64,000 bases of DNA from an uncultured bacterium (GCA_903961015.1 CAJCCX010000061.1:6105-70104), one strand, 5' to 3'; shown: positions 1 through 64,000, numbered from the stretch's first letter. Notes: generated from the letters alone by a model not told the origin. A program made the numbers and translations.

Positions 1-107
1 AAATCGCTGAAGAAAAAATGAAGGACCTAAACGCTGGCAGTATCGAAGCAGCAATGCGAGTCATCGCAGGAACCGCACGCTCAATGGGCGTCACGGTGGA
101 GGCATAA
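1..107 (+). CDS. rplK: 50S ribosomal protein L11, C-terminal fragment (start lies upstream of the window)
   Basis: The frame beginning at nt 3 reads [34 protein letters not shown], then TAA at 105-107. This is an L11-like C-terminus in the canonical position, 5 nt upstream of rplA. Confidence 0.8.
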
Positions 108-112
108 TCCCC

Positions 113-811
113 ATGGCAACGAAAGAAGCAAAAGTCATCGGTCATAGCAAGCGCGTGCGAACCAACCAAGGTTCCCTCGTCACTACCATTCAAACACCTG
201 CTGACGCGATCAAGTCGCTGCGCAAGTACAAGGCGACGAAGTTTGATCAAACGATCAATATCGTCGTGCATTTAGGCATCGATCCAAAGGTTGCAGATCA
301 AGCACTTCGAGGCGCGATTTCTTTCCCCAAGGGCGTGGGAAAGACTTCTCGTGTCGTGTGTTTCTGTAATAGCGACAAGGCTGCTGCAGCGAAAGCCGCT
401 GGAGCTGTTGAAGTCGGCGCAGAAGATCTTGTCGCCAAGATCGAAGGCGGTTGGATGGATTTTGATGTGGCCGTCGCCAGTCCCGACATGATGCGTATCG
501 TCAGCCGTCTTGGAAAAGTGCTCGGTCCAAAGGGACTGATGCCATCTCCAAAAGCCGGAACGGTCACGCCTGATGTTGCAACTGCTGTTCGTGAGTATGT
601 CGCAGGAAAAGTTGAGTACCGAAATGATGATGGCGGAAACGTCCATTGCATCATCGGAAAACTTTCTTTCACTGACGAGGATTTAGTCACAAATCTTGAA
701 CACTTCCTCGCCGTGATCGTGAAGGCGAAGCCAGCATCTTCGAAGGGTTTGTACATCCGCAAGTGTGTCGTGAGTGCCACAATGAGTCCCGGCGTCCAAG
801 TTGCTGTCTAA
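113..811 (+). CDS. rplA: 50S ribosomal protein L1
   Basis: 232 aa. L1 hallmarks: KFDQTINIVVHLGIDPK and VLGPKGLMPSPKAGTVT. Canonical L11-L1-L10-L7/L12 order. Confidence 0.95.
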   Translation: MATKEAKVIGHSKRVRTNQGSLVTTIQTPADAIKSLRKYKATKFDQTINIVVHLGIDPKVADQALRGAISFPKGVGKTSRVVCFCNSDKAAAAKAAGAVEVGAEDLVAKIEGGWMDFDVAVASPDMMRIVSRLGKVLGPKGLMPSPKAGTVTPDVATAVREYVAGKVEYRNDDGGNVHCIIGKLSFTDEDLVTNLEHFLAVIVKAKPASSKGLYIRKCVVSATMSPGVQVAV

Positions 812-841
812 ATTCTGAATTGATCAACTGAGAAATATCCA

Positions 842-1390
842 ATGAGCAAACCAATCAAGAACATGATCGTGTCGGAATACAAGAAGCGCTTCGAAGATAT
901 CGAAGGAGCGGTCTTAATCGAAATTCGCGGCATGCCAACAAAGACCACCACACTTCTGCGTGCACAAATGCGCACGAGTGATGTGCGCGTGACTGTCGTC
1001 AAGAACACCTTGGCCAAGCGTGCATTTATGGGAACTCCCCTCGAAGCGCTTGCTCCTGGACTCAAAGGTCCTCGCGCAATTGTTTACGGAAAAACAAGTG
1101 TCGTGACCATCGCTCGTGAATTGGTCAAATCAGCGAAAACCAATGACAAACTTGCATTGATGGGCGCGTGCATCGACGGATCTTGGTTCGACGGTGTCGA
1201 AGGCGTCACTCGCCTCAGCAAGTTCCCGACCCGCGAAGAAGCGCAATCACAACTTATTACTTTGGTGCTCTCACCTGCCCGAAAACTCGTTGGCACGGTC
1301 ATCGCACCAGGATCACGCCTACTCGGCGTCGTCAAGGAAATCCAAACTCGTCTCGAGAAGGGCGAAACAATCGCCGCGAAGGCGAGTTGA
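842..1390 (+). CDS. rplJ: 50S ribosomal protein L10
   Basis: 182 aa, L10-like N-terminus (KKRFEDIEGAVLIEIRGMPTKTTTLLRAQMR). Lies between rplA and rplL. Confidence 0.92.
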   Translation: MSKPIKNMIVSEYKKRFEDIEGAVLIEIRGMPTKTTTLLRAQMRTSDVRVTVVKNTLAKRAFMGTPLEALAPGLKGPRAIVYGKTSVVTIARELVKSAKTNDKLALMGACIDGSWFDGVEGVTRLSKFPTREEAQSQLITLVLSPARKLVGTVIAPGSRLLGVVKEIQTRLEKGETIAAKAS

Positions 1391-1489
1391 ACTGATCTGA
1401 TTTAGAACCGCACTCCACTGGTCCCCTCGGGGATGAAATGACACCTCGTGGTGTCGCCTATGGGGAGCATAATTTGAAGGAGTATCGAA

Positions 1490-1888
1490 ATGTCTGACGC
1501 GAAAACTTTTGAAGCAAAGATTTCCTCAATGGGAGATTCCATCGCCTCGCTGACCCTCAAGGAAGCAGTCGAATTGGCGGAATACATGAAGGAAAAGTAC
1601 GGTATCGAACCAGCAGCTGGTGGAGCCGTCATGATGGCCGCAGGTGATGGTGGTGGCGCTGCTGCAGCTGTTGAACAATCCGAATTCACCGTTATGCTGG
1701 AAAATTCCGGCGCGACGAAGATCAATGTCATCAAGGTTGTCCGTGAGGCAACTGGACTCGGTCTCAAGGAAGCAAAGGATCTTGTTGATGCAGCCCCAAA
1801 GGCGATCAAAGAGAACCTCTCCAAGGAAGACGCTGAAAAGCTCAAGGCAGCTCTCGAAGCAGCTGGCGGCAAAGTCGTCCTGAAGTGA
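1490..1888 (+). CDS. rplL: 50S ribosomal protein L7/L12
   Basis: 132 aa. Ala/Gly hinge ([11 protein letters not shown]) followed by [24 protein letters not shown] and a [16 protein letters not shown] end. GGAG 8 nt upstream of the ATG. Confidence 0.96.
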
Positions 1889-1929
1889 TCTGACTGATCG
1901 AGATCATTCGTTTTCTATTGATTCTCAAG

Positions 1930-1957
1930 CCCCGCCTGTTTCTAGGCGGGGTTTTTT
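1930..1957 (+). terminator. Rho-independent terminator/attenuator between rplL and rpoB
   Basis: Perfect 8-bp GC-rich stem, CCCCGCCT (1930-1937) paired with AGGCGGGG (1944-1951). 6-nt loop, then TTTTTT (1952-1957). Located 42 nt after the rplL stop. Confidence 0.75.
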
Positions 1958-2080
1958 ATGCCATCAACCTGTCTCAGAGTGGTCCTTCTATGCGCTGGAA
2001 GGTCCCGCCACCCCCTAAGAAGCCAGCTGCAAAAGAAATCTGAAAAATATCAAGAAAATCATCTCGACCCCCTTGCGCTT

Positions 2081-2097
2081 TTGGCATGGTGCTTGCT
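2081..2097 (+). promoter_or_regulatory. Candidate sigma-54 (-24/-12) promoter element upstream of rpoB
   Basis: TTGGCATGGTGCTTGCT against the consensus YTGGCACGrNNNTTGCW. The GG (2083-2084) and GC (2095-2096) have the correct 12-nt register, with one mismatch. Lies 138 nt upstream of the rpoB ATG. Confidence 0.3.
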
Positions 2098-2234
2098 ACC
2101 CTTCGGGACTTGGCACGCGCCCCAAAATTTGTTTGGAAAGTCACGAAACTTCGACAGAAAAAATCCGCTCAGCGAATTCATTCTATCGGTCGTGATGGTG
2201 CATTGGGTTGGAACGAGAACTTTCAGAGGTAACT

Positions 2235-5200
2235 ATGACCACAAGAAACGTCCGTGACTATTCGAAGCGCGGCGACGCGATCCCCGTCCCGAATTTAACT
2301 CGAGTCCAACAGGATGCGTACACACGCTTCCTGCAAAAGGATCTCGTTCATGAAGAACGAAAAACGCATTTGGGACTTCAGTCTCTTTTGCGAGAAGTCT
2401 TTCCGATCGAGAGCTACGACGGGAATATGAAATTAGAATTCGTTTCATACTCATTTGGTGAGCCTCAGCACACCGAATCAGAATGTCGCGAATTGCGATT
2501 GACCTATGGACATCCATGGCGCGTCAAGATGCGTCTGAAGCGCGAAGACTCCACGGATGTTCTCGAAGAAGATATTTATCTTGGAGACATTCCGATTCTT
2601 CTCGGTGGTGGCGAATTCGTTGTCAATGGTTCCGAGCGCGTGATCGTCAGTCAGTTGCATCGATCGCCCGGCGTCGATTTTTCGATTGCCTCAAGTTTCG
2701 GCGACCGACCACTGCACAGTGCGCGCATCATTCCAGAGCGCGGATCATGGATCGAATTAGAAGTCACAAAGAAGGACGTCTTGGCGATGCGCATCGACCA
2801 ATCGACGAAGTTGGCCGCGACCACCTTCCTTCGTGCGATGGATGAGAAGTTCTCGAGTTCTGAAAAGATTCTTGAATTGTTCTATGAAGTCGAAGATGTT
2901 CGAGTTGAGAAACTCAAGCCAGAGCACTATTCCGCTGAATTGATCATTGATCAAGACACAGGCGAAGAACTCTGCAAGATCGGTGTTGCATTCGGCGACA
3001 AGGTCGGCGTCATTCAAGCAAGTCCTCTCAAGACGGTTCGTGCGATCTGCAATCCTGGCGATCCGCTGATCTTGAACACACTTGCCGAAGAAAAGTTGGA
3101 CTTCCTCGCTGAAGCAACGGAATACGAAGCTGCACTGCTTCGCCTCTATGCAAGACTGCGACCAGGAAATCCACCGCAGACTGAAAAGGCGAAAGATCTT
3201 TTCGCAGAAAAATTCCTCGACACCAATCGTTATCGCCTCGGACGAGTCGGACGATTCCGCGTGAATCGAAAATTTGCGGATGATCCTCAGTACAAGCAGG
3301 TCGGCGAAACTGCGCAACACTTGCGTGCCGAAGATTTCCTCGCTGTCATTCGATACATCATGGAGTTGCGACGACCAGCCGATCCAAATCGACGATCACG
3401 CGCTCACATCGACGACATCGATCACTTGGGAAATCGTCGTCTGCGAACTTTGGACGAACTTGCTACAGAAGAAATGCGCAAGGGATTCTTGAAGTTGAAG
3501 CGCACGGTTCAAGAGCGTATGAGCGTGAAGGATCCAACAGATACGTCGTACAAGATTGCTGACTTGGTCAATTCCAAGTCCATCTCAAGTGCGATCGAAT
3601 TCTTCTTCGGCCGAAGCGAATTGTCGCAGGTCGTTGATCAGACCAACCCCCTCTCGATGCTCGTTCACGAACGACGCCTTTCGGCGCTGGGACCAGGCGG
3701 ATTGAATCGCAAGCGTGCAGGATTCGAAGTGCGCGACGTGCACATTTCCCATTACGGCAGAATCTGCCCGATTGAAACGCCCGAAGGCGCGAACATCGGA
3801 CTCATCGCCAGCTTGGGTATTTATGCTGAAGTCGACGACTACGGATTCTTGCTCACTCCTTATAGAGAGATCACGTCACGCAAGGCGACCGGCAAGACCG
3901 TTCGTTTGCGCGCAGACGAAGAAATCAAGAGCATCTTGGCTCCAAGCGAAACGGTCAGCGAGTCGGGCAAGATCGATCAAGATCTTGTTCTCGTCCGCAA
4001 GGGTGGTGAACTCGTCACATCCGAATCCACGGAAGTTCAATTCGTTGACATCAGCCCGAAGCAAACAGTCGGCGTGTCCGCAGCGCTCATCCCCTTCCTC
4101 GAGCATGACGATGCGAATCGTGCGCTCATGGGATCCAACATGCAGCGACAGGCTGTGCCGTTGATCAAGGTCGATCCACCGCTCGTCGCAACAGGTATGG
4201 AAAAAGTTGTAGGTCGTTCGAGTGGAATGATTGTTCGCGCAGAACGCGCCGGCATCGTCACCTTTGTCGATGCTGAACGAATCATCATTGACAATGCAGA
4301 CGAATATGCTCTTCGCAAATTCGTCGGACTGAACGAGAAAACCTGCCAGAATCAAAAGCCGATCGTTCAACTGAAGCAGAAAGTCAAGGCTGGCGAAATT
4401 CTTGCAGACGGTGCAAGCACTAGCCAAGGCGAACTCGCAATCGGAAAGAATGTTCTTGTGGCATTCAACACCTTCGACGGTTACAACTTCGAAGATGCAA
4501 TCGTGATCAGCGAACGGCTGGTCAAAGACGATACGTTCACTTCAATTCATATCGAATCATTCGATGTTGAAGTGCGCGAGACGAAACTGGGCCGTCAGGA
4601 GTTCACCGCGGATATCCCAAACGTTTCCGAAAGTGCCCTTCGCAATTTGGATGAGCACGGCGTGATTCGTGTTGGTGCTCGCGTCATGCCAGGCGACATT
4701 CTCGTCGGCAAGGTCAGCCCAAAGTCCAAGAGCGAATTGTCCCCAGAAGAAAAACTTCTCCATGCGATCTTCGGACGCGCAGGTGAAGATGTGAAGAATG
4801 ACTCGCTTGATGTTCCAGCAGGAACAGAAGGCGTTGTCATCGGAACGAAAAGCTTCAGTCGACGTCAACATCAAACTGACGAACAGAAGAAATTGCTCAA
4901 GAAGCAAATTTCGACTTTCGAACAGTCGATGGATGCGAAAGCCATTCAACTTTTCCGCCAGATGGCAAGTGAAATCAATCGCATCATCGGAACTGAAATG
5001 GTCGATCCGTCGACACGACAGAAGATTGGTGCGAGCGATATTCCAGACGTCATCATCGAACAGATTGATGGCTTCAGCGAGAAGTGGATCAAAGGCTCCA
5101 AGGAATCGCGCGATCTCGCGATGGTCACCTATGGACAATTCTGGCCTCGTATCCAGAAACTTTTGCGCGAGAAGGAACGACGCGTTAATCACATGAAGCG

Positions 5201-6059
5201 CGGCGACGAACTTCCATCTGGAGTTCTCGAAATGGTCAAGGTCTATCTTGCAACCAAGCGACAATTGTCGGTTGGAGACAAGATGGCAGGACGCCACGGA
5301 AACAAGGGCGTCATCGCTCGAATCGTTCCAGAAGCGGACATGCCATTTATGGAAGACGGAACTCCAGTTGAAGTTCTTCTCAATCCCCTCGGCGTACCAA
5401 GTCGTATGAACGTTGGACAGATTCTGGAAACACATCTTGGATGGGCTGCACGCATCCTCGGCTTCCAAGCAATCACTCCAGTGTTCGACGGCGCGAAGGA
5501 GTCTGAAATCTTCGACGCCATTCGTGAAGCGAATACGCATGTCAATCAGCGCGTTGCGTCGTTCGAGAAGACGGGCGAAAATCCTGGTCTTCCAAACGAA
5601 TTGCTTGCGCTGATGCCAGAAGACGGCAAGGTTCAACTCTACGACGGTCGAACCGGCGAATCGTTCAACCAACGCACTTCAGTTGGATACATGTATCTCT
5701 TGAAACTCCATCACTTGGTGGACGACAAGATTCATGCACGATCGACTGGACCATACAGCCTCATCACTCAGCAACCTCTCGGCGGCAAGGCTCGCACAGG
5801 CGGCCAGCGATTCGGCGAAATGGAAGTCTGGGCGCTCGAAGCGTACGGCGCGGCATATGTGCTCCAAGAACTTCTGACAGTCAAGAGCGACGATACTGAA
5901 GGTCGCCAGAAGATCTATGAGTCGATGGTGAAGGGCGACAACACGCTGCAGGCAGGAATGCCGGTGGTCTTTGATGTGTTGTGCCAAGAAATCAAGGGAT
6001 TGTGTCTCAACATTCAGCTTGAAAAGGTTGGCGGCGAAGCGGCCGCGCCGGTTCTCTGA
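2235..6059 (+). CDS. rpoB: DNA-directed RNA polymerase subunit beta
   Basis: The ORF-track frame 2208-6059 contains [40 protein letters not shown] and [26 protein letters not shown] prefer the ATG at 2235 ([11 protein letters not shown]), preceded by AGAGG. The alternative start is 2208. Confidence 0.97.
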
Positions 6060-6130
6060 ACTGTGTGATTCGTTTGATTGGTACTGATTTGTTCTGATTC
6101 AGACTCTGACTCCTTTTCGAAAGATCCACT

Positions 6131-9100
6131 ATGAACAGCATGGCAGAAAGCGTTTTTGATCGTGTCAATGACTACGGAGCGGTTCGCATTCAACTCGCGA
6201 GCCCGAATGACATCCGAAGCTGGAGCTTCGGCGAAGTCAAGAAACCAGAAACCATCAACTATCGAACCTACCGCCCCGAACGGGACGGTCTGTTCTGCGA
6301 ACGGATCTTCGGACCAGAGCGTGATTATGAATGCGCCTGCGGCAAGTACAAGGGAACCAAGTACAAAGGAATCATCTGCGACCGTTGCGGCGTGAAGGTG
6401 ACTCATTCGCGTGTGCGACGAAAGCGCATGGGACACATCAATCTCGCTGCACCTGCAGTTCATATCTGGTTCTTCAAGGCTCTGCCAAGTCGACTCGGAA
6501 CGCTGCTTGGCATGCGAACTGGAGACATCGAAAAGGTCGTCTACTTCCAGGATTATGTTGTGACCGATCCAGGCTCCACAGATCTTGAATTCAAGCAAGT
6601 CTTGACAGACGATGAATATCGCGAGATGGTTGCCAAGCACGGCAGCAAATTCACCGCCATGATGGGCGCAGAAGCCATTCGCGAACTCCTCTCCCCTGAC
6701 CTGCTCGATCTCCATGCAATCGCTGCAGAAATTCGCGTGGAATTGAATGAGACAAAGAGCAAGCAAAAAGCAAAGGATCTCTCGAAGCGACTGAAGTTGG
6801 TCGAGCAGATTCGTGGATCTTCCAACGAACCACAATGGATGGTTCTCGATGTGATCCCAGTGATCCCGCCGCAACTTCGCCCACTCGTTCTGCTTCAAAG
6901 CGGCAACTTTGCCACAAGCGATCTGAACGATCTCTATCGACGCATCATCAACCGAAATAATCGCTTGAAGAAGTTGATGGATCTCAATGCACCAGAAGTC
7001 ATCATCCGCAACGAAAAACGAATGTTGCAACAAGCAGTCGATGCGTTGTTTGACAACGGTCGTTGCCGACGACCAGTGCTCGGTTCGAGCAATCGTCCGC
7101 TCAAGTCCATCACGGACATGATCAAGGGCAAGCAAGGTCGATTCCGCGAGAATCTGCTCGGCAAGCGCGTCGATTATTCGGCGCGGTCGGTCATCGTCGT
7201 CGGACCAGAATTGAAACTCTGGCAGTGCGGACTTCCAAAGAAGATCGCGCTTGAATTGTTCCAACCTTTCATTATTCGCAAGCTGAAGGAACATGGTCTT
7301 GCAGACACGATCAAGAGTGCCAAGCGAATGCTTGAGCGTCGAGCTCCCGAAGTCTGGGACATTCTCGAACAAGTCACGAAGAATCATCCAGTGCTTTTGA
7401 ATCGTGCTCCAACACTCCATCGAATGGGTATCCAGGCTTTCGAGCCAGTGCTCGTCGAAGGAAATGCGATCAAGGTTCATCCTCTTGTTTGTGCGGCATA
7501 CAACGCAGATTTCGACGGCGATCAGATGGCGGTGCATTTGCCGCTCTCTCTCGAAGCGCAAGTCGAAGCTTCAGTGCTCATGATGAGCACGCACAACATC
7601 TTCAGTCCAGCCAACGGAAATCCCATCGTCAGTCCTTCACAGGACATCGTCATGGGCGTCTATTTCTTGACTGCGGCTCCGATCGAACCACCAGTGGATC
7701 AACCAGGAAAACGCTCGAAGGTTCCGACTTTCTCAAGCGTCAACGAACTCCTCTTGGCGCACGAACTTCGCAAGATTGGCGTGCACGAATGGGCGGATAT
7801 TCGACTTGATCGATTCACCGAGGTCATCAACGGCGCAAACGATGCTCCTGTCCCGACTCCGGCTCATCGCCGTATCCGAACGACCGTTGGCCGCGTGATC
7901 TTCTCCGAAATTCTTGCACAAGGAATGCCGTTTTACAACTGCGCCCTTGGCAAGAAGGGCGCAGCTCGCGTCATCGACGACACATTTGCTCGTCGAGGAA
8001 AAGCGGCGACCATCGAGTTGCTCGATGCGCTCAAGGAAACTGGATTCAAGGCCAGTACAACGAGTGGACTTTCATTCGGCATCACCGATCTGCACATTCC
8101 TGAAAACAAGGAAAAACTGATCGCTGAAAGTCAGAAGAAGGTCGATCAAGCTCGTAAGGATTATGACGACGGCAACACCACGGATGACGAACGACGAAAT
8201 CGCGTGATGGATGCTTGGTCCAAGTGTCGCGACGGACTTTCTGCGATGGTGTTGGAATCGCTCAAGACCGATCGACGAAATCAAGTTGCTGGAACGAAGC
8301 ATGTCGCTGGAAATGTTCCAGGATCCCCTTCTCCCGCAAGCCCATCTGCTCGATACCTCAACCCCGTGTTCTTGTTCATGGACTCGGGTGCTCGAGGAAA
8401 CAAAACTCAGATGCAGCAGTTGGCCGGCATGCGCGGACAGATGGCGAAGCCGAGTGGCGAGATCATGGAAACACCGATCAAGTCGAACTTCCGCGAAGGA
8501 TTGTCCGTCATCGAGTATTTCTCCTCGACACACGGTGCGCGTAAGGGTCTTTCTGATACTGCGCTCAAGACTGCAGATTCGGGCTATCTCACGCGAAAAC
8601 TGTGCGACGTTGCACAGTCCGTCGTTGTGATCGAGCACGATTGCAAGCAAACTCGTGGCATCGCCAAGGAAGCTGTTTACAAAGGCGAAGAAGTCGATGT
8701 TCCGTTGCGTGACGTGCTCAAGGGCCGTACAAGTTGCGAGAACATCGTCGATCCACGAACGGACCGAACGATCGTTGCGCGCAATGAAATCATCACTGTT
8801 GAGAAGGCTCGACTCATCGAAGATCTCGGCGTACGAACTGTCTATGTGCGAAGTCCACTCACCTGCCAAACTCCTCGCGGCGTTTGCGCAACCTGCTACG
8901 GAATGGACATGTCCACCGGCAAGTTGGTAGAAGAAGGTCTTGCAGTGGGAATCATTGCAGCGCAGTCCATCGGCGAGCCTGGAACTCAGTTGACGATGCG
9001 TACTTTCCATACAGGTGGAATCGCCGTCAGTGCCACAACGGAAAATCAGTGGAAGGTCACGCAAGCTGGAACGATCGAGTATGTCGATTGCGGCGAAGCG

Positions 9101-10609
9101 AAAGTCACTGCAGCAGCAGCTCCATACCGAATCGCTTTGCGCAAGACCGGAGAAGTCCGCGTGCTTGATGCGAAGGGTCGCGAACTTGAGAAGTACAAAG
9201 TTCCATACGGCGCCATCTTGTTGTCGAATCCTGGCGATCAAGTGAAGAAGGGTCATGCGGTTCTTGAATGGGACGTGCACGTTTCACCGATTCTTGCTGA
9301 AAAGAGTGGAACAATTCACTTCCGAGACATTCAAGAAGGCGAAACAATTCGTATTGAGCGCAAGGCAAACAAGGACGAAATGGTTGTCATCGAGCACAAG
9401 GGTGAAAAGCATCCGCGCTTGACGATTGAAGACGAAACCGGCAAGGTTCTCGATCTCCACCATCTTCCAGCTAAGGCACACATCGAAGTCAAGGACGGAC
9501 AGGTCATCGAAGCAGGTCAGCGAATCGCGTTCACTCCAAAGGGAACGGCTCGATCCGCAGACATCGTCGGTGGACTCCCCCGTGTGACTGAAATCTTCGA
9601 AGCTCGCATTCCGCGCGATCCTGCGGTGTTGGCACGAATTTCTGGTCGCATCGAATTGCTTCCAAATGAGCGTCGTGGAAAGATGACAATCCGAATCCAT
9701 GCCGAAGGTGCGAAAGAAGAACTTGCTGAAGATCACTATGTGCTTCAAGGCAAGCGTCTGTTGGTCCACTCGGGCGACAATGTTGAAGCTGGAGATGCTC
9801 TGACTGAAGGTGCGCTCACGCCATCTGAAATCCTTGGCATCAAGGGCGAGGATGAACTCTATCGATACATGCTCACTGAAGTGCAGAATGTGTATCGCGC
9901 TCAGGGCGTTCCGATTTCTGACAAGCACATCGAAGTTGTTCTGCGTCAGATGCTCAGCAAGGTTCGCGTCGTTGAGATCGGGGATACAACCCTGCTTCCA
10001 AACGATGTGGTTGAGCGATATGTCTTCCGCGGAATCAATGATTCACTCACTTCAATGTTGAAAATCGAAGATGCTGGTGGAACAACATTGGTCAAGGGAA
10101 GCCTCGTCGCAAAGGACGAAGTCAAACAAGCCAATGCTGAAGCAGAACTTGCAGGCAAGGCAATCGCCAAGACTCGCAAGCCAAAGCCTGCACGCGCACG
10201 AACACTCCTACTGGGAATCACGAAGGCATCGTTGCAATCCGAGAGTTTCCTCTCGGGCGCAAGTTTCCAAGAGACCACCAAGGTGCTGACCGAAGCGGCT
10301 CTCAAGGGCGCTGTCGACACTCTGGTTGGCTTGAAGGAAAACGTACTCCTAGGACATCTCATTCCAGCTGGAACCGGCTTCGAGATCTATACCAATCTCG
10401 TGATCAAGCACCTCGTCGAAAGCACAGGTGAAGAATTCACAGAAGCAGCTGAGATGGAAGCCGCCGCATTGGCAGCCGAAGCTCTCGGAGCAGATCGAAT
10501 CGGAGCGGCTCCAACAATCAAGGACCTTTCTGGTAATTCTGCAAAGGAACAATTGATTCTGGAATCCAGCGAAGGCACTGCATTTGAAGCGACCGACGGC
10601 GGGGAGTAA
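6131..10609 (+). CDS. rpoC: DNA-directed RNA polymerase subunit beta prime
   Basis: 1492 aa. N-terminal zinc ribbon ([21 protein letters not shown]), catalytic [12 protein letters not shown], and the trigger-loop/bridge-helix regions are recognisable. Confidence 0.97.
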
Positions 10610-10651
10610 TTCCCCCGCGTCGGACAAGTTCAACGGAGTAGGATCGAAGTT

Positions 10652-11149
10652 ATGACCAATTCGGATGCTGAATCCTTGGACCAAAACTCGAAGCAAGAGT
10701 GGTACAAAGACGGGCTACGCTTTTCATGCTCGCAGTGCGGAAATTGTTGCACCGGCGGTCCTGGAGCTGTCTGGTACACCGCAGATGAAGGTCGTGCGAT
10801 GGCTGTTGCGCTTGGACTGACCGATGAAGAATTCACAGCGAAGTACACGCGTGCAATTTTAGATCGACGCTCACTCAATGAATCTGAAACTCCTCACGGA
10901 TTTGATTGCGTCTTTCTTGACCGAACCAGCCAACCTGGCCGAGCGCTCTGCGGGGTCTATACAGCAAGACCTGCACAGTGCAGAACATGGCCATTTTGGC
11001 CAGAGAATTTGACAACTCCAAAGGCTTGGAAGGCGGCAAAAGCGAAGACCCCATGTCATGGAATGGACAATGGAACGCTCTATCCGATCGAGCAAATTCG
11101 AATCTTGCGCGAGCGAGATCATGTCGACAACCATTCTGCGCCGTGGTGA
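10652..11149 (+). CDS. YkgJ/UPF0153-type putative zinc- or iron-chelating protein (CxxCxxCC family)
   Basis: 165 aa. Has CSQCGNCCTG (CxxCxxCC) plus a downstream Cys set (FDCVFLD, ALCGVYTARPAQCRTWPFWP) typical of the family. GGAG-type SD upstream. Starts 42 nt after rpoC. Confidence 0.75.
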   Translation: MTNSDAESLDQNSKQEWYKDGLRFSCSQCGNCCTGGPGAVWYTADEGRAMAVALGLTDEEFTAKYTRAILDRRSLNESETPHGFDCVFLDRTSQPGRALCGVYTARPAQCRTWPFWPENLTTPKAWKAAKAKTPCHGMDNGTLYPIEQIRILRERDHVDNHSAPW

Positions 11150-11164
11150 TCCCACCAATCCGCG

Positions 11165-11698
11165 TTGAATCCATTTCTTCCAGAACATCCACCGCAAGAT
11201 GAGACGATGCAGATTTGGTGGAGACTCTCCACCGATCCGCTGATCGATGAAGCATTCAGAGCACTCCATGAGCATGCTGCTACAGTCGTCGAACTGCACA
11301 GGCCTGTGTGTCTTGCCAGTGGCCGCTGCTGTCAATTTAAGAATCATGATCATTTGCTCGCAGTGACAGGATTGGAAGCCGCGTGGACATGGAGAAACAC
11401 TCAACGAGTGATTTCGACCGCAACTGCGACGAATGCTCAGCAACAAGGCTCTTGTGCATATCTCGACGGGAAGCTCTGCTCGATTCATAGTGATCGCCCC
11501 ACCGGTTGCAGAACATATTTCTGTGATCGCGGCGACGGTACTTGGCAATCAACACTTTCTGAGTCGCTGCATCAATCCATTCGCCGCATCCATGAAGAGC
11601 GCGAGATTCCATACCTTTGCGCCGAATGGACATGGCTCATTCATGCGTTTTCTGCCGCACATGAACGAGGGGTTTTTTTCAAGGGGTCCCTCCACTAA
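11165..11698 (+). CDS. Second, divergent YkgJ-like Cys-cluster protein
   Basis: 177 aa. CLASGRCCQF and CAYLDGKLCSIHSDRPTGCRTYFCD resemble the C-terminal half of the CxxCxxCC family. The track start at 11165 is TTG; the first ATG is at 11207. Confidence 0.55.
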   Translation: MNPFLPEHPPQDETMQIWWRLSTDPLIDEAFRALHEHAATVVELHRPVCLASGRCCQFKNHDHLLAVTGLEAAWTWRNTQRVISTATATNAQQQGSCAYLDGKLCSIHSDRPTGCRTYFCDRGDGTWQSTLSESLHQSIRRIHEEREIPYLCAEWTWLIHAFSAAHERGVFFKGSLH

Positions 11699-11708
11699 CA
11701 TTGGCATT

Positions 11709-12671
11709 ATGCGCGAGTATGAATTACGCCATGATCTGAAGCGCTCCGAAGTTGAGGGATATCAATTCCCCCTAGGGATTGAACCGATTTCGCTGCCTGC
11801 ACCCAAGCAGGGATACACGCTCGAATACACGCCAGGCGATGATGGCGACCCTGACACATATGCGTTTCACATTGTGCTCAGTCATGATCGGTTGAGTTCG
11901 GTCATCCGCGATGCATTCGATTTTCTTCCTGCAGAGGTTGTGCCAATTGTCGAGATTGGCTCGCGTGATGCATACCGCGCACTGGACATTTATCTCGGAT
12001 CAGAAATGATTCCAACTGATGACTTTCTGAAAGTCTGGAAACGCTTCGAACCTCTACTTCTCGAAGACGGTTCCATCGGAGCTGGCGCGAATGCAGAGCA
12101 GCCATTTGTTGAAATTTTCTTGGACACTTGGAAGGGTCTCCTGATCAACGTCCCGATCAATATGCGGCGTGAAGTCGAACAGATGCTCGCTCGGCACGGA
12201 CTTCGAGAAGTCTTGGAAACATGGCCACATGATCTCGATCATTCACCTGAACCTCCATCGCAATTGCGCGAAGTGTTGCGGACGGAAGATGATCAGAGTC
12301 CAGACTTAGATGAAATTCTTTTGCAATTACGCGAGGCGTGGGGACTTGAATTGGATGTTGATCCCGATGCGAACGTAGATGAAAGTGGACGCCGACTTGG
12401 AATGGTGCTCTGGCATGCAATCATTCTTGCGGTACGACAAGATCGCCGTGGAAAAGGCGCATACATCACAGTCTGGGCGACAGCGGGAAGCCTTGCAGAA
12501 ATGGAACGGCTCGTGAATGATCATGTCGAAGAAAATATGCCGGAGTGGAGCTTTGAAGGTTTCTTCTCAGTTGACCGCGTTGCATTTGATGAACGACCAG
12601 ACGAGATGGCGGAGTTGGATATGCGGCGCAAGAAACCAGAAGTTCATCTGACCGCAATCGACGAGTGGTGA
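11709..12671 (+). CDS. Hypothetical acidic cytoplasmic protein (320 aa)
   Basis: The ORF-track entry 11433-12671 overlaps the preceding gene. The ATG at 11709 (MREYELRHDLK) lies 10 nt after the upstream stop. Composition is protein-like and Asp/Glu-rich. I recognise no motif. Confidence 0.6.
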   Translation: MREYELRHDLKRSEVEGYQFPLGIEPISLPAPKQGYTLEYTPGDDGDPDTYAFHIVLSHDRLSSVIRDAFDFLPAEVVPIVEIGSRDAYRALDIYLGSEMIPTDDFLKVWKRFEPLLLEDGSIGAGANAEQPFVEIFLDTWKGLLINVPINMRREVEQMLARHGLREVLETWPHDLDHSPEPPSQLREVLRTEDDQSPDLDEILLQLREAWGLELDVDPDANVDESGRRLGMVLWHAIILAVRQDRRGKGAYITVWATAGSLAEMERLVNDHVEENMPEWSFEGFFSVDRVAFDERPDEMAELDMRRKKPEVHLTAIDEW

Positions 12672-12693
12672 TCTGATTTGGGCTGGTCTTTTC

Positions 12694-13410
12694 TTAGTCA
12701 CCCAAATACGCACTTCGAATTCTTGGATCACTAAGAAGTTCACTGGATGGACCTTCGAATCCAATCGATCCTGTTTCCAGAACATAGCCTCGAGCCGAGA
12801 GCCCCAATGCGGCTCTTGCGTTCTGCTCGACGAGAAGCACAGTCAGACCTTCACTATTCAACTGCCGAATTGCCGCAAAAATTCTTGAGACAAGAATGGG
12901 CGCGATACCCATGGAGGGTTCATCCATCATCAAAAGTCGCGGCTTGCTGAGCAGAGCGCGGCCAATCGCGAGCATTTGTTGCTCTCCTCCGGAAAGCGTG
13001 CCTGCAATTTGACTCCCCCGTTCCTTGAGAACAGAGAAAAGATCGTAGACCTTGCCAAGATCTTGCGCGACACCTGCAACGTCATTGCGCAAATATGCGC
13101 CCATCATCAGATTTTCCAGCACGGTCATTCTGGGGAAAACGCGACGACCTTCAGGAACTTGAACCAAGCCGCGGCGGATGACTTCGTCTGGACGAAGTCC
13201 AAGGATCGACTCGCCTGCGAAGCGAACATCACCACTGCGCGGTTCGATTACCTGACTGATCGACATAAGTGTTGTGCTCTTGCCTGCTCCGTTGGATCCG
13301 ATGATCGAGACGATTTCGCCATCGGACACGCGCAAGGAGACTCCACGCAATACCTCGATCGGTCCATACCCAGTATGTAGATTTCGAACCTCAAGCAGCG
13401 ACTCGCTCAT
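12694..13410 (-). CDS. livF: Branched-chain amino acid ABC transporter ATP-binding protein LivF
   Basis: 238 aa. Walker A GSNGAGKST, signature LSGGEQQML, Walker B LLMMDEPS, and an RSAYLG C-terminus. Last gene of the liv block. Confidence 0.9.
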   Translation of the reverse strand: MSESLLEVRNLHTGYGPIEVLRGVSLRVSDGEIVSIIGSNGAGKSTTLMSISQVIEPRSGDVRFAGESILGLRPDEVIRRGLVQVPEGRRVFPRMTVLENLMMGAYLRNDVAGVAQDLGKVYDLFSVLKERGSQIAGTLSGGEQQMLAIGRALLSKPRLLMMDEPSMGIAPILVSRIFAAIRQLNSEGLTVLLVEQNARAALGLSARGYVLETGSIGFEGPSSELLSDPRIRSAYLGD

Positions 13411-14441
13411 CCGTGATCCTCCGAGCCAAGATAGGCCTCGATGATTTTTGGATTGACACGAATCTCATCTGGAATACCTTCAGCAATTTGCTTTCCATAT
13501 TGGAGCACCAGAATTCGATCAGAGACTCCCATTACCAGTCGCATGTGGTGTTCGATCAAGACCACAGTTGTTCCAGCTTCACGCACTCTTCGAATGAGCG
13601 CCATCAAACCAACAACTTCAGATGGATTCATTCCTGCCGCGGGCTCGTCAAGCAAAATGATGGTTGGTTTTCCTCCGAGGGCACGAGCAATTTCCAACCT
13701 ACGGCGAAATCCATACGGCAAACTGCCAGCAGCTTGTTCCGCACGATCGCCCAACCCAACAAAATCGAGCAGTTTCTTCGCTGATTCGTGAAATTCTCTT
13801 CGTTCTCGATAGAACCTTGGAAGCCGAAAAAGCGCACTCATGAATCCTGTTTTCATTCTGTAATCCATACCCACGAGGACATTCTGGATCAGGCTCAATT
13901 CATTAAAAAGGCGAATGTTCTGAAAGGTTCTGGCAACTCCCGATCGTGCGATATGGTCTGGCGCTCTGCGCCCACGCGACCAACTCACAGCAGCCGCACC
14001 AACTCCAATTCCTCCGCCAATCAAAAGTGGCAAGAGGTTTTTTACAAGTGGCAAACTCCAAATCGTCGAGTACCAACTCGTAGCGGCAACGGACCATGGA
14101 AATGGTTGATCAAATTTATAGTTATCAATGATCACTGCCGTCCAGATTGTTTCAACATTGAGACCGACGAGCGTAAAAATTCCCACTGCGAAAAACGCGC
14201 ACACAAATTTAAAAAGAACCCAACCAGTCAGCGGTTCCACAATCTCTCGCCCGTTGAATTCAACATGACCGTCTGTGGGCGCATAGATTCCTGTCACGGC
14301 ATTAAACAGTGTTGTCTTCCCAGCTCCGTTGGGACCGATGACGGCATAGATCTCACCTTGCTTGACTGTGAAATGAACGTCTTGCACTGCAACCAACCCA
14401 CCGAATTTGACGGTAACCCCGTCGGCTCGAAGGACGCTCAT
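13407..14441 (-). CDS. livG: Branched-chain amino acid ABC transporter ATP-binding protein LivG with an internal hydrophobic insertion
   Basis: The start at ATG 14441 overlaps the livM stop as ATGA. GPNGAGKTT, RTFQNIRLF, LPYGFRRRLEIARAL, ILLDEPAAG and IEAYLG are present. 344 aa, against about 255 aa for canonical LivG. Confidence 0.88.
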   Translation of the reverse strand: MSVLRADGVTVKFGGLVAVQDVHFTVKQGEIYAVIGPNGAGKTTLFNAVTGIYAPTDGHVEFNGREIVEPLTGWVLFKFVCAFFAVGIFTLVGLNVETIWTAVIIDNYKFDQPFPWSVAATSWYSTIWSLPLVKNLLPLLIGGGIGVGAAAVSWSRGRRAPDHIARSGVARTFQNIRLFNELSLIQNVLVGMDYRMKTGFMSALFRLPRFYRERREFHESAKKLLDFVGLGDRAEQAAGSLPYGFRRRLEIARALGGKPTIILLDEPAAGMNPSEVVGLMALIRRVREAGTTVVLIEHHMRLVMGVSDRILVLQYGKQIAEGIPDEIRVNPKIIEAYLGSEDHG

Positions 14442-15454
14442 TGCTTCGCCCTCTCGATTCGCGGTGGGATCAATCCGTTTGGCTTCAATCGAACCGCCAA
14501 GATCAATGCAAGACCAAAGATCAAGAACTTCCAATTGTTCGGGGAAAGCAAGACATTTCCTTGACTGCCAATTCCATTTGCAGCCATCCATGCAGTCGCC
14601 TTCACAAGAACAATCGAATTCAAACCAACCATGACCAACGCTCCAACAAGCACTCCTGCAATGCTTCCGATGCCACCAACGATCACTATGCACAAAGCAA
14701 GAATGGAAATTTGAAAGTCATAATTGCTTGGCTCGCCAGTGGAACTCAGGACGCTTGCGGAGAGTCCACCTGCGAATGCCGCAATCGCCGCAGCGGTTGC
14801 AAATGCAATTAATTTGGTTCGCTCGACTCGAATTCCCATCGAGCGTGAAGCAATTTCATCTTCGCGAATACTGAACCATGCACGCCCTAAACGCGAGCGT
14901 TCCAAATTACGCACCGCAAACACAGTCACAACCAGGAGAGCAAAGAATAAGTAGTACCACTTGTACTCATCCTCTGCGGTCCATTCGCTGCCACCAAAGG
15001 TTGGTGCTGGCAGCGGATTGATCCCTTGGGTTCCTTTCGTCACCACATCAAGATTCTTCAAGACATCTTGGACAATCTCTCCAAAGCCCAGAGTCACGAT
15101 GGCGAGATAGTCGCCGCGCAATCCCAGTGTTGGTGCGCCCAAGATGAATCCAGCGAATGCTCCGATGGGAATTGTCAGCGCAAGCGCGGGCCAGAATCCA
15201 AGTTGAAATGGATAAATCTCGCAGGTGAGAATGCCGAAGGCGTATGCGCCAATCGCCATAAATGCAGCGATTCCAAGATTCAGTAAGCCCGCATATCCAG
15301 TGACCACATTCAGTCCAAGCGCAAGAATTGCATAGAGAAACACTCCGCGAACTGCTTCACAAAGTTGCATTTTGGGTGGCAATACCACATCAAGAAGTGG
15401 AAGCAACGCTGCCAAGGCAAGAATGATGAAGATGGGACCTGGTCGCCAACGCAT
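14438..15454 (-). CDS. livM: Branched-chain amino acid ABC transporter permease LivM
   Basis: Polytopic membrane protein. The start ATG at 15454 (MRWRPGPIFIIL) lies 2 nt after the livH stop. Typical LivM order. Confidence 0.87.
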   Translation of the reverse strand: MRWRPGPIFIILALAALLPLLDVVLPPKMQLCEAVRGVFLYAILALGLNVVTGYAGLLNLGIAAFMAIGAYAFGILTCEIYPFQLGFWPALALTIPIGAFAGFILGAPTLGLRGDYLAIVTLGFGEIVQDVLKNLDVVTKGTQGINPLPAPTFGGSEWTAEDEYKWYYLFFALLVVTVFAVRNLERSRLGRAWFSIREDEIASRSMGIRVERTKLIAFATAAAIAAFAGGLSASVLSSTGEPSNYDFQISILALCIVIVGGIGSIAGVLVGALVMVGLNSIVLVKATAWMAANGIGSQGNVLLSPNNWKFLIFGLALILAVRLKPNGLIPPRIERAKQ

Positions 15455-15456
15455 CG

Positions 15457-16431
15457 TCAGACTTTCTCCCTGCGTGTCGATCCGAGAAGTCCGTTGGGAC
15501 GGAAAATCAGGATCAACACAAGAATGCAAAAGACGATCGTGTTCGTCCATCGTGTCTCGAGATATTGATCACTCATCGATCGGACGCAACCGATTGTCAA
15601 ACCACCAAGGACTGCGCCTGGCAAACTGCCGATACCGCCAAGCACTGCTGCAGTGAATGCGTCCAATCCGGCTCGCGTGCCCATTTGAAAACCGATCGTA
15701 TTGTTATAGAGCGAATAAATCACACTGGCGAATCCGCCGAGCGCACCACCAATAAAAAATGTGGCGCCGATGACGCGGTCAACGGGAATACCCATCAGAG
15801 ATGCTGCGATTGGATCCTGTGCAACCGCTCGCATCGCGCGTCCCAAACGAGTTCGCTTGACCATAAATGTCAGTCCAACCATCAGCGGGATTGTGACTGC
15901 GAAAACAAGCAGGTCTCCCGGTGTAATACGCAGGAATCCATCGCCTAGCAAATTGATTTGCGGAATAATCGCCGGAAAATCCTTTGGCGCTGCAGCAGAA
16001 TTCCCGTTGGCGAAAACCTTCATCGGAGCGCCGCCCCAGAACAAACCAAGATTCATGCATACAAACGAACATCCGATGGCAGAAACGAGCAGTGACAACT
16101 TGGATGATTTTCGAAGCGCGCGATAGGCCAAACGATCAAGGGACCAATTCAACCCACCGCAAAATACGGCGCTGCCAATAAGCATCAACGCAACTCCAAA
16201 GACCTGACCCGAAGGCCCCCACGCTTCCATTCCCAGTGCGCCCAATAATGTCAATGCGAGAAATGCACCGAGCATAAAAACATCGCCGTGGGCGAAATTG
16301 ATCAACTCGATGATGCCATACACCATCGTGTAACCGATGGCGATCAAGGCGATGATCATGCCATTGGAAAGGCCTGTGATCAGTTGTTGCGAAAAAACTT
16401 CGAAGTCAAGCATGGGAATCGGCGATATCAA
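15457..16431 (-). CDS. livH: Branched-chain amino acid ABC transporter permease LivH
   Basis: 324 aa and polytopic. LivH-like N-terminus (QQLITGLSNGMIIALIAIGYTMVYGIIELINFAHGD). Overlaps the SBP gene stop by 4 nt. Confidence 0.9.
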   Translation of the reverse strand: MISPIPMLDFEVFSQQLITGLSNGMIIALIAIGYTMVYGIIELINFAHGDVFMLGAFLALTLLGALGMEAWGPSGQVFGVALMLIGSAVFCGGLNWSLDRLAYRALRKSSKLSLLVSAIGCSFVCMNLGLFWGGAPMKVFANGNSAAAPKDFPAIIPQINLLGDGFLRITPGDLLVFAVTIPLMVGLTFMVKRTRLGRAMRAVAQDPIAASLMGIPVDRVIGATFFIGGALGGFASVIYSLYNNTIGFQMGTRAGLDAFTAAVLGGIGSLPGAVLGGLTIGCVRSMSDQYLETRWTNTIVFCILVLILIFRPNGLLGSTRREKV

Positions 16432-17645
16432 TTTCCCAAAACTTTGACAAACACAAATTTACCGTCTTGCACTGTCTGTCCGCTCATGACGCGGCTTGAT
16501 GTGTCGCCGTTGGCATCAAAACTCCACTTGCCTAGCACGCCGTCGAAATCTTTCGTGGCAGAAATCGCTGCGAGAATTCCCGCTCGATCCTTCGTCTTTG
16601 CTTGCGCAATCGCCTGTAAGACGACACGGGCAGCTTCATATCCATAAGACGCATACGCCTCGGGATCTGCGCCGAACTTCAGTTTGTATGCGGCACGGAA
16701 ATCTGCGCCTTTTCCAGTCATTTCTTCTGCCGGCAATCCGCCAAAGGTGATGTATGTCTTGCCATTCAGATTTGCTGCGCCTGCAGCTTCAATGAACGCT
16801 TGTTCAAAGCATCCGTCTGGCACCATGAACATTCCTTCATAGCCCCCAGACCTCAAGTCTTTCGCAACTTGTCCAGCATTGCTCTGAGTCGTTCCTCCGA
16901 AATAAACCAAGTCTGGGCTCGTGGCTTTTACCTTTGTGGCGAGTGATCGATAATTTGCAGCCTTGGAATCGATTCCCTCAAATCCAACGACTTCGATCCC
17001 CAATTTTTCAGCTTGCTTTCGGAAGACATCAGCGATCCCTTTGCCGTACAACTCACGATCATGCAAGATGAAAACCTTTCCAGCCTTGAGTGTTTTCGCC
17101 CAGTTGGCAGCTTCAACTCCTTGCAAATCATCGGTGGGGACAACGCGAAAATAATTGATCTTGCCTGATGGGCGATAGACAAGAGGCTCGTTCGCTTCAC
17201 CAAAACCTGGCTTGGTCAAACCTGGATATGTATTTGCTGGGCTCACCATCGCAAGGCCTGCACGATTGAGAATTGGTATCGCAACCTTCGCTGCGCCAGA
17301 ATTGAAAGTCCCGATATATGCGATGCAATCACTATCCTTGACAGCTGCATTGGCATTCTGCGCTTCAACTGCAGGATCCCAGTTTCCGCGCTGCGGACTT
17401 GCATCATCCATATCCTCGTATGCAATCTTCCATCCATCAATCTGACCGCCGACTTCATCGATGGCGAGCTTGATGCCATTGACCATCGTGTTGGTCTGGG
17501 CGTTTGCACTTCCTGTGCGCGGAAGACTGGAAATGATCTTGAGAGTTCCTGCATTCGCTGGCGCAACAACCTTTGAGTCTTGCGCAGCCGCAAACAGAAC
17601 AGAGCAAGCACCAAAAATTGAAATGATGACTGCGGAATTTTTCAT
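16428..17645 (-). CDS. Leu/Ile/Val-binding-protein family periplasmic substrate-binding protein
   Basis: Start ATG at 17645 (MKNSAVIISIFGACSVLFAAAQ signal peptide) with GGAG 9 nt upstream. Type-1 PBP fold motifs (PANTYPGLTKPG, YFGG, QSNAGQV). First gene of the liv block. Confidence 0.87.
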   Translation of the reverse strand: MKNSAVIISIFGACSVLFAAAQDSKVVAPANAGTLKIISSLPRTGSANAQTNTMVNGIKLAIDEVGGQIDGWKIAYEDMDDASPQRGNWDPAVEAQNANAAVKDSDCIAYIGTFNSGAAKVAIPILNRAGLAMVSPANTYPGLTKPGFGEANEPLVYRPSGKINYFRVVPTDDLQGVEAANWAKTLKAGKVFILHDRELYGKGIADVFRKQAEKLGIEVVGFEGIDSKAANYRSLATKVKATSPDLVYFGGTTQSNAGQVAKDLRSGGYEGMFMVPDGCFEQAFIEAAGAANLNGKTYITFGGLPAEEMTGKGADFRAAYKLKFGADPEAYASYGYEAARVVLQAIAQAKTKDRAGILAAISATKDFDGVLGKWSFDANGDTSSRVMSGQTVQDGKFVFVKVLGN

Positions 17646-17735
17646 TTTACATTCTCCAAATGAGTGTTGACCTTCCATGATCTCTCAGATCCCACAAGGG
17701 ATTTTTCGTCTTGGCAGTCTATCGTTATTTCATAC

Positions 17736-18893
17736 TCAAGTTGAATGTTGTGCAGCGGAAAGACCAGCAACTCGCAGAATGACCTGCGCAGATTCCAATC
17801 CTGGATCGTGACCAGCAAAGGTCGAAGCGACTGCATCAAGTCCACTGGAAATTTCCTTACGCCACTGCGCATCCCCCGCCATCTTCAAAGCGGCAGCAAT
17901 AATGGGTTCGGAAGAGCCAGAATATGGGACGAATTCTGGCACTAATTCACGACCAGCGAGAATATTCGGCAGCAACCGATACGGCGCCTTCAGCATGATT
18001 CGTGCTCCCGTGCACGCGAGTACTCCTGCGCGATAGAGACCAATCACTGGTTTGCGTGCGCGTGTCAAATCCAAAGTGACTGTCCCCGATACTGCCACAG
18101 CAAAGTCACACCATTGAGCAGCTTGATCGATCACATTGGTCATCAATGTCGTGCCGACTGGAAGCGTTCCTGCGATTTGTTCAAATCGTTGCGCGACTAC
18201 GGGACTCGCTGCAGCAACCACCGCAGTCGCATGCGGAAAATCGCGCCGAATTGCAGCGAAAATTTCCAGTAAGAGAGCACCGTTTCGATCAACCTCGATT
18301 GATCTTGAACCTGGCAACAGAAGGACTTTGGGGGTTCCTTGCGCAGGTTCTTTCCACTCGTCTGAACTCGCAAAGCTTTCATGCGGATCATTGAGCACTG
18401 GATGACCAACGAATGTTGCATCAACTCCACGCGCACGAAACCACGCTTCTTCAAAGGGCAAGAGACAAATCACATGGTTCGTTAAACGGCGAAGTTTGTG
18501 AATCCGCCAACCACCCCACGCCCACATTTGCGGGGCAACCAAATGCACGACGCGCGCACCGCGCTTCTTCATTCGCTTGCACATCGGAAAATTTGCGGCG
18601 GGTGAATCGACTGGGACATGAACAAGAACTTGATTTATCGCAGCCCATCGGTCAATCTCGCCGGCAACTTTTCGAATCGCCAATATCTTGTCCAGAGCTG
18701 GAATTCCCATCGTTCCATCATCCGCAGTTCGGCCCATCATTTCGGCGCCCGCGGCTTCCATGCGACGGCCTCCCCATGCGACAATTCGCAACTCTGGATT
18801 CAATCGACGAAGTTCGCGAATGACGGGAGCTGCGTGCGCATCCCCGGAGGGTTCGAACGCAGTGAAGAGAATGATCGGCGCAGTTCCTGCCAC
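17736..18893 (-). CDS. lpxB: Lipid-A-disaccharide synthase
   Basis: 385 aa with a GTG start. The N-terminal ILFTAFEPSGDAHAAPVIRELRR and overall length match LpxB (GT19). Confidence 0.88.
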   Translation of the reverse strand: MAGTAPIILFTAFEPSGDAHAAPVIRELRRLNPELRIVAWGGRRMEAAGAEMMGRTADDGTMGIPALDKILAIRKVAGEIDRWAAINQVLVHVPVDSPAANFPMCKRMKKRGARVVHLVAPQMWAWGGWRIHKLRRLTNHVICLLPFEEAWFRARGVDATFVGHPVLNDPHESFASSDEWKEPAQGTPKVLLLPGSRSIEVDRNGALLLEIFAAIRRDFPHATAVVAAASPVVAQRFEQIAGTLPVGTTLMTNVIDQAAQWCDFAVAVSGTVTLDLTRARKPVIGLYRAGVLACTGARIMLKAPYRLLPNILAGRELVPEFVPYSGSSEPIIAAALKMAGDAQWRKEISSGLDAVASTFAGHDPGLESAQVILRVAGLSAAQHST

Positions 18894-18964
18894 CGACGAA
18901 GCCTAACAGCGCAATGATTTGCCGTCTCGCTACCATCCCCGACCCGAAGGAAATGGAAATCAAC

Positions 18965-20758
18965 ATGCTGAAACGAACACAATATTGCGGCGAACTTCGA
19001 CCATCCCATGCAGGACAAACTGTCACGCTTTGCGGTTGGATCAATACATACCGAGAACAAGGGAAAGGACTTTTCTTTGTTGACCTTCGAGACAAAGAAG
19101 GTCTCGCTCAGGTGGTCTTTGGAATTGAATCAAGCGCTGCAGCTCTCATTGACAGCGCTCGGGGATTGCGACGCGAAGATGTGATCGGAGTTCGCGGAAC
19201 AGTTCGCATTCGCACAGGTGGTGCAAATCCCAAACTTGCAAGCGGCGAAGTGGAATTGGTTGCAGAGGAAATCGAGATCTTCAATAAAGCAGAAGCGCCA
19301 CCCATTCTTCCAGACGAGCACGACGCAGACAAGATCAACGAAGAAACCAGACTGAAGTATCGATACATCGACTTGCGCCGTCCGCGCATGCAAAGCATTC
19401 TGAAGACGCGGTCGCGCATCACCAAATTCACCCGAGATTATTTTGCACAACACCGTTTTCTCGAAATCGAAACACCGCTGCTGATCAAGAGCACTCCCGA
19501 GGGTGCGCGTGATTTTGTTGTTCCAAGCAGACTTCATCCAGGTCAGTGGTACGCCCTTCCGCAAAGTCCACAGCTATTCAAGCAGATTTTGATGGTTGCT
19601 GGTTGCGACCGTTACCTTCAAATTTGTCGCTGTCTTCGTGATGAAGATCCGCGCGCAGATCGCCAAGCAGAATTCAGCCAGATCGATTTAGAGATGAGTT
19701 TCGTCGAACGTTCCGACATCATGGACATGATGAGTGGTTTTGTCGCAGGTCTTTGGACAGAACTGTTTTCATATGACGTCGGAACTCTGCCTCGCATCAC
19801 TTGGATCGATGCGATGGAAAAGTATGGCATCGATCGACCCGACACGCGATTCGATCTCTTTATCCAAGACGTTTCCGATCTTGCTGCAAAGTGCGATTTC
19901 GGTGTCTTTCAGCAGGCACTCGCCAAGCGCAGTCCAACAGGGAAGTCTGGTGTCGTGAAATGCTTGAAGATTCCTGGCGGCGCAGAAAAACTCACGCGCA
20001 AGATAACCGACGGTTATAGCGAGTGGGTCAAGACATTCCGCGCTGGCGGTGTTCCAGTCGTGAAGTACACCGCTGCAGGCTTCGAATCTGGAATCGCGAA
20101 GTTCATCGGACCGATTGCAGAAGAATTGAAAGCACGGCTTGGACTTGAAGTCGGAGACGCCGTTCTATTTGCAGCAGATTCTTGGGATATTGCAACAAAA
20201 ACGATGGGCGAACTTCGCCTGCGAATTGCCAACGACTTGAAACTCATTCCAGAAGGAAAGTGGAATTTCCTCTGGGTCATCGACTTCCCAATGTTTGAAT
20301 GGGACGATGAAGGCAAGCGATGGGTCGCACTTCACCATCCATTCACGAGTCCAAATCCAGATCAATTTGGAATCTTGGAAAGTGATCCCGGCGCATGTCT
20401 CTCCGCAGGCTATGACTTAGTGCTCAACGGAAGCGAAATCGCTGGAGGCTCGATCCGCATGCACCGTATGGATGTACAGCAACGCGTTTTCAATCTCATC
20501 GGCCTCACAAATGAAGAAGCGCAAGCGAAGTTTGGTTTCTTGCTTTCTGCACTTCGCCACGGCGCACCTCCGCACGGTGGAATTGCATTCGGACTTGATC
20601 GTCTCGTAATGCATGTCGTCGGTACGGACAATATTCGAGATGTGATTGCATTCCCAAAGACTCAGTCTGGCGGAGATCTGATGATCGAAGCGCCAAGTCC
20701 TATCAGCGATGATCAACTTCGTGAACTCAGCGTCAAAAGCACTGTCACTCCAGCATAA
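18965..20758 (+). CDS. aspS: Aspartate--tRNA ligase
   Basis: Start ATG at 18965 (MLKRTQYCGELR). OB-fold GWINTYREQGKGLFFVDLRD, QSPQLFKQILM, class II motif 3 GGIAFGLDRLVM, and a bacterial-type insertion domain. Confidence 0.95.
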   Translation: MLKRTQYCGELRPSHAGQTVTLCGWINTYREQGKGLFFVDLRDKEGLAQVVFGIESSAAALIDSARGLRREDVIGVRGTVRIRTGGANPKLASGEVELVAEEIEIFNKAEAPPILPDEHDADKINEETRLKYRYIDLRRPRMQSILKTRSRITKFTRDYFAQHRFLEIETPLLIKSTPEGARDFVVPSRLHPGQWYALPQSPQLFKQILMVAGCDRYLQICRCLRDEDPRADRQAEFSQIDLEMSFVERSDIMDMMSGFVAGLWTELFSYDVGTLPRITWIDAMEKYGIDRPDTRFDLFIQDVSDLAAKCDFGVFQQALAKRSPTGKSGVVKCLKIPGGAEKLTRKITDGYSEWVKTFRAGGVPVVKYTAAGFESGIAKFIGPIAEELKARLGLEVGDAVLFAADSWDIATKTMGELRLRIANDLKLIPEGKWNFLWVIDFPMFEWDDEGKRWVALHHPFTSPNPDQFGILESDPGACLSAGYDLVLNGSEIAGGSIRMHRMDVQQRVFNLIGLTNEEAQAKFGFLLSALRHGAPPHGGIAFGLDRLVMHVVGTDNIRDVIAFPKTQSGGDLMIEAPSPISDDQLRELSVKSTVTPA

Positions 20759-20767
20759 GATTTGCGA

Positions 20768-21751
20768 TTAGTGCACGCCTTGAGCCGAAAGCCATCGTTC
20801 GGATTCGAGCGCTGCTTGACATCCCATTCCCGCTGCAGTGATCGCTTGTCGATATTGCGCATCTGCGACATCACCTGCCGCAAAAACGCCATCCAAGTTC
20901 GTTGCGCAAGACCGACTCGAAAGCGCGATGTACCCCTTCTCGTCCAGAGCAATCCCAGACGAGCGCAGGAAATCCGTCGCTGGAGAATGGCCAATTGCAA
21001 TAAAGAGTCCGCTCACTGGCAACAACGATCGCGCGCCAGTCACAGTGTCTTCAAGTTCAACAGCTTCAATTCGCTCGGCACCTGTGACATTCACCAGCTT
21101 TTTATTCCAAACCGCGACCGCATTGGGCATCGATAGAAGTCGGTCTTGCATCACTTTGGATGCACGGAACGAATCGCGCCGATGGATGACATACACCTTC
21201 GACGCGAATTTCGTCAGATAGGTCGCTTCTTCCATTGCAGTATCGCCGCCGCCAATGACCGCGAGTTCTTTGCCGCGATAGACAGGCAGCGCACCATCAC
21301 AGACTGCGCATGCGCTCACGCCGCCACCAATTTGTGCCAAGCGCAATTCGTTGGGCGCACCAACCCAATTCGCCACGGCTCCTGTTGCAATGATGACACT
21401 ATGCGCACGCAATGTTTTTCCACTTGCAAGTTTCACTTCAAATGGACGCATCTGAAAATTGCACTCAATGACATCGTCTTCGCAAATGCGCGTGCCAAAT
21501 TTTTCGGCCTGCTTGCGAAAATGCTCCATCAGTTCTGGGCCAGTCACACCCGAAGGAAAACCAGGATAATTCTCGACCTCAGTTGTCAGCATCAATTGAC
21601 CACCTGGCAAGACTGGCGCGGGATCAGATCGCGGAACTCCAATCACGCAAAGCGGCGAAAGATTTGCGCGCGCTGCATAAATCGCTGCAGTCCATCCAGC
21701 TGGTCCTGATCCGATGATCAAGATTCGTTCGACTCCATCGGTCTTCATCAT
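20768..21751 (-). CDS. trxB: Thioredoxin-disulfide reductase
   Basis: IIGSGPAGWTAAIYAAR (FAD), redox-active CAVCDG and GGGDTAMEEATYL (NADPH). The start ATG at 21751 overlaps the upstream stop as ATGA. Confidence 0.92.
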   Translation of the reverse strand: MMKTDGVERILIIGSGPAGWTAAIYAARANLSPLCVIGVPRSDPAPVLPGGQLMLTTEVENYPGFPSGVTGPELMEHFRKQAEKFGTRICEDDVIECNFQMRPFEVKLASGKTLRAHSVIIATGAVANWVGAPNELRLAQIGGGVSACAVCDGALPVYRGKELAVIGGGDTAMEEATYLTKFASKVYVIHRRDSFRASKVMQDRLLSMPNAVAVWNKKLVNVTGAERIEAVELEDTVTGARSLLPVSGLFIAIGHSPATDFLRSSGIALDEKGYIALSSRSCATNLDGVFAAGDVADAQYRQAITAAGMGCQAALESERWLSAQGVH

Positions 21752-23238
21752 TTCAACAGTCCTTCTTGACGGGCAAGTGCCCGAACGGGCGGCCAAAGCA
21801 CCAAGTCTCCAACCGAACCATCCATCGAATGCGTCGCACCGTTGTCATCTTCATGATTTGCGCCAATAGCCCACAACATGCAGCCTGTCGCCCAAACGGG
21901 ACCGTATGGCGTCGAGATCGCTTGACGCGCAGATAAGGCTCGATACTTCAAATGGGGAACCATCTTTGACTTTGCATCAGATTTCTCATATGGATCGAAG
22001 TCGAATCTCTTTGGAATGGAAACAGCGTATGCACGCTCTGGACTCTTCGGCCATGTATTCTTAAAATCTCTGTAATACCCGCATAATCCTGCGGCCACGA
22101 CGGTGCCATTGACCTCGGCAATCACAGCATCTCGCCAAGCAAATGCACGAGCGAGGTCACGAACCATTGTCACCACAATCCCATATTTGATTGGATTTGT
22201 TCGGGATATCTCTGTCGATGTTTTCTGCATAATGGAATCCGGGCGCAGTTTCCAACGGCGCCACCAATCGTCATACACGTTCTCCAACTTTTCCTCACTG
22301 GCTTCAAGCGAACCATGAACAGTTGAAATTCGCCTCCACATCTCTTGCGTTCCAAACGTTTGTAATGGAGCGCCACTCACCTCAAATTGTCCAATGACTT
22401 GTGCAAATTGCTCGGGATCAACATTTCCGCCCGTTGATTTCAATGCTCGATTGAGCACTGCCGCCGCAACGATTTGGTCCCCTTCTGGCATCTGCAATCG
22501 GCGCAGTTTTTCATTGTCTGCTGGCTTCAGAAAAGAGTACTCCTTTAACGCAACTTTCTGCATTAAATCGACCGGAAGTCGATCTAAATTTCCCCACATA
22601 AAATCGCGGTGAATCGAAAGATTTTCCGACAGATTTTCCAGGCCGAACAACTTTTCTTCCAACATGCTTTGCTCGCATACTTGGCGCAGAATTCGCGCAT
22701 ATGCAATACCAACTGCAAAGGCTGCATCAAATTTGCCCGCCTCTCCCAGGCGATACATCTCTGCGGTGGCATAAGCGCCAATTGTTCGAATTGCACGGAA
22801 GTAATTGCAGTTCATGCGCCCATCATTTTTGTCGTCACCAAAAGAAATCGACACCCCTGCCTTCACCCATGCAGGATCGACCCCTTTGGTGCCATATTGC
22901 AAACCAAAGACAGTGGCAAACTGTGCTGCAATCAAGGCCTCTCCCATTGCCGAATTTGCTTGAGCCCACTTGGAAACTTCGCTCCAACGCTCCATCTTGT
23001 TCCAAATTGTTGATTGGTTGAAGTCTTCTCCAATCTCCATCGGCGGCGGTGTCATCTTCAGATATGCGGCGAAGATGAGTGTCGCGCTTCGATCATTTTT
23101 GGCAATATCCTTCAGCGATTTATTTAAGAGCGCAACAACTGCTGAATCCTCGGCTTGGGCAGTTGGGGCAGAGACCAGAGCGAAACCCAGAGCAAAACCA
23201 AGTATCGCATGACGACTGAAAGAAGATAGAAGGTTCAT
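21748..23238 (-). CDS. Hypothetical secreted protein (about 497 aa)
   Basis: Signal peptide MNLLSSFSRHAILGFALGFALVSAPTAQA. Alternative starts are ATG 23244 and GTG 23277. I recognise no family motif. Translationally coupled to trxB. Confidence 0.6.
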   Translation of the reverse strand: MNLLSSFSRHAILGFALGFALVSAPTAQAEDSAVVALLNKSLKDIAKNDRSATLIFAAYLKMTPPPMEIGEDFNQSTIWNKMERWSEVSKWAQANSAMGEALIAAQFATVFGLQYGTKGVDPAWVKAGVSISFGDDKNDGRMNCNYFRAIRTIGAYATAEMYRLGEAGKFDAAFAVGIAYARILRQVCEQSMLEEKLFGLENLSENLSIHRDFMWGNLDRLPVDLMQKVALKEYSFLKPADNEKLRRLQMPEGDQIVAAAVLNRALKSTGGNVDPEQFAQVIGQFEVSGAPLQTFGTQEMWRRISTVHGSLEASEEKLENVYDDWWRRWKLRPDSIMQKTSTEISRTNPIKYGIVVTMVRDLARAFAWRDAVIAEVNGTVVAAGLCGYYRDFKNTWPKSPERAYAVSIPKRFDFDPYEKSDAKSKMVPHLKYRALSARQAISTPYGPVWATGCMLWAIGANHEDDNGATHSMDGSVGDLVLWPPVRALARQEGLLK

Positions 23239-23360
23239 ACACATAGGATTTAGAAGTTTAGCAGACTGTACTTCCACCGTTGCTCGTTACACTCGGTGCT
23301 TCCACGTTTTTCGCAAATACGCTACGCATTCAGTCTAAGAGAAAATTGCAGCCAACAACT

Positions 23361-24698
23361 ATGTCATCACTTCCATTGCCAGAAAAAGTAAACGTCCTCC
23401 TCATCGGTTCTGGAGGACGCGAACATGCAATTGCATGGCGACTTTCGCAATCGACGCATCTTGGAAAACTTTGGGTCGATTCGAATGCGAATGCAGGCTT
23501 GCTTGCATTAGGCTCCGCTTGCCCAGAAGAATTTTCTCTGAAGCGAAAGTATTACCTCGAACGATGGCTCGCACAAGAAAACATTGGGTTCATCATCATT
23601 GGACCAGAAGGCCCGCTTGCCGAAGGAATGGTTGATGCGCTCGAGAATCCAGAAAGACCAATCTTCGGCCCCACAAAAGCTGCTGCGCGATTGGAATGGG
23701 ACAAGGCGTACGCGAAAACTATCATGCGCCAAACATCAATTCCCACTCCAGAAGGCCGTGTTTGCACGACACTCGGAGCAGCACTTGCTTATGTCACTGA
23801 ACGTGACGAACCCTGCGTGGTGAAAGCGACTGGATTGTGCGCGGGCAAAGGCGTGACAGTCTGCAAAGACAAACACGAAGCAATCGCAGCAGTTCGAAAA
23901 TGTATGGAATCAAAAGAATTTGGTGACGCTGGAAATTCGGTCGTCATCGAAGAGAGACTTGAAGGCCAAGAAGTTTCTGTGCTCGCACTCGTTGACGGTC
24001 GCACAATCACTGTGCTCGATACGTGCCAAGATCACAAACAAGTTGGCGAAGGAGACACAGGTCCAAACACTGGCGGAATGGGCGCGTTCTGCCCAACGCC
24101 TCTGTTGAGCGACGCTGATCTTCAAGCCATTGCACGCGATGTTTTCGTCCCAGCGGTCGATGGACTTCGCCGACAGGGAATCGAATTTCGAGGCGTGCTC
24201 TTCGCAGGCTTGATGCTCACGCATGCAGGTCCAAAGGTCCTCGAATTCAACTGTCGATTTGGCGATCCTGAGACTCAAGTTCTCATGGCTCGCTTTCAAG
24301 GTGACTTATTGAAGACCCTTTGGTTGACCGCGACTGGCCGACTCGCCGATGCCGAATTCAGCTTCGACCCACGCACGGCATGCTGCGTGGTGGTCTGCAG
24401 CGAGGGGTATCCTGGCGAGGTCCGTAAGGGACTGCCAATAACTGGGCTTTTACCTCTTTCAAAGGCCACCTCCTCCCAGGCAGGCGCGTTGATGTTTCAC
24501 TCTGGCACCAAGGCCGAAAAGATGGGAAAAATCGTAACAAACGGGGGAAGAGTTTTGGGGCCAACAGCCTTGGGCTCGACATTGGCCGAAGCGACACGCC
24601 TTGCGACGCTCGCAGCGGGTCAAATCACTTTCCCAGGGGCGTTCTTCCGTAAAGACATTGGGCACAGAATCATGAATCAAGTTCAAACTGCCAAATAA
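23361..24698 (+). CDS. purD: Phosphoribosylamine--glycine ligase
   Basis: Start ATG at 23361 (MSSLPLPEKVNVLLIGSGGREHAIAWRL). ATP-grasp motifs (VVKATGLCAGKGV, EFNCRFGDPE) and a PurD C-domain. Confidence 0.95.
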   Translation: MSSLPLPEKVNVLLIGSGGREHAIAWRLSQSTHLGKLWVDSNANAGLLALGSACPEEFSLKRKYYLERWLAQENIGFIIIGPEGPLAEGMVDALENPERPIFGPTKAAARLEWDKAYAKTIMRQTSIPTPEGRVCTTLGAALAYVTERDEPCVVKATGLCAGKGVTVCKDKHEAIAAVRKCMESKEFGDAGNSVVIEERLEGQEVSVLALVDGRTITVLDTCQDHKQVGEGDTGPNTGGMGAFCPTPLLSDADLQAIARDVFVPAVDGLRRQGIEFRGVLFAGLMLTHAGPKVLEFNCRFGDPETQVLMARFQGDLLKTLWLTATGRLADAEFSFDPRTACCVVVCSEGYPGEVRKGLPITGLLPLSKATSSQAGALMFHSGTKAEKMGKIVTNGGRVLGPTALGSTLAEATRLATLAAGQITFPGAFFRKDIGHRIMNQVQTAK

Positions 24699-24824
24699 TT
24701 CCTTACTTTTACAATCAAATCTAGAACTCTTCTCGTATTATCCATGTCTATCAATAAAATAAAAATGGACTCGTCCCTTTCAAAGTTTCAATCCGAACCA
24801 ACTCATAGGAGTTTGACTTAAACA

Positions 24825-27800
24825 ATGCGCTTCTTCACAATTATCTCCCTGTCGATTGGACTCTTTTTCTTGGCTACTTCTGCTGTTGTTGCTGATCGAA
24901 CTCAGAGCGTCTCAAGCAAGGTCTCAAGCAAGGTCTCAAGCAAGGGTGACGTACAAAAGAGCACGAATACGGCTGCTGCGGGAATTCAGATAGCCCCCCA
25001 AAGTGATCTAAAGAGTGAGCCAAAGAGTGATCCAAAGAGCCTCGTTATGCCCGTCAATCCGAAGACTGGCGCCTCTATTGCTACCGGCAAGATAGTCGTG
25101 CAGTTTCAGTCTGAAGTCGAAATGCGAGCGAACAGGGCAGCCGGAACTGATTTATTCAGCGCGAAAGGAAACGATGCCCTGCCTGTAACTGCTTTGATCA
25201 CCAAGTACGGAGCAACGATTCGACAAGCCATTGATCTCGACCCTCGAATCTTGGATGAACTGCGTTCTCAGGCGCAACTCAAGACACGAAAGCCGGCAAT
25301 TGATCTTGCTGGCATGATGTACATCGAAGGAATTGAACCGAGTCAACTTGTTTCAGCTGCCCGAGAATTCCTGATGCTCCCAGATGTGCTTTGGGTTGAT
25401 ATTGAGAAAAAGATTAAGGTTGCTGGTGGCGACCCTGTAAAAGTTAACTATTGCGATGCGTGTGGACAAGGGGATGATTGCTTTAGTGCAGGATGCGACT
25501 TTCCCCATGTTGATATTGTCGCAGCTCCGCCAACACCCCAAGGCGGCACTCTTGGTGTAGCAGTTCCTCCTGAGATACCTCCGAGTGTTGGATATTGCTC
25601 CGACGCAGGTGTCTGTACCACAGTCAACACAATTCGACCAGGATGTGCTTTGATTTGGGATGAAGTCTGCGCCTCATACGCCATGCTCATCGGAAATTCA
25701 CAGTGGAGCGGAGCAAGCGGCCAATATGACACTTGCCTCTCAACAGTTCAGCCTCCCCCGCCAGGAAATTGGCCTGAATGGAGCCCTATTCAGGCGTCTA
25801 TTGTCCTGCAGTCATCACCTTTTTTATCTCACCCTCTTGTTGGTTCCGCCACTTCGGCTTGTTGTTCAGAAATCTGCTTTATTGACACTTCATGCTGCAC
25901 ACTCGAATGGGATCAAATTTGTACTCAATGGGCATTTGGACAAACGAGTTGCTACGAAACAACAAATTTCATAAGTAATGCGCCACCAACACCATCTTCG
26001 GGTGGGAATCCTTTTTTCCCAAACTCACAAGAAGTTTCGCCTCTCTACGACCCGCGAATGCTCTTGGTAAGCGACCTCATTCCTATGCCACTGACTGCGC
26101 CGGTCCCAGTGGCTGGCGGAATTGCGGCAATTGGAAGCGCGCCACTTGCTTTATACACAACATTCGACAGACAAATCCCACCAACTTCTGCTCCTGGCGG
26201 ACCAGCACCAAAACCGGCCTTCGACACCTTCCAGCGAGTCACCGGATTTCGTGCTGGCGGACTCGATATCGCCCGATTCACATCTTTTCTCCAGCTCGTC
26301 AATGGCGGAAATGGACTTGATGTTCTGAAAAATATTAAAGTCGCGTTGATTGAACCAAGCGCCCTTGTGAATCACGAAGACCTTTGCCCTAATGGCTTGG
26401 GTACCCCATCTAAAATCATTTTGGAATCTGGCCAGACACCAATTGTTTCCAACGCTCCCCAAGGCGAACAAAACTTGTACCCCTCGGATACAGAGCACGG
26501 AACCGCAAGCCTTGGAGTCCTCTTCGCTGTTGACAACACGATCGGCGTTACAGGAGTAGTGCCGACTGTGCAGCCTTACTTCTATCCAACGGAGACCTTT
26601 GAAAATCCAGGGAGAATTTTGACTGCGATCGCAAATGCTGTTGCAAACTTGATTACGCCAACAACCCTAGACCCAAATCCTGGGAATGTGATCGTCATGC
26701 CTGTTGTGACCTTCGATGACCAACCGATTACAACCCAACTCGCGGCTGGGAATTTGATTGCTTTAGGCATTGCATCCGGTGTGACATTTGTTGTCTCTGC
26801 AGGCAACAACGCTGAAGAAGCCATTGCGAGCCAAATCCCTGGCACTGAAAATGCAATTGTTGTTGGAGGAGTTTTCCCAGGCATTCCAAACGATACTGGA
26901 CTTCAGGGCCTAAATGGCCAAGCAGTTCTAGGACAAAAAACTTTCTACCCTGGCTCTTCATACTCTCGATGCCCGGTGAGCAATTATTCAACTGCTGCTG
27001 CTGCTGCTGGAGGAACAGTTACTGTTTCTGGTTGGGGTGAGGGTGTTTGCACTCTGGGTTACGGCAATCTGTTTTGCGGAGTAAATGCTCCGCTTACTAC
27101 ATCGAATGCTCAGGTCAATGCCTATTCGACGAACCGACTTCGAACATACACAGGTACTTGGGCCGGAACAAGCCCAGCAACAGCCCAGATTGGAGGCGTT
27201 GTTGCATTGATACAAGCTTTTTCAAAGACTGCATTTGAACTGCCGCTCACTCCACAGCAAATGCACGATTTGCTTGCGAATGTCAATAACGACCAAAGTG
27301 TATTCCCACAGTCGGGTCTTGCCGCCCCAACGTCCTTTGGCGTTGCAGAATTTGGAGACACACTTGGCCCAGGTGAAGGGACGACTGCGTATGTCGGTGG
27401 ATTTCCAAATCTGCTTCAAATGGCAAGAAATGTGCAGACAGCAGGCGGCGGAACAACCATCGATCCAGAAAGCCTGAATGTTTCGCTTGTCTGCGGAGTT
27501 CCAATTACGGCAGTCACGCCGCTCAGTATCGCGGACATCGACCAAAAGTACCTTAAAGCTAGAACGGCTAGACCAGGATCGGGATCTTCTGGGCTTGGGC
27601 CACGTGTCTTTTACCCATCTGGAAATAGAATTCTTGACATTCAGGTGATTAAGGCTCTAAGCGTCACCAGTCCAAAAGAAATCTATCGGCTTGGATTATC
27701 CGTCACAGGGCTCACCATTTCAACAAGCAGTTCTTACGTCCTTGCATTCATCTACAACCCTGTAACGAATCGGTGGGGTTTTATGCCTCCATACCTTCAA

Positions 27801-28010
27801 AACCTAACTGGTGTTCCGATCCCGCTAAATTTTACGCTCCCTTGCGGTTATAACCCCGCGGATTTTGTTTATTACAACTCTGGAACTCCATCAGTTGCGG
27901 TCAGAATTGTGATGCTCCCATTTGGTGGGCTTGGTCAATCGACCATATGGATCGACCAAATTGATGTTCGCTACAACGATCCGTTGATTAACGTCACCGA
28001 TTGTCAATGA
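24825..28010 (+). CDS. Secreted subtilase (peptidase S8)-like multidomain protein, 1061 aa
   Basis: Signal peptide, then Ser/Lys repeats, a propeptide-like region, Cys-rich modules and an S8 core: His motif TEHGTASLGV, Asn motif VSAGNN, Ser motif GTSPATAQIGGVVAL. The expected Asp motif reads VALIEPS. AGGAG SD upstream. Confidence 0.75.
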   Translation: MRFFTIISLSIGLFFLATSAVVADRTQSVSSKVSSKVSSKGDVQKSTNTAAAGIQIAPQSDLKSEPKSDPKSLVMPVNPKTGASIATGKIVVQFQSEVEMRANRAAGTDLFSAKGNDALPVTALITKYGATIRQAIDLDPRILDELRSQAQLKTRKPAIDLAGMMYIEGIEPSQLVSAAREFLMLPDVLWVDIEKKIKVAGGDPVKVNYCDACGQGDDCFSAGCDFPHVDIVAAPPTPQGGTLGVAVPPEIPPSVGYCSDAGVCTTVNTIRPGCALIWDEVCASYAMLIGNSQWSGASGQYDTCLSTVQPPPPGNWPEWSPIQASIVLQSSPFLSHPLVGSATSACCSEICFIDTSCCTLEWDQICTQWAFGQTSCYETTNFISNAPPTPSSGGNPFFPNSQEVSPLYDPRMLLVSDLIPMPLTAPVPVAGGIAAIGSAPLALYTTFDRQIPPTSAPGGPAPKPAFDTFQRVTGFRAGGLDIARFTSFLQLVNGGNGLDVLKNIKVALIEPSALVNHEDLCPNGLGTPSKIILESGQTPIVSNAPQGEQNLYPSDTEHGTASLGVLFAVDNTIGVTGVVPTVQPYFYPTETFENPGRILTAIANAVANLITPTTLDPNPGNVIVMPVVTFDDQPITTQLAAGNLIALGIASGVTFVVSAGNNAEEAIASQIPGTENAIVVGGVFPGIPNDTGLQGLNGQAVLGQKTFYPGSSYSRCPVSNYSTAAAAAGGTVTVSGWGEGVCTLGYGNLFCGVNAPLTTSNAQVNAYSTNRLRTYTGTWAGTSPATAQIGGVVALIQAFSKTAFELPLTPQQMHDLLANVNNDQSVFPQSGLAAPTSFGVAEFGDTLGPGEGTTAYVGGFPNLLQMARNVQTAGGGTTIDPESLNVSLVCGVPITAVTPLSIADIDQKYLKARTARPGSGSSGLGPRVFYPSGNRILDIQVIKALSVTSPKEIYRLGLSVTGLTISTSSSYVLAFIYNPVTNRWGFMPPYLQNLTGVPIPLNFTLPCGYNPADFVYYNSGTPSVAVRIVMLPFGGLGQSTIWIDQIDVRYNDPLINVTDCQ
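24909..24944 (+). repeat. In-frame 12-bp tandem repeat x3 (GTCTCAAGCAAG), encoding (VSSK)3
   Basis: Three perfect consecutive copies at 24909-24920, 24921-24932 and 24933-24944, just after the signal peptide of the subtilase-like gene. Confidence 0.9.
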
Positions 28011-28723
28011 ATCTCATCGAAATTGATCCCTCTCAGTCACTCTCGGGTTGGATCTCCCCACTCCTGCAAGCACATCAAATCCCTCATTGGTTTTCCAAAC
28101 GAGATCCACCCGATTCGAATTGGATCGCACAGCGCCTTGGCTCGCAAAGCGCGCGCGCAGCACGAGTGAAGCAAGTGCATGGATCAAAGTGTGTCGACGC
28201 ATCCGAGTGTGAGAGCGACCCTCTGCAACTTGCAGATGCGATCATCACCAATGATCCTCTGATTGTGCCAATTATCTCGACCGCCGATTGCTGCCCTGTG
28301 CTCGTGGTTTGCTTGAAATCCAAATCCTGTGCAGCTATTCATGCTGGATGGAGAGGCATCGCCCTGGACATTGTTGGAGAATCGCTGCAAGAACTCGTCG
28401 ATCGATTTGGGGCCGACCCCAAACAGATGATTGCCGCGATCGGGCCTTGTGCGAGCGTCGAGCGGTATGAGGTCGGCGAAGATGTCATAGACGCCTTCAC
28501 CCAGCAAGGGCTCAGCGAGGCTCTGCGTTCTTCTCCTTCTGCGCACAAAGCGTTTGCAAATTGCTCTGATGCCGTGCGAATCTTGCTCCAACGTTCTGGA
28601 ATGCAGCGGAATTTCATCGAATCCAATCCTCCCTGCACAATTGGTGACGCCACATTTGCAAGCCATCGCCGCGAGCCAGAAAATAAAGTTCGGATGCTCT
28701 CTGGTGTTGCGATCCCGAGATAA
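28007..28723 (+). CDS. pgeF: Peptidoglycan editing factor PgeF / YfiH (DUF152, laccase-domain) family protein
   Basis: QVHGS, ADAIIT, TADCCPVL and HAGWRG motifs. The ATG at 28007 overlaps the upstream TGA as ATGA. The track start at 28001 is TTG. Confidence 0.85.
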   Translation: MNLIEIDPSQSLSGWISPLLQAHQIPHWFSKRDPPDSNWIAQRLGSQSARAARVKQVHGSKCVDASECESDPLQLADAIITNDPLIVPIISTADCCPVLVVCLKSKSCAAIHAGWRGIALDIVGESLQELVDRFGADPKQMIAAIGPCASVERYEVGEDVIDAFTQQGLSEALRSSPSAHKAFANCSDAVRILLQRSGMQRNFIESNPPCTIGDATFASHRREPENKVRMLSGVAIPR

Positions 28724-28795
28724 TTCCGATGCACTCTCGAATCGCAACCCGCTTGTCTGAGGCATTCCTAATCGATTGATACACTTCCAATCCTT

Positions 28796-28886
28796 GGACA
28801 GGTGGCCGAGCGGTTGAAGGCGTCGGTTTGCTAAACCGATGTAGGGGCTTATACCCCTACCGTGGGTTCGAATCCCGCCCTGTCCG
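28796..28886 (+). tRNA. tRNA-Ser (anticodon GCU)
   Basis: Acceptor GGACAGG/CCTGTCC plus discriminator G. Anticodon arm TCGGT-TTGCTAA-ACCGA. Long class II variable arm. T-arm GTGGG-TTCGAAT-CCCGC. Confidence 0.92.
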
Positions 28887-28920
28887 TTTTCTTGTGTTTG
28901 ACGGAAATGTTTGAAATTCC

Positions 28921-29589
28921 ATGGATGGCTTGATCGAACAACTTCCTCGACTTTTCACAGAGCTGGATGTTTTCCTGACTGAAGTTGTTCAGGGTGCGGG
29001 GCCATGGTCGTATGCACTTCTATTCTTGATCATCTTCTGCGAAACAGGGTTGGTCATCCTTCCGTTTCTTCCAGGTGATAGTTTACTTTTCGCAGTTGGA
29101 GCAATCTGCGCGCGTCGCATCGGACTCGATCCCTGGATGTGCGGAGCTGTGATTTTCGTCGCGGCAGTTTTTGGAGATTTTGTCAATTACCACATCGGAA
29201 AATGGATTGGACCCCGTGCATTTTCAGGCAATATTCCTCTTTTGCGAGTTGCGCATCTTGAGAGAACAAGAGAGTTCTTCCAACGACATGGACCCAAGGC
29301 TGTGGTCTTGGCACGATTCGTTCCCATCGTTCGCACCTTCGCTCCTTTTTTCGCAGGAATTGGCGTCATGCGATTTCGAACATTCCAGTTTTATAATGTG
29401 ACCGGTGCCTTTCTTTGGGTGATTCTTCTGGTGGGCGCTGGATTTCTTTTTGGAGAAATTCCGATTGTCAAACGCAATTTCGAAACTGTCGTGATCGCAA
29501 TCGTGATCATTTCCGTTCTGCCCATCGTGATCGAATGGTGGCGAATGCGCCTTAGCTCTCGCAAAGTCGATAGAATTCCAAATCCATGA
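28921..29589 (+). CDS. DedA/VTT-family inner membrane protein
   Basis: 222 aa and polytopic. PFLPGDSLLFAVGA and ARFVPIVRTFAPFFAG are DedA hallmarks. Confidence 0.85.
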   Translation: MDGLIEQLPRLFTELDVFLTEVVQGAGPWSYALLFLIIFCETGLVILPFLPGDSLLFAVGAICARRIGLDPWMCGAVIFVAAVFGDFVNYHIGKWIGPRAFSGNIPLLRVAHLERTREFFQRHGPKAVVLARFVPIVRTFAPFFAGIGVMRFRTFQFYNVTGAFLWVILLVGAGFLFGEIPIVKRNFETVVIAIVIISVLPIVIEWWRMRLSSRKVDRIPNP

Positions 29590-30803
29590 AAATCCACGAA
29601 TTTCAAGCTCGTCAGTTACTCTCGAATGTCGGAATCACAGTCCCCTCCGGAAAGATGGTCACGACAGTTGAAGAGGCGCACGTTGCAGCAAGATCCCTCT
29701 TCGCATCTGGATCGAAATTGGCGGTCGTCAAGGCGCAAGTGCATGCGGGCGGTCGAGGCAAAGCCGGTTTTGTAAAAGTTGTGAAGTCCATCGACGAAGC
29801 TCTTGCCGCAGCGAAATTCATGCTTGGCAATCGGATGAAAAGTCCACAAACTCCGCCGGAGGGCCTCGAGGTCAATCGGCTCTTGATCGCTGATGCAGTT
29901 GATATTGCACACGAGTTTTATGTTGCCGTCTTGGTTGACCGTGCGAATCGCACCAATACCCTCATCGCCAGTGCAGAAGGCGGAGTTGAAATTGAAAAAG
30001 TCGCAGAGACGCGTCCTGAAGCGATCATCAGAATTCCCCTCGATCCAGTTGCTGGGCTGCAGCCTTTTCAAGCCCGTAAAGTTGCGCTGGCACTTGGATT
30101 CAAAGGCAAAGCAATTGCGCAAGCGATCAGTGTCTTCACAAAACTGAGCGCACTGCAGCGCACCACGGATGCGAGTTTGGTTGAAGTCAATCCGCTTGTG
30201 TTGACTCCTGCAACCGACGTGCATCCAGATGGGCAAGTGATGGCGATCGATGCGAAGTTTGACTTCGATGACAACGCACTCTTTCGACATCCAGACATCG
30301 CTGCAATGCACGATCCCACTGAAGAAAACGCAGCTGAAATGCGCGCGCAGGAATTTGGACTTTCGTATGTTGCGCTTGATGGCAACATTGGCTGCCTCGT
30401 GAATGGCGCAGGATTGGCGATGAGCACGATGGACATCATAAAATTACACGGCGGAGAACCTGCAAACTTCCTCGACGTCGGCGGAAGCGCCACCGAAGAA
30501 GCCGTCACGGAAGCATTTCGAATCATTCTCAGCGACGATCGTGTCAAAGGAGTTTTGGTCAATATTTTCGGCGGAATCATGCAATGTGACCGCATCGCAC
30601 GGGCCATTGTTGGAGCAGCGCAAACAATTGGTTTCCGTGTGCCACTGGTTGTTCGCCTTGAAGGAACAAATGTCAACGAGGCCAGGCGCATTCTTGATGA
30701 AGCGCGTGTCAACATTCCGACGATGCAATCCGCCACAGACTTGACCGACGCCGCATCGAAGATTGTTGCCGCGGTCGCTGCCGAACCCTGCCATACATCA
30801 TAA
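29586..30803 (+). CDS. sucC: Succinate--CoA ligase (ADP-forming) subunit beta
   Basis: 405 aa. MKIHEFQARQLL N-terminus, an ATP-grasp region, and NIFGGIMQCDRIARAIV. The start overlaps the dedA stop as ATGA. Confidence 0.93.
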   Translation: MKIHEFQARQLLSNVGITVPSGKMVTTVEEAHVAARSLFASGSKLAVVKAQVHAGGRGKAGFVKVVKSIDEALAAAKFMLGNRMKSPQTPPEGLEVNRLLIADAVDIAHEFYVAVLVDRANRTNTLIASAEGGVEIEKVAETRPEAIIRIPLDPVAGLQPFQARKVALALGFKGKAIAQAISVFTKLSALQRTTDASLVEVNPLVLTPATDVHPDGQVMAIDAKFDFDDNALFRHPDIAAMHDPTEENAAEMRAQEFGLSYVALDGNIGCLVNGAGLAMSTMDIIKLHGGEPANFLDVGGSATEEAVTEAFRIILSDDRVKGVLVNIFGGIMQCDRIARAIVGAAQTIGFRVPLVVRLEGTNVNEARRILDEARVNIPTMQSATDLTDAASKIVAAVAAEPCHTS

Positions 30804-30808
30804 GAATT

Positions 30809-31495
30809 ATGCTCATCCTGTTTGACATCGATGGAACGTTGCTGCGCACCGAGGGTGCTGGCATGAGTGCGATGCTCGCAACGGCGCATGAACTTTTCCC
30901 AACGAAGACATTTTCATTTGATGGCATTTCAATTTCAGGCCGGCTTGATCGTTTGATTTGGCGCGATCTCATGACGCGAGGCGGCGTCGAACCAACCAAC
31001 GAGATTCACGAAGTCTTTCGCGAAAATTATGGCGCGCATCTGCGACGAGGCTTCTCGCAGAATTCGCGTGCACACGCTTTGGCAGGCGCACAAGAATTGG
31101 TTGATGCGCTCCACGCGCAGAGTGGACTGGGACTCGGTCTGCTCACTGGAAATTATGAACACACGGGCCGCCTGAAAGTTGAACAGGCGGGATTTTCTCT
31201 CGAACCATTCCAACACAACGCGTGGGCCGATGATGGCGATCATCGGCGTGAACTGCCGCCAGTCGCCATGCAGCGATACAACGAGAAAATGGGTCGCGAT
31301 ATTGACACTTCCAGAGTGATTGTGATCGGCGATACGCCTTTGGATGTGGACTGCGCGCATTTCAACGGATGTTTGGCGATTGCGGTGGCGACTGGCAATC
31401 ATCCAATCGCAGAATTAGAAACCCACAATCCTGATTTACTGGTTTCTGGGCTCGATGATTGGCAACGAATCGCTTCGTGGATTACCAGTCGGTAA
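30809..31495 (+). CDS. HAD-superfamily hydrolase (phosphoglycolate phosphatase-like)
   Basis: 228 aa. Motif I LFDIDGTLL, motif II LLTGN, motif IV IGDTPLD. Confidence 0.8.
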   Translation: MLILFDIDGTLLRTEGAGMSAMLATAHELFPTKTFSFDGISISGRLDRLIWRDLMTRGGVEPTNEIHEVFRENYGAHLRRGFSQNSRAHALAGAQELVDALHAQSGLGLGLLTGNYEHTGRLKVEQAGFSLEPFQHNAWADDGDHRRELPPVAMQRYNEKMGRDIDTSRVIVIGDTPLDVDCAHFNGCLAIAVATGNHPIAELETHNPDLLVSGLDDWQRIASWITSR

Positions 31496-31532
31496 TTTCC
31501 CCCTAGCGCGCACGAGACTTACCCTTTCTTGT

Positions 31533-32270
31533 ATGTCCGCCTTTGCAACTTTCTGCAGCGACTTCTGTATCAATCAGAAAATCGCACTCAAGATGGATCT
31601 CCCCGAGGCGCGAGAACCAACTCTTGAGCTCTTCGATCGACTGCGTCGGCAATTGCCACGACTGACACGCGTACGCAGAGTCGAAGGCGAAGTCGCACTT
31701 GAATCCGCCGAGGACGAACAAGATTTTTTATGGGTTGCGCTTCGCCAGACATCCATTCGCAGCGGACATGTCAATCCGAAATCGACTGATGACGGATACA
31801 AAATTCATCGTGCAGTACTAGAAACTGCGCCGTGGTTTCTTTCGATGAGCCCACTGGACATTGATCACATCGAGTTGGTCTTTGGCTTTGATATCGAAAC
31901 TGCATCACATCGAGATGGCATCGTCTATGAAGCGCTCTTGGCAAACAGTCCGCTTGGATCTCTCTTAGACTGCGACCACGATCATCCAATTGATGTGCAA
32001 CCGTTCGTTGGCATTTCACTCACGGAAGGACGGGAATTGCAGGCATCTTTCGAGGTCAAGACGCGGCCTCACCGAGCAGATACCAAGCACTCATCCACGA
32101 CGGATCCGATCAGCGTCTATCTGACAGTGCGCCGCAATGGACCACTCTCTTCGCTTGATGAATTGCCAACTATATTTGCAACACTCTGCGGACACGCAGA
32201 AAGACTTGCGGAACAACGCGCAATACCACACCTCGTCATGCCAATTTGGCAGGCGATCAGCGCAAGCTGA
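31533..32270 (+). CDS. Hypothetical protein (about 245 aa)
   Basis: Long ORF with protein-like composition. I chose the ATG at 31533 because the track start at 31455 overlaps the HAD gene. I recognise no motif. Confidence 0.5.
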   Translation: MSAFATFCSDFCINQKIALKMDLPEAREPTLELFDRLRRQLPRLTRVRRVEGEVALESAEDEQDFLWVALRQTSIRSGHVNPKSTDDGYKIHRAVLETAPWFLSMSPLDIDHIELVFGFDIETASHRDGIVYEALLANSPLGSLLDCDHDHPIDVQPFVGISLTEGRELQASFEVKTRPHRADTKHSSTTDPISVYLTVRRNGPLSSLDELPTIFATLCGHAERLAEQRAIPHLVMPIWQAISAS

Positions 32271-32298
32271 CTTTGAATAAATCGGTCAAACGAGAGAA

Positions 32299-32604
32299 TC
32301 AGGCGACAGCGATAAAACGCTGAACAGCCATCACATCTGGGATGATCTTTGGAGTCACTCGAAGCGTGAACTTCGCGCCAACTTCTGCACGAACGCAACG
32401 TGTTGCTGGGATGCGTGAGATCCACATGCGACCACCTCGTTGATTCTCTGGATTCGTACGGCCTCGTTCGCGAGCAACGCGAGTCAGAGTTCGCTGGATA
32501 GATGGCTGCAAGCGCATCAATCTCTCGATGGTCTTGCGATGCTTCGCCTCAGCTGGAAGTTTGGTGACTGAAATTGTGACGGTTTTGCCAGCGGTGAGTG
32601 TCAT
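32299..32604 (-). CDS. Hypothetical small basic protein (101 aa)
   Basis: ATG at 32604 (MTLTAGKTVTISV), with GGAG about 9 nt upstream. Arg/Lys-rich. I recognise no motif. The track ORF extends to 32688. Confidence 0.4.
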   Translation of the reverse strand: MTLTAGKTVTISVTKLPAEAKHRKTIERLMRLQPSIQRTLTRVARERGRTNPENQRGGRMWISRIPATRCVRAEVGAKFTLRVTPKIIPDVMAVQRFIAVA

Positions 32605-32688
32605 ATTTAGGCTCCGAGGAGGATTGACGATCGTACCGTCGATGCAGGATTTATGCAAGCCGATCACTCCCGTTGGCGGTAATCGCAT

Positions 32689-33582
32689 TCAAGAGTGTTT
32701 GGAGCCCTTTCCAGAGTCATAATGCAGATAGAGCGCCTGAGTCCCCTTCCGCCCGTGGTTTGCATCTTGGGCCTTGCGGTAGAGGCTCTCGGCCAGCAGC
32801 AGCCCAGGAACATGGAGGTTGTTGGCATGGCATTCCTCCAGCGCAATCCCGAGGTCTTTCAGAAAATGATCGATGAAAAAACCAGGTTCGAAATCACCTT
32901 TGAGAATCCGAGGGGCGAGATTTGCAAGCGACCAACTTCCAGCTGCTCCCGCTGAGACCGATTCGAGAACTCGCTCGGGATCAAGTCCGCTTTCGCGCGC
33001 ATAAAGCAATGCTTCACAAATCCCCATCATTGTGGATGCAATGAGAATTTGATTCACAACTTTCGCTTGTTGACCACATCCGGCATCACCTTGGAGAACG
33101 ACGGTTTTTCCCATGATTTTCAGCACTGGAAGAACCTGCTCGAATGCGCTTGCATCGCCCCCAACAAGAATCGAAAGCGTCGCATTTCGTGCGCCAATAT
33201 CGCCGCCTGTCACTGGAGCATCAAATGCGAATGATCCTTTTTCACTAGCAATTTGTGCGATTTTTCGAGCAATCGAAGGACGGCTGCTTGTCATATCGAC
33301 GAGAAACTTTGGAACGCTTGGCGCACTCAATGTGCCATGATGACCGAGGTGAACGGATTCGACATCGGATGGAAGTGCGACCATAGAAAAAAGAAAATCC
33401 ATTCCAGACGCTGCTTCGACGGGCGTCTGCGCCCAGTTTGCTCCACGACTGAGCAATCCAGCAGCGCGGGATTTGGTACGCGAGTGAATCGTCAGCGAAT
33501 GCCCCGCCGCCAGAAGATGGCCAGCCATTGAACTTCCCATAACTCCAGTTCCAATCCAACCAATTCGAAGAGCTGATTGCAT
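32689..33582 (-). CDS. NAD(P)-dependent beta-hydroxyacid dehydrogenase (3-hydroxyisobutyrate / 6-phosphogluconate dehydrogenase-like)
   Basis: Start ATG at 33582 (MQSALRIGWIGTGVMGSSMAGHLLAAGH, a Rossmann GxGxxG). DAPVTGG and a conserved Lys region (KDLGIAL). Confidence 0.85.
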   Translation of the reverse strand: MQSALRIGWIGTGVMGSSMAGHLLAAGHSLTIHSRTKSRAAGLLSRGANWAQTPVEAASGMDFLFSMVALPSDVESVHLGHHGTLSAPSVPKFLVDMTSSRPSIARKIAQIASEKGSFAFDAPVTGGDIGARNATLSILVGGDASAFEQVLPVLKIMGKTVVLQGDAGCGQQAKVVNQILIASTMMGICEALLYARESGLDPERVLESVSAGAAGSWSLANLAPRILKGDFEPGFFIDHFLKDLGIALEECHANNLHVPGLLLAESLYRKAQDANHGRKGTQALYLHYDSGKGSKHS

Positions 33583-33657
33583 AATGGACGAGGTTACGCT
33601 TCGAATATCCTTTTGCGACGGTCCGAACCCAATCATTGGGGGAGGCGTAAAAATCGG

Positions 33658-34668
33658 ATGAACCAAATTATGTCTACATCACAAAGAGATATCGTCGAAC
33701 TGGAACGCCAAGTCGAAGCAGCCAGTCGTCCATTCCGTCACTTAGTCGATCAAATTCAACGGGTCATCGTTGGACAAGATTCATTGATCGAAGGTTTGCT
33801 CTGCAGCCTGCTCATGAACGGTCACGTTCTCATTGAAGGCGTCCCAGGCCTTGCAAAAACAATGGCTGTGAGCAGCCTTGCCAAAGGCATCAATACTGGA
33901 TTCCGCCGCCTGCAATTCACTCCAGATCTCTTGCCCGCTGACTTGATAGGAACAATGATTTATCGGCCGAACACTGGCGAGTTTGTCGTCAAGCATGGAC
34001 CGATTTTTTCCAACATCATTCTTGCGGATGAAATCAATCGCGCTCCAGCAAAGGTTCAGTCTGCGTTGCTCGAAGCGATGCAAGAGCGACAGGTCACAAT
34101 CGGAGAGGCAACATATACGTTGCCAGATCCATTCTTGGTGCTTGCAACACAGAACCCAATCGAACAAGAGGGAACCTATCCCCTGCCCGAAGCGCAGGTC
34201 GATCGATTTGCGATGAAATTGGTGGTGACCTATCCATCGCCAAAGGAAGAGCGATTGATTCTTGATCGCATGGCGAACACTCAGAACAACCTGACCGTTG
34301 ATCCCGTGATGAATCCAGGAGACATTAAGACAGCTCGTCTGCTTGTTGATCAAATTTTTATGGATGACAGAATGAAGGATTACATTGTCGATCTCGTCAT
34401 TTCCACGCGCGATCCCAAGAAGCACAAAGTCCCAATCGAAGGACTCTTGACATACGGATGCTCACCGCGTGCCACAATTGCGCTGACACTCGCTGCAAAA
34501 GCAAAGGCTTTCCTTGATGGGCGCGGATATACCGTTCCGCAAGATGTAAAGGACGTGGCGCCAAATGTTCTGCGTCATCGACTTGGACTTTCTTATGAAG
34601 CAGAAGCAGTCGAGAAGACCTCTGACGATATTGTGCGGACACTTCTTGATCACGTGCCAGTCCCCTGA
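33658..34668 (+). CDS. moxR: MoxR-family AAA+ ATPase
   Basis: Walker A EGVPGLAKT, Walker B ILADEINRA, and LEAMQERQVT of the AAA_3/MoxR class. GGAGG upstream of the ATG at 33658. Confidence 0.92.
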   Translation: MNQIMSTSQRDIVELERQVEAASRPFRHLVDQIQRVIVGQDSLIEGLLCSLLMNGHVLIEGVPGLAKTMAVSSLAKGINTGFRRLQFTPDLLPADLIGTMIYRPNTGEFVVKHGPIFSNIILADEINRAPAKVQSALLEAMQERQVTIGEATYTLPDPFLVLATQNPIEQEGTYPLPEAQVDRFAMKLVVTYPSPKEERLILDRMANTQNNLTVDPVMNPGDIKTARLLVDQIFMDDRMKDYIVDLVISTRDPKKHKVPIEGLLTYGCSPRATIALTLAAKAKAFLDGRGYTVPQDVKDVAPNVLRHRLGLSYEAEAVEKTSDDIVRTLLDHVPVP

Positions 34669-34747
34669 ATGAAAAGGTGCGGTGGACTTTCCAAATTTCT
34701 TCTGCGCAATGAAATGACGAAAGCTTGACTGCCCAAGGGAACAAACC

Positions 34748-35629
34748 ATGCTGTCGAAAGAAACCATCCAGAAAATTCGCCGAATTGAAATTCGCACATC
34801 GCGTGTGGTTCAAGAAGCAGTTGCAGGCCGATACGTCTCCGCCTTCAAAGGACGCGGGATGGAATTTGAGGAGGTTCGCCCATATGCGGATGGCGATGAT
34901 GTGCGCACGATCGACTGGAATGTTTCTGCTCGAGCTGGCGGACCACATGTCAAACTCTTCCGCGAAGAACGAGAACTGACCGTCTTGCTTGCGATCGATC
35001 TCTCTGGATCGCTCTCATTTGGTTCGAATGCTCAGACCAAGCGAGAACTCGTTGCAGAAGTCGCTGCGACGTTGGCATTCAGCGCAACTCGTAACAACGA
35101 CAAGGTTGGTTTGCTCCTTTTTTCTGATCAAATTGAGCGATACGTCCCTCCACGCAAGGGGCGACGCCATGTACTTCGCATCGTGCGAGATCTGTTGGCG
35201 CACAAGCCTGTCGGAACAGGAACAAATATCGCTGCAGCGATCGACGAACTCAATCGGATTCAGAAGCGACGTGCGGTGGTCTTTGTTGTGAGCGATTTTC
35301 TCGATGATGGTTGGGAGAAACCGATGACAATTGCACGACGACGACATGACGTAATTCCGGTTTCGATTTTCGATCGTCGAGAGCGCGAACTGCCCAAGAT
35401 TGGCATGATCGAACTGACTGACGAAGAGACTGGCAAGCGAGTCGTCGTTGATACTTCGAGTCGAAAAGTTCGCGATGCCTTTCGCAGACAAGGTGAATTG
35501 CGCTCGCTGCAATTCGAACTGGCCTTGCGACGAATGAAAATCGATCCTTTGATGATCGAAACGGGAGTCGATTATGTCGAACCGATCATCGCCTATTTCC
35601 GAAAACGAGAGGCAAGAGGAAGCAGATGA
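34748..35629 (+). CDS. DUF58 (vWA-like) protein, MoxR partner
   Basis: 293 aa. FEEVRPYADGDDVRTIDWNVSAR, then a vWA-like LLAIDLSGS. Confidence 0.88.
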   Translation: MLSKETIQKIRRIEIRTSRVVQEAVAGRYVSAFKGRGMEFEEVRPYADGDDVRTIDWNVSARAGGPHVKLFREERELTVLLAIDLSGSLSFGSNAQTKRELVAEVAATLAFSATRNNDKVGLLLFSDQIERYVPPRKGRRHVLRIVRDLLAHKPVGTGTNIAAAIDELNRIQKRRAVVFVVSDFLDDGWEKPMTIARRRHDVIPVSIFDRRERELPKIGMIELTDEETGKRVVVDTSSRKVRDAFRRQGELRSLQFELALRRMKIDPLMIETGVDYVEPIIAYFRKREARGSR

Positions 35630-36687
35630 ATCGGACTCGAACCCTCATTGCATCTTTTTGCCTTGCGGCATTTGTCACTGGCCCTGCACAGGGCCAAGTC
35701 CTTTCGACAACACCGCCACCTCCGCAAAGTGCGCCAAGTGGGCAAGCGCCTACCAAGGCTCCGCCGTCAAAGGTGGCTTCTCACCCTGCCCGTCCCATTG
35801 ATATTCGTGTCGAAAATGGCGCAGTCAGTGCAACACTTGCAACCCCAGCTGATGTTGTTGAAGTTGGGAAGGCGATTCCATTCACACTGACGATCACGGC
35901 CACCGACGGTGCAAATCTTACGATTCCAGAGATCGGTCAGAAGCTTGGAGAATTTGACATTCGAGATGTCAGACGAAGCACAAGTCGTGATGGCGAAAAA
36001 CGAAAATCGATCATTTCATTTAATGCCTCGACATATGAGAGCGGCGAAATCGAATTGCCTCCAATCGAAATCAAGTGGAAAGACTTGAAAGGCGAGGAGC
36101 AAACGCTTTCAGTTGGGCCGAGCTTGATCGAAGTCCTCAGTTTGATCGGGGCGGATTTTGATCCACATGTCTTTCGAGACATCAAAGGCGAAATGAAAAT
36201 TGACTTTGGTACTTCTTGGTGGTGGATCATCGCGATTGCAGCGGTTGTCTTGTTGGCTTTACTCCTGCTGACCTTGAGAATGCGTCAACGAGCAATCTTG
36301 GAAAAAGTTGTCTCTCCTGATGATTGGGCGCTCCAAGAACTGAATCGCCTTGAACGAGATGGACTTGTCCAACAAGGCGAACTCCATCTCTTCTGGGTTC
36401 GTCTCTCAGGAACTGTGCGCGAATATGTCGAACGAAGATTTCATATCGCAGCTCCAGAGCAGACCACCAAGGAATTTCTTGCCCAAGCAAGCCAGCATCC
36501 ATTCATTGGCGCTGAACATCGCCATCTACTAAAGGATTTCTTGCGGGCAGCGGATATGGTCAAGTTCGCTGCTCATAGACCCGAGAACAACGATTGCATT
36601 CATGGCTTGGATGCAGCACGAGGCTTCGTCAGAGAGACAACCTCCGCTGCAAATTCGACACCAGAAAAAATGGAGGTCAAACTATGA
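35626..36687 (+). CDS. Membrane protein with a BatD-like exported N-domain fused to a DUF4381-like TM plus cytoplasmic domain
   Basis: Signal peptide, an Ig-like region (IPFTLTITATDGANLTIPE, IELPPIEIKW), the TM segment WWWIIAIAAVVLLALLLLTL, then a C-terminal helical domain (DWALQELNRLERDG, DMVKFA). Occupies the slot normally held by DUF4381. ATGA overlaps on both sides. Confidence 0.6.
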   Translation: MNRTRTLIASFCLAAFVTGPAQGQVLSTTPPPPQSAPSGQAPTKAPPSKVASHPARPIDIRVENGAVSATLATPADVVEVGKAIPFTLTITATDGANLTIPEIGQKLGEFDIRDVRRSTSRDGEKRKSIISFNASTYESGEIELPPIEIKWKDLKGEEQTLSVGPSLIEVLSLIGADFDPHVFRDIKGEMKIDFGTSWWWIIAIAAVVLLALLLLTLRMRQRAILEKVVSPDDWALQELNRLERDGLVQQGELHLFWVRLSGTVREYVERRFHIAAPEQTTKEFLAQASQHPFIGAEHRHLLKDFLRAADMVKFAAHRPENNDCIHGLDAARGFVRETTSAANSTPEKMEVKL

Positions 36688-37781
36688 CGTCCTTTCAATT
36701 GCTTGCTTCATGGTTTCTGCCTTTGGCACTTCTTGCGCCAATCGCTGCATGGCGTTTTCTCTCGCCTCGGCGCCGAGTTCGAATCGGCTATTCATCTCAG
36801 GCGCTGCTTTCTGCAGCGGGTACTTCGATGGCGCTGCGAATGCGCTGGATTGTTCCTGTTCTGCGGGGATTTGCAATCATTCTCTTAGCGATCTGCCTTG
36901 CTCGACCAGTCATCGCCAATCAACAAACAAAAGTATTCGTAGAAGGTGCTGCGTTGCAATTCCTAGTTGATCGTTCAGGTTCGATGAAAGCGATGGACTT
37001 CCAACTAGATGGAAAGCAAGTCGATCGCCTTGTCGCAGTGAAAAGTGTGGGCGGTGCATTCATCCAAGGTGGCCAAGGCTTGCAAGGACGATCAGATGAT
37101 CTGGTTGGCTTGATCACCTTTGCTCGATATGCGGACAGTTTGTCGCCATTGACACTCGATCATGGATATGTCGTTGATGTTCTGAATAAGATTCAACCTG
37201 CAAAGGAACAATCAGAAGATGGAACGGCGATTGGCGAGGCAGTTGCGCTTGGTGTCGAGAGACTCCGTGATGCAATGAAGAACGCACCAATTGAAAAGGG
37301 GCGACAACCAATCCAAAGTGCGGCAATCATTCTGTTGACTGATGGCGAGAATAATGCTGGCGACATTGATCCGCGCGTCGCGGCCGACCTGGCAGCAACA
37401 TATGGAATCAAGATCTATGCCATTGGTGTCGGCACGCGAGGAAACGCTCCGTTTCCAGTTGGAACCGACCCATTTGGGCAGCAAATAATGCGCAATGTGC
37501 CTGTAACAATCGACGAGGTCCTATTGAAGGACTTGGCAAAACGAACCGGTGGCGAATATTTTCGCGCGACCGATACAAGCACGCTTCAAGCGATCTATGA
37601 CCAGATTGACAAGTTAGAAAAAACAAAGACTGAACAAAGACAATCGATGCATTATACCGACCTTGCTGTTCAGCCATTTCGATTTGCAGGATTTGGTTTT
37701 CCCCCACTCCTCGGTGGCGTCTTATTGCTGTTGTGTGCTGAACTTCTTTTAACAACAACTCGTTTTCGCAGCGTGAACTGA
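36684..37781 (+). CDS. batA: BatA-type vWA-domain membrane protein
   Basis: Start ATG at 36684 (MTSFQLLASWFLPLALLAP). N-terminal BatA TM pair, MIDAS DRSGSM, and a C-terminal TM. Confidence 0.83.
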   Translation: MTSFQLLASWFLPLALLAPIAAWRFLSPRRRVRIGYSSQALLSAAGTSMALRMRWIVPVLRGFAIILLAICLARPVIANQQTKVFVEGAALQFLVDRSGSMKAMDFQLDGKQVDRLVAVKSVGGAFIQGGQGLQGRSDDLVGLITFARYADSLSPLTLDHGYVVDVLNKIQPAKEQSEDGTAIGEAVALGVERLRDAMKNAPIEKGRQPIQSAAIILLTDGENNAGDIDPRVAADLAATYGIKIYAIGVGTRGNAPFPVGTDPFGQQIMRNVPVTIDEVLLKDLAKRTGGEYFRATDTSTLQAIYDQIDKLEKTKTEQRQSMHYTDLAVQPFRFAGFGFPPLLGGVLLLLCAELLLTTTRFRSVN

Positions 37782-37788
37782 GAACCCA

Positions 37789-38853
37789 ATGGAAATCGAA
37801 TACAACAATCTTTCAGCATTGAATTGGATGTGGCTCGTGGCAGCACTGGCAATCATTGCTTCGATGGCTGTCTCTTGGCGCAGACGCGCGCTGCGCACGA
37901 TGATTGACGCAAATTTGCTCACGAAGATTGCTCCAGAGTTTTCGATCTGGCGCCCTGCCCTGCGTTTCGCACTGATTCTTTTTGCGATGGTTGCTGTGGT
38001 CGCTGCGATGATCGATCCACGATGGGGAACTGAAAGCGAAGAAATCAAGCGACGAGGTGCTGACGTAATGTTTGTCGTTGACGTAAGTCGTTCGATGCTT
38101 GCCGAAGACGCAACTCCAAACCGGCTCAGCAGAGCAAAAGTATTTATTGATGATGCACTTCGGCAGATGGCAGGCGATCGAGTGGGTCTTGTGGACTTTG
38201 CTGGAGTTGCTGCGATGCGTACTCCGTTGACCCTGAATTATGGCGCTTTTATGACTAGCGTTGACGATCTTCGCCCCAAGGATGCTGTTCGCGGAGGATC
38301 GATGTTGGGCGATGCGATTCGAGTTGCAGCAGAAAGTTTTTCGAGTGATGCGACTGCTGGTCGTGCAATTGTCATTCTGACTGATGGCGAGGACATGGGG
38401 AGCGATCCCATCGCCGCCGCGAAGGAAATCTTCGAGAAACAAGGAATTCGAATTGTGACCGTAGGAATCGGCGACTCTCGCGACGGCGGTCGCATCCCAG
38501 TTGAGAATGACGGAGACCGAACATGGATGGTTCACGATGGACAAGAAGTGTGGTCGAAGATGGATGCCAACACTCTGCGTGATATAGCTCAAAGTGGAGG
38601 CGGATTATTTGTTCCAGCTGGTACTGCACAAGTCGACCTCGGCGACATTCTCCAGCGCTCGTTTTCAGATCTGGAACGTGGCGAATTTGAAACTTCGACT
38701 ATTCAACGTTCGACTCCAAGATTTCAGTGGCCCGCTGGGTTTGCGCTCATCTTGCTTGTCTTGGAATGTCTGATTCCAGATCGCAAGAAGTTGAAGAAGA
38801 TCGCAAAGGTTGCAGAGGCAAATGAACTTTTATTGCAAAGAGGTGTGTCATGA
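37789..38853 (+). CDS. batB: BatB-type vWA-domain membrane protein
   Basis: 354 aa. N-terminal TM pair, MIDAS VVDVSRSM, ILTDGED, and a C-terminal TM (WPAGFALILLVLECL). Confidence 0.83.
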   Translation: MEIEYNNLSALNWMWLVAALAIIASMAVSWRRRALRTMIDANLLTKIAPEFSIWRPALRFALILFAMVAVVAAMIDPRWGTESEEIKRRGADVMFVVDVSRSMLAEDATPNRLSRAKVFIDDALRQMAGDRVGLVDFAGVAAMRTPLTLNYGAFMTSVDDLRPKDAVRGGSMLGDAIRVAAESFSSDATAGRAIVILTDGEDMGSDPIAAAKEIFEKQGIRIVTVGIGDSRDGGRIPVENDGDRTWMVHDGQEVWSKMDANTLRDIAQSGGGLFVPAGTAQVDLGDILQRSFSDLERGEFETSTIQRSTPRFQWPAGFALILLVLECLIPDRKKLKKIAKVAEANELLLQRGVS

Positions 38854-40064
38854 AAGTCCAAGCACGACAATTCATCCAAAACGTTGTCCTTGCATGCACG
38901 ATCTGCGCAATAGGCGCGAATGCACAAACACAGAGTTCGCCGGCAATTCCATCTGTGACAACTCCCTCGAAGAATGCATCGCAGAAGATCGAGCCTCGAA
39001 AAGTTGTTGATTCTGCAGCATTTCGCGCAGCAGTCGCCGAAGCGCGCAAGGCGATGGATGCTGGAGACTTTGCTGCGGCTGAGAAAGCCTACGCACAAGC
39101 CATAGCCGCAGACTCTTCCAATTCGCGTGCGCAGTTCAATCAGGGAGTAGCTCAATACAAGAGTCAAAATCTTCAAGGATCATCTGAATCATTTGCTACT
39201 GCAGGTCAAATTGGAGATCCTGCTGTGGCTGAAGGTGCAATGTTCAATCAAGGCGATGCTGCCTATAGCAGTGCAATCAAGATCATCGACTCTGATGACT
39301 TCAAAGAGAACGTGGGCCCTACTGCACAAGATCAAAATAGCTCACCAAAGCGTAAGGAAGCCATTGATGCGGCTATTGAGGCAGCGACCAGAGCTTTGAC
39401 GCATTTCAAAGACGCTGCATCGGCCGATCAGTTGGATATCGATGCGCGGTACAACGCTGAAACTGCAACACGACTGCTGAAGATGCTGGAGGTGGAGAAG
39501 AAAGAAGAAGAGAAGAAAGAAGAAGAGAAAAAACAAGAAGACAAGAAACAAGAAGACAAGAAAGAAGAAGATAAAAAGGGAGATCAAGGCGAACCCAAGG
39601 ACGATCAGTCAAAAGGTGACCAACCGAAAGATCAAGATCAGCAAGAGAAAGATAAACAAGACAAAGAAGGCAAGAAGGACGAAGGCGAGAAAGGCGAAAA
39701 GCAAGAAGGAAAGAATCCGGATAAATCAGAAGAGAAAAATGAAGAGAAGAAGCCAGATCAATCCAAGGATGGCAAAGAAGAAGCGCCAAAGCCAACAGAA
39801 CAAGCAGAAAAACCAGCAGAAGGTCAGAAGCCCGGCGAAGAGGCACAGGATCAGGAATCGAAAGGCCAAGAATCGAAAGGCCAGGAATCGAAAGGTCAAG
39901 CCCCTCAGGCTGGTGAACCCGTCAAAGATGCACCATTGACCAAACAGGAAGCAGATCGTCTTTTACAAGCAGTGCGTGATCGAGAAAAGACCCGTAAGGA
40001 AGATCGAGAAGCAAAAGAACTTGCCAAACCAACGCGACGAACGCCGGCGAGTAAAGATTGGTAA
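38850..40064 (+). CDS. batC: BatC-like TPR protein with a long Lys/Glu/Asp/Gln-rich tail
   Basis: Signal peptide, TPR-like repeats (AEKAYAQAIAADSSNSRAQFNQGVAQY), then about 140 aa of charged low-complexity sequence. Overlaps the batB stop by 4 nt. Confidence 0.68.
   Translation: MKVQARQFIQNVVLACTICAIGANAQTQSSPAIPSVTTPSKNASQKIEPRKVVDSAAFRAAVAEARKAMDAGDFAAAEKAYAQAIAADSSNSRAQFNQGVAQYKSQNLQGSSESFATAGQIGDPAVAEGAMFNQGDAAYSSAIKIIDSDDFKENVGPTAQDQNSSPKRKEAIDAAIEAATRALTHFKDAASADQLDIDARYNAETATRLLKMLEVEKKEEEKKEEEKKQEDKKQEDKKEEDKKGDQGEPKDDQSKGDQPKDQDQQEKDKQDKEGKKDEGEKGEKQEGKNPDKSEEKNEEKKPDQSKDGKEEAPKPTEQAEKPAEGQKPGEEAQDQESKGQESKGQESKGQAPQAGEPVKDAPLTKQEADRLLQAVRDREKTRKEDREAKELAKPTRRTPASKDW
39852..39896 (+). 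repeat. In-frame 15-bp tandem repeat x3, encoding (QESKG)3
   Basis: CAGGAATCGAAAGGC, CAAGAATCGAAAGGC and CAGGAATCGAAAGGT are consecutive. They sit inside the purine-rich low-complexity part of the batC-like gene. Confidence 0.9.
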
Positions 40065-40120
40065 ACCGATGCGCAAATCAAGAATCAAACCCAGTATTGA
40101 CCGATAGAAAGAAAGAGAAT

Positions 40121-41950
40121 ATGAAGATGAATCTTCGCCAAATCCTCGCTTGTGCTTTATGCGTGTTCTTTGTTTTTGTAAACGCGCATGCCAACGCTGC
40201 CGACGTAGAGTTTTCTTTTTCTCCCCGAGAAACCTGGATTGGGAGTCCATCCATTCTCAAGATCATCGTGCGTGATGGAGAATTGATTGGCGAACCAGTG
40301 CTGCCAAAAGTTGCGGGGCTTGATTTCGAGATTCAACCTGGACGCCAGACGATGAACTCCATGCAAATCATCAATGGCAAGACAACACGCAGCAATACGA
40401 CGACAATCACAATCATGATCACGCCATCGGTTGCTGGAGTGATCAATATCCCTCCAATCAGCATCGTGGTCGATGGTGTGAAGCACAGCATCGAGCCCAC
40501 TTCAATATCGTCCTCTGTCTCCACAACTGGCGACCTCTTAAGCGCACAAGTCATCGGCAATTCAAAGAGATCATGGATCGGTCAACCACTCGATGTAACC
40601 CTACGCATTCTGGTCAAGCCTTTTCAGAGTCCTGAACATCGCGTGACTCTCGGCGAAGCTGATATGTGGCAATTTATCGATCAGGACCGATCTGATTTTG
40701 GACCATTTATAAAAACGCTTCGAGAAATGATGCAGAATCGACAAAGACCAGTCGGAAACGAACAGCTGATAGATGGAAAAGCTTATTTGGTCTATGAAAT
40801 ACCAGCGCAAATCATCCCTTCGACGAGTGGTGTTCCAGATTTCAATGAAATTCGAATTGCATGGAATTATCCAACTCGCATCAGTTCCACGCGTGATTTC
40901 TTTGGCCGAAATGAACTCTCAGTCGGCGCGACAAAGCCGATCAGTGCAAGCGCATCGGTTGTCAATATCGACGTGCTTCCATTGCCAACTGAGGGGCAAC
41001 CAAAGTCTTTCCAGGGTGCCGTGGGTTCATTCACAATCGATGCTTCTGCCAAGCCCAGCAGTGTGTCTGTTGGAGATCCGATCACGCTTACATTGACAAT
41101 GACTGATCGTTCCGGAACTCGGAATCTTGAAACAGTGCAACCGCCAAAGTTAGATATCCCCTCGATTCAATCTGACTTTCGAATGCCCACAGCGCCACTT
41201 GCTGGATCGGTCAAAGGAAACACAAAGACCTTTACCCAAACACTTCGCCCGACTCGTGCAGGTGTTGACAAGATTCCACCGATCGAATTTTCATGGTTCG
41301 ATACTGTCGCAGGTGAATATCGAAGTGCATCGACGATGCCAATTGACATCAAAGTTGTCGCATCCGAACGCATCGCGACAGATGCGATCTTGGGAACCTC
41401 AGCAGGCGCAAGCACACCTGCAAAACAACTCACTGCAGCAGAGGGTGGCCTGACGGCGAATGTTGCACCAACTCTTGCAATGGTTCGGGATCAATCACGC
41501 AGCATTGGATTTCTTGCTGGAACTGCAATGTTTTTGACGCCTCCAATTGCCTGCGCTGCAATCTTGCTTCTGCGGCGTCGAAGCGATCGATATGCAGGCG
41601 ACGTGGCATTTGCGAAGGAGCAAGGTGCGCGAGGTGCAGCGAATAAACGACTTGCTGTCGGGGATGGCGCAGCTGCACTTGTCGGATATATCGCTGATCG
41701 CATCAATCAACCCAGCGGAACCGTCACTCGCGCAGAAGCGCGAAGTTTGATGACTGCCGCAAACGCATCGAACGAGTTGCTAGAAAGAGTCGATCGACTT
41801 CTGGCACAATTCGAGCGCGCTCGCTTTTCGGCGGGAAATGATTCTGGTGCCTCTGCCCAATCGGTCACAGAAGCAAAGTCCTGCATTCAAGGACTTGAAA
41901 AACTTGACTGGCGCAAGGCACGGGCCTTACATATGGAGAAGCAGTCATGA
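40121..41950 (+). CDS. batD: BatD-like (oxygen tolerance family) exported membrane-anchored protein
   Basis: Start ATG at 40121 (MKMNLRQILACALCVFFVFVNAHANA). Repeated Ig-like segments with an IPPI motif (INIPPISIVV, KIPPIEFSW). C-terminal TM (FLAGTAMFLTPPIACAAILLL) plus a cytoplasmic tail. Confidence 0.78.
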   Translation: MKMNLRQILACALCVFFVFVNAHANAADVEFSFSPRETWIGSPSILKIIVRDGELIGEPVLPKVAGLDFEIQPGRQTMNSMQIINGKTTRSNTTTITIMITPSVAGVINIPPISIVVDGVKHSIEPTSISSSVSTTGDLLSAQVIGNSKRSWIGQPLDVTLRILVKPFQSPEHRVTLGEADMWQFIDQDRSDFGPFIKTLREMMQNRQRPVGNEQLIDGKAYLVYEIPAQIIPSTSGVPDFNEIRIAWNYPTRISSTRDFFGRNELSVGATKPISASASVVNIDVLPLPTEGQPKSFQGAVGSFTIDASAKPSSVSVGDPITLTLTMTDRSGTRNLETVQPPKLDIPSIQSDFRMPTAPLAGSVKGNTKTFTQTLRPTRAGVDKIPPIEFSWFDTVAGEYRSASTMPIDIKVVASERIATDAILGTSAGASTPAKQLTAAEGGLTANVAPTLAMVRDQSRSIGFLAGTAMFLTPPIACAAILLLRRRSDRYAGDVAFAKEQGARGAANKRLAVGDGAAALVGYIADRINQPSGTVTRAEARSLMTAANASNELLERVDRLLAQFERARFSAGNDSGASAQSVTEAKSCIQGLEKLDWRKARALHMEKQS

Positions 41951-42828
41951 AAACAATTGCTCTGTATAAATCGCTACGCAATTTTTTTGCATTCTTGGTT
42001 GTCGTCCTATCAACCACAACATTCGCTCAAGCACAAGTCTTATCGACTCCACAGGTAAGTGACGAAACAAACCTCGTGATCGCAACTGAAGCTCAGAGTA
42101 AATATGACGAAGCGGCAGCGTTGGTTGTCAACGATCCAGAACATGCACGCGAACTTTTTCGCGAATCAGCCGCAAAATTTCAGCGCATTGTCGATAGCGG
42201 AATATCCAACGGAGAACTCTTTTTCAATCTTGGAAATGCGCTTGTGCAATCCGATGATCTTGGCAGAGCCATTGGTGCGTATCTTGAAGCTCAGCGACTC
42301 TTGCCGGGAGATACACGAATTGAAACGAATCTTGCTCATGCGAGATCTCTGGTCGCAACGCGTGCGACGTCCACTGCAGGAAACGAACCTCTGGATAGAG
42401 TCGCTGCACTTTGGAAGGTCGTCGGTTTTCCAACACGCGTCTGGGCAGCTTTCATTTCATGGACATTGGTTTGGTCCATCATTGTTGTTGGCATTCTCTG
42501 CGGATGGAAAACTCGAGTGCCGTGGCGTCCCATGCTGATGAGTGTCTCTGCGATCTGTATTGGAATTTCTCTGACGGTCGGAGTCGACGCACTTCGTCAA
42601 CAAATCAATCCACTCGGCGTGCTTGTCAAAGATCAGGTTGTTGTGCGCAAGGGCAACGGCGAAGGGTTCGCACCTGCGTTCACTGAACCACTCACTCGTG
42701 GAGCAGAATTCACGATGATTGAAATGCGCCCGGGTTGGTATCGCATTCGATTGGCCGACGGTCAATCAGGATGGGTCAAGACATCTGACGCACAAGTTGC
42801 CGGCGAGTTCGCTCGCGCGAGTGAATAA
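41947..42828 (+). CDS. batE: BatE-like TPR plus SH3b protein
   Basis: Signal peptide, TPR (NLGNALVQSDDLGRAIGAYLEAQRL), TM segments, and a C-terminal SH3b-like GWYRIRLADGQSGWVKTSD. Confidence 0.75.
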   Translation: MKTIALYKSLRNFFAFLVVVLSTTTFAQAQVLSTPQVSDETNLVIATEAQSKYDEAAALVVNDPEHARELFRESAAKFQRIVDSGISNGELFFNLGNALVQSDDLGRAIGAYLEAQRLLPGDTRIETNLAHARSLVATRATSTAGNEPLDRVAALWKVVGFPTRVWAAFISWTLVWSIIVVGILCGWKTRVPWRPMLMSVSAICIGISLTVGVDALRQQINPLGVLVKDQVVVRKGNGEGFAPAFTEPLTRGAEFTMIEMRPGWYRIRLADGQSGWVKTSDAQVAGEFARASE

Positions 42829-42851
42829 AAAAAATCCGCACCTGCGGATTT
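42827..42851. terminator. Hairpin terminator between batE and tRNA-Ser(CGA), strongest for the minus strand
   Basis: AAATCCGCA-CC-TGCGGATTT hairpin at 42832-42851, flanked by an A-run on the plus strand. That A-run reads as a run of T immediately after the hairpin on the minus strand. Confidence 0.55.
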
Positions 42852-42857
42852 AAAAAA

Positions 42858-42945
42858 CGGAGAGGGTGAGATTCGAACTCACGGTGAGCACGAGGCCCAC
42901 ACTAGTTTTCGAGACTAGCTCCTTCAACCGCTCGGACACCTCTCC
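42858..42945 (-). tRNA. tRNA-Ser (anticodon CGA)
   Basis: The reverse complement reads GGAGAGG...CCTCTCC-G (acceptor). Anticodon arm CTAGT-CTCGAAA-ACTAG. Long variable arm. T-arm GTGAG-TTCGAAT-CTCAC. Confidence 0.92.
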
Positions 42946-42972
42946 AGGTACTACAAGTATCGCCGTGAATCC

Positions 42973-44499
42973 TCAGCCTGTCCAATTGCTCAAAAGCGTG
43001 GTGAGGTCGTTCCCGTTGACAATTCCATCATGATTTATATCCGCAGGCCCGCTTGTTGTCCCCCAAGCTGAGAGGAATATCGCAAGATCTGGGCCGTTGA
43101 CCAGTTGATCGCCATTCAGATCGCCAGGGTGAAGTTCGCATGCGTCGGCAGTTCCGTTGCCATTGCTGTCTGCACAGGTCGTTCCAGCACCTCGCCAATT
43201 CGCCCCCGATGCCGTTGCATCTGCTTGGGTCATGATGAGGCAAAAACCGTTTGGAAAGCATGCCGCTCCCATGGGCGGCGGGCAGGAAACTGTCGCACAC
43301 GTCGTGCCATTGCCTTTATAGACGCCGCCTTGCGAAGTGCATGATGAGGAACTGATTGGTCCAACACATGTCCCATTGCTCAAACAGCATGCTCCAGTCG
43401 GGAAGCAAACATAGGTCGCACACACACTTCCTTCTGGCCCGGGAAATCCGCCGGCGGCGAGACATGACTGGTATGACAAACTGACGCATCCACCTGTCGA
43501 TGCGAAACAGCAAGCGTTGTTGCCTAGAGGCAGGCATATTGTGCTTGAGCAAATCGATCCGTCACCACGATATGTCCCGCCTGCAGATTGGCAGTCTCCT
43601 TGAGTCGCGATTGCACAATTCGTTCCGATGCAACAAGCGCCCTGCTGTGCTGCACAGTTGATCGGGGTATATGTCGCACGCATGACCCAGTCCCCACTGG
43701 GACGACAAAGAGAAGGCAGTTGGGCGAAAGTTTTCCATCCAACGCCGCAGCCGAATGAACCGCAATCTAAAAGATAGATCCAATTTTTATTCGACTGTTG
43801 CAGACCGCTTGTATCTGTGGTTGGAAATGCGTTGCTGGAACTCGGAGGTGCATTCGTGCATGGATTCTGCGTTTGATTATTGTGTTGATCAATGCGATAG
43901 CCGATGGAGAATGTATGGCTCCCGTCGTCACTGAGATACATCTGGTCAGGATCATTGGGGTCAATCATGAACTGAACATTCACGCCGTTTGTTCCCGGAG
44001 CCAGAACTATATGTGGGATCATTTTCCCATCGGATGAAAATGTGTACTTCAGCGTTCCAGTCGCAGGGGTTCCCTCCCAGACCATCACGGACCACTTCGT
44101 CGTTGTTTGAACTGCAGCATTGCTTGTTGCGAAAATTATCTCAGTCATATCAAGTCGCAAAGGAAACGCTGCGGCTGGAAGCACATATGACGCTGCGGCA
44201 GCTTCAGTTTCTCCTATTCCCGCTTGCACAATAAATGATCCGCCACCAAAGTTTGCATCTGTATGTGCCACCGTTGCCGAAGGACATGATCCCGCAATTC
44301 CGCCTTGGTCTTGTCCTTTGCCTTGGAGGATGATCTTCATCGATGGGATATCTCGGTATGCGGACCAGATCGGCCATTGTCGACCTGCAGCAATCGACAT
44401 CTCATCGAGAATCGTTGCTCGATCTGCCGTCGCACCAAGCGATGAGAGAACGCCGACCGTAAAACAGACGAAAGCGAACGAGATTGATTTATTTTTCAT
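42973..44499 (-). CDS. Secreted protein with four Cys-rich repeats and a C-terminal dockerin-type (EF-hand-like) module
   Basis: 508 aa. Signal peptide, and GGAG SD. Repeats of the form ACCxxxxxCxxxxxxxCxxxGGxYxGxGxxCxxxxC at aa 287-445. C-terminus DLNGDQLVNGPDLAIFLSAWG ... DINHDGIVNGNDLTTLLSNWTG. Confidence 0.72.
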   Translation of the reverse strand: MKNKSISFAFVCFTVGVLSSLGATADRATILDEMSIAAGRQWPIWSAYRDIPSMKIILQGKGQDQGGIAGSCPSATVAHTDANFGGGSFIVQAGIGETEAAAASYVLPAAAFPLRLDMTEIIFATSNAAVQTTTKWSVMVWEGTPATGTLKYTFSSDGKMIPHIVLAPGTNGVNVQFMIDPNDPDQMYLSDDGSHTFSIGYRIDQHNNQTQNPCTNAPPSSSNAFPTTDTSGLQQSNKNWIYLLDCGSFGCGVGWKTFAQLPSLCRPSGDWVMRATYTPINCAAQQGACCIGTNCAIATQGDCQSAGGTYRGDGSICSSTICLPLGNNACCFASTGGCVSLSYQSCLAAGGFPGPEGSVCATYVCFPTGACCLSNGTCVGPISSSSCTSQGGVYKGNGTTCATVSCPPPMGAACFPNGFCLIMTQADATASGANWRGAGTTCADSNGNGTADACELHPGDLNGDQLVNGPDLAIFLSAWGTTSGPADINHDGIVNGNDLTTLLSNWTG

Positions 44500-44654
44500 A
44501 GCAATTCTCCTGTTGGATTGAGCTGCGAATGAACTGAATACAAAGTACCACCAGAGATAGTCAATGCAAAAAACAAGGTCGAATTTGACCTTGGAATGAA
44601 AGATTTAATGGCAATGGGACCCGAACAAAAAACCCGTTTCGATCGAAACTTGGC

Positions 44655-44882
44655 TTATTTCGTTGGGTACGACTTCACAATGCCGGACTTTTCCCAGTCA
44701 ATCGTGATCTTGTCAGTCGCTATTTCTTCGATGACGACCTCAAAGTCGCTTCGGCCATCACGCTCAACAAGCGGACGAGCACCATTGATCAACTCCGCAA
44801 TGCGACGCTGAATCAGCGCAGTAAACTTGAAACGACCGCCAACTTTTTCAACAATATCATCGCTTTTTAATGCTTCGTTCAT
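44655..44882 (-). CDS. rpoZ: DNA-directed RNA polymerase subunit omega
   Basis: 75 aa. DDIVEKVGGRFKFTALIQRRIAELINGARPLV aligns with the omega core (VEKIGNRF...ARRARQ...PLV). Confidence 0.75.
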   Translation of the reverse strand: MNEALKSDDIVEKVGGRFKFTALIQRRIAELINGARPLVERDGRSDFEVVIEEIATDKITIDWEKSGIVKSYPTK

Positions 44883-44967
44883 AGTGTGGGCTCCAAATGG
44901 TTAGCCCATTAGTATAGCGGCCACCAGCTTTCAAAGCAACCCGCAAAGCAGACCATACAGACACGCA

Positions 44968-46800
44968 ATGAAATCAAGTCCGTCAATTCACCACTTTTTC
45001 CGCCGAATGGGGAACGCCCTTCGACTCGGTCAAGATTGGCACGTGCTGATTCTTGCTGCACTGTGTGGGATATCTATCGGAGCACTTGCTTTGGTTTTCA
45101 TCGGAACTATGAACTGGCTTCTGAGACAACTCGGTCAATTTGCATCGCAAGGAACAACTCAGCTTTGGATTGCGATCGCCATGCCGCTCGCTGGTGCAGC
45201 GATTACTGTCATCGTCTTTCGTGTTTTTCCCAGTTCCTTCAAGGGCCATGGCGTCTCGCGTGTCATGCTCGCCGTCCATCGACAAAAATCTGTATTGCCT
45301 CTGAGCCTTGCGCCAAGGCAATGGATTGGATCAACGGCAACGATCAGTTCTGGTGGTTCTGCAGGACCAGAAGGTCCGATCGTGGCAATCGGGTCTGCAA
45401 TTGGTTCATCCTTCGCTTCCTGGCTCGATCTGGATGCAGGGAGAAGAACAACGCTGCTTGGTTGTGGAGCGGCAGCGGGACTTTCAGCTGTCTTCGGCGC
45501 ACCACTCGCTGGCGTTTTCTTCGTGCTCGAAGTCATCCTTCGAGACTTCACTGCGCGAACATTCACGCCAATCGTGATTGCATCCGTGACGGCCGCTGCG
45601 ACGGCTCAAACAATTTTGAAATCTCCAGATCCAATTTTCGGTATCGCGCTCATTCATATCGATCAAAATCCGATGCTCTTGGCGCAGACTCCACAATATG
45701 CATTGCTTGGCTTGATCGCTGGACTTTGTGCCGCAGGTTTCGCAGTTGGCATGAAATCTGCACATCGTGCATTCAACCTTCTTCGTATTCCGTCGCTCGT
45801 AAAGCCTCTTCTTGGCGCTGCGCTGCTTGTCGGATGCGGCGTGACGTGGACATTGCTTCGCCAACAACAATTACCGATGACGACCATCGCAACAAATGCA
45901 GCAGAATTACCGCCATTTTATGGCAATGGATATCAATTGATCGAGAGTCTGCTGCGCGAACCAATCGGAACGGAAACGAGTGCGTTAGTACTCTTTGGCT
46001 CACTTGCTCTGCTCATGATTCTGAAAGCGATCGCCACAGCATTCACGTTGGGTTCTGGTGGTGCGGGTGGACTCTTTGCGCCTGGGCTTGTCATTGGTGC
46101 GATTCTTGGCGCGGCATACAGCGCATTGACGGTTCTGGTGCCTGCGCTGCCGGATGTCTCCCCCACTCATGGAGTTCTGGTGGGAATGGGCGCATTTGTT
46201 GCTGCTGGCGCCCACGCACCGCTTGCAGGTGCTTTTCTTGTCTATGAACTGACTCACTCCTATGCAATTCTCTTGCCGCTTCTGTTGGCAGCTGTGATCG
46301 CAACTGTGGCGGCACGACTGGTCTATCCAAACAGTATTTACACCGCAGAACTTGCCGCGTTCAATATTCGATTAAATTCTGTTGCGGATCATTCAATCTT
46401 GCGAAGCACATTGATTCGAGATCTTTCACTATTGCCTTCTGTGCCAGTACTTGCAAGCGATTCTGCAGAAATGTTGATTGAGATCGGTGAAAGAAAGTCA
46501 GTTCATGATTTTCCTGTCGTCGATAATGAGGGGCGATATCACGGATTCGTCTGCGGCAGCGACGTGCGCTCTGCGCTCGTTTATCGAGATGCGCTTCGAC
46601 TCTTGACGGTTGCTGAACTTGAACGGACAGACTTTGCTCCACTTGAATCCGATGACACGCTCGATACAGCGCTGCAAAGATTTTCACGCCACGAAACACA
46701 AGCGCTTCCTGTGATTGATGCGCAAACTCGAAAGCCGATTGGACTGATCAGCCGCAGCCAAATTATGACTGTCTATAACAGCGCTGTGGGAGAGCAATGA
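44968..46800 (+). CDS. ClC-family chloride channel/antiporter with C-terminal CBS pair
   Basis: 610 aa. GSAGPEGP, GAPLAGVFFVLE and the GAFVAAGAHAPLAGAFLVYELT selectivity-filter regions. Two CBS-like segments follow (FPVVDNEGRYHGFV, LPVIDAQTRKPIGLIS). Confidence 0.9.
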   Translation: MKSSPSIHHFFRRMGNALRLGQDWHVLILAALCGISIGALALVFIGTMNWLLRQLGQFASQGTTQLWIAIAMPLAGAAITVIVFRVFPSSFKGHGVSRVMLAVHRQKSVLPLSLAPRQWIGSTATISSGGSAGPEGPIVAIGSAIGSSFASWLDLDAGRRTTLLGCGAAAGLSAVFGAPLAGVFFVLEVILRDFTARTFTPIVIASVTAAATAQTILKSPDPIFGIALIHIDQNPMLLAQTPQYALLGLIAGLCAAGFAVGMKSAHRAFNLLRIPSLVKPLLGAALLVGCGVTWTLLRQQQLPMTTIATNAAELPPFYGNGYQLIESLLREPIGTETSALVLFGSLALLMILKAIATAFTLGSGGAGGLFAPGLVIGAILGAAYSALTVLVPALPDVSPTHGVLVGMGAFVAAGAHAPLAGAFLVYELTHSYAILLPLLLAAVIATVAARLVYPNSIYTAELAAFNIRLNSVADHSILRSTLIRDLSLLPSVPVLASDSAEMLIEIGERKSVHDFPVVDNEGRYHGFVCGSDVRSALVYRDALRLLTVAELERTDFAPLESDDTLDTALQRFSRHETQALPVIDAQTRKPIGLISRSQIMTVYNSAVGEQ

Positions 46801-47177
46801 AGCCCAGACCACATCGTGCGGGAGCGTCGTTTCGAATCTCTTCCGCTATTGAGTTTGCCAACGTCTTTGCGCGTAAAGCACGGCGTGATCTCGGATGGAT
46901 CATCGTTCACGCTGCCCCCAATGATCTCGGCCGCACACGACTGGGACTTTCGATCGGAACACGCGTTGGAAAAGCAGTTCGGCGCGTTCGAGTCAAGCGA
47001 ATGATTCGAGAGGCATTTCGTTTGGTTCGAAGCGAAATTACACCGGGTATGGATGTAGTCGTCTCTGCAAGATCTCATCCAGATCGACCGCTTGCGGATT
47101 ACAAGCATGCGATCGTGGAAGAATCGAAGCGACTTGCTGTTCAACTGAAATTGAAGGATCCACGCAGGGATGAATGA
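46797..47177 (+). CDS. rnpA: Ribonuclease P protein component
   Basis: 126 aa and basic. FANVFARKARRD, RLGLSIGTRVGKAVRRVRVKRMIREAFR (RNR-type motif). The ATG overlaps the ClC stop as ATGA. Confidence 0.85.
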   Translation: MKPRPHRAGASFRISSAIEFANVFARKARRDLGWIIVHAAPNDLGRTRLGLSIGTRVGKAVRRVRVKRMIREAFRLVRSEITPGMDVVVSARSHPDRPLADYKHAIVEESKRLAVQLKLKDPRRDE

Positions 47178-47186
47178 CTCGTGCAT

Positions 47187-47429
47187 TTATGGAACAGGAT
47201 CTTCGCCGCATCCGCCCCATGGATGACAGCGAGAAAGACGGCGAAGAGTCAGCCATCCCCCGCTCCACGCGCCATGACGAACAAATGCTTCTGTTGCATA
47301 GATCGAACATGAAGGATGAAATCGACATCGGCCTCCAAAGATTGGAGAGAGCACGATTTGATACAAGCGAATCAATACGATGAAAATTCGCGCAAAGAAA
47401 GATGGGCGCGCAAGCGAAGGCGGTGTCAC
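47187..47429 (-). CDS. yidD: Membrane protein insertion efficiency factor YidD
   Basis: LIRLYQIVLSPIFGGRCRFHPSCSIYATEAFVRHGAWSGGWLTLRRLSRCHPWGGCGEDPVP is the YidD signature. The proposed GTG start at 47429 overlaps the FAH stop as GTGA. The longer track ORF (to 47795) overlaps the FAH gene. Confidence 0.8.
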   Translation of the reverse strand: MTPPSLARPSFFARIFIVLIRLYQIVLSPIFGGRCRFHPSCSIYATEAFVRHGAWSGGWLTLRRLSRCHPWGGCGEDPVP

Positions 47430-48139
47430 GGCGCTTCGGTCACGGGGTTTGTCAATGTGCCGACAGATTCGATTGATATCTCCACAACATCTCCATGTTG
47501 CAAGTACCGGGGCGGATTTCGCGCGTGCCCGACACCAGGAGGAGATCCCGTGAGAATAATTGTTCCTTTCAAGAGCGTCATGCCACGTGAAAGATCGCTG
47601 ATCAGTTTGGCAACAGAGAAGATCATGTTGGAAGTTGATGAATCCTGCATCAGTTCTCCAGAAACTCTGGTTTGAATTCGAAGATTCTGCGGGTCTTGTA
47701 CATTGTGTGCAGGAGTGATCTTGCTGAGCGGACAAAATGTATCGAAACTCTTGCCTCGGCTGAATTGTCCGCCTGCTCCTTGATTTTGCCACCATCGTGC
47801 GCTGACATCATTCGCGACTGCGTATCCCTCGACCATTCCAAGAGCATCTGCTTGGGAAACTTCTCGGCAATTCGCGCCAAGAATCACTGCTAATTCGCCT
47901 TCGAAATCGACCTGAGGTCCACCCTCACGGCAAATTGCAGGAATGATGATCGGCTCGCCATCTGAGATCACGCAAGCTGGGTTCTTGAAGAAGACGATCG
48001 GTCGTGTTGGGATAGTCCCACCCATTTCCTTGGCGTGCTCTGCGTAATTTCGACCAATCGCCAAGATTGCTGGTGGCAAGATTGCTGGTGGCAAGATTAC
48101 TAGTGGGATGATGTGCGCTGTCGAAATCTCTTGACTCAT
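47426..48139 (-). CDS. Fumarylacetoacetate hydrolase (FAH) family protein
   Basis: 237 aa. AIGRNYAEHAKEMG, DFEGELAVILG, ANDVSARWWQ and ILTGSPPGVG are motifs of the FAH/2-keto-4-pentenoate hydratase-like fold. Confidence 0.88.
   Translation of the reverse strand: MSQEISTAHIIPLVILPPAILPPAILAIGRNYAEHAKEMGGTIPTRPIVFFKNPACVISDGEPIIIPAICREGGPQVDFEGELAVILGANCREVSQADALGMVEGYAVANDVSARWWQNQGAGGQFSRGKSFDTFCPLSKITPAHNVQDPQNLRIQTRVSGELMQDSSTSNMIFSVAKLISDLSRGMTLLKGTIILTGSPPGVGHARNPPRYLQHGDVVEISIESVGTLTNPVTEAP
48062..48106 (-). repeat. In-frame 15-bp tandem repeat (2 perfect copies plus 1 degenerate) in the 5' end of the FAH gene
   Basis: Plus strand: CAAGATTGCTGGTGG twice (48062-48076, 48077-48091), then CAAGATTACTAGTGG (48092-48106). 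Encodes LVILP-PAILP-PAILA. Confidence 0.9.
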
Positions 48140-50091
48140 TTGATTTCCGCTGTAGAGCGTTTGGAAGTTTCCAACTCAGCTGCACGCTTGGCTGCTTCGG
48201 CGGCCATGGCTTGGCGATAGGGTTCCATTCCTGGTGGTTCTGGAAGTACTTGCGCAAACGGAGCGAGTTTGGAAAGTGGATCCATCGAAAACTCCGCTTC
48301 AAGAGGCGCCTTCACAAGGTCGAAGACCATTCGACGCTCCGGCTCTCCTGCACGATTATAAATCGTCAATCGATCTACAAGTGGTTGAGATGGGTCGATC
48401 AAGACATTCATCAAGACATCTCGCACACTTGTTCGTAGATTTCCGATTAGTGCAGCCATCCGACGCTCTCCGAATTTATTCACAAAGTCTGTCGACTGCG
48501 AACTTTGGAAATATTCTGTCAGATCCCGAGCAAACTTTATTGCGTCCTCAAGCACCTTCGGGCGATCCATCAACAAACCCTCGCGAAAGCCACGAGTCAG
48601 AACAGCATAAACATCGCTCCGAGCAACATCTGGTGCAGCCTCATACTCTGCATACGTAGTCTCTCGGACAAAAGTATCCATAGGCGCCTCGTACTTATTG
48701 TTTGGAATAAGCCCGCCACGACCGAAAAGATTGTCAAGTTTAGTGAGGATTGTTTGCGCACCTTCATAATCGCCAAATCGATACAACTCGCGCACAGCTT
48801 GCGCCATGAAATTTTGATAAAAATCACAGAACGAATCACCTCCACCGCCTCGAGTTCCAAAGTGCTTCCGATAAAGCTCTCCAAAATAGATATCAATTGA
48901 TTTGATCCACCTTGGATCATTGAGCCGAGTCGGATTATCGTTGCTGTACGGGTCATACTGCATCAATCCCGTTCTGGAGAGCGCCTGCATTGCCTGAATA
49001 TTGATGCGGTCGTTATTTAGAATCTTGTAGACATCCTCGACATTCGATGTTCTCTTCGCAGCAGTCGTGGTTCCCTTGCGAGCCCAATAAAAGGCATGAC
49101 TCTGCGGGTGTCTCCAGTCGAATGGCCCAAAGTCTCTGGTGTACTCCCACATAAGAGCTGGGTCCATATTGAAAGATTCGCGGAGGACCTTCTTACGTAA
49201 AAACGGGAGGAAACTTTCAAGCGCGGCCTTCGATTCTGGATTCGCAAAGACCGTATCGAAAGCGAGATAGACAGGGTCATTTTTTCGAAAGGTGGCATCA
49301 AGTTGAAGTATTTTTGCATAACGACTGAATTGGACTGATTGCCAACGACCAAGGTTCATCAAAAAATCTTTGTCAAGTTGAAACCGAAACTTCCTTTCGA
49401 AACTTGAAAGGTTTGCTTTCAATTGATCCACCATGACCTTGACTTCAGGTTTCTTGAGTTCTAACTCCTCGAGTGAATCTGGCGCATCCTTTATCGCAGC
49501 AATCCAAGCAACTCGATCTTGAATCGTTGCTGGGGGTACTCCGAGTAAGAACTGCCATTCACGAGCGAATTCTCGCTTGTAATAAAGGTGTGCATCATCT
49601 GAAACACCATCGACTTTGTGTGAAAGCCAGAATGCAAGTTCCTTGTGCAATACCAAATCGTTCGGGTTGTAACGAAGACCTTCATCTCGAACTAAATCGA
49701 TGCCCGCACGAACCCACTCCCATCGCTCTCCTGGAGTATCTGTCATCACTGAAATGTTGTATGCCATATTGTGGCCTTGAAAAGACCACACTTCGCCGAA
49801 CCGCGGCTGAAGTTTTGTAATCAGAGAAGCATCTTCCATCGCCTCATAAAAGAGGCCCTTTTCCTTCTGCAGATTCGTCTTAATCCATAGATAGTCGACA
49901 ATAATTCCTCTCAGGGCACCGATGGCAGTTCCAAGGGCAACGATGGGTGGTGCGCCATCGATTGAAACATCTGTATAACGCAAGCTATTTTCGTCACTAA
50001 TGCGAAGAATTTTTGGCAACAGCATTTCTGCAAAAGTCACGGAGACAATAGCAAGCACAACGCACACAAGTTGAATAAGGCGATTACGCAT
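48136..50091 (-). CDS. Hypothetical membrane-anchored protein (651 aa)
   Basis: N-terminal TM (LIQLVCVVLAIVSVTF) and a second hydrophobic segment (PPIVALGTAIGALRGIIV), then a large helical-looking domain rich in Trp/Tyr/Phe. I recognise no motif. ATGA overlap with the FAH gene. Confidence 0.6.
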   Translation of the reverse strand: MRNRLIQLVCVVLAIVSVTFAEMLLPKILRISDENSLRYTDVSIDGAPPIVALGTAIGALRGIIVDYLWIKTNLQKEKGLFYEAMEDASLITKLQPRFGEVWSFQGHNMAYNISVMTDTPGERWEWVRAGIDLVRDEGLRYNPNDLVLHKELAFWLSHKVDGVSDDAHLYYKREFAREWQFLLGVPPATIQDRVAWIAAIKDAPDSLEELELKKPEVKVMVDQLKANLSSFERKFRFQLDKDFLMNLGRWQSVQFSRYAKILQLDATFRKNDPVYLAFDTVFANPESKAALESFLPFLRKKVLRESFNMDPALMWEYTRDFGPFDWRHPQSHAFYWARKGTTTAAKRTSNVEDVYKILNNDRINIQAMQALSRTGLMQYDPYSNDNPTRLNDPRWIKSIDIYFGELYRKHFGTRGGGGDSFCDFYQNFMAQAVRELYRFGDYEGAQTILTKLDNLFGRGGLIPNNKYEAPMDTFVRETTYAEYEAAPDVARSDVYAVLTRGFREGLLMDRPKVLEDAIKFARDLTEYFQSSQSTDFVNKFGERRMAALIGNLRTSVRDVLMNVLIDPSQPLVDRLTIYNRAGEPERRMVFDLVKAPLEAEFSMDPLSKLAPFAQVLPEPPGMEPYRQAMAAEAAKRAAELETSKRSTAEIK

Positions 50092-50094
50092 GGA

Positions 50095-52131
50095 TCAGCC
50101 ACCGCCCCCACTGTAGATAGCGATCTCCTTGCGCTTGAAAGCAATGACTCCAATTCCGAAAACTATGAGGCTCCACAGCAACCCAACTTGAGCGATCGAA
50201 CGAATGACGGCACTCCATAAGATTGCGCGTCCATCAACAAGATCTGCGGAGCTGCTCGCGTTCCCAAATGGAGCAAGCATCCAATAGACGAAACCAACGA
50301 TCGTGCGGATTACAAATTCAAAGACGAGAATAAAATAATTCGCATCTGAACTGCTGTAGTAAGTTCCTAAAGACAAAGCAATAAACGAAGAGAGGGAACC
50401 TGCGAGAAAGACGGAAACTGTCAACAAAACTGCGACTGGGAAAGAGAGCACGCTGGCGGCAGCAACACCGAACGCTGAAATGAAAGTCAGCTTCCCAAAG
50501 TCGATCAAGATTGCACGAAAGAGATTGGCTTCGAATCCTCCAACTCGATGGAGAATTTCAAGACCACTCGCATCAAAGTTGATTGATGATTCAGGAAAAT
50601 ACAGCTGCCCATCGCGGGAGAGTCCGCCATTCAAAATCTTAAGTGTTAATTTCCCATCATCCCCAATTGCATCGACGGGGATAGATACAACATTGCGCTG
50701 AACTGGAACGTAATTCACTTGCATCGGCTGATTTTCACCGAATGAAAAAAGCACGGGAAATGTGTCGTGTGAACTGTCGTTCCCGATATGAAAGGAATAC
50801 CGCAAGACTGGCTGAGCTCCTGCTTGCTTTGCAGCAGAAAGCCCAGAAAATTCGTATGTTCGACTCTTGCCAGGCTGGATCGTTCGCTGAGCAGACATAA
50901 ATTCAGTTGTCTTTCTCGTCCGAATTTCACGCGCAATATCTACTTCAGAGCGAATTCCGTCGGCGATCTCTTGCCGCAAGAGCGAGTCCTTCTCTATCTC
51001 ATTGATGACTCCATCACGCAGTTGACCAAGGTCAATCTCTGTGTATGCAGGACGAGCAACTTCGCGAGCAACAAGTACTTGATCCTGAACTGCGGCAAGA
51101 TCTTGTCGATCGATTGCTGAGCGTGTCGTCATCAGCTGTAGATTGAGAAAGACTGCAAGACCTCCTACAAGCAAGATTATTCCATTGAGAATTGACAACC
51201 CGAAAAGTTTGCCCGCGAGGTATTGAAAATGCGAAACAGGTTTGGTCAATACATTCCAAATCTGACGATCACGGATCTCGAATGCAACTGTCGCGCAAGA
51301 TAAAAAAAGCGTGAGGCCGGCTGCCACTACAAACGTCAAACTCATACCACGCGATAGGTATGTCTGAATCTGATATCGAAGTGGTTCACGACGATCTATC
51401 CAAATCGGCAGTAATGGAAGAACAACAAGGAGTACGCCGATGAAGGAGATCGGGATTCTGTTGCGCAGTGCTTCAAGAAGGAGCGTATGCGCGATCCCAA
51501 ACAGTGAGAGTGAAGATCCCAACAAAACGAGCGTAATACGCATCAACAATAGGAATAGAAAGATCAGAAATCCAATCCCCGCAACTCCAACAACAAAATC
51601 GAATTGTGAAGACCACCAAAAAAGCATCATGAATGACACGGTCAAGAGAGCAATCAACGCCAATTGAATACCCATCCCCACCCACACTGCGAGCACACAA
51701 AGAGAAATGATGGCGATCGAACTCAACACAATAGCTTCTGGCCGCTCGATGATGGCGACTGGCGCCCATCGAGGGGCCACTGTAGAGGCGATAAATGATG
51801 AAACAGGGACTACTTGCTCAATTTTCCCGTCCGCGGCGAACAAGTCTGTGGCAACAGATTGAATGCGCGGGCCCCCAATCTCGAGGCCGTTGACAGTGAC
51901 CGTTCCACGCTCGATCAATTGCATTGAAATTGGATTTTTCTCTGCGATGTTTGCCTCAGAAATGACTGTTGCAATTTGCTTTCGCAGTTCAGCGTATTTG
52001 TATGCAGACCAACAAAGCGGGGCCAAAATAGATGCGCCGCAAACAATAAAAACAACCGACAATATAAAACGGTTTCTATTGCTTTCTTGCCAAACAGACA
52101 AGCGCCGCACGAGTTCCAGAATCAGAATCAC
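50095..52131 (-). CDS. Expanded ABC-2-type transporter permease (678 aa)
   Basis: Polytopic. FEIRDRQIWNVLTKPVSHFQYLAGKLFG matches the ABC-2 permease signature region (E-x-x-x-G/Q-T...P-V/I-S-R...GK). About 200 aa of non-hydrophobic insert lies between TM clusters. The GTG start overlaps the ATPase stop (GTGA). Confidence 0.68.
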   Translation of the reverse strand: MILILELVRRLSVWQESNRNRFILSVVFIVCGASILAPLCWSAYKYAELRKQIATVISEANIAEKNPISMQLIERGTVTVNGLEIGGPRIQSVATDLFAADGKIEQVVPVSSFIASTVAPRWAPVAIIERPEAIVLSSIAIISLCVLAVWVGMGIQLALIALLTVSFMMLFWWSSQFDFVVGVAGIGFLIFLFLLLMRITLVLLGSSLSLFGIAHTLLLEALRNRIPISFIGVLLVVLPLLPIWIDRREPLRYQIQTYLSRGMSLTFVVAAGLTLFLSCATVAFEIRDRQIWNVLTKPVSHFQYLAGKLFGLSILNGIILLVGGLAVFLNLQLMTTRSAIDRQDLAAVQDQVLVAREVARPAYTEIDLGQLRDGVINEIEKDSLLRQEIADGIRSEVDIAREIRTRKTTEFMSAQRTIQPGKSRTYEFSGLSAAKQAGAQPVLRYSFHIGNDSSHDTFPVLFSFGENQPMQVNYVPVQRNVVSIPVDAIGDDGKLTLKILNGGLSRDGQLYFPESSINFDASGLEILHRVGGFEANLFRAILIDFGKLTFISAFGVAAASVLSFPVAVLLTVSVFLAGSLSSFIALSLGTYYSSSDANYFILVFEFVIRTIVGFVYWMLAPFGNASSSADLVDGRAILWSAVIRSIAQVGLLWSLIVFGIGVIAFKRKEIAIYSGGGG

Positions 52132-53327
52132 GCCTTCTTCTCTCCATCACCATCCACAAGATCGTCTATGACAGATTTATCCACCACAATCTTCGACGTC
52201 GGCTTCACGGGTTGAACTGGAATCTTTGCGGGGACTGATTTCGCAGTTAAGAGGTCCTCCACCATAGATTTCCCCGCTTCAGAATCAATGAGTTTTTTGG
52301 ACTTCGCTTCTGAAGGAATTGGCGCAGAAACAATGTTGGCAGCCGCTTGTAGTTTTGCAATGACCTCTTGGCTGGATTCGCCCTGCTCATCCACCATAAG
52401 GAAACCCGCCGTTCGTCCTCCTTGATTCGCACCACTTGTCAACGCTTGTTCTGCCCGTGCTTTTTCAACAATCTGGATGAAGAGATCTTCGAGTTTCTGC
52501 CGAGGAGATTCGACACTCTCAATCGCAACACCCTCTTCTTTGCGGATCAGCTCATCAATTTTGGCAATCGTCTCTGGTTTCAGTCTTGGGACACTGATTG
52601 ATGTTCGCTTCGTGTCGCTCAGGAGTTCATTGCCGGTTCCAGATGCGCGAATTTTTCCACCATACAGGATGACCATTCGGTCGCAGACATCTTCGACATC
52701 GGCAAGCAAGTGGGAAGAAAGCAGAATCGTTTTCCCAGATCTTCGAAGATCAAGTAGCAGATCTTTGACTTGCCGCGTTCCGATGGGGTCAAGACCCGAG
52801 GTTGGTTCATCGAGGATCAGGAACTCCGGATCGTTTATCAAAGCTTGAGCCAGTCCGAGACGACGAGTCATCCCCTTGGAAAATTCACCTACAGCACGGC
52901 GTGATGCCCCTTCCAAGCCAACCATTTCTAGAAGTTCGTCTGTCCGCTTCCTACGAATTTTACGGGGGATTCCAAAGAGCTTTCCAAAATAATCAAGCGT
53001 TTCTTGTGGATTCAGAAATCGATACATATACGACTCTTCAGGCAAGTATCCAATCCTTTGCTTGATCGATACATCTGACGGATCGCGGCCAAAGACAGTC
53101 AACCTCCCTTTGCTTTTACGAAGAAGACCTAAGAGCATCTTAATCGTGGTGCTTTTCCCAGAACCATTTGGTCCGAGTAATCCAAAAACCTCATTTGGTC
53201 TGATTTCAAAATCAATCCCATCAACAGCACGCGCTTTATCGCGTAACCAAAAATCACCAAAGACCTTGATCAGTCCTTGGGCTTCGACGATCGGAGCAGC
53301 TGAATTTGAATCAATTGATTTACTCAT
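52128..53327 (-). CDS. ABC transporter ATP-binding protein (ABC-2/DrrA-like) with extended C-terminal tail
   Basis: Walker A GPNGSGKST, Q-loop, signature FSKGMTRRLGLAQAL, Walker B LILDEPTSGLD, H-loop LSSHLL. The roughly 150 aa beyond the NBD include a low-complexity tail. Confidence 0.9.
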   Translation of the reverse strand: MSKSIDSNSAAPIVEAQGLIKVFGDFWLRDKARAVDGIDFEIRPNEVFGLLGPNGSGKSTTIKMLLGLLRKSKGRLTVFGRDPSDVSIKQRIGYLPEESYMYRFLNPQETLDYFGKLFGIPRKIRRKRTDELLEMVGLEGASRRAVGEFSKGMTRRLGLAQALINDPEFLILDEPTSGLDPIGTRQVKDLLLDLRRSGKTILLSSHLLADVEDVCDRMVILYGGKIRASGTGNELLSDTKRTSISVPRLKPETIAKIDELIRKEEGVAIESVESPRQKLEDLFIQIVEKARAEQALTSGANQGGRTAGFLMVDEQGESSQEVIAKLQAAANIVSAPIPSEAKSKKLIDSEAGKSMVEDLLTAKSVPAKIPVQPVKPTSKIVVDKSVIDDLVDGDGEKKA

Positions 53328-53330
53328 AAT

Positions 53331-54773
53331 TTACTGGCGTCCAAATCCTTTGTCACCGCTTTGTTCCAAACGTCGACCGGGGCGATCGATCATGATTTGC
53401 TTACTGCCCAATTGAAAAGATGGAAGATTGGATCCGATCATTGATGCTTCTAACTTCTTTCGAGCAAGTTCTGCATCGCGTCGAATCTGCATCATTTCAG
53501 GCGAACTCTTCACCCGAATGACGTATCGAGCCAACTGAGTAGGAACGGAAAATACTTCCACCTGATTCTGTCGAATCGATTGGCGAACAGCTTCAAGCCA
53601 TAACTGTTGAACAAGTTGACGAGGATTTTCTTTAAAACTCGCTGCGAGACTTTTCAGTCGTCGAGTTTCGGTTGCGAGTGATGCAACCAAACTTGCCTGT
53701 TGAGACTTGGCCTGAATAATGATCCGAGATGCTTCTCCACCGATATCAGGCTCTTGTAAGCGAAGTCCGATCTCTCGAATCAATTTGTCCGATCCCGCTT
53801 GATCTCCAGAAGTCAGGGTTGCTTCATACTGTTGAATCAAAGCGAGAATGGCCGAATAGTTTGGGCCTGCTGCTCCAACAAGTTTTGAATTCGCTTCTTG
53901 GCGAGCACGTTCCAAATTTGTCTTTGCGTCTTCACGAACGGTCTGAACCCGCAGGAGAGCTCCACGAACAGCGAGTGGCGCCGTACGTTCAAGAATCACA
54001 ACAGATCCGACTTGAATACCAACACGAAGTTCGTCGAGGCAAGACTGCATCTTCTGGCGAATATCGAGCGCAGGCGCATCACGTTGTTCGAGAAACTCAG
54101 CCAATGTGTATGTCGCCAATGTCTGCACGACTGATCTCTGCAGGACCGAACGCACGAGTGCATCAGTCTTATCCGCACCAATTTGTGTCAACATTGCTAC
54201 TGGATCGACGATTGAGTATTCCGCAGACAATTGAAGGTGCGCAAGATCTCCATCCGCAGTAATCACAGAACCATCCCGACCCGGGCGAATAGGATCGTTT
54301 TCATCCGCAGAATCCGTTGCCATATCAAATGTCACATCTTTTTGCGCTCGAAACGGCCAAAATGCATCGCGAACTTCAATGCTCTGCTTTTGTTGCATCG
54401 TGCTGAATTCACCAACGGGAAAAGGCCAAAATGGATGAAGCCCAGGCTCAACGATTTCATCGCCAGGCTCGCCTACAACTTGTCCAAAAACCGTCCGAAC
54501 ACCAGTCACGCCTTCAGGTATTGATTGAAAACCAGAGACGAGAAATGTGATCACTAAACCAGCTATAGCGAATTGGAGTAATCGATAGGAAAGTCGAAGA
54601 GCCTCACCCAAACTTTGATTGGCTGGATCCATAGCTTCACGCATTGAAGCTCGATCGTTTCCAGTGGTTCCAATTTCGAGTCGCGCACTCTTCCCAATTC
54701 GATTGGAATGGGAAGAATCTGATTCCTCCTCATTGGAATTGATTGGAGAATTGGATTGATCCTTGCTTGCCAT
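53331..54773 (-). CDS. SPFH/Band-7 protein, HflK-like (480 aa)
   Basis: Start ATG at 54773, 1 nt after the upstream stop. Ser/Glu-rich N-tail, one TM (LLQFAIAGLVITFLVSGF), an SPFH core (IPEGVTGVRTVFGQVVGE, GLHPFWPFPVGEF), and a long helical C-terminus. Confidence 0.8.
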   Translation of the reverse strand: MASKDQSNSPINSNEEESDSSHSNRIGKSARLEIGTTGNDRASMREAMDPANQSLGEALRLSYRLLQFAIAGLVITFLVSGFQSIPEGVTGVRTVFGQVVGEPGDEIVEPGLHPFWPFPVGEFSTMQQKQSIEVRDAFWPFRAQKDVTFDMATDSADENDPIRPGRDGSVITADGDLAHLQLSAEYSIVDPVAMLTQIGADKTDALVRSVLQRSVVQTLATYTLAEFLEQRDAPALDIRQKMQSCLDELRVGIQVGSVVILERTAPLAVRGALLRVQTVREDAKTNLERARQEANSKLVGAAGPNYSAILALIQQYEATLTSGDQAGSDKLIREIGLRLQEPDIGGEASRIIIQAKSQQASLVASLATETRRLKSLAASFKENPRQLVQQLWLEAVRQSIRQNQVEVFSVPTQLARYVIRVKSSPEMMQIRRDAELARKKLEASMIGSNLPSFQLGSKQIMIDRPGRRLEQSGDKGFGRQ

Positions 54774-54774
54774 T

Positions 54775-55731
54775 TCAGTTACTTCCCTTCTCCGAAGGAA
54801 CAACGGGATCAGCATCGACGATGTATGGATTCTTTGGCTTTGGAATTGCACCTGGACCGCCGACTGCCCCCAAATCAAGTAAATGAAATGGTGCACGGTT
54901 GAGATCCGTTACGAATGTGGTACTTCCAGAGAGTGAACTTTTTAATGTATCAAGCCAAGTAAGGAAAATAGCAAGGTCTGATTCCTCCTTCATAAGTTGG
55001 TAATACCGAGTCGACTCTTCATTTCCCAATGCTTCTATTTCGGCTGCCCATTGCGCCGCAAAATTTCGGATCGTGTCCGCAGAACTGGCCGCTTGGCTTT
55101 TAATTGCTTCCGCCTCAGAGTTTCCTTTTGATGCCTCAAGAGTCGCTAAAGTTTGTTGAACTGCCGCCATTCTGCGCAAAACAGCTACGGTTGTCTTTGG
55201 GGGCAAAATGATTTGCGAGATTCCAACACTCACCGGTTCTATACCAACAAGCTTTGTTGAACGAAGGTCGACCAGAATTGCCGACTCGGCTTCTGCGATC
55301 TTGCTTCCTTGCCCGATTAACTCACTGAAACTGTAACCGCCAAGAGAACGAACAGCACCCTGGAGCCGTGTTTCCAAATCTTTTCCAGCTGCTTCTAAAG
55401 ATCCATATGAAACGAAAAATTGCAGAGGGGCATCATTCGATTCTTCGACTCGCCACAATAGATATGCCTGAACAAGGACTTGTTGACCATCTTTAGTCAA
55501 TACTGTCTCGATTGGGCTTTCAATAAATTGAAGTCGTGCATCAAGTTTTGCGACTTGATCAATAAAGAGTGGCGCCTTCAGATGCAAGCCTGGTTCGCGC
55601 TGAATTCCTGTGGGCTTTCCAAATCGCGTGAGTACCGCAATCTCGTGGAAGTTGACCACATAGGTGGTGTTAAAAAGCACAAGCACGATGACGATGATGC
55701 AGGCAATTACAATTGGAATTTTACGAATCAT
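54775..55731 (-). CDS. SPFH/Band-7 protein, HflC-like (318 aa)
   Basis: N-terminal TM, then YVVNFHEIAVLTRFGKPTGIQREPGLHLKAPLFIDQVAKLDARLQ, a typical HflC opening. Coiled-coil region follows. Confidence 0.83.
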   Translation of the reverse strand: MIRKIPIVIACIIVIVLVLFNTTYVVNFHEIAVLTRFGKPTGIQREPGLHLKAPLFIDQVAKLDARLQFIESPIETVLTKDGQQVLVQAYLLWRVEESNDAPLQFFVSYGSLEAAGKDLETRLQGAVRSLGGYSFSELIGQGSKIAEAESAILVDLRSTKLVGIEPVSVGISQIILPPKTTVAVLRRMAAVQQTLATLEASKGNSEAEAIKSQAASSADTIRNFAAQWAAEIEALGNEESTRYYQLMKEESDLAIFLTWLDTLKSSLSGSTTFVTDLNRAPFHLLDLGAVGGPGAIPKPKNPYIVDADPVVPSEKGSN

Positions 55732-55733
55732 TT

Positions 55734-57866
55734 CTATTCCTTTTTCTCGAGGTAGTCGCCTAGATTCAATCCAGGCTCTGGTTGTTCCATCTGGACATCA
55801 AATTCGATACGCGAGGGGTCAATTGCAAGTACATATTTGATACGAGCCGCAGCGAGAGCTCGTGACAAAACTGCCATGATCGCTCTTTCTCGATAAATCT
55901 CGGGTGCAGCTCGATAGGAAGGAGCTTGCCCCAAGACTTCGCTCGCAGTTGCGCGAGCGCTCATCAACATGCTCCAGCGTCGCGCTCTGGCAACGCCAAT
56001 AATGCTGGCAGCCTGTGCACGGGCATCAACAATCATATTTTCAATCGTTGAACGTTTTTGCAATGCCTCCGGAGAATCTTTGCCGTGCTCGCGTTCAATG
56101 TCACGAAGCAAGTTGATGTCGAGCACAACCCGACGGGCTATATCAGGACTTCCGACAAGAGTTGACATCGTCGTGTTGACCAATCGATTTGCCTCGTCAA
56201 CAACTTTCCGAGCGTTTTGAATATCGATGGAGAGCTCTTCGAACATCCCCGCAGGCTCACCTGCTGGGGGACGAAGCACGGGAATCAAAATTCCGACAAC
56301 CTCTACGCCACTTCCACTTCGATCGAATGCCGCTTGAATTCTTTGCTTCAACTGAAGGACAAGCGAATCTCCAGTTGGAGAGAGGACTTGGTCGAGGGTT
56401 CGAGTTGAAAGGTATTGACTGACCTCTCGCAGAGCAAGTGCTCTGAGTGCTCGTTCTCTCATATCAAGAATTGTTCTGCGCGAACGAATATCCCCAGAAA
56501 AATTCAGGTACTCAAGTAATCCATCCTCTTTGACTCGATACTCCAAAACAATATCAGCATCAACGAGTGCAAACTGAGTGACCACTTGAGAAGTATCAGT
56601 AGATTGATCTTTTACAGATAAAGGTGATGAAACACCTAGATATCCCAATTGTTCTTGGGTACGGTCAATCGACTTCGCCAAGACGATGAACGGACGCCGA
56701 CTTGAATCAGGCTCTCCCTCGATCGGCCATAGATTGACCTTGGAAGTTGGCAAGAGTTTAGATCCAAGAACAAGCGATCTGATTTGCCCAACATTAAAGC
56801 GTTCAATTGACTCAAATGGCCATGGCCACTTTAAGACAAGGGAACCATGCGCGATCTCGCCGACAACTTTCCCTCCACGCAATCGCACTGCTTGTTCTCC
56901 TGGCTGCACGACAACAACCATAGACATCAAGATGAGTACCACAATGCCAAGAAGAGACAGTCGCAAGATGCTTCGTAAGAGCAATTGATAGCCCCATGAA
57001 CTCGTAATATCGAAACCGAATTGATAGTTGACGGCTTCATTGATGCTTCGAACGATGGAGTCGGGAGCTGCGGCAAGCCCAAGCAATTTGGAATCGAATG
57101 CAGGGCGTGATAGTTCATTGTGTCGACGAGGGCGATAAATGTTTAGTATGAGATTCAAGAAAATTTCAGCAGCTATGATCGCGAGAAAGATTGCTATTCC
57201 GTATGCAATTCCCTCAAGAACTGCTGGCTTTCGAAAAACTTGAAAAACGATTCCGACTGCAATTGCGAGTAAGACGAGTGCGTTGCCGACCATCGCACCA
57301 GCGCCACCACGCAAATTCTGCCATGCCAACTTTTGAGCCATTCCCGCCACAAATCGGGAGAAAATGAATGAAAAAAGTGCGAGGACAGCGCAAATGGCGA
57401 GCTGCCATCCAAGAAAACCCCCAACTCCAAAGGTCACAGCATTGCCCGCAGTATCGTCGAGTCGGGCCAACCAAGTGATCGTGAAGTATGAAATTCCAGA
57501 CAAAAGGATTGCAACAATTCCACTCATTGTGGGCATGAGCCACTGATGCATAAAGAGCAATCGACGGCTCGCAGCTTGGCTCGGTTCGCGTTCTCCTTCA
57601 AACACGCTCTGATCACCAACTCTTCTTTCATCAATCTCCTCATTTTCCAGCGCTTCTATTCGCTCGAGACCATGTTGATGAAACAGAACAATCAAAGAGA
57701 GCCAGATCAAGACTCCAGTCAGGACATAGACAGATGCCAAGATAAAAGATGAATCACCAGTCACCCTTCCAAAGATGAGCAAAAAGAGACCAAGGGGGAC
57801 CTGAATTGCAAGTCCAAAAACCGAGACACGTGTTGCCTGTTGATATACGAATTGATCTCGATTCAT
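55734..57866 (-). CDS. Polytopic membrane domain fused to an SPFH/Band-7 (HflK-like) domain (710 aa)
   Basis: About 6-7 hydrophobic helices in aa 15-330. Then VVVQPGEQAVRLRGGKVVGEIAHGSLVLKWPWPFESIERF (SPFH start) and a helical C-terminal region. First gene of the operon. Confidence 0.75.
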   Translation of the reverse strand: MNRDQFVYQQATRVSVFGLAIQVPLGLFLLIFGRVTGDSSFILASVYVLTGVLIWLSLIVLFHQHGLERIEALENEEIDERRVGDQSVFEGEREPSQAASRRLLFMHQWLMPTMSGIVAILLSGISYFTITWLARLDDTAGNAVTFGVGGFLGWQLAICAVLALFSFIFSRFVAGMAQKLAWQNLRGGAGAMVGNALVLLAIAVGIVFQVFRKPAVLEGIAYGIAIFLAIIAAEIFLNLILNIYRPRRHNELSRPAFDSKLLGLAAAPDSIVRSINEAVNYQFGFDITSSWGYQLLLRSILRLSLLGIVVLILMSMVVVVQPGEQAVRLRGGKVVGEIAHGSLVLKWPWPFESIERFNVGQIRSLVLGSKLLPTSKVNLWPIEGEPDSSRRPFIVLAKSIDRTQEQLGYLGVSSPLSVKDQSTDTSQVVTQFALVDADIVLEYRVKEDGLLEYLNFSGDIRSRRTILDMRERALRALALREVSQYLSTRTLDQVLSPTGDSLVLQLKQRIQAAFDRSGSGVEVVGILIPVLRPPAGEPAGMFEELSIDIQNARKVVDEANRLVNTTMSTLVGSPDIARRVVLDINLLRDIEREHGKDSPEALQKRSTIENMIVDARAQAASIIGVARARRWSMLMSARATASEVLGQAPSYRAAPEIYRERAIMAVLSRALAAARIKYVLAIDPSRIEFDVQMEQPEPGLNLGDYLEKKE

Positions 57867-58035
57867 CTGTGTCAGGAGTTTACGGTCAAATCAATGATTG
57901 GGTTCGGCATTTCGAACAGGGAATGAACGGATTGAAGTCGCCGGTCAGCCTTAAAAATGAAACGGGCACACGCTGATCAAAGTTCCAATCGATGCAAACA
58001 TTTGGAAGCAATGCGCCGTAGAATCGCTTACCGAT

Positions 58036-59073
58036 ATGGGATTTATTGAACAACTTCTGGCAATCGCCAAAAACACTTTCTTTGAGTGCGTTCGTCAACC
58101 AATTTCGCTTGTCATTTTGATCGCCTCGACACTTCTTGTGCTCATGAGTAATCCGCTTTCCGCATTTACCATGATGGATGATCAGAGGATGTATGTTGAT
58201 ATTGGACTCTCAACTGTTTTTATGTGTGGTGCACTCTTAGCTGCATTTCTGGCAACCGCCGTCGTCAATCAAGAAATTTCAAATCGAACGGTGCTTATGG
58301 TTGTCTCCAAACCCGTCTCGCGAGTGACCTTCATCTTGGGGAAGTACCTCGGAGTTACGCTTGCGTTATTCGCCAGCACTGCTGTTCCTGCACTTGGGTT
58401 TCTTCTCGTAGAAGTTCACGGCGTCCTACAAACGGCTGCTGCTCATGTTCGATGGCCATGCGTAGTCTTTGGCGTTTCGGCGGTTTTCTTGACAATCGGC
58501 TCCGCAACTTGGTGCAATTTTTTCTATGGGAAATCTTTCGCCGCCGTTACGACACTCCTTGGCGGTCCTCTCCTGCTTGTCGCATATGTGCTCAGTTTAT
58601 TCTTTGATTGGAATTGGGCCTCGATTCCTGCCGAAAAGGAGTTCCGTTTCGACTTAGTCCTCTCAATTTTGCTGATGTTCCTTTCTCTAGGAATCATTTC
58701 AGCAATTGCTGTGGCAATCAGTACCCGATTGGGGCAAGTGTTAACAATGGGAATCACCCTTGCGATCTTGGTGCTCGGACTGCTTTCGGACTGGATCTTT
58801 GCCAGAAAAATCTTGGCTCTAGAACAGTTGATTTCCGTGCGCGAGGCTGCGAAGGGAGGTTCACTTGATATGGATCACCTTGCACTCTGGGGTTACAAGG
58901 CGGGATATGCCATACTCCCAAATTTCCAGGTTTTCTGGGTCGTTGACGCTGTCAACCAAGAACAACCCATACCTATGGAATATATTTCTCTTGTCGTTCC
59001 CTACGCCGTACTGATGACGTTTGCAGCACTCGCATTAGCAACTGCGATGTTTCAACGCCGCGAAGTGGGATGA
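58036..59073 (+). CDS. ABC-2-type transporter permease-like membrane protein (345 aa)
   Basis: Polytopic. NQEISNRTVLMVVSKPVSRVTFILGKYLG matches the same ABC-2 signature region as the 678-aa protein. Divergent from the SPFH operon. Confidence 0.65.
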   Translation: MGFIEQLLAIAKNTFFECVRQPISLVILIASTLLVLMSNPLSAFTMMDDQRMYVDIGLSTVFMCGALLAAFLATAVVNQEISNRTVLMVVSKPVSRVTFILGKYLGVTLALFASTAVPALGFLLVEVHGVLQTAAAHVRWPCVVFGVSAVFLTIGSATWCNFFYGKSFAAVTTLLGGPLLLVAYVLSLFFDWNWASIPAEKEFRFDLVLSILLMFLSLGIISAIAVAISTRLGQVLTMGITLAILVLGLLSDWIFARKILALEQLISVREAAKGGSLDMDHLALWGYKAGYAILPNFQVFWVVDAVNQEQPIPMEYISLVVPYAVLMTFAALALATAMFQRREVG

Positions 59074-59079
59074 ACAAAC

Positions 59080-60198
59080 TCAACCGCCTGGCTGTGATCC
59101 AGCTTGCATTTCCTTGATCTGCTTTCGCATCTGAACAATCTCTTCCTTCAATTGTTCGATCGCCTCTTCGCCAATTTGCAAGTCGTAAGTCATTTCTGCT
59201 GGGCACTTCTTGTACCAATCGACGATCTTCTGAGTATTACGAATTCGAGCCTGAAGGAAGGCAACGCCACCCTGACTTGATCCTTCAATCCCGCGCTTTT
59301 GTATGAGAAGAGGGACCTCCTCCTTCGCGCCGTTGATCAGTTTTTGCCATTTTTCTGCGATTTCTTTGCCCGCATTGTTGGCTTCGAATTTCGTCGTGTC
59401 ATTCACTCCAAGTTCGCGATACAAGTCCATCTCCGTTGCAGCAGTTCCATCTGAAAACCCAGAATGCTCTGCGGATTGGGCACTGAAATCGAGGTTCTCT
59501 TTGTTATCGCTCAGTTTAAACTCATGCTTGTAATCATTGTAAAAAGTGACCTTGTCTCCAACTTTGTCGTAAGACAATTCGACTTCGGAGTGAACCATTG
59601 CAGGCCCAATTTTGGGGTCCCTATCGCCTGCAGCGCATGCTTCTGCGACTCGCGATTTCCAGTCTTCACGAGCTGATGTAATTTCTTCACGAGTTGCTCC
59701 ATTGAGCATCGTGATTGAACCCAATGCTGCTTCTGGCATGAAATACATTTCATCGCAATAGAGACCCGTAAATGCACCGCCAGAAATTGCCTTTTCGATC
59801 CAAGCGACAAGCCGATGCTTGTTCTTGATTCGAGTCAAGGTTGCAGCAATCAAATCTCCTTCGGTCACGAGACCACCATTGGAATTGATTCGCAAGACAA
59901 TCACTTGACCAGGCCCGAATGTGTCAGCAATCTTTTCAACTTGCTCCATCTCATCATGACGCAAACCGATTCCAACCATGCCATCTAGCGGAAGCACGAA
60001 AACTTGCTTCTTTGTCTTTTGGATTGGAGCCACGGCCGTTGCAGCAGATTTCGCCCCCGCTTTCGAATCCGACTTTGCAGGAACAGTGCTCCCCGGGCTT
60101 TTCGCTGGAGAAGACTGAGCAAAGAGTTGTGATTGACCAGCTAAAAGAATGCACGCAATGCAAATTTGCTTGAATGGCGAAAGTGAAAGATGTTTCAT
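59080..60198 (-). CDS. Secreted NfeD-N/ClpP-fold serine protease-like protein
   Basis: Start ATG at 60198 (MKHLSLSPFKQICIACILLAGQSQLFA), with GGAG 7 nt upstream. VFVLPLDGMVG ... LRINSNGGLV ... KAISGGAFTGLYCDEMYFMPEAALGS aligns with the NfeD/SppA-type ClpP fold (xxSPGG and the Ser-containing AxSAG motif). Coiled-coil C-terminus. Confidence 0.62.
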   Translation of the reverse strand: MKHLSLSPFKQICIACILLAGQSQLFAQSSPAKSPGSTVPAKSDSKAGAKSAATAVAPIQKTKKQVFVLPLDGMVGIGLRHDEMEQVEKIADTFGPGQVIVLRINSNGGLVTEGDLIAATLTRIKNKHRLVAWIEKAISGGAFTGLYCDEMYFMPEAALGSITMLNGATREEITSAREDWKSRVAEACAAGDRDPKIGPAMVHSEVELSYDKVGDKVTFYNDYKHEFKLSDNKENLDFSAQSAEHSGFSDGTAATEMDLYRELGVNDTTKFEANNAGKEIAEKWQKLINGAKEEVPLLIQKRGIEGSSQGGVAFLQARIRNTQKIVDWYKKCPAEMTYDLQIGEEAIEQLKEEIVQMRKQIKEMQAGSQPGG

Positions 60199-60216
60199 AG
60201 AAAACTCCAAAATTTA

Positions 60217-61521
60217 TTACTTGTTTGAAAGACTTGAACCAGGCCCCATACCTCCGCCGCCGCCCTTCTTGCCACCACCTGATGGAGGGGGCGCCGTCGA
60301 TTTACTCAGGCCACGAATCCGTTCTTGCAATCTCAGCAACTCAGTCTCGACTTCCAACTTGGAGAGTCCGAATTCTTGATTCAATTTAATTGCAACCGCA
60401 GGATACTTCTTAATGATTGATAGGACCTTTTCCAAGATCCCCTTTGCCTTCGTCAGATTCTTTTTTTCGTCCTTCCCTTGGGCATCACCCATAGCTTCTT
60501 GGTACTGCGGATACGACTTCGCACAATCTGCAAGTCCTTTTCTCCAACCTTCGATATATTCCCGAACCAAGACTTCACCACCTAGAGGCATTCGCTCGAA
60601 ACTACGAATGCCCCGTTGGTACATCAGATCTTCGATCATAGTTGCGTCATCATCAGAGACCGTCCCATCGGAAAGTCCAAGTTCTTCTGCCATTTCTGAG
60701 GTGAAATGTGCAGTAATTCTTTCGGTGCTTCCATCGACAACCCACGTTCCCTTTGCATCGTCGGACCAGACGATGTCACGGCCCTTGAAACTTGCACTGA
60801 GCATCTTGTCTTCTCGCATCATCGCTAAACCTATGGCTGGGTCATAGCCTCCTGAGATGAGGAAACCGTTGCAGATTCCAACAAATGCTTCACGAAATTT
60901 TGCGCGGACTTCAGGATCAGCAACATTCGTCCGTTCCTGAATACGCTCAAGCCCCATCAATCGGGCTGAGTCTGTCATATACATATTCGGCCAAGATAAT
61001 CCCAACAGTGCGCTGTAGCCAACAGCGTCTCGAACAATCATTATCGGTTCTGCTCCGACTTTTTCGATCACTTCTTTCAAATTTCGTGACATCTTGCGAA
61101 TCCCATCGTCGTCAAAGATTCCGAACTTTCTTGGATCATCACCGAGATACCTCACACTATCGATGTCCGCAGAGTTCAAGACGAATACAACAATGTCTGG
61201 GCGTTTTTCCGTGATATCTTTGGCAATTTGCTCATAAACTTGTGGATGAATATCGAGACCGAATTGCCCTTTGTCTTTTAATCCCATCGGAACGACATAA
61301 ACCGTCTTCGGTTTTTCTGTGGCAATGACGGTCGCGGCTGAAACTGAGGGCTCTTTGCTTGCGACCACTTTGGGAGTGGCCTTTGCCGATTGCGTTGCAG
61401 GTTTCGCAGGCTTGGAAGTCGCAGGTGGTGTTGTCGCAGGCTTCGACTGTGCGAAAGAACTGACATCGAAAAGCGTGATACTTCCTACTGCAAATGCCAA
61501 CAGAATTTTTGTGCGGATCAT
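60217..61521 (-). CDS. Secreted paralogue of the NfeD-N/ClpP-fold protein, motif-degenerate
   Basis: 434 aa. Signal peptide, a Pro/Ala/Thr/Lys linker, then VYVVPMGLKDKGQFG ... VFVLNSADIDS ... RDAVGYSALLGLSWPNMYMTDSARLMG, with the same architecture as the neighbour. Coiled coil plus a Gly-rich tail. Confidence 0.55.
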   Translation of the reverse strand: MIRTKILLAFAVGSITLFDVSSFAQSKPATTPPATSKPAKPATQSAKATPKVVASKEPSVSAATVIATEKPKTVYVVPMGLKDKGQFGLDIHPQVYEQIAKDITEKRPDIVVFVLNSADIDSVRYLGDDPRKFGIFDDDGIRKMSRNLKEVIEKVGAEPIMIVRDAVGYSALLGLSWPNMYMTDSARLMGLERIQERTNVADPEVRAKFREAFVGICNGFLISGGYDPAIGLAMMREDKMLSASFKGRDIVWSDDAKGTWVVDGSTERITAHFTSEMAEELGLSDGTVSDDDATMIEDLMYQRGIRSFERMPLGGEVLVREYIEGWRKGLADCAKSYPQYQEAMGDAQGKDEKKNLTKAKGILEKVLSIIKKYPAVAIKLNQEFGLSKLEVETELLRLQERIRGLSKSTAPPPSGGGKKGGGGGMGPGSSLSNK

Positions 61522-61617
61522 CGCAAGATCATAGCCATAAATCCTCTCAAAACCAATCGTGCCGTTTGGAGTTTTTCTCCATTCGCATGATCAAAAACCT
61601 CAAGGAGCAATTGCCCG

Positions 61618-62868
61618 TCAGCGATTCCATTCGAGGCGAGCCGCGACGATCGCTTCCTCCTTGGAATTGAGAGCCCCTTCCAATTGGAGGTCGTACAATT
61701 GGTCTAAAATCCCTTTGAATCGAGGGCCGGGTTGGAATCCAATTGCGATCAAATCTGAGCCGCTTACAAATGGTTCTGGAGCGAGACCGCCACTCTCTGT
61801 CGCAAGGCGGGCCACGGTCTTGCCAACTTCGATAACGCGCTCGGGCGCGACACCAAACAAAACCTTCAGAGCAGAAGAAAATGCGCTTCGAGATGCGAGG
61901 CGTTTACGAGCCGATGGCGGCAAACTGTCCCACTTTAAATCAAGCGTGGAAACGATCTCAAGAATCTCAATCATCTCCTTGGATTCATTCCCAGACAAAT
62001 TGAGTGATTCCCTCCAAGCACCAGATGAATTATTTGGTGCGCGCTCCGCACGGTCAAGACGCCAAGCAGCCAAGACAGTTGCGAATGAAACTTCGCTCGG
62101 CAATCCAGAAATTCGCGCGCACGCGCCAATCGAATTCGACTCGGCGAGCGCCGGTGCGTCAAGTCCCCATCTCTCAATCAATTGCGCCGAGCGCAAGCGT
62201 GTTGAATGCGAAAACATTCTGCGAAACTCGCCACCGATGCGCTCTCGGCTGACACCACTCAAGTCGCGTGCGGCAGCGCAAATTGCCAGTTCTGTCGCAG
62301 AATCTATTGTCATTTCGAAACGAGCAGCAAAGCGCGCAGCGCGCAGAGTGCGCAGCCGATCTTCACGCAATCGCGCCGACGGATCGCCAATTGCACGAAG
62401 AATTCGATTCGCCAAATCTTTTTGACCGTCAACGAAATCCACAATCTCGCCAGTCAAGGGATGGCGGAAGAGACCATTGATTGTGAAATCTCGACGCTGC
62501 GCATCCTCCTTCGCATTTACAAATCGAACGTCGCTTGGACGACGGCCATCGAGATACTCCCCATCACTTCGGAAAGTAGCCACTTCGATCACGCGACCTT
62601 TCCAATGAACGAGCATGACGCCGAAAGCCTCGCCGACTCCGCGCGCACTGCGGAAAATCTTGGCTATTTCTTCAGGTGGAGCGCTCGTTGCGATATCAAA
62701 ATCGGTGGGTACGAGACCGAGTATTTCATCACGTACACAGCCACCTGCGAAGTATGCGATGAATCCTCGCTCAATGATGAGTCGCGAGACAGCAACTGCG
62801 GCTTCGCGCGGAGTGCATTCAGGCAATCGAGAAGGACTCTCTTGTGAATTGGACTCAGGCTTGTTCAT
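61618..62868 (-). CDS. cca: tRNA nucleotidyltransferase (CCA-adding enzyme) / poly(A) polymerase family protein
   Basis: Start ATG at 62868 (MNKPESNSQ). YFAGGCVRDEILGLVPTDFDIATSAPPEEI and RRDFTINGLF are class II nucleotidyltransferase motifs. 14-nt overlap with the plsC end. Confidence 0.85.
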   Translation of the reverse strand: MNKPESNSQESPSRLPECTPREAAVAVSRLIIERGFIAYFAGGCVRDEILGLVPTDFDIATSAPPEEIAKIFRSARGVGEAFGVMLVHWKGRVIEVATFRSDGEYLDGRRPSDVRFVNAKEDAQRRDFTINGLFRHPLTGEIVDFVDGQKDLANRILRAIGDPSARLREDRLRTLRAARFAARFEMTIDSATELAICAAARDLSGVSRERIGGEFRRMFSHSTRLRSAQLIERWGLDAPALAESNSIGACARISGLPSEVSFATVLAAWRLDRAERAPNNSSGAWRESLNLSGNESKEMIEILEIVSTLDLKWDSLPPSARKRLASRSAFSSALKVLFGVAPERVIEVGKTVARLATESGGLAPEPFVSGSDLIAIGFQPGPRFKGILDQLYDLQLEGALNSKEEAIVAARLEWNR

Positions 62869-63601
62869 CTGCGGGTCCAATCGCTGGGTATACCCCTCCC
62901 GAATGACTACGAAGTCGCATGCGACAGTGATGCATGAGTTCATTCACGCGCCTGCGAATTTCTTCCAAGCCTGCGGGAGCATCGGCGAAGAGGGCCGCAG
63001 ATTCTGTTGGTGAAATGACAGGACCAATCGCTGCCCAAATTCTCCCCTGCAAACGCGGGGCTTTTGCTCCTGTTGGCCAAATATCAAACGCGCCATCAAT
63101 TGCGATCGGCACAATCGGAGCACCCGATTTTCGCGCGAGCAATTCGACGCCTCGACGGAATTCTTTCACTGAACCATCAGGAGATCGAGATCCTTCTGGA
63201 TAGATCATGATTGCACGACCCGCGGCGAGTTCGTCCAGCGCAGTTCGAACGGCATCTCGATTGCCACCATCCGAACGAACTGAGATGCAGTTGAGTGCGC
63301 GCAGGAGCGCACCAAAAAATGGATTGCGAAAAAGTTCTTCTTTCGCCATTGGGCGAGCAACGCGATCACCGACAGCCAGACCGTGAATCATCGGATCCAA
63401 AAATGACTGATGATTTCCGATAAAAATGACAGGCCCGTGACGAGGAACATGATGTGCGCCTTCGACTCGAAAACGGTATCGCCAAGACAATGCGCTTTGA
63501 CAGACCTGCGAGCATGCATCCCAAAATACTGTCTTCGCAAAGCCCGCACCTGGCGCCCGACGCCGGTGGGCGAAAGAATTTCTCACGCACTGCCCCCGCA
63601 A
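62855..63601 (-). CDS. plsC: 1-acyl-sn-glycerol-3-phosphate acyltransferase
   Basis: FIGNHQSFLDP (HxxxxD block) and IYPEGSRS. The track start at 63601 is TTG and overlaps the cmk end, so the exact start is uncertain. Confidence 0.83.
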   Translation of the reverse strand: MRGQCVRNSFAHRRRAPGAGFAKTVFWDACSQVCQSALSWRYRFRVEGAHHVPRHGPVIFIGNHQSFLDPMIHGLAVGDRVARPMAKEELFRNPFFGALLRALNCISVRSDGGNRDAVRTALDELAAGRAIMIYPEGSRSPDGSVKEFRRGVELLARKSGAPIVPIAIDGAFDIWPTGAKAPRLQGRIWAAIGPVISPTESAALFADAPAGLEEIRRRVNELMHHCRMRLRSHSGGVYPAIGPADEQA

Positions 63602-64000
63602 CCACAGCCGACATTTGAATCGTGCAATTTGGCGCGGACGAGACGTTCGAGTTGATGCACGACATCTTGAAATGAAAGATCGCTGGTATCGATTGACACA
63701 GAACCAATCGGTTGTTTTAAGGGACCTTCTGCGCGACCACGATCAGATGCATCACGTTCAACGATTTCAGCAAGTACGCGCTTTTCATCAACCAACTGGC
63801 CACGCGCACGCAATTCTTCAGTGCGTCGATGAGCACGAACCTCAGGACGGGCATCCAACCAAACGCGAACAGTTGCATCTGGAAAGACAACACTTCCCTG
63901 ATCTCGACCTTCCGTGACCAATCTTTCGTGTTGTAGTGCGACCTGCCTTTGAGCGTTTACAAGTCGAACACGAACTTCATGATGAGATGCCACGAGCGAA
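63583..64000 (-). CDS. cmk: Cytidylate kinase, C-terminal part (start lies beyond the window)
   Basis: The frame is open to the window edge. VTEGRDQGSVVFPDATVRVWLDARPEVRAHRR and RDASDRGRAEGPLKQ match the Cmk core and lid. Confidence 0.85.
   Translation of the reverse strand, partial: SLVASHHEVRVRLVNAQRQVALQHERLVTEGRDQGSVVFPDATVRVWLDARPEVRAHRRTEELRARGQLVDEKRVLAEIVERDASDRGRAEGPLKQPIGSVSIDTSDLSFQDVVHQLERLVRAKLHDSNVGCGCGGSA

Follow-up and report, generated by a model that had tools for sequence, protein, structure and literature searches.

The stretch of DNA analyzed here (the window) comprises 64,000 nucleotides from an uncultured bacterium, and the features relevant to this work are listed in Table 1. 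The initial annotation described eight minus-strand genes, running from position 57866 down to 47187, as one coupled operon. All eight ORFs are present at these coordinates, and recomputing the seven junctions from the sequence gave the distances claimed: gaps of 2, 1 and 3 nt, a 4-nt overlap (GTGA), another gap of 3 nt, and two further 4-nt overlaps (ATGA and GTGA). Genes g3 and g8 are located within longer ORFs (from 54896 and 47795, respectively), and their starts at 54773 and 47429 match those of orthologues. Directly adjoining g8, the minus strand has a further ORF of 137 aa (46773-47186), a shadow of the plus-strand rnpA gene. Close packing is common to related loci and is found beyond the genome of the window; in ~50-70 of these loci, with start codons assigned heuristically, the median distances are -4 nt for g2-g3, 13 nt for g3-g4, -4 nt for g4-g5 and 3 nt for g5-g6. 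Consensus scans of the block revealed no excess of promoter-like sites (8, with 11.9 expected) or terminator-like sites (12, with 12.5 expected).

Table 1. Features of the locus; positions are counted from the first nucleotide of the window.
Feature	Position	Strand	Description
g1	55734-57866	-	710 aa, 7 predicted TM helices + HflK-type SPFH domain
g2	54775-55731	-	318 aa, HflC-type SPFH protein
g3	53331-54773	-	480 aa, HflK-type SPFH protein
g4	52128-53327	-	399 aa, ABC ATPase
g5	50095-52131	-	678 aa, ABC-2-type permease (via orthologues)
g6	48136-50091	-	651 aa, TM anchor + all-alpha solenoid (predicted)
g7	47426-48139	-	237 aa, FAH-family enzyme
g8	47187-47429	-	80 aa, YidD
u1	58036-59073	+	345 aa, polytopic ABC-2 family permease, divergent from g1
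u2	59080-60210	-	secreted NfeD1b-N/ClpP-fold protein
u3	60217-61521	-	secreted NfeD1b-N/ClpP-fold protein, paralogue of u2
rnpA	46797-47177	+	RNase P protein, context outside the module
CLC channel gene	44968-46800		stop overlapped by rnpA; Voltage_CLC 271 bits
GAACC-N16-CGTA motif	57882-57905	-	upstream of g1

Profile searches with the eight products supported most of the domain assignments made initially, namely the three SPFH paralogues, the ABC ATPase, the FAH-family enzyme and YidD; g5 was left without a Pfam match of its own. The Pfam gathering score of the Band_7/SPFH family (PF01145, 23.6 bits) was passed by g1 (29.7 bits), g2 (78.9 bits) and g3 (70.5 bits), and all three have their closest solved relatives in the FtsH-HflKC cage, namely HflK and HflC. 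The product of g2 has one N-terminal TM helix, and its closest relative in the PDB is E. coli HflC (7.6e-21). That of g3 is predicted to consist of a cytoplasmic tail of ~60 aa, a single TM helix, an SPFH domain and a coiled coil, and the profile of its orthologues matched HflK (2.6e-27). In g1 seven predicted N-terminal TM helices, corresponding to seven hydrophobic segments whose loops carry 18 Lys/Arg residues on the inside and 4 on the outside, precede an SPFH domain of the HflK type and a C-terminal coiled coil. This protein had been regarded as a separate, polytopic kind of SPFH fusion. The profile of its orthologues matched E. coli HflK (3.5e-18), however, and hhalign aligned g1 with g3 over 349 columns spanning the TM helix, the SPFH domain and the coiled coil (probability 99.8%, E 1.7e-27), which makes g1 a second HflK-type paralogue. 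By these comparisons, the trio consists of one HflC-type protein (g2) and two HflK-type paralogues (g1 and g3). Hydropathy and the positive-inside rule predict a type-II topology in which the SPFH and coiled-coil parts of g1, g2 and g3 face the periplasm. Neither NCBIfam equivalog cut-off was reached by the trio: g2 scored 102.5 bits against 134.4 for hflC (TIGR01932), and g1 and g3 scored 48.2 and 73.3 bits against 159.4 for hflK (TIGR01933).

The ATPase encoded by g4 (ABC_tran, PF00005, 105.7 bits) displays the complete set of Walker A (GPNGSGKST), signature (FSKGM), Walker B (ILDEPTSGLD) and H-loop (SSH) motifs in its translation. It is of the DrrA/GldA/NodI class and ends in a poorly conserved tail of ~140 aa. 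Its best NCBIfam matches, drrA, RbbA and GldA, all remained under their cut-offs, and the curated thresholds for drrA (219.6 against 312.45), GldA (182 against 402.6), NodI (159.7 against 521) and LptB (140.1 against 240) were not attained. The annotation of g5 as an ABC-2 permease is supported by way of its relatives, while the window protein itself matches no Pfam or NCBIfam model: ABC2_membrane_2 was matched by 39 of 47 g5 orthologues at E ≤ 0.01 (best 9e-9), and residues 210-314 of g5 resemble residues 7-109 of u1 (32% identity, E 3e-5), a protein that itself scores above the cut-off for this family (29.4 bits against 27.2). The divergent permease gene u1 had been overlooked in the initial annotation. 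On sequence grounds u1 is a distant paralogue of g5, and the two would be non-identical ABC-2 permeases of the NosY/GldF class. Gene u1 has no ATPase gene of its own, the sole neighboring ATPase being g4, and u1 is a candidate for the second transmembrane subunit of the transporter.

The predicted build of g5 is that of an ABC-2 core with a four-TM N-terminal extension and a periplasmic domain of ~200 aa inserted between core TM3 and TM4. In the AlphaFold2 model (pLDDT 86) this domain is predicted with confidence and combines a helical part with a beta-sandwich, which weakly resembles CBM35/36 and the carbohydrate-binding domains of BcsB (E ≥ 9e-3), the beta-sandwich being a common fold. Foldseek matched the membrane part of g5 to no solved ABC-2 transporter.

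The signature protein of the locus is g6, in which an N-terminal TM anchor is followed by an all-alpha, TPR-like solenoid in which Trp, Asn, His, Asp, Arg and Tyr are invariant at many positions; conservation falls on polar or aromatic residues. Searches against Pfam, NCBIfam, PADLOC and PDB sequences gave no match to g6, and a few of its relatives carry the TPR domain PF13428. The AlphaFold2 model is all-helical (pLDDT 87), and Foldseek retrieved with it generic TPR-type solenoids alone, at a TM-score of about 0.13. The family is large (2122 cluster representatives), and g6 is the best-conserved gene of the module, with a median identity over 80 loci of 61.6%, compared with 37% for g5. The solenoid is probably periplasmic. 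A further hydrophobic helix, at residues 48-70, has a score of 1.68 in g6 of the window and ~1.0 across its family; if it spans the membrane, the solenoid would be cytoplasmic.

These properties bear on the possibility that the ABC part is no exporter and instead works like NosDFY, so that ATP hydrolysis by g4 would move g5 and u1 and a periplasmic g6 would thereby perform conformational work on a periplasmic or outer-membrane target. According to the published NosDFY structures, NosFY acts as a mechanotransducer on NosD. As in NosDFY and GldAFG, the ATPase of the module belongs to the DrrA/GldA class, the permeases are assigned to the ABC2_membrane_2 (NosY/GldF) family, g5 by way of its orthologues, and an additional conserved non-transporter protein, g6, is encoded in the operon, as an obligatory and highly conserved accessory with a single anchor. 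Several g5 orthologues, besides matching ABC2_membrane_2, are annotated by JGI as the permease subunit of an 'ABC-type transport system involved in multi-copper enzyme maturation', which is the NosY type. The all-alpha solenoid of g6, however, shows no similarity to the beta-helix of NosD and is not of the GldG type either; no GldG-type auxiliary domain was detected among the products of the block and its flanks. The module differs further in scoring below the GldA and drrA cut-offs, in having two different permeases, and in the large periplasmic insert and four-TM extension of g5. The observations are compatible with either transport or mechanotransduction, and we consider a mechanotransducer of this kind improbable.

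Conservation of the gene neighborhood defines the unit. Genes g1 to g6 are colinear in all 53 related loci long enough to judge, in the order SPFH (~710 aa), SPFH (~320 aa), SPFH (~480 aa), ABC ATPase, ABC-2 permease and ~650-aa protein. The same order is found in six distant loci (L081, L085, L086, C-DL7hL5, and the complete genomes of Poriferisphaera sp. WC338, L087, and strain ZRK34, L088), in which g6 identity is 28-35% and the flanking genes have all changed. In 51/51 related loci u1 is found upstream of g1 in divergent orientation, and it is kept in five of the distant loci, L086 being the one that lacks a divergent u1. The SPFH trio accompanies g6 in every locus with sufficient upstream sequence. 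The linkage of the trio to the ATPase, the permease and the 651-aa protein, as first annotated, is thus corroborated by neighborhoods well outside the window, and the literature searched contained no description of such a module, which agrees with the earlier statement that no described system matches it. As judged from these comparisons, the unit appears to be a set of seven genes (g1-g6 and u1) of the class Phycisphaerae (planctomycetes), rather than the eight-gene block, and very probably it is one functional unit.

The same data weigh on a housekeeping explanation, according to which the SPFH genes are the HflK/HflC regulators of FtsH plus an extra paralogue, the cage encloses FtsH, and the ABC genes and g6 are unrelated neighbors retained by operon inertia. 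That the best solved relatives of g1-g3 come from the FtsH-HflKC complex, that their orientation and architecture fit HflK/C, and that hflK and hflC are their best NCBIfam matches all speak for it. The resemblance to the E. coli HflK/HflC cage around FtsH (PDB 7VHP, 7WI3, 9CZ1) includes, for each of the three proteins, an N-terminal anchor, SPFH and coiled-coil parts predicted to face the periplasm, and an adjacent, translationally coupled gene; g1-g2 also keeps the K-then-C order of hflK-hflC. The module has three paralogues instead of two, however, one of them with an additional 7-TM N-terminal domain, and its genes are linked to an ABC transporter and not to hflX/hfq or ftsH; neither the window nor any of the flanks examined contains ftsH. 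Moreover, the scores are well under the equivalog cut-offs, the g3-g4 junction is tight in the window and short across loci, and the linkage persists in the distant loci although every flanking gene differs, with the trio never parted from g6 wherever enough upstream sequence is available. Overall, this explanation seems unlikely to us. It is nonetheless compatible with an ABC-linked trio, in that FtsH could be a further client.

The last two genes of the block behave differently. The g7 product is a member of the FAH family (FAA_hydrolase, PF01557, 229.8 bits) that reaches no NCBIfam equivalog cut-off, and g8 is a YidD protein (PF01809, 96.3 bits against 27; TIGR00278, 81.5 against 40). If all eight genes formed one hard-wired system, YidD would help to insert the membrane proteins of the module. 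The 4-nt overlaps at g6/g7 and g7/g8 in the window are in line with this, as is the clade of the window, defined by at least 56% g6 identity: 71/71 of its loci have a co-oriented FAH gene downstream, and in 48/68 yidD shares the strand of the operon. Both genes, however, are missing from all six distant loci. In addition, rnpA (Ribonuclease_P, 71.7 bits) lies within 200 nt of yidD in all 68 loci; the two are convergent in the window, and the remaining 20 of 68 loci show the canonical rnpA-yidD arrangement, with yidD reading in the direction of rnpA, on the strand opposite to the operon and convergent with it. This pattern argues that g8 is an inverted neighbor and no component of the module: it belongs to the adjacent rnpA unit and is locally inverted in the lineage of the window. 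Gene g7 is probably co-transcribed with the block in the window, and its distribution suggests a clade-specific passenger kept only in the window's own clade. The initial view that FAH and YidD are hard-wired to the block was thus not upheld; at the level of conservation the eight-gene system is contradicted, and we regard it as highly improbable.

Upstream of the block, beyond the divergent u1, lie two genes likewise overlooked initially. The u2 product matches NfeD1b_N (66.8 bits against a cut-off of 40) and is 24% identical to that of u3 over 346 aa (E 6e-10); both have signal-peptide-like N-termini. Since these NfeD-like genes are situated directly upstream, SPFH-NfeD pairing may not be absent here. 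In partial likeness to SPFH-NfeD operon pairs such as PH1511/PH1510 (PMC2636767), NfeD1b-N/ClpP-fold genes lie near the SPFH genes in the window and related clades, and u2 and u3 may serve the SPFH proteins as protease partners in the periplasm. They differ from such pairs in being secreted and soluble, with no C-terminal NfeD domain (the membrane/OB-fold part) detected, and in being separated from the SPFH genes by a divergent gene. Homologues of u2 are found upstream in many loci; u2 and u3 are conserved in the nearer clades only and not in the distant versions of the module. Between u1 and g1, a GAACC-N16-CGTA motif keeps a constant distance (-39) to the start codon of g1 in the window and the 10 loci closest to it, where the remaining intergenic region cannot be aligned. 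Distant locus L086 has the motif as well; other clades lack it. Its resemblance to ECF-sigma-type promoters is offered as a lead only.

The surroundings of the block leave next to no room for a mobile anti-phage defense or other accessory island. GC content is slightly lower over 48-62 kb (~0.475 against ~0.51) and g4, a generic ABC ATPase, matches PADLOC models, but no other protein gave a defense-specific PADLOC match, the neighborhood is a fixed chromosomal one conserved vertically and class-wide, the block is surrounded by genes of core housekeeping function (rpoB, rpoC, aspS, purD and lpxB), and there is neither an integrase nor a tRNA at the borders. An island is effectively excluded by these observations.

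The best reading, to which we assign a probability of roughly 60%, is that an HflK/C-type cage or scaffold is linked to an ABC-2 machine that works on the envelope. Of the membrane-microdomain or cage-scaffolded module proposed initially, a membrane machine tied to a cage or scaffold is still the most sensible interpretation, and FAH and YidD drop out as its parts. According to this reading, g1, g2 and g3 would assemble with one another into a ring or cage like that of HflK/C, situated at the outer face of the cytoplasmic membrane, and this assembly would bound a patch of membrane holding the ABC machine, made up of a g4 dimer, g5 and u1. ATP hydrolysis would then either move an envelope component, by export or extraction, or cause a mechanical change; the component would be received in the periplasm by the beta-sandwich of g5 and the solenoid of g6. 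The topology and the co-assembly are inferred, as are the identity of the substrate and the direction in which it moves. Against this reading, the hflK and hflC equivalog cut-offs are missed, g5 of the window passes no Pfam threshold and its membrane part matched no solved ABC-2 transporter, L086 lacks the divergent u1, the g6 solenoid may be cytoplasmic, the CBM-like match is weak, and g2 and g3 may simply be the HflC and HflK of the Phycisphaerae, acting on FtsH. Direct physical association of the SPFH proteins with the transporter has, in our estimation, a little less than an even chance; a glycan or glycolipid is the best guess for the substrate, though an improbable one.

In concept, the proposed arrangement resembles the KpsMT-KpsE capsule exporter, in which an ABC-2 transporter is ringed by a periplasmic oligomeric co-polymerase. 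Both would place an ABC-2 exporter within a membrane-anchored periplasmic oligomer, and the weakly CBM-like domain of g5 would allow a glycan substrate. The surrounding proteins of the module, however, are SPFH proteins and not polysaccharide co-polymerases, and no conserved glycosyltransferase or outer-membrane secretin genes lie beside it. Precedents also exist among SPFH proteins. The P. aeruginosa genes PaFlo5, PaFlo6 and PaFlo7 form an operon of three SPFH genes (PMC13086221); the likeness is one of gene organization, and the terms 'ABC' and 'transporter' are absent from that paper. The stomatin cage encloses the transport proteins AQP1 and UT-B (PMC12407830), but it faces the cytoplasm and its clients are encoded apart from the cage.

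Tentatively, the module could be a class-specific apparatus for envelope biogenesis or export: a periplasmic HflK/C-type cage of three paralogues, one of them fused to seven TM helices, whose resident client would be not a protease but an ABC-2 machine together with a hitherto unrecognized, enzyme-like alpha-solenoid family of more than 2000 sequence clusters for which there is no Pfam model. If true, no SPFH cage before it would have been hard-wired to a transporter at the genetic level.

Eight co-directional ORFs, g1 to g8 in order of transcription, fill a single block of the minus strand (see table), and their junctions, recomputed from the sequence, measure +2, +1, +3, -4, +3, -4 and -4 nt, in exact agreement with the ORFs and junction sizes given in the initial annotation. 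The domains it had proposed for g1 to g3 (Band_7), g4 (ABC_tran), g7 (FAA_hydrolase) and g8 (YidD) were all borne out by Pfam. Its assignment of g5 as an ABC-2 permease found no support in Pfam or NCBIfam matches of the window protein, but did so in the orthologues, 39 of 47 of which match ABC2_membrane_2. A simple consensus scan (sigma-70-type promoters) revealed no excess of promoters or terminators inside the block. An ORF located 1 nt past the g8 stop resembles a ninth operon gene; it was rejected as a shadow ORF, rnpA being encoded on the opposite strand.

Features of the block and its surroundings (positions in the window; aa, amino acids)
Feature	Position	Strand	Length (aa)	Search result
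u3, NfeD1b-like gene	60217-61521	minus		
u2, NfeD1b-like gene	59080-60210	minus		
u1, divergent permease gene	58036-59073	plus		ABC2_membrane_2
GAACC-N16-CGTA motif	57882-57905	minus		
g1-g8 block	47187-57866	minus		
g1, putative HflK-type SPFH protein		minus	710	Band_7/SPFH 29.7 bits (Pfam)
g1 residues 1-315, 7-TM domain	56922-57866	minus		
g2, putative HflC-type SPFH protein		minus	318	Band_7/SPFH 78.9 bits (Pfam)
g3, putative HflK-type SPFH protein		minus	480	Band_7/SPFH 70.5 bits (Pfam)
g4, ABC ATPase		minus		ABC_tran 105.7 bits (Pfam)
g5, predicted ABC-2 permease		minus	678	no match (Pfam, NCBIfam)
g6, signature protein		minus	651	no match (Pfam, NCBIfam)
g7, FAH-family enzyme		minus		FAA_hydrolase 229.8 bits (Pfam)
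g7 N-terminus	48050-48139	minus		
g8, YidD		minus		YidD 96.3 bits (Pfam)
shadow ORF	46773-47186	minus	137	
rnpA	46797-47177	plus		
CLC stop/rnpA start overlap (ATGA)	46797-46800	plus		
dockerin protein	42973-44499	minus	508	dockerin type I domain, C-terminal
Bat operon	33577-42828	plus		

One genome per GTDB species was scanned, which yielded 320 stretches encoding a relative of g6. Locus statistics refer to the best 80 of these 320 stretches (g6 identity 56-98%), with presence and order of neighbours scored by tblastn using the window's proteins. Among these best 80, g1 to g6 were present on the same strand and in the same order in all 53 loci having enough upstream sequence, and a divergent ABC2_membrane_2 gene of the u1 type lay immediately upstream of g1 in 51/51. 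The tight gene spacing is conserved as well, with median gaps of -4 (g2-g3), 13 (g3-g4), -4 (g4-g5) and 3 nt (g5-g6), start codons having been assigned heuristically. HMMER, run exhaustively against 1.84 billion cluster representatives, recovered 2122 g6 relatives, 649 of them with E <= 1e-30. The contexts of six distant relatives (28-35% identity) were analyzed: L081, C-DL7hL5, L085, L086, L087 (Poriferisphaera sp. WC338, complete genome CP194516) and L088 (strain ZRK34, complete genome CP050848). Each displays the order SPFH (~700 aa), SPFH (~320 aa), SPFH (~480 aa), ABC_tran, permease and g6-like protein, preceded in five of the six by a divergent ABC-2 permease. The co-occurrence about which the initial annotation had asked, that of the SPFH trio with ABC-2, holds for near and distant loci alike and includes g6. 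All other genes flanking the distant loci differ from those of the window, and FAH and yidD are absent from all six, their position being occupied by LAB_N, LMWPc, aldose epimerase or VWA/ExbBD genes. Because the distant loci keep g1 to g6 and, in five of the six, u1, while the other flanks, FAH and yidD differ, we take u1 plus g1 to g6 as the evolutionary unit, hereafter the module. Two further loci end within it. L082 shows only ABC, permease and g6 owing to a contig end, and L084, considered as an SPFH-less version, was rejected as such since tblastn detects the C-terminal end of a g3 homologue cut off by the contig border.

The initial annotation had also counted FAH and YidD as parts of the system, which these distant loci contradict. 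Within the best 80 of the 320 stretches FAH lies immediately downstream on the same strand in 71/71 loci; the comparison makes it a passenger gained in the window's clade. For yidD, scored in 68 loci of the same 80, the gene is on the operon strand in 48 and on the opposite strand in 20, and rnpA lies less than 200 nt away in every one, so that YidD is a neighbour of the module and not a component. In the window, a CLC channel gene ends in an overlap with the start of rnpA, and rnpA and yidD are convergent, their stop codons being 9 nt apart. In the 20 opposite-strand loci, CLC, rnpA and yidD are co-directional and converge on FAH (loci listed with the canonical rnpA-yidD order: L047, L050-L052, L055-L057, L059-L062, L065-L067, L070-L072, L076, L079). 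Since these 20 of 68 loci keep the canonical co-directional order of rnpA followed by yidD, the simplest history would be a local inversion in the window's lineage that placed yidD on the operon strand. Around the inverted yidD only short, imperfect pairs of inverted repeats were found, and no mechanism is visible. The N-terminus of g7 contains a short tandem duplication, ILPPAILPPAIL, ahead of the FAA_hydrolase domain; the start codon is provisional, as is the ATGA overlap with g6 that depends on it.

The best solved relative of g2 is E. coli HflC (7.6e-21), and the orthologue profiles of g3 and g1 match E. coli HflK at 2.6e-27 and 3.5e-18, respectively. In a profile-profile comparison, residues 300-691 of g1 align to residues 65-421 of g3 (probability 99.8%, E 1.7e-27) over the TM helix, the SPFH domain and the coiled-coil C-terminus. 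Based on these matches and this alignment the trio is assigned as HflK-type, HflC-type and HflK-type, g1 and g2 retaining the canonical K-then-C gene order. All three fall short of the NCBIfam equivalog cut-offs for hflK and hflC, and we regard them as HflK/C-like proteins, not as demonstrable orthologues. By hydropathy, g1 has seven TM segments and both g2 and g3 have a single one, and the g1 loops carry 18 Lys/Arg on the predicted cytoplasmic side versus 4 outside; from these data the SPFH domains of all three are predicted to face the periplasm, as those of HflK/C do. In g1, the N-terminal 7-TM domain is well conserved, and the cytoplasmic loop before its last TM helix strongly so (NYQFGFDITSSWGYQ / PDSIVRSINEAVNYQFGFDITSSWGYQ); neither domain nor loop has detectable relatives in Pfam or PDB. 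Separate Pfam searches with the C-termini of g1 and g3 gave nothing significant. The main rival explanation holds that this trio is simply the Phycisphaerae's own HflK/C acting on FtsH; the depth of the SPFH-ABC-g6 linkage and the coupling of the genes make this the less probable reading.

The ATPase g4 possesses a complete set of motifs and is nearest to the DrrA/GldA/NodI class, although under every curated cut-off. Orthologues of g5 are annotated as 'ABC transporter permease' or as permease subunit, 'ABC-type transport system involved in multi-copper enzyme maturation', and u1 can be aligned over its N-terminal half to g5 residues 210-314 (32% identity, E 3e-5). These names and this alignment, together with the orthologue Pfam matches, identify g5 as a predicted ABC-2 family permease. 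As u1 is not accompanied by an ATPase gene of its own, the arrangement suggests that g5 and u1, as two different permeases, share a g4 dimer. In its AF2 model (pLDDT 86), g5 begins with a 4-TM N-terminal extension that includes a small periplasmic domain and continues into an ABC-2 core; TM3 and TM4 of the core are separated by an insert of ~200 aa, periplasmic and composed of helices and a beta-sandwich. Foldseek weakly matched this sandwich to CBM35/36 and BcsB carbohydrate-binding domains (E >= 9e-3; TM-score 0.42-0.49 relative to isolated CBMs), a hint from the model that it may bind glycan. For the membrane part of g5, Foldseek found neither a solved ABC-2 transporter nor LptF/G as a match, and Pfam searches of the g4 tail, the g5 N-extension and the g5 loop gave nothing significant.

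The best-conserved gene of the module is g6, with a median identity of 61.6% versus 37% for g5 (best 80 of 320 loci). Its AF2 model is all-helical (pLDDT 87). Foldseek against PDB returned generic TPR solenoids only (TM ~0.13), and the candidate fold of an (alpha/alpha)-toroid polysaccharide lyase or hydrolase found no support; a sequence-profile search of PDB gave no relative, only designed helical bundles at E > 0.3. The positions invariant among 67 diverse members are mostly polar or aromatic (W69, W102, N112, S114, E122, N142, D325, R327, Y335, R362) and suggest a site for binding or catalysis rather than a passive scaffold. The N-terminus clearly contains a TM helix. Residues 48-70 make up another hydrophobic helix that is a borderline case in the window's own g6, but its mean hydropathy over the whole family is just ~1.0; most of the protein is therefore probably periplasmic.

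The initial annotation had cited SPFH-NfeD pairing as common; an NfeD-type gene is nearby after all. Upstream, across u1, lie u2 and u3, paralogues (24% identity, E 6e-10) with signal-peptide-like N-termini, of which u2 matches the ClpP-like NfeD1b N-domain (66.8 bits). Both lack the C-terminal membrane/OB region usual in NfeD. The pair may provide periplasmic proteases that work with the SPFH trio, and predicted secretion of an NfeD-type neighbour is consistent with periplasm-facing SPFH domains. The position of u2 upstream of the module is conserved in nearer clades only. A GAACC-N16-CGTA motif stands at a fixed -39 from the g1 ATG in the window and the ten closest loci, and is also present in the distant L086; the intergenic DNA around it is otherwise unalignable. 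It resembles an ECF-sigma promoter, a lead under which the leader would be only ~8 nt.

Named g6 homologues come nearly all from Phycisphaerales, Phycisphaeraceae, Phycisphaerae or 'Planctomycetota' MAGs, and the record of strain ZRK34 is labelled 'Planctomycetales', yet its g6 groups with that of Poriferisphaera and other Phycisphaerales. The source of the window is a freshwater Phycisphaerales-like planctomycete. The remainder of the window is core chromosome (rplA, rpoB, rpoC, lpxB, aspS, purD, sucC) and also encodes a branched-chain amino-acid ABC importer. PADLOC defence models were negative on the block proteins and no mobile elements were found in the window; with core chromosome around the block, a mobile or defence island is excluded. 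Rfam detected two tRNAs and nothing else over the whole window. A protein with a dockerin domain is encoded near the module in many related loci. The window further contains a complete MoxR-DUF58-(unknown)-BatA-BatB-TPR-BatD-TPR/SH3 operon of the 'aerotolerance' type, and VWA, ExbB-ExbD and TPR genes directly follow the module in the distant loci L084 and L088; this may be what is left of an older neighbourhood. GC content is ~0.475 over 48001-62000, the module and upstream genes, versus ~0.50-0.52 in most of the window, with no mobile-element signs there.

The best-supported reading of these data is a class-wide membrane module in which an HflK/C-type hetero-oligomer is functionally coupled to an ABC-2 machine working with g6. 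Two K-type and one C-type paralogues would build the hetero-oligomer, and g4, g5 and u1 would form the machine, partnered by the g6 solenoid. Much as HflK/C forms a cage around FtsH and stomatin forms one around AQP1 and UT-B (PMC12407830), the SPFH assembly may delimit the membrane patch where the ABC machine works. Our best guess for the substrate, a weak one, is an envelope glycan or glycolipid. The initial annotation could place the arrangement in no described system, and the literature searched gave nothing relevant, with no description of an SPFH-ABC(-2) module, of Phycisphaerae SPFH proteins or of the proteins of this block. The PaFlo5-7 operon of P. aeruginosa likewise has three SPFH genes, but its paper makes no mention of a transporter (PMC13086221). 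The kinds of component are all known, unlike the way they are combined, the fusion of a 7-TM domain to an HflK-type protein and the g6 family, a large protein family defined here that has no Pfam or NCBIfam model.

SPFH cages (HflK/C, prohibitin, flotillin, stomatin, erlin) are having their structures solved rapidly, and their contents and purpose are largely open. To our knowledge, their clients are almost never encoded beside the cage genes. Here, with the tempting inference that YidD belongs to the system corrected, the genome itself points to a candidate client, an ABC-2 machine that, with an uncharacterised ~650-aa protein, shares one coupled operon with the HflK/HflC-type trio throughout the class. 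A role of the SPFH cage for its client thus becomes testable by co-expression and cryo-EM, and the module is well suited to structural follow-up, as it is carried by strains in culture whose genomes are complete (Poriferisphaera sp. WC338, strain ZRK34).
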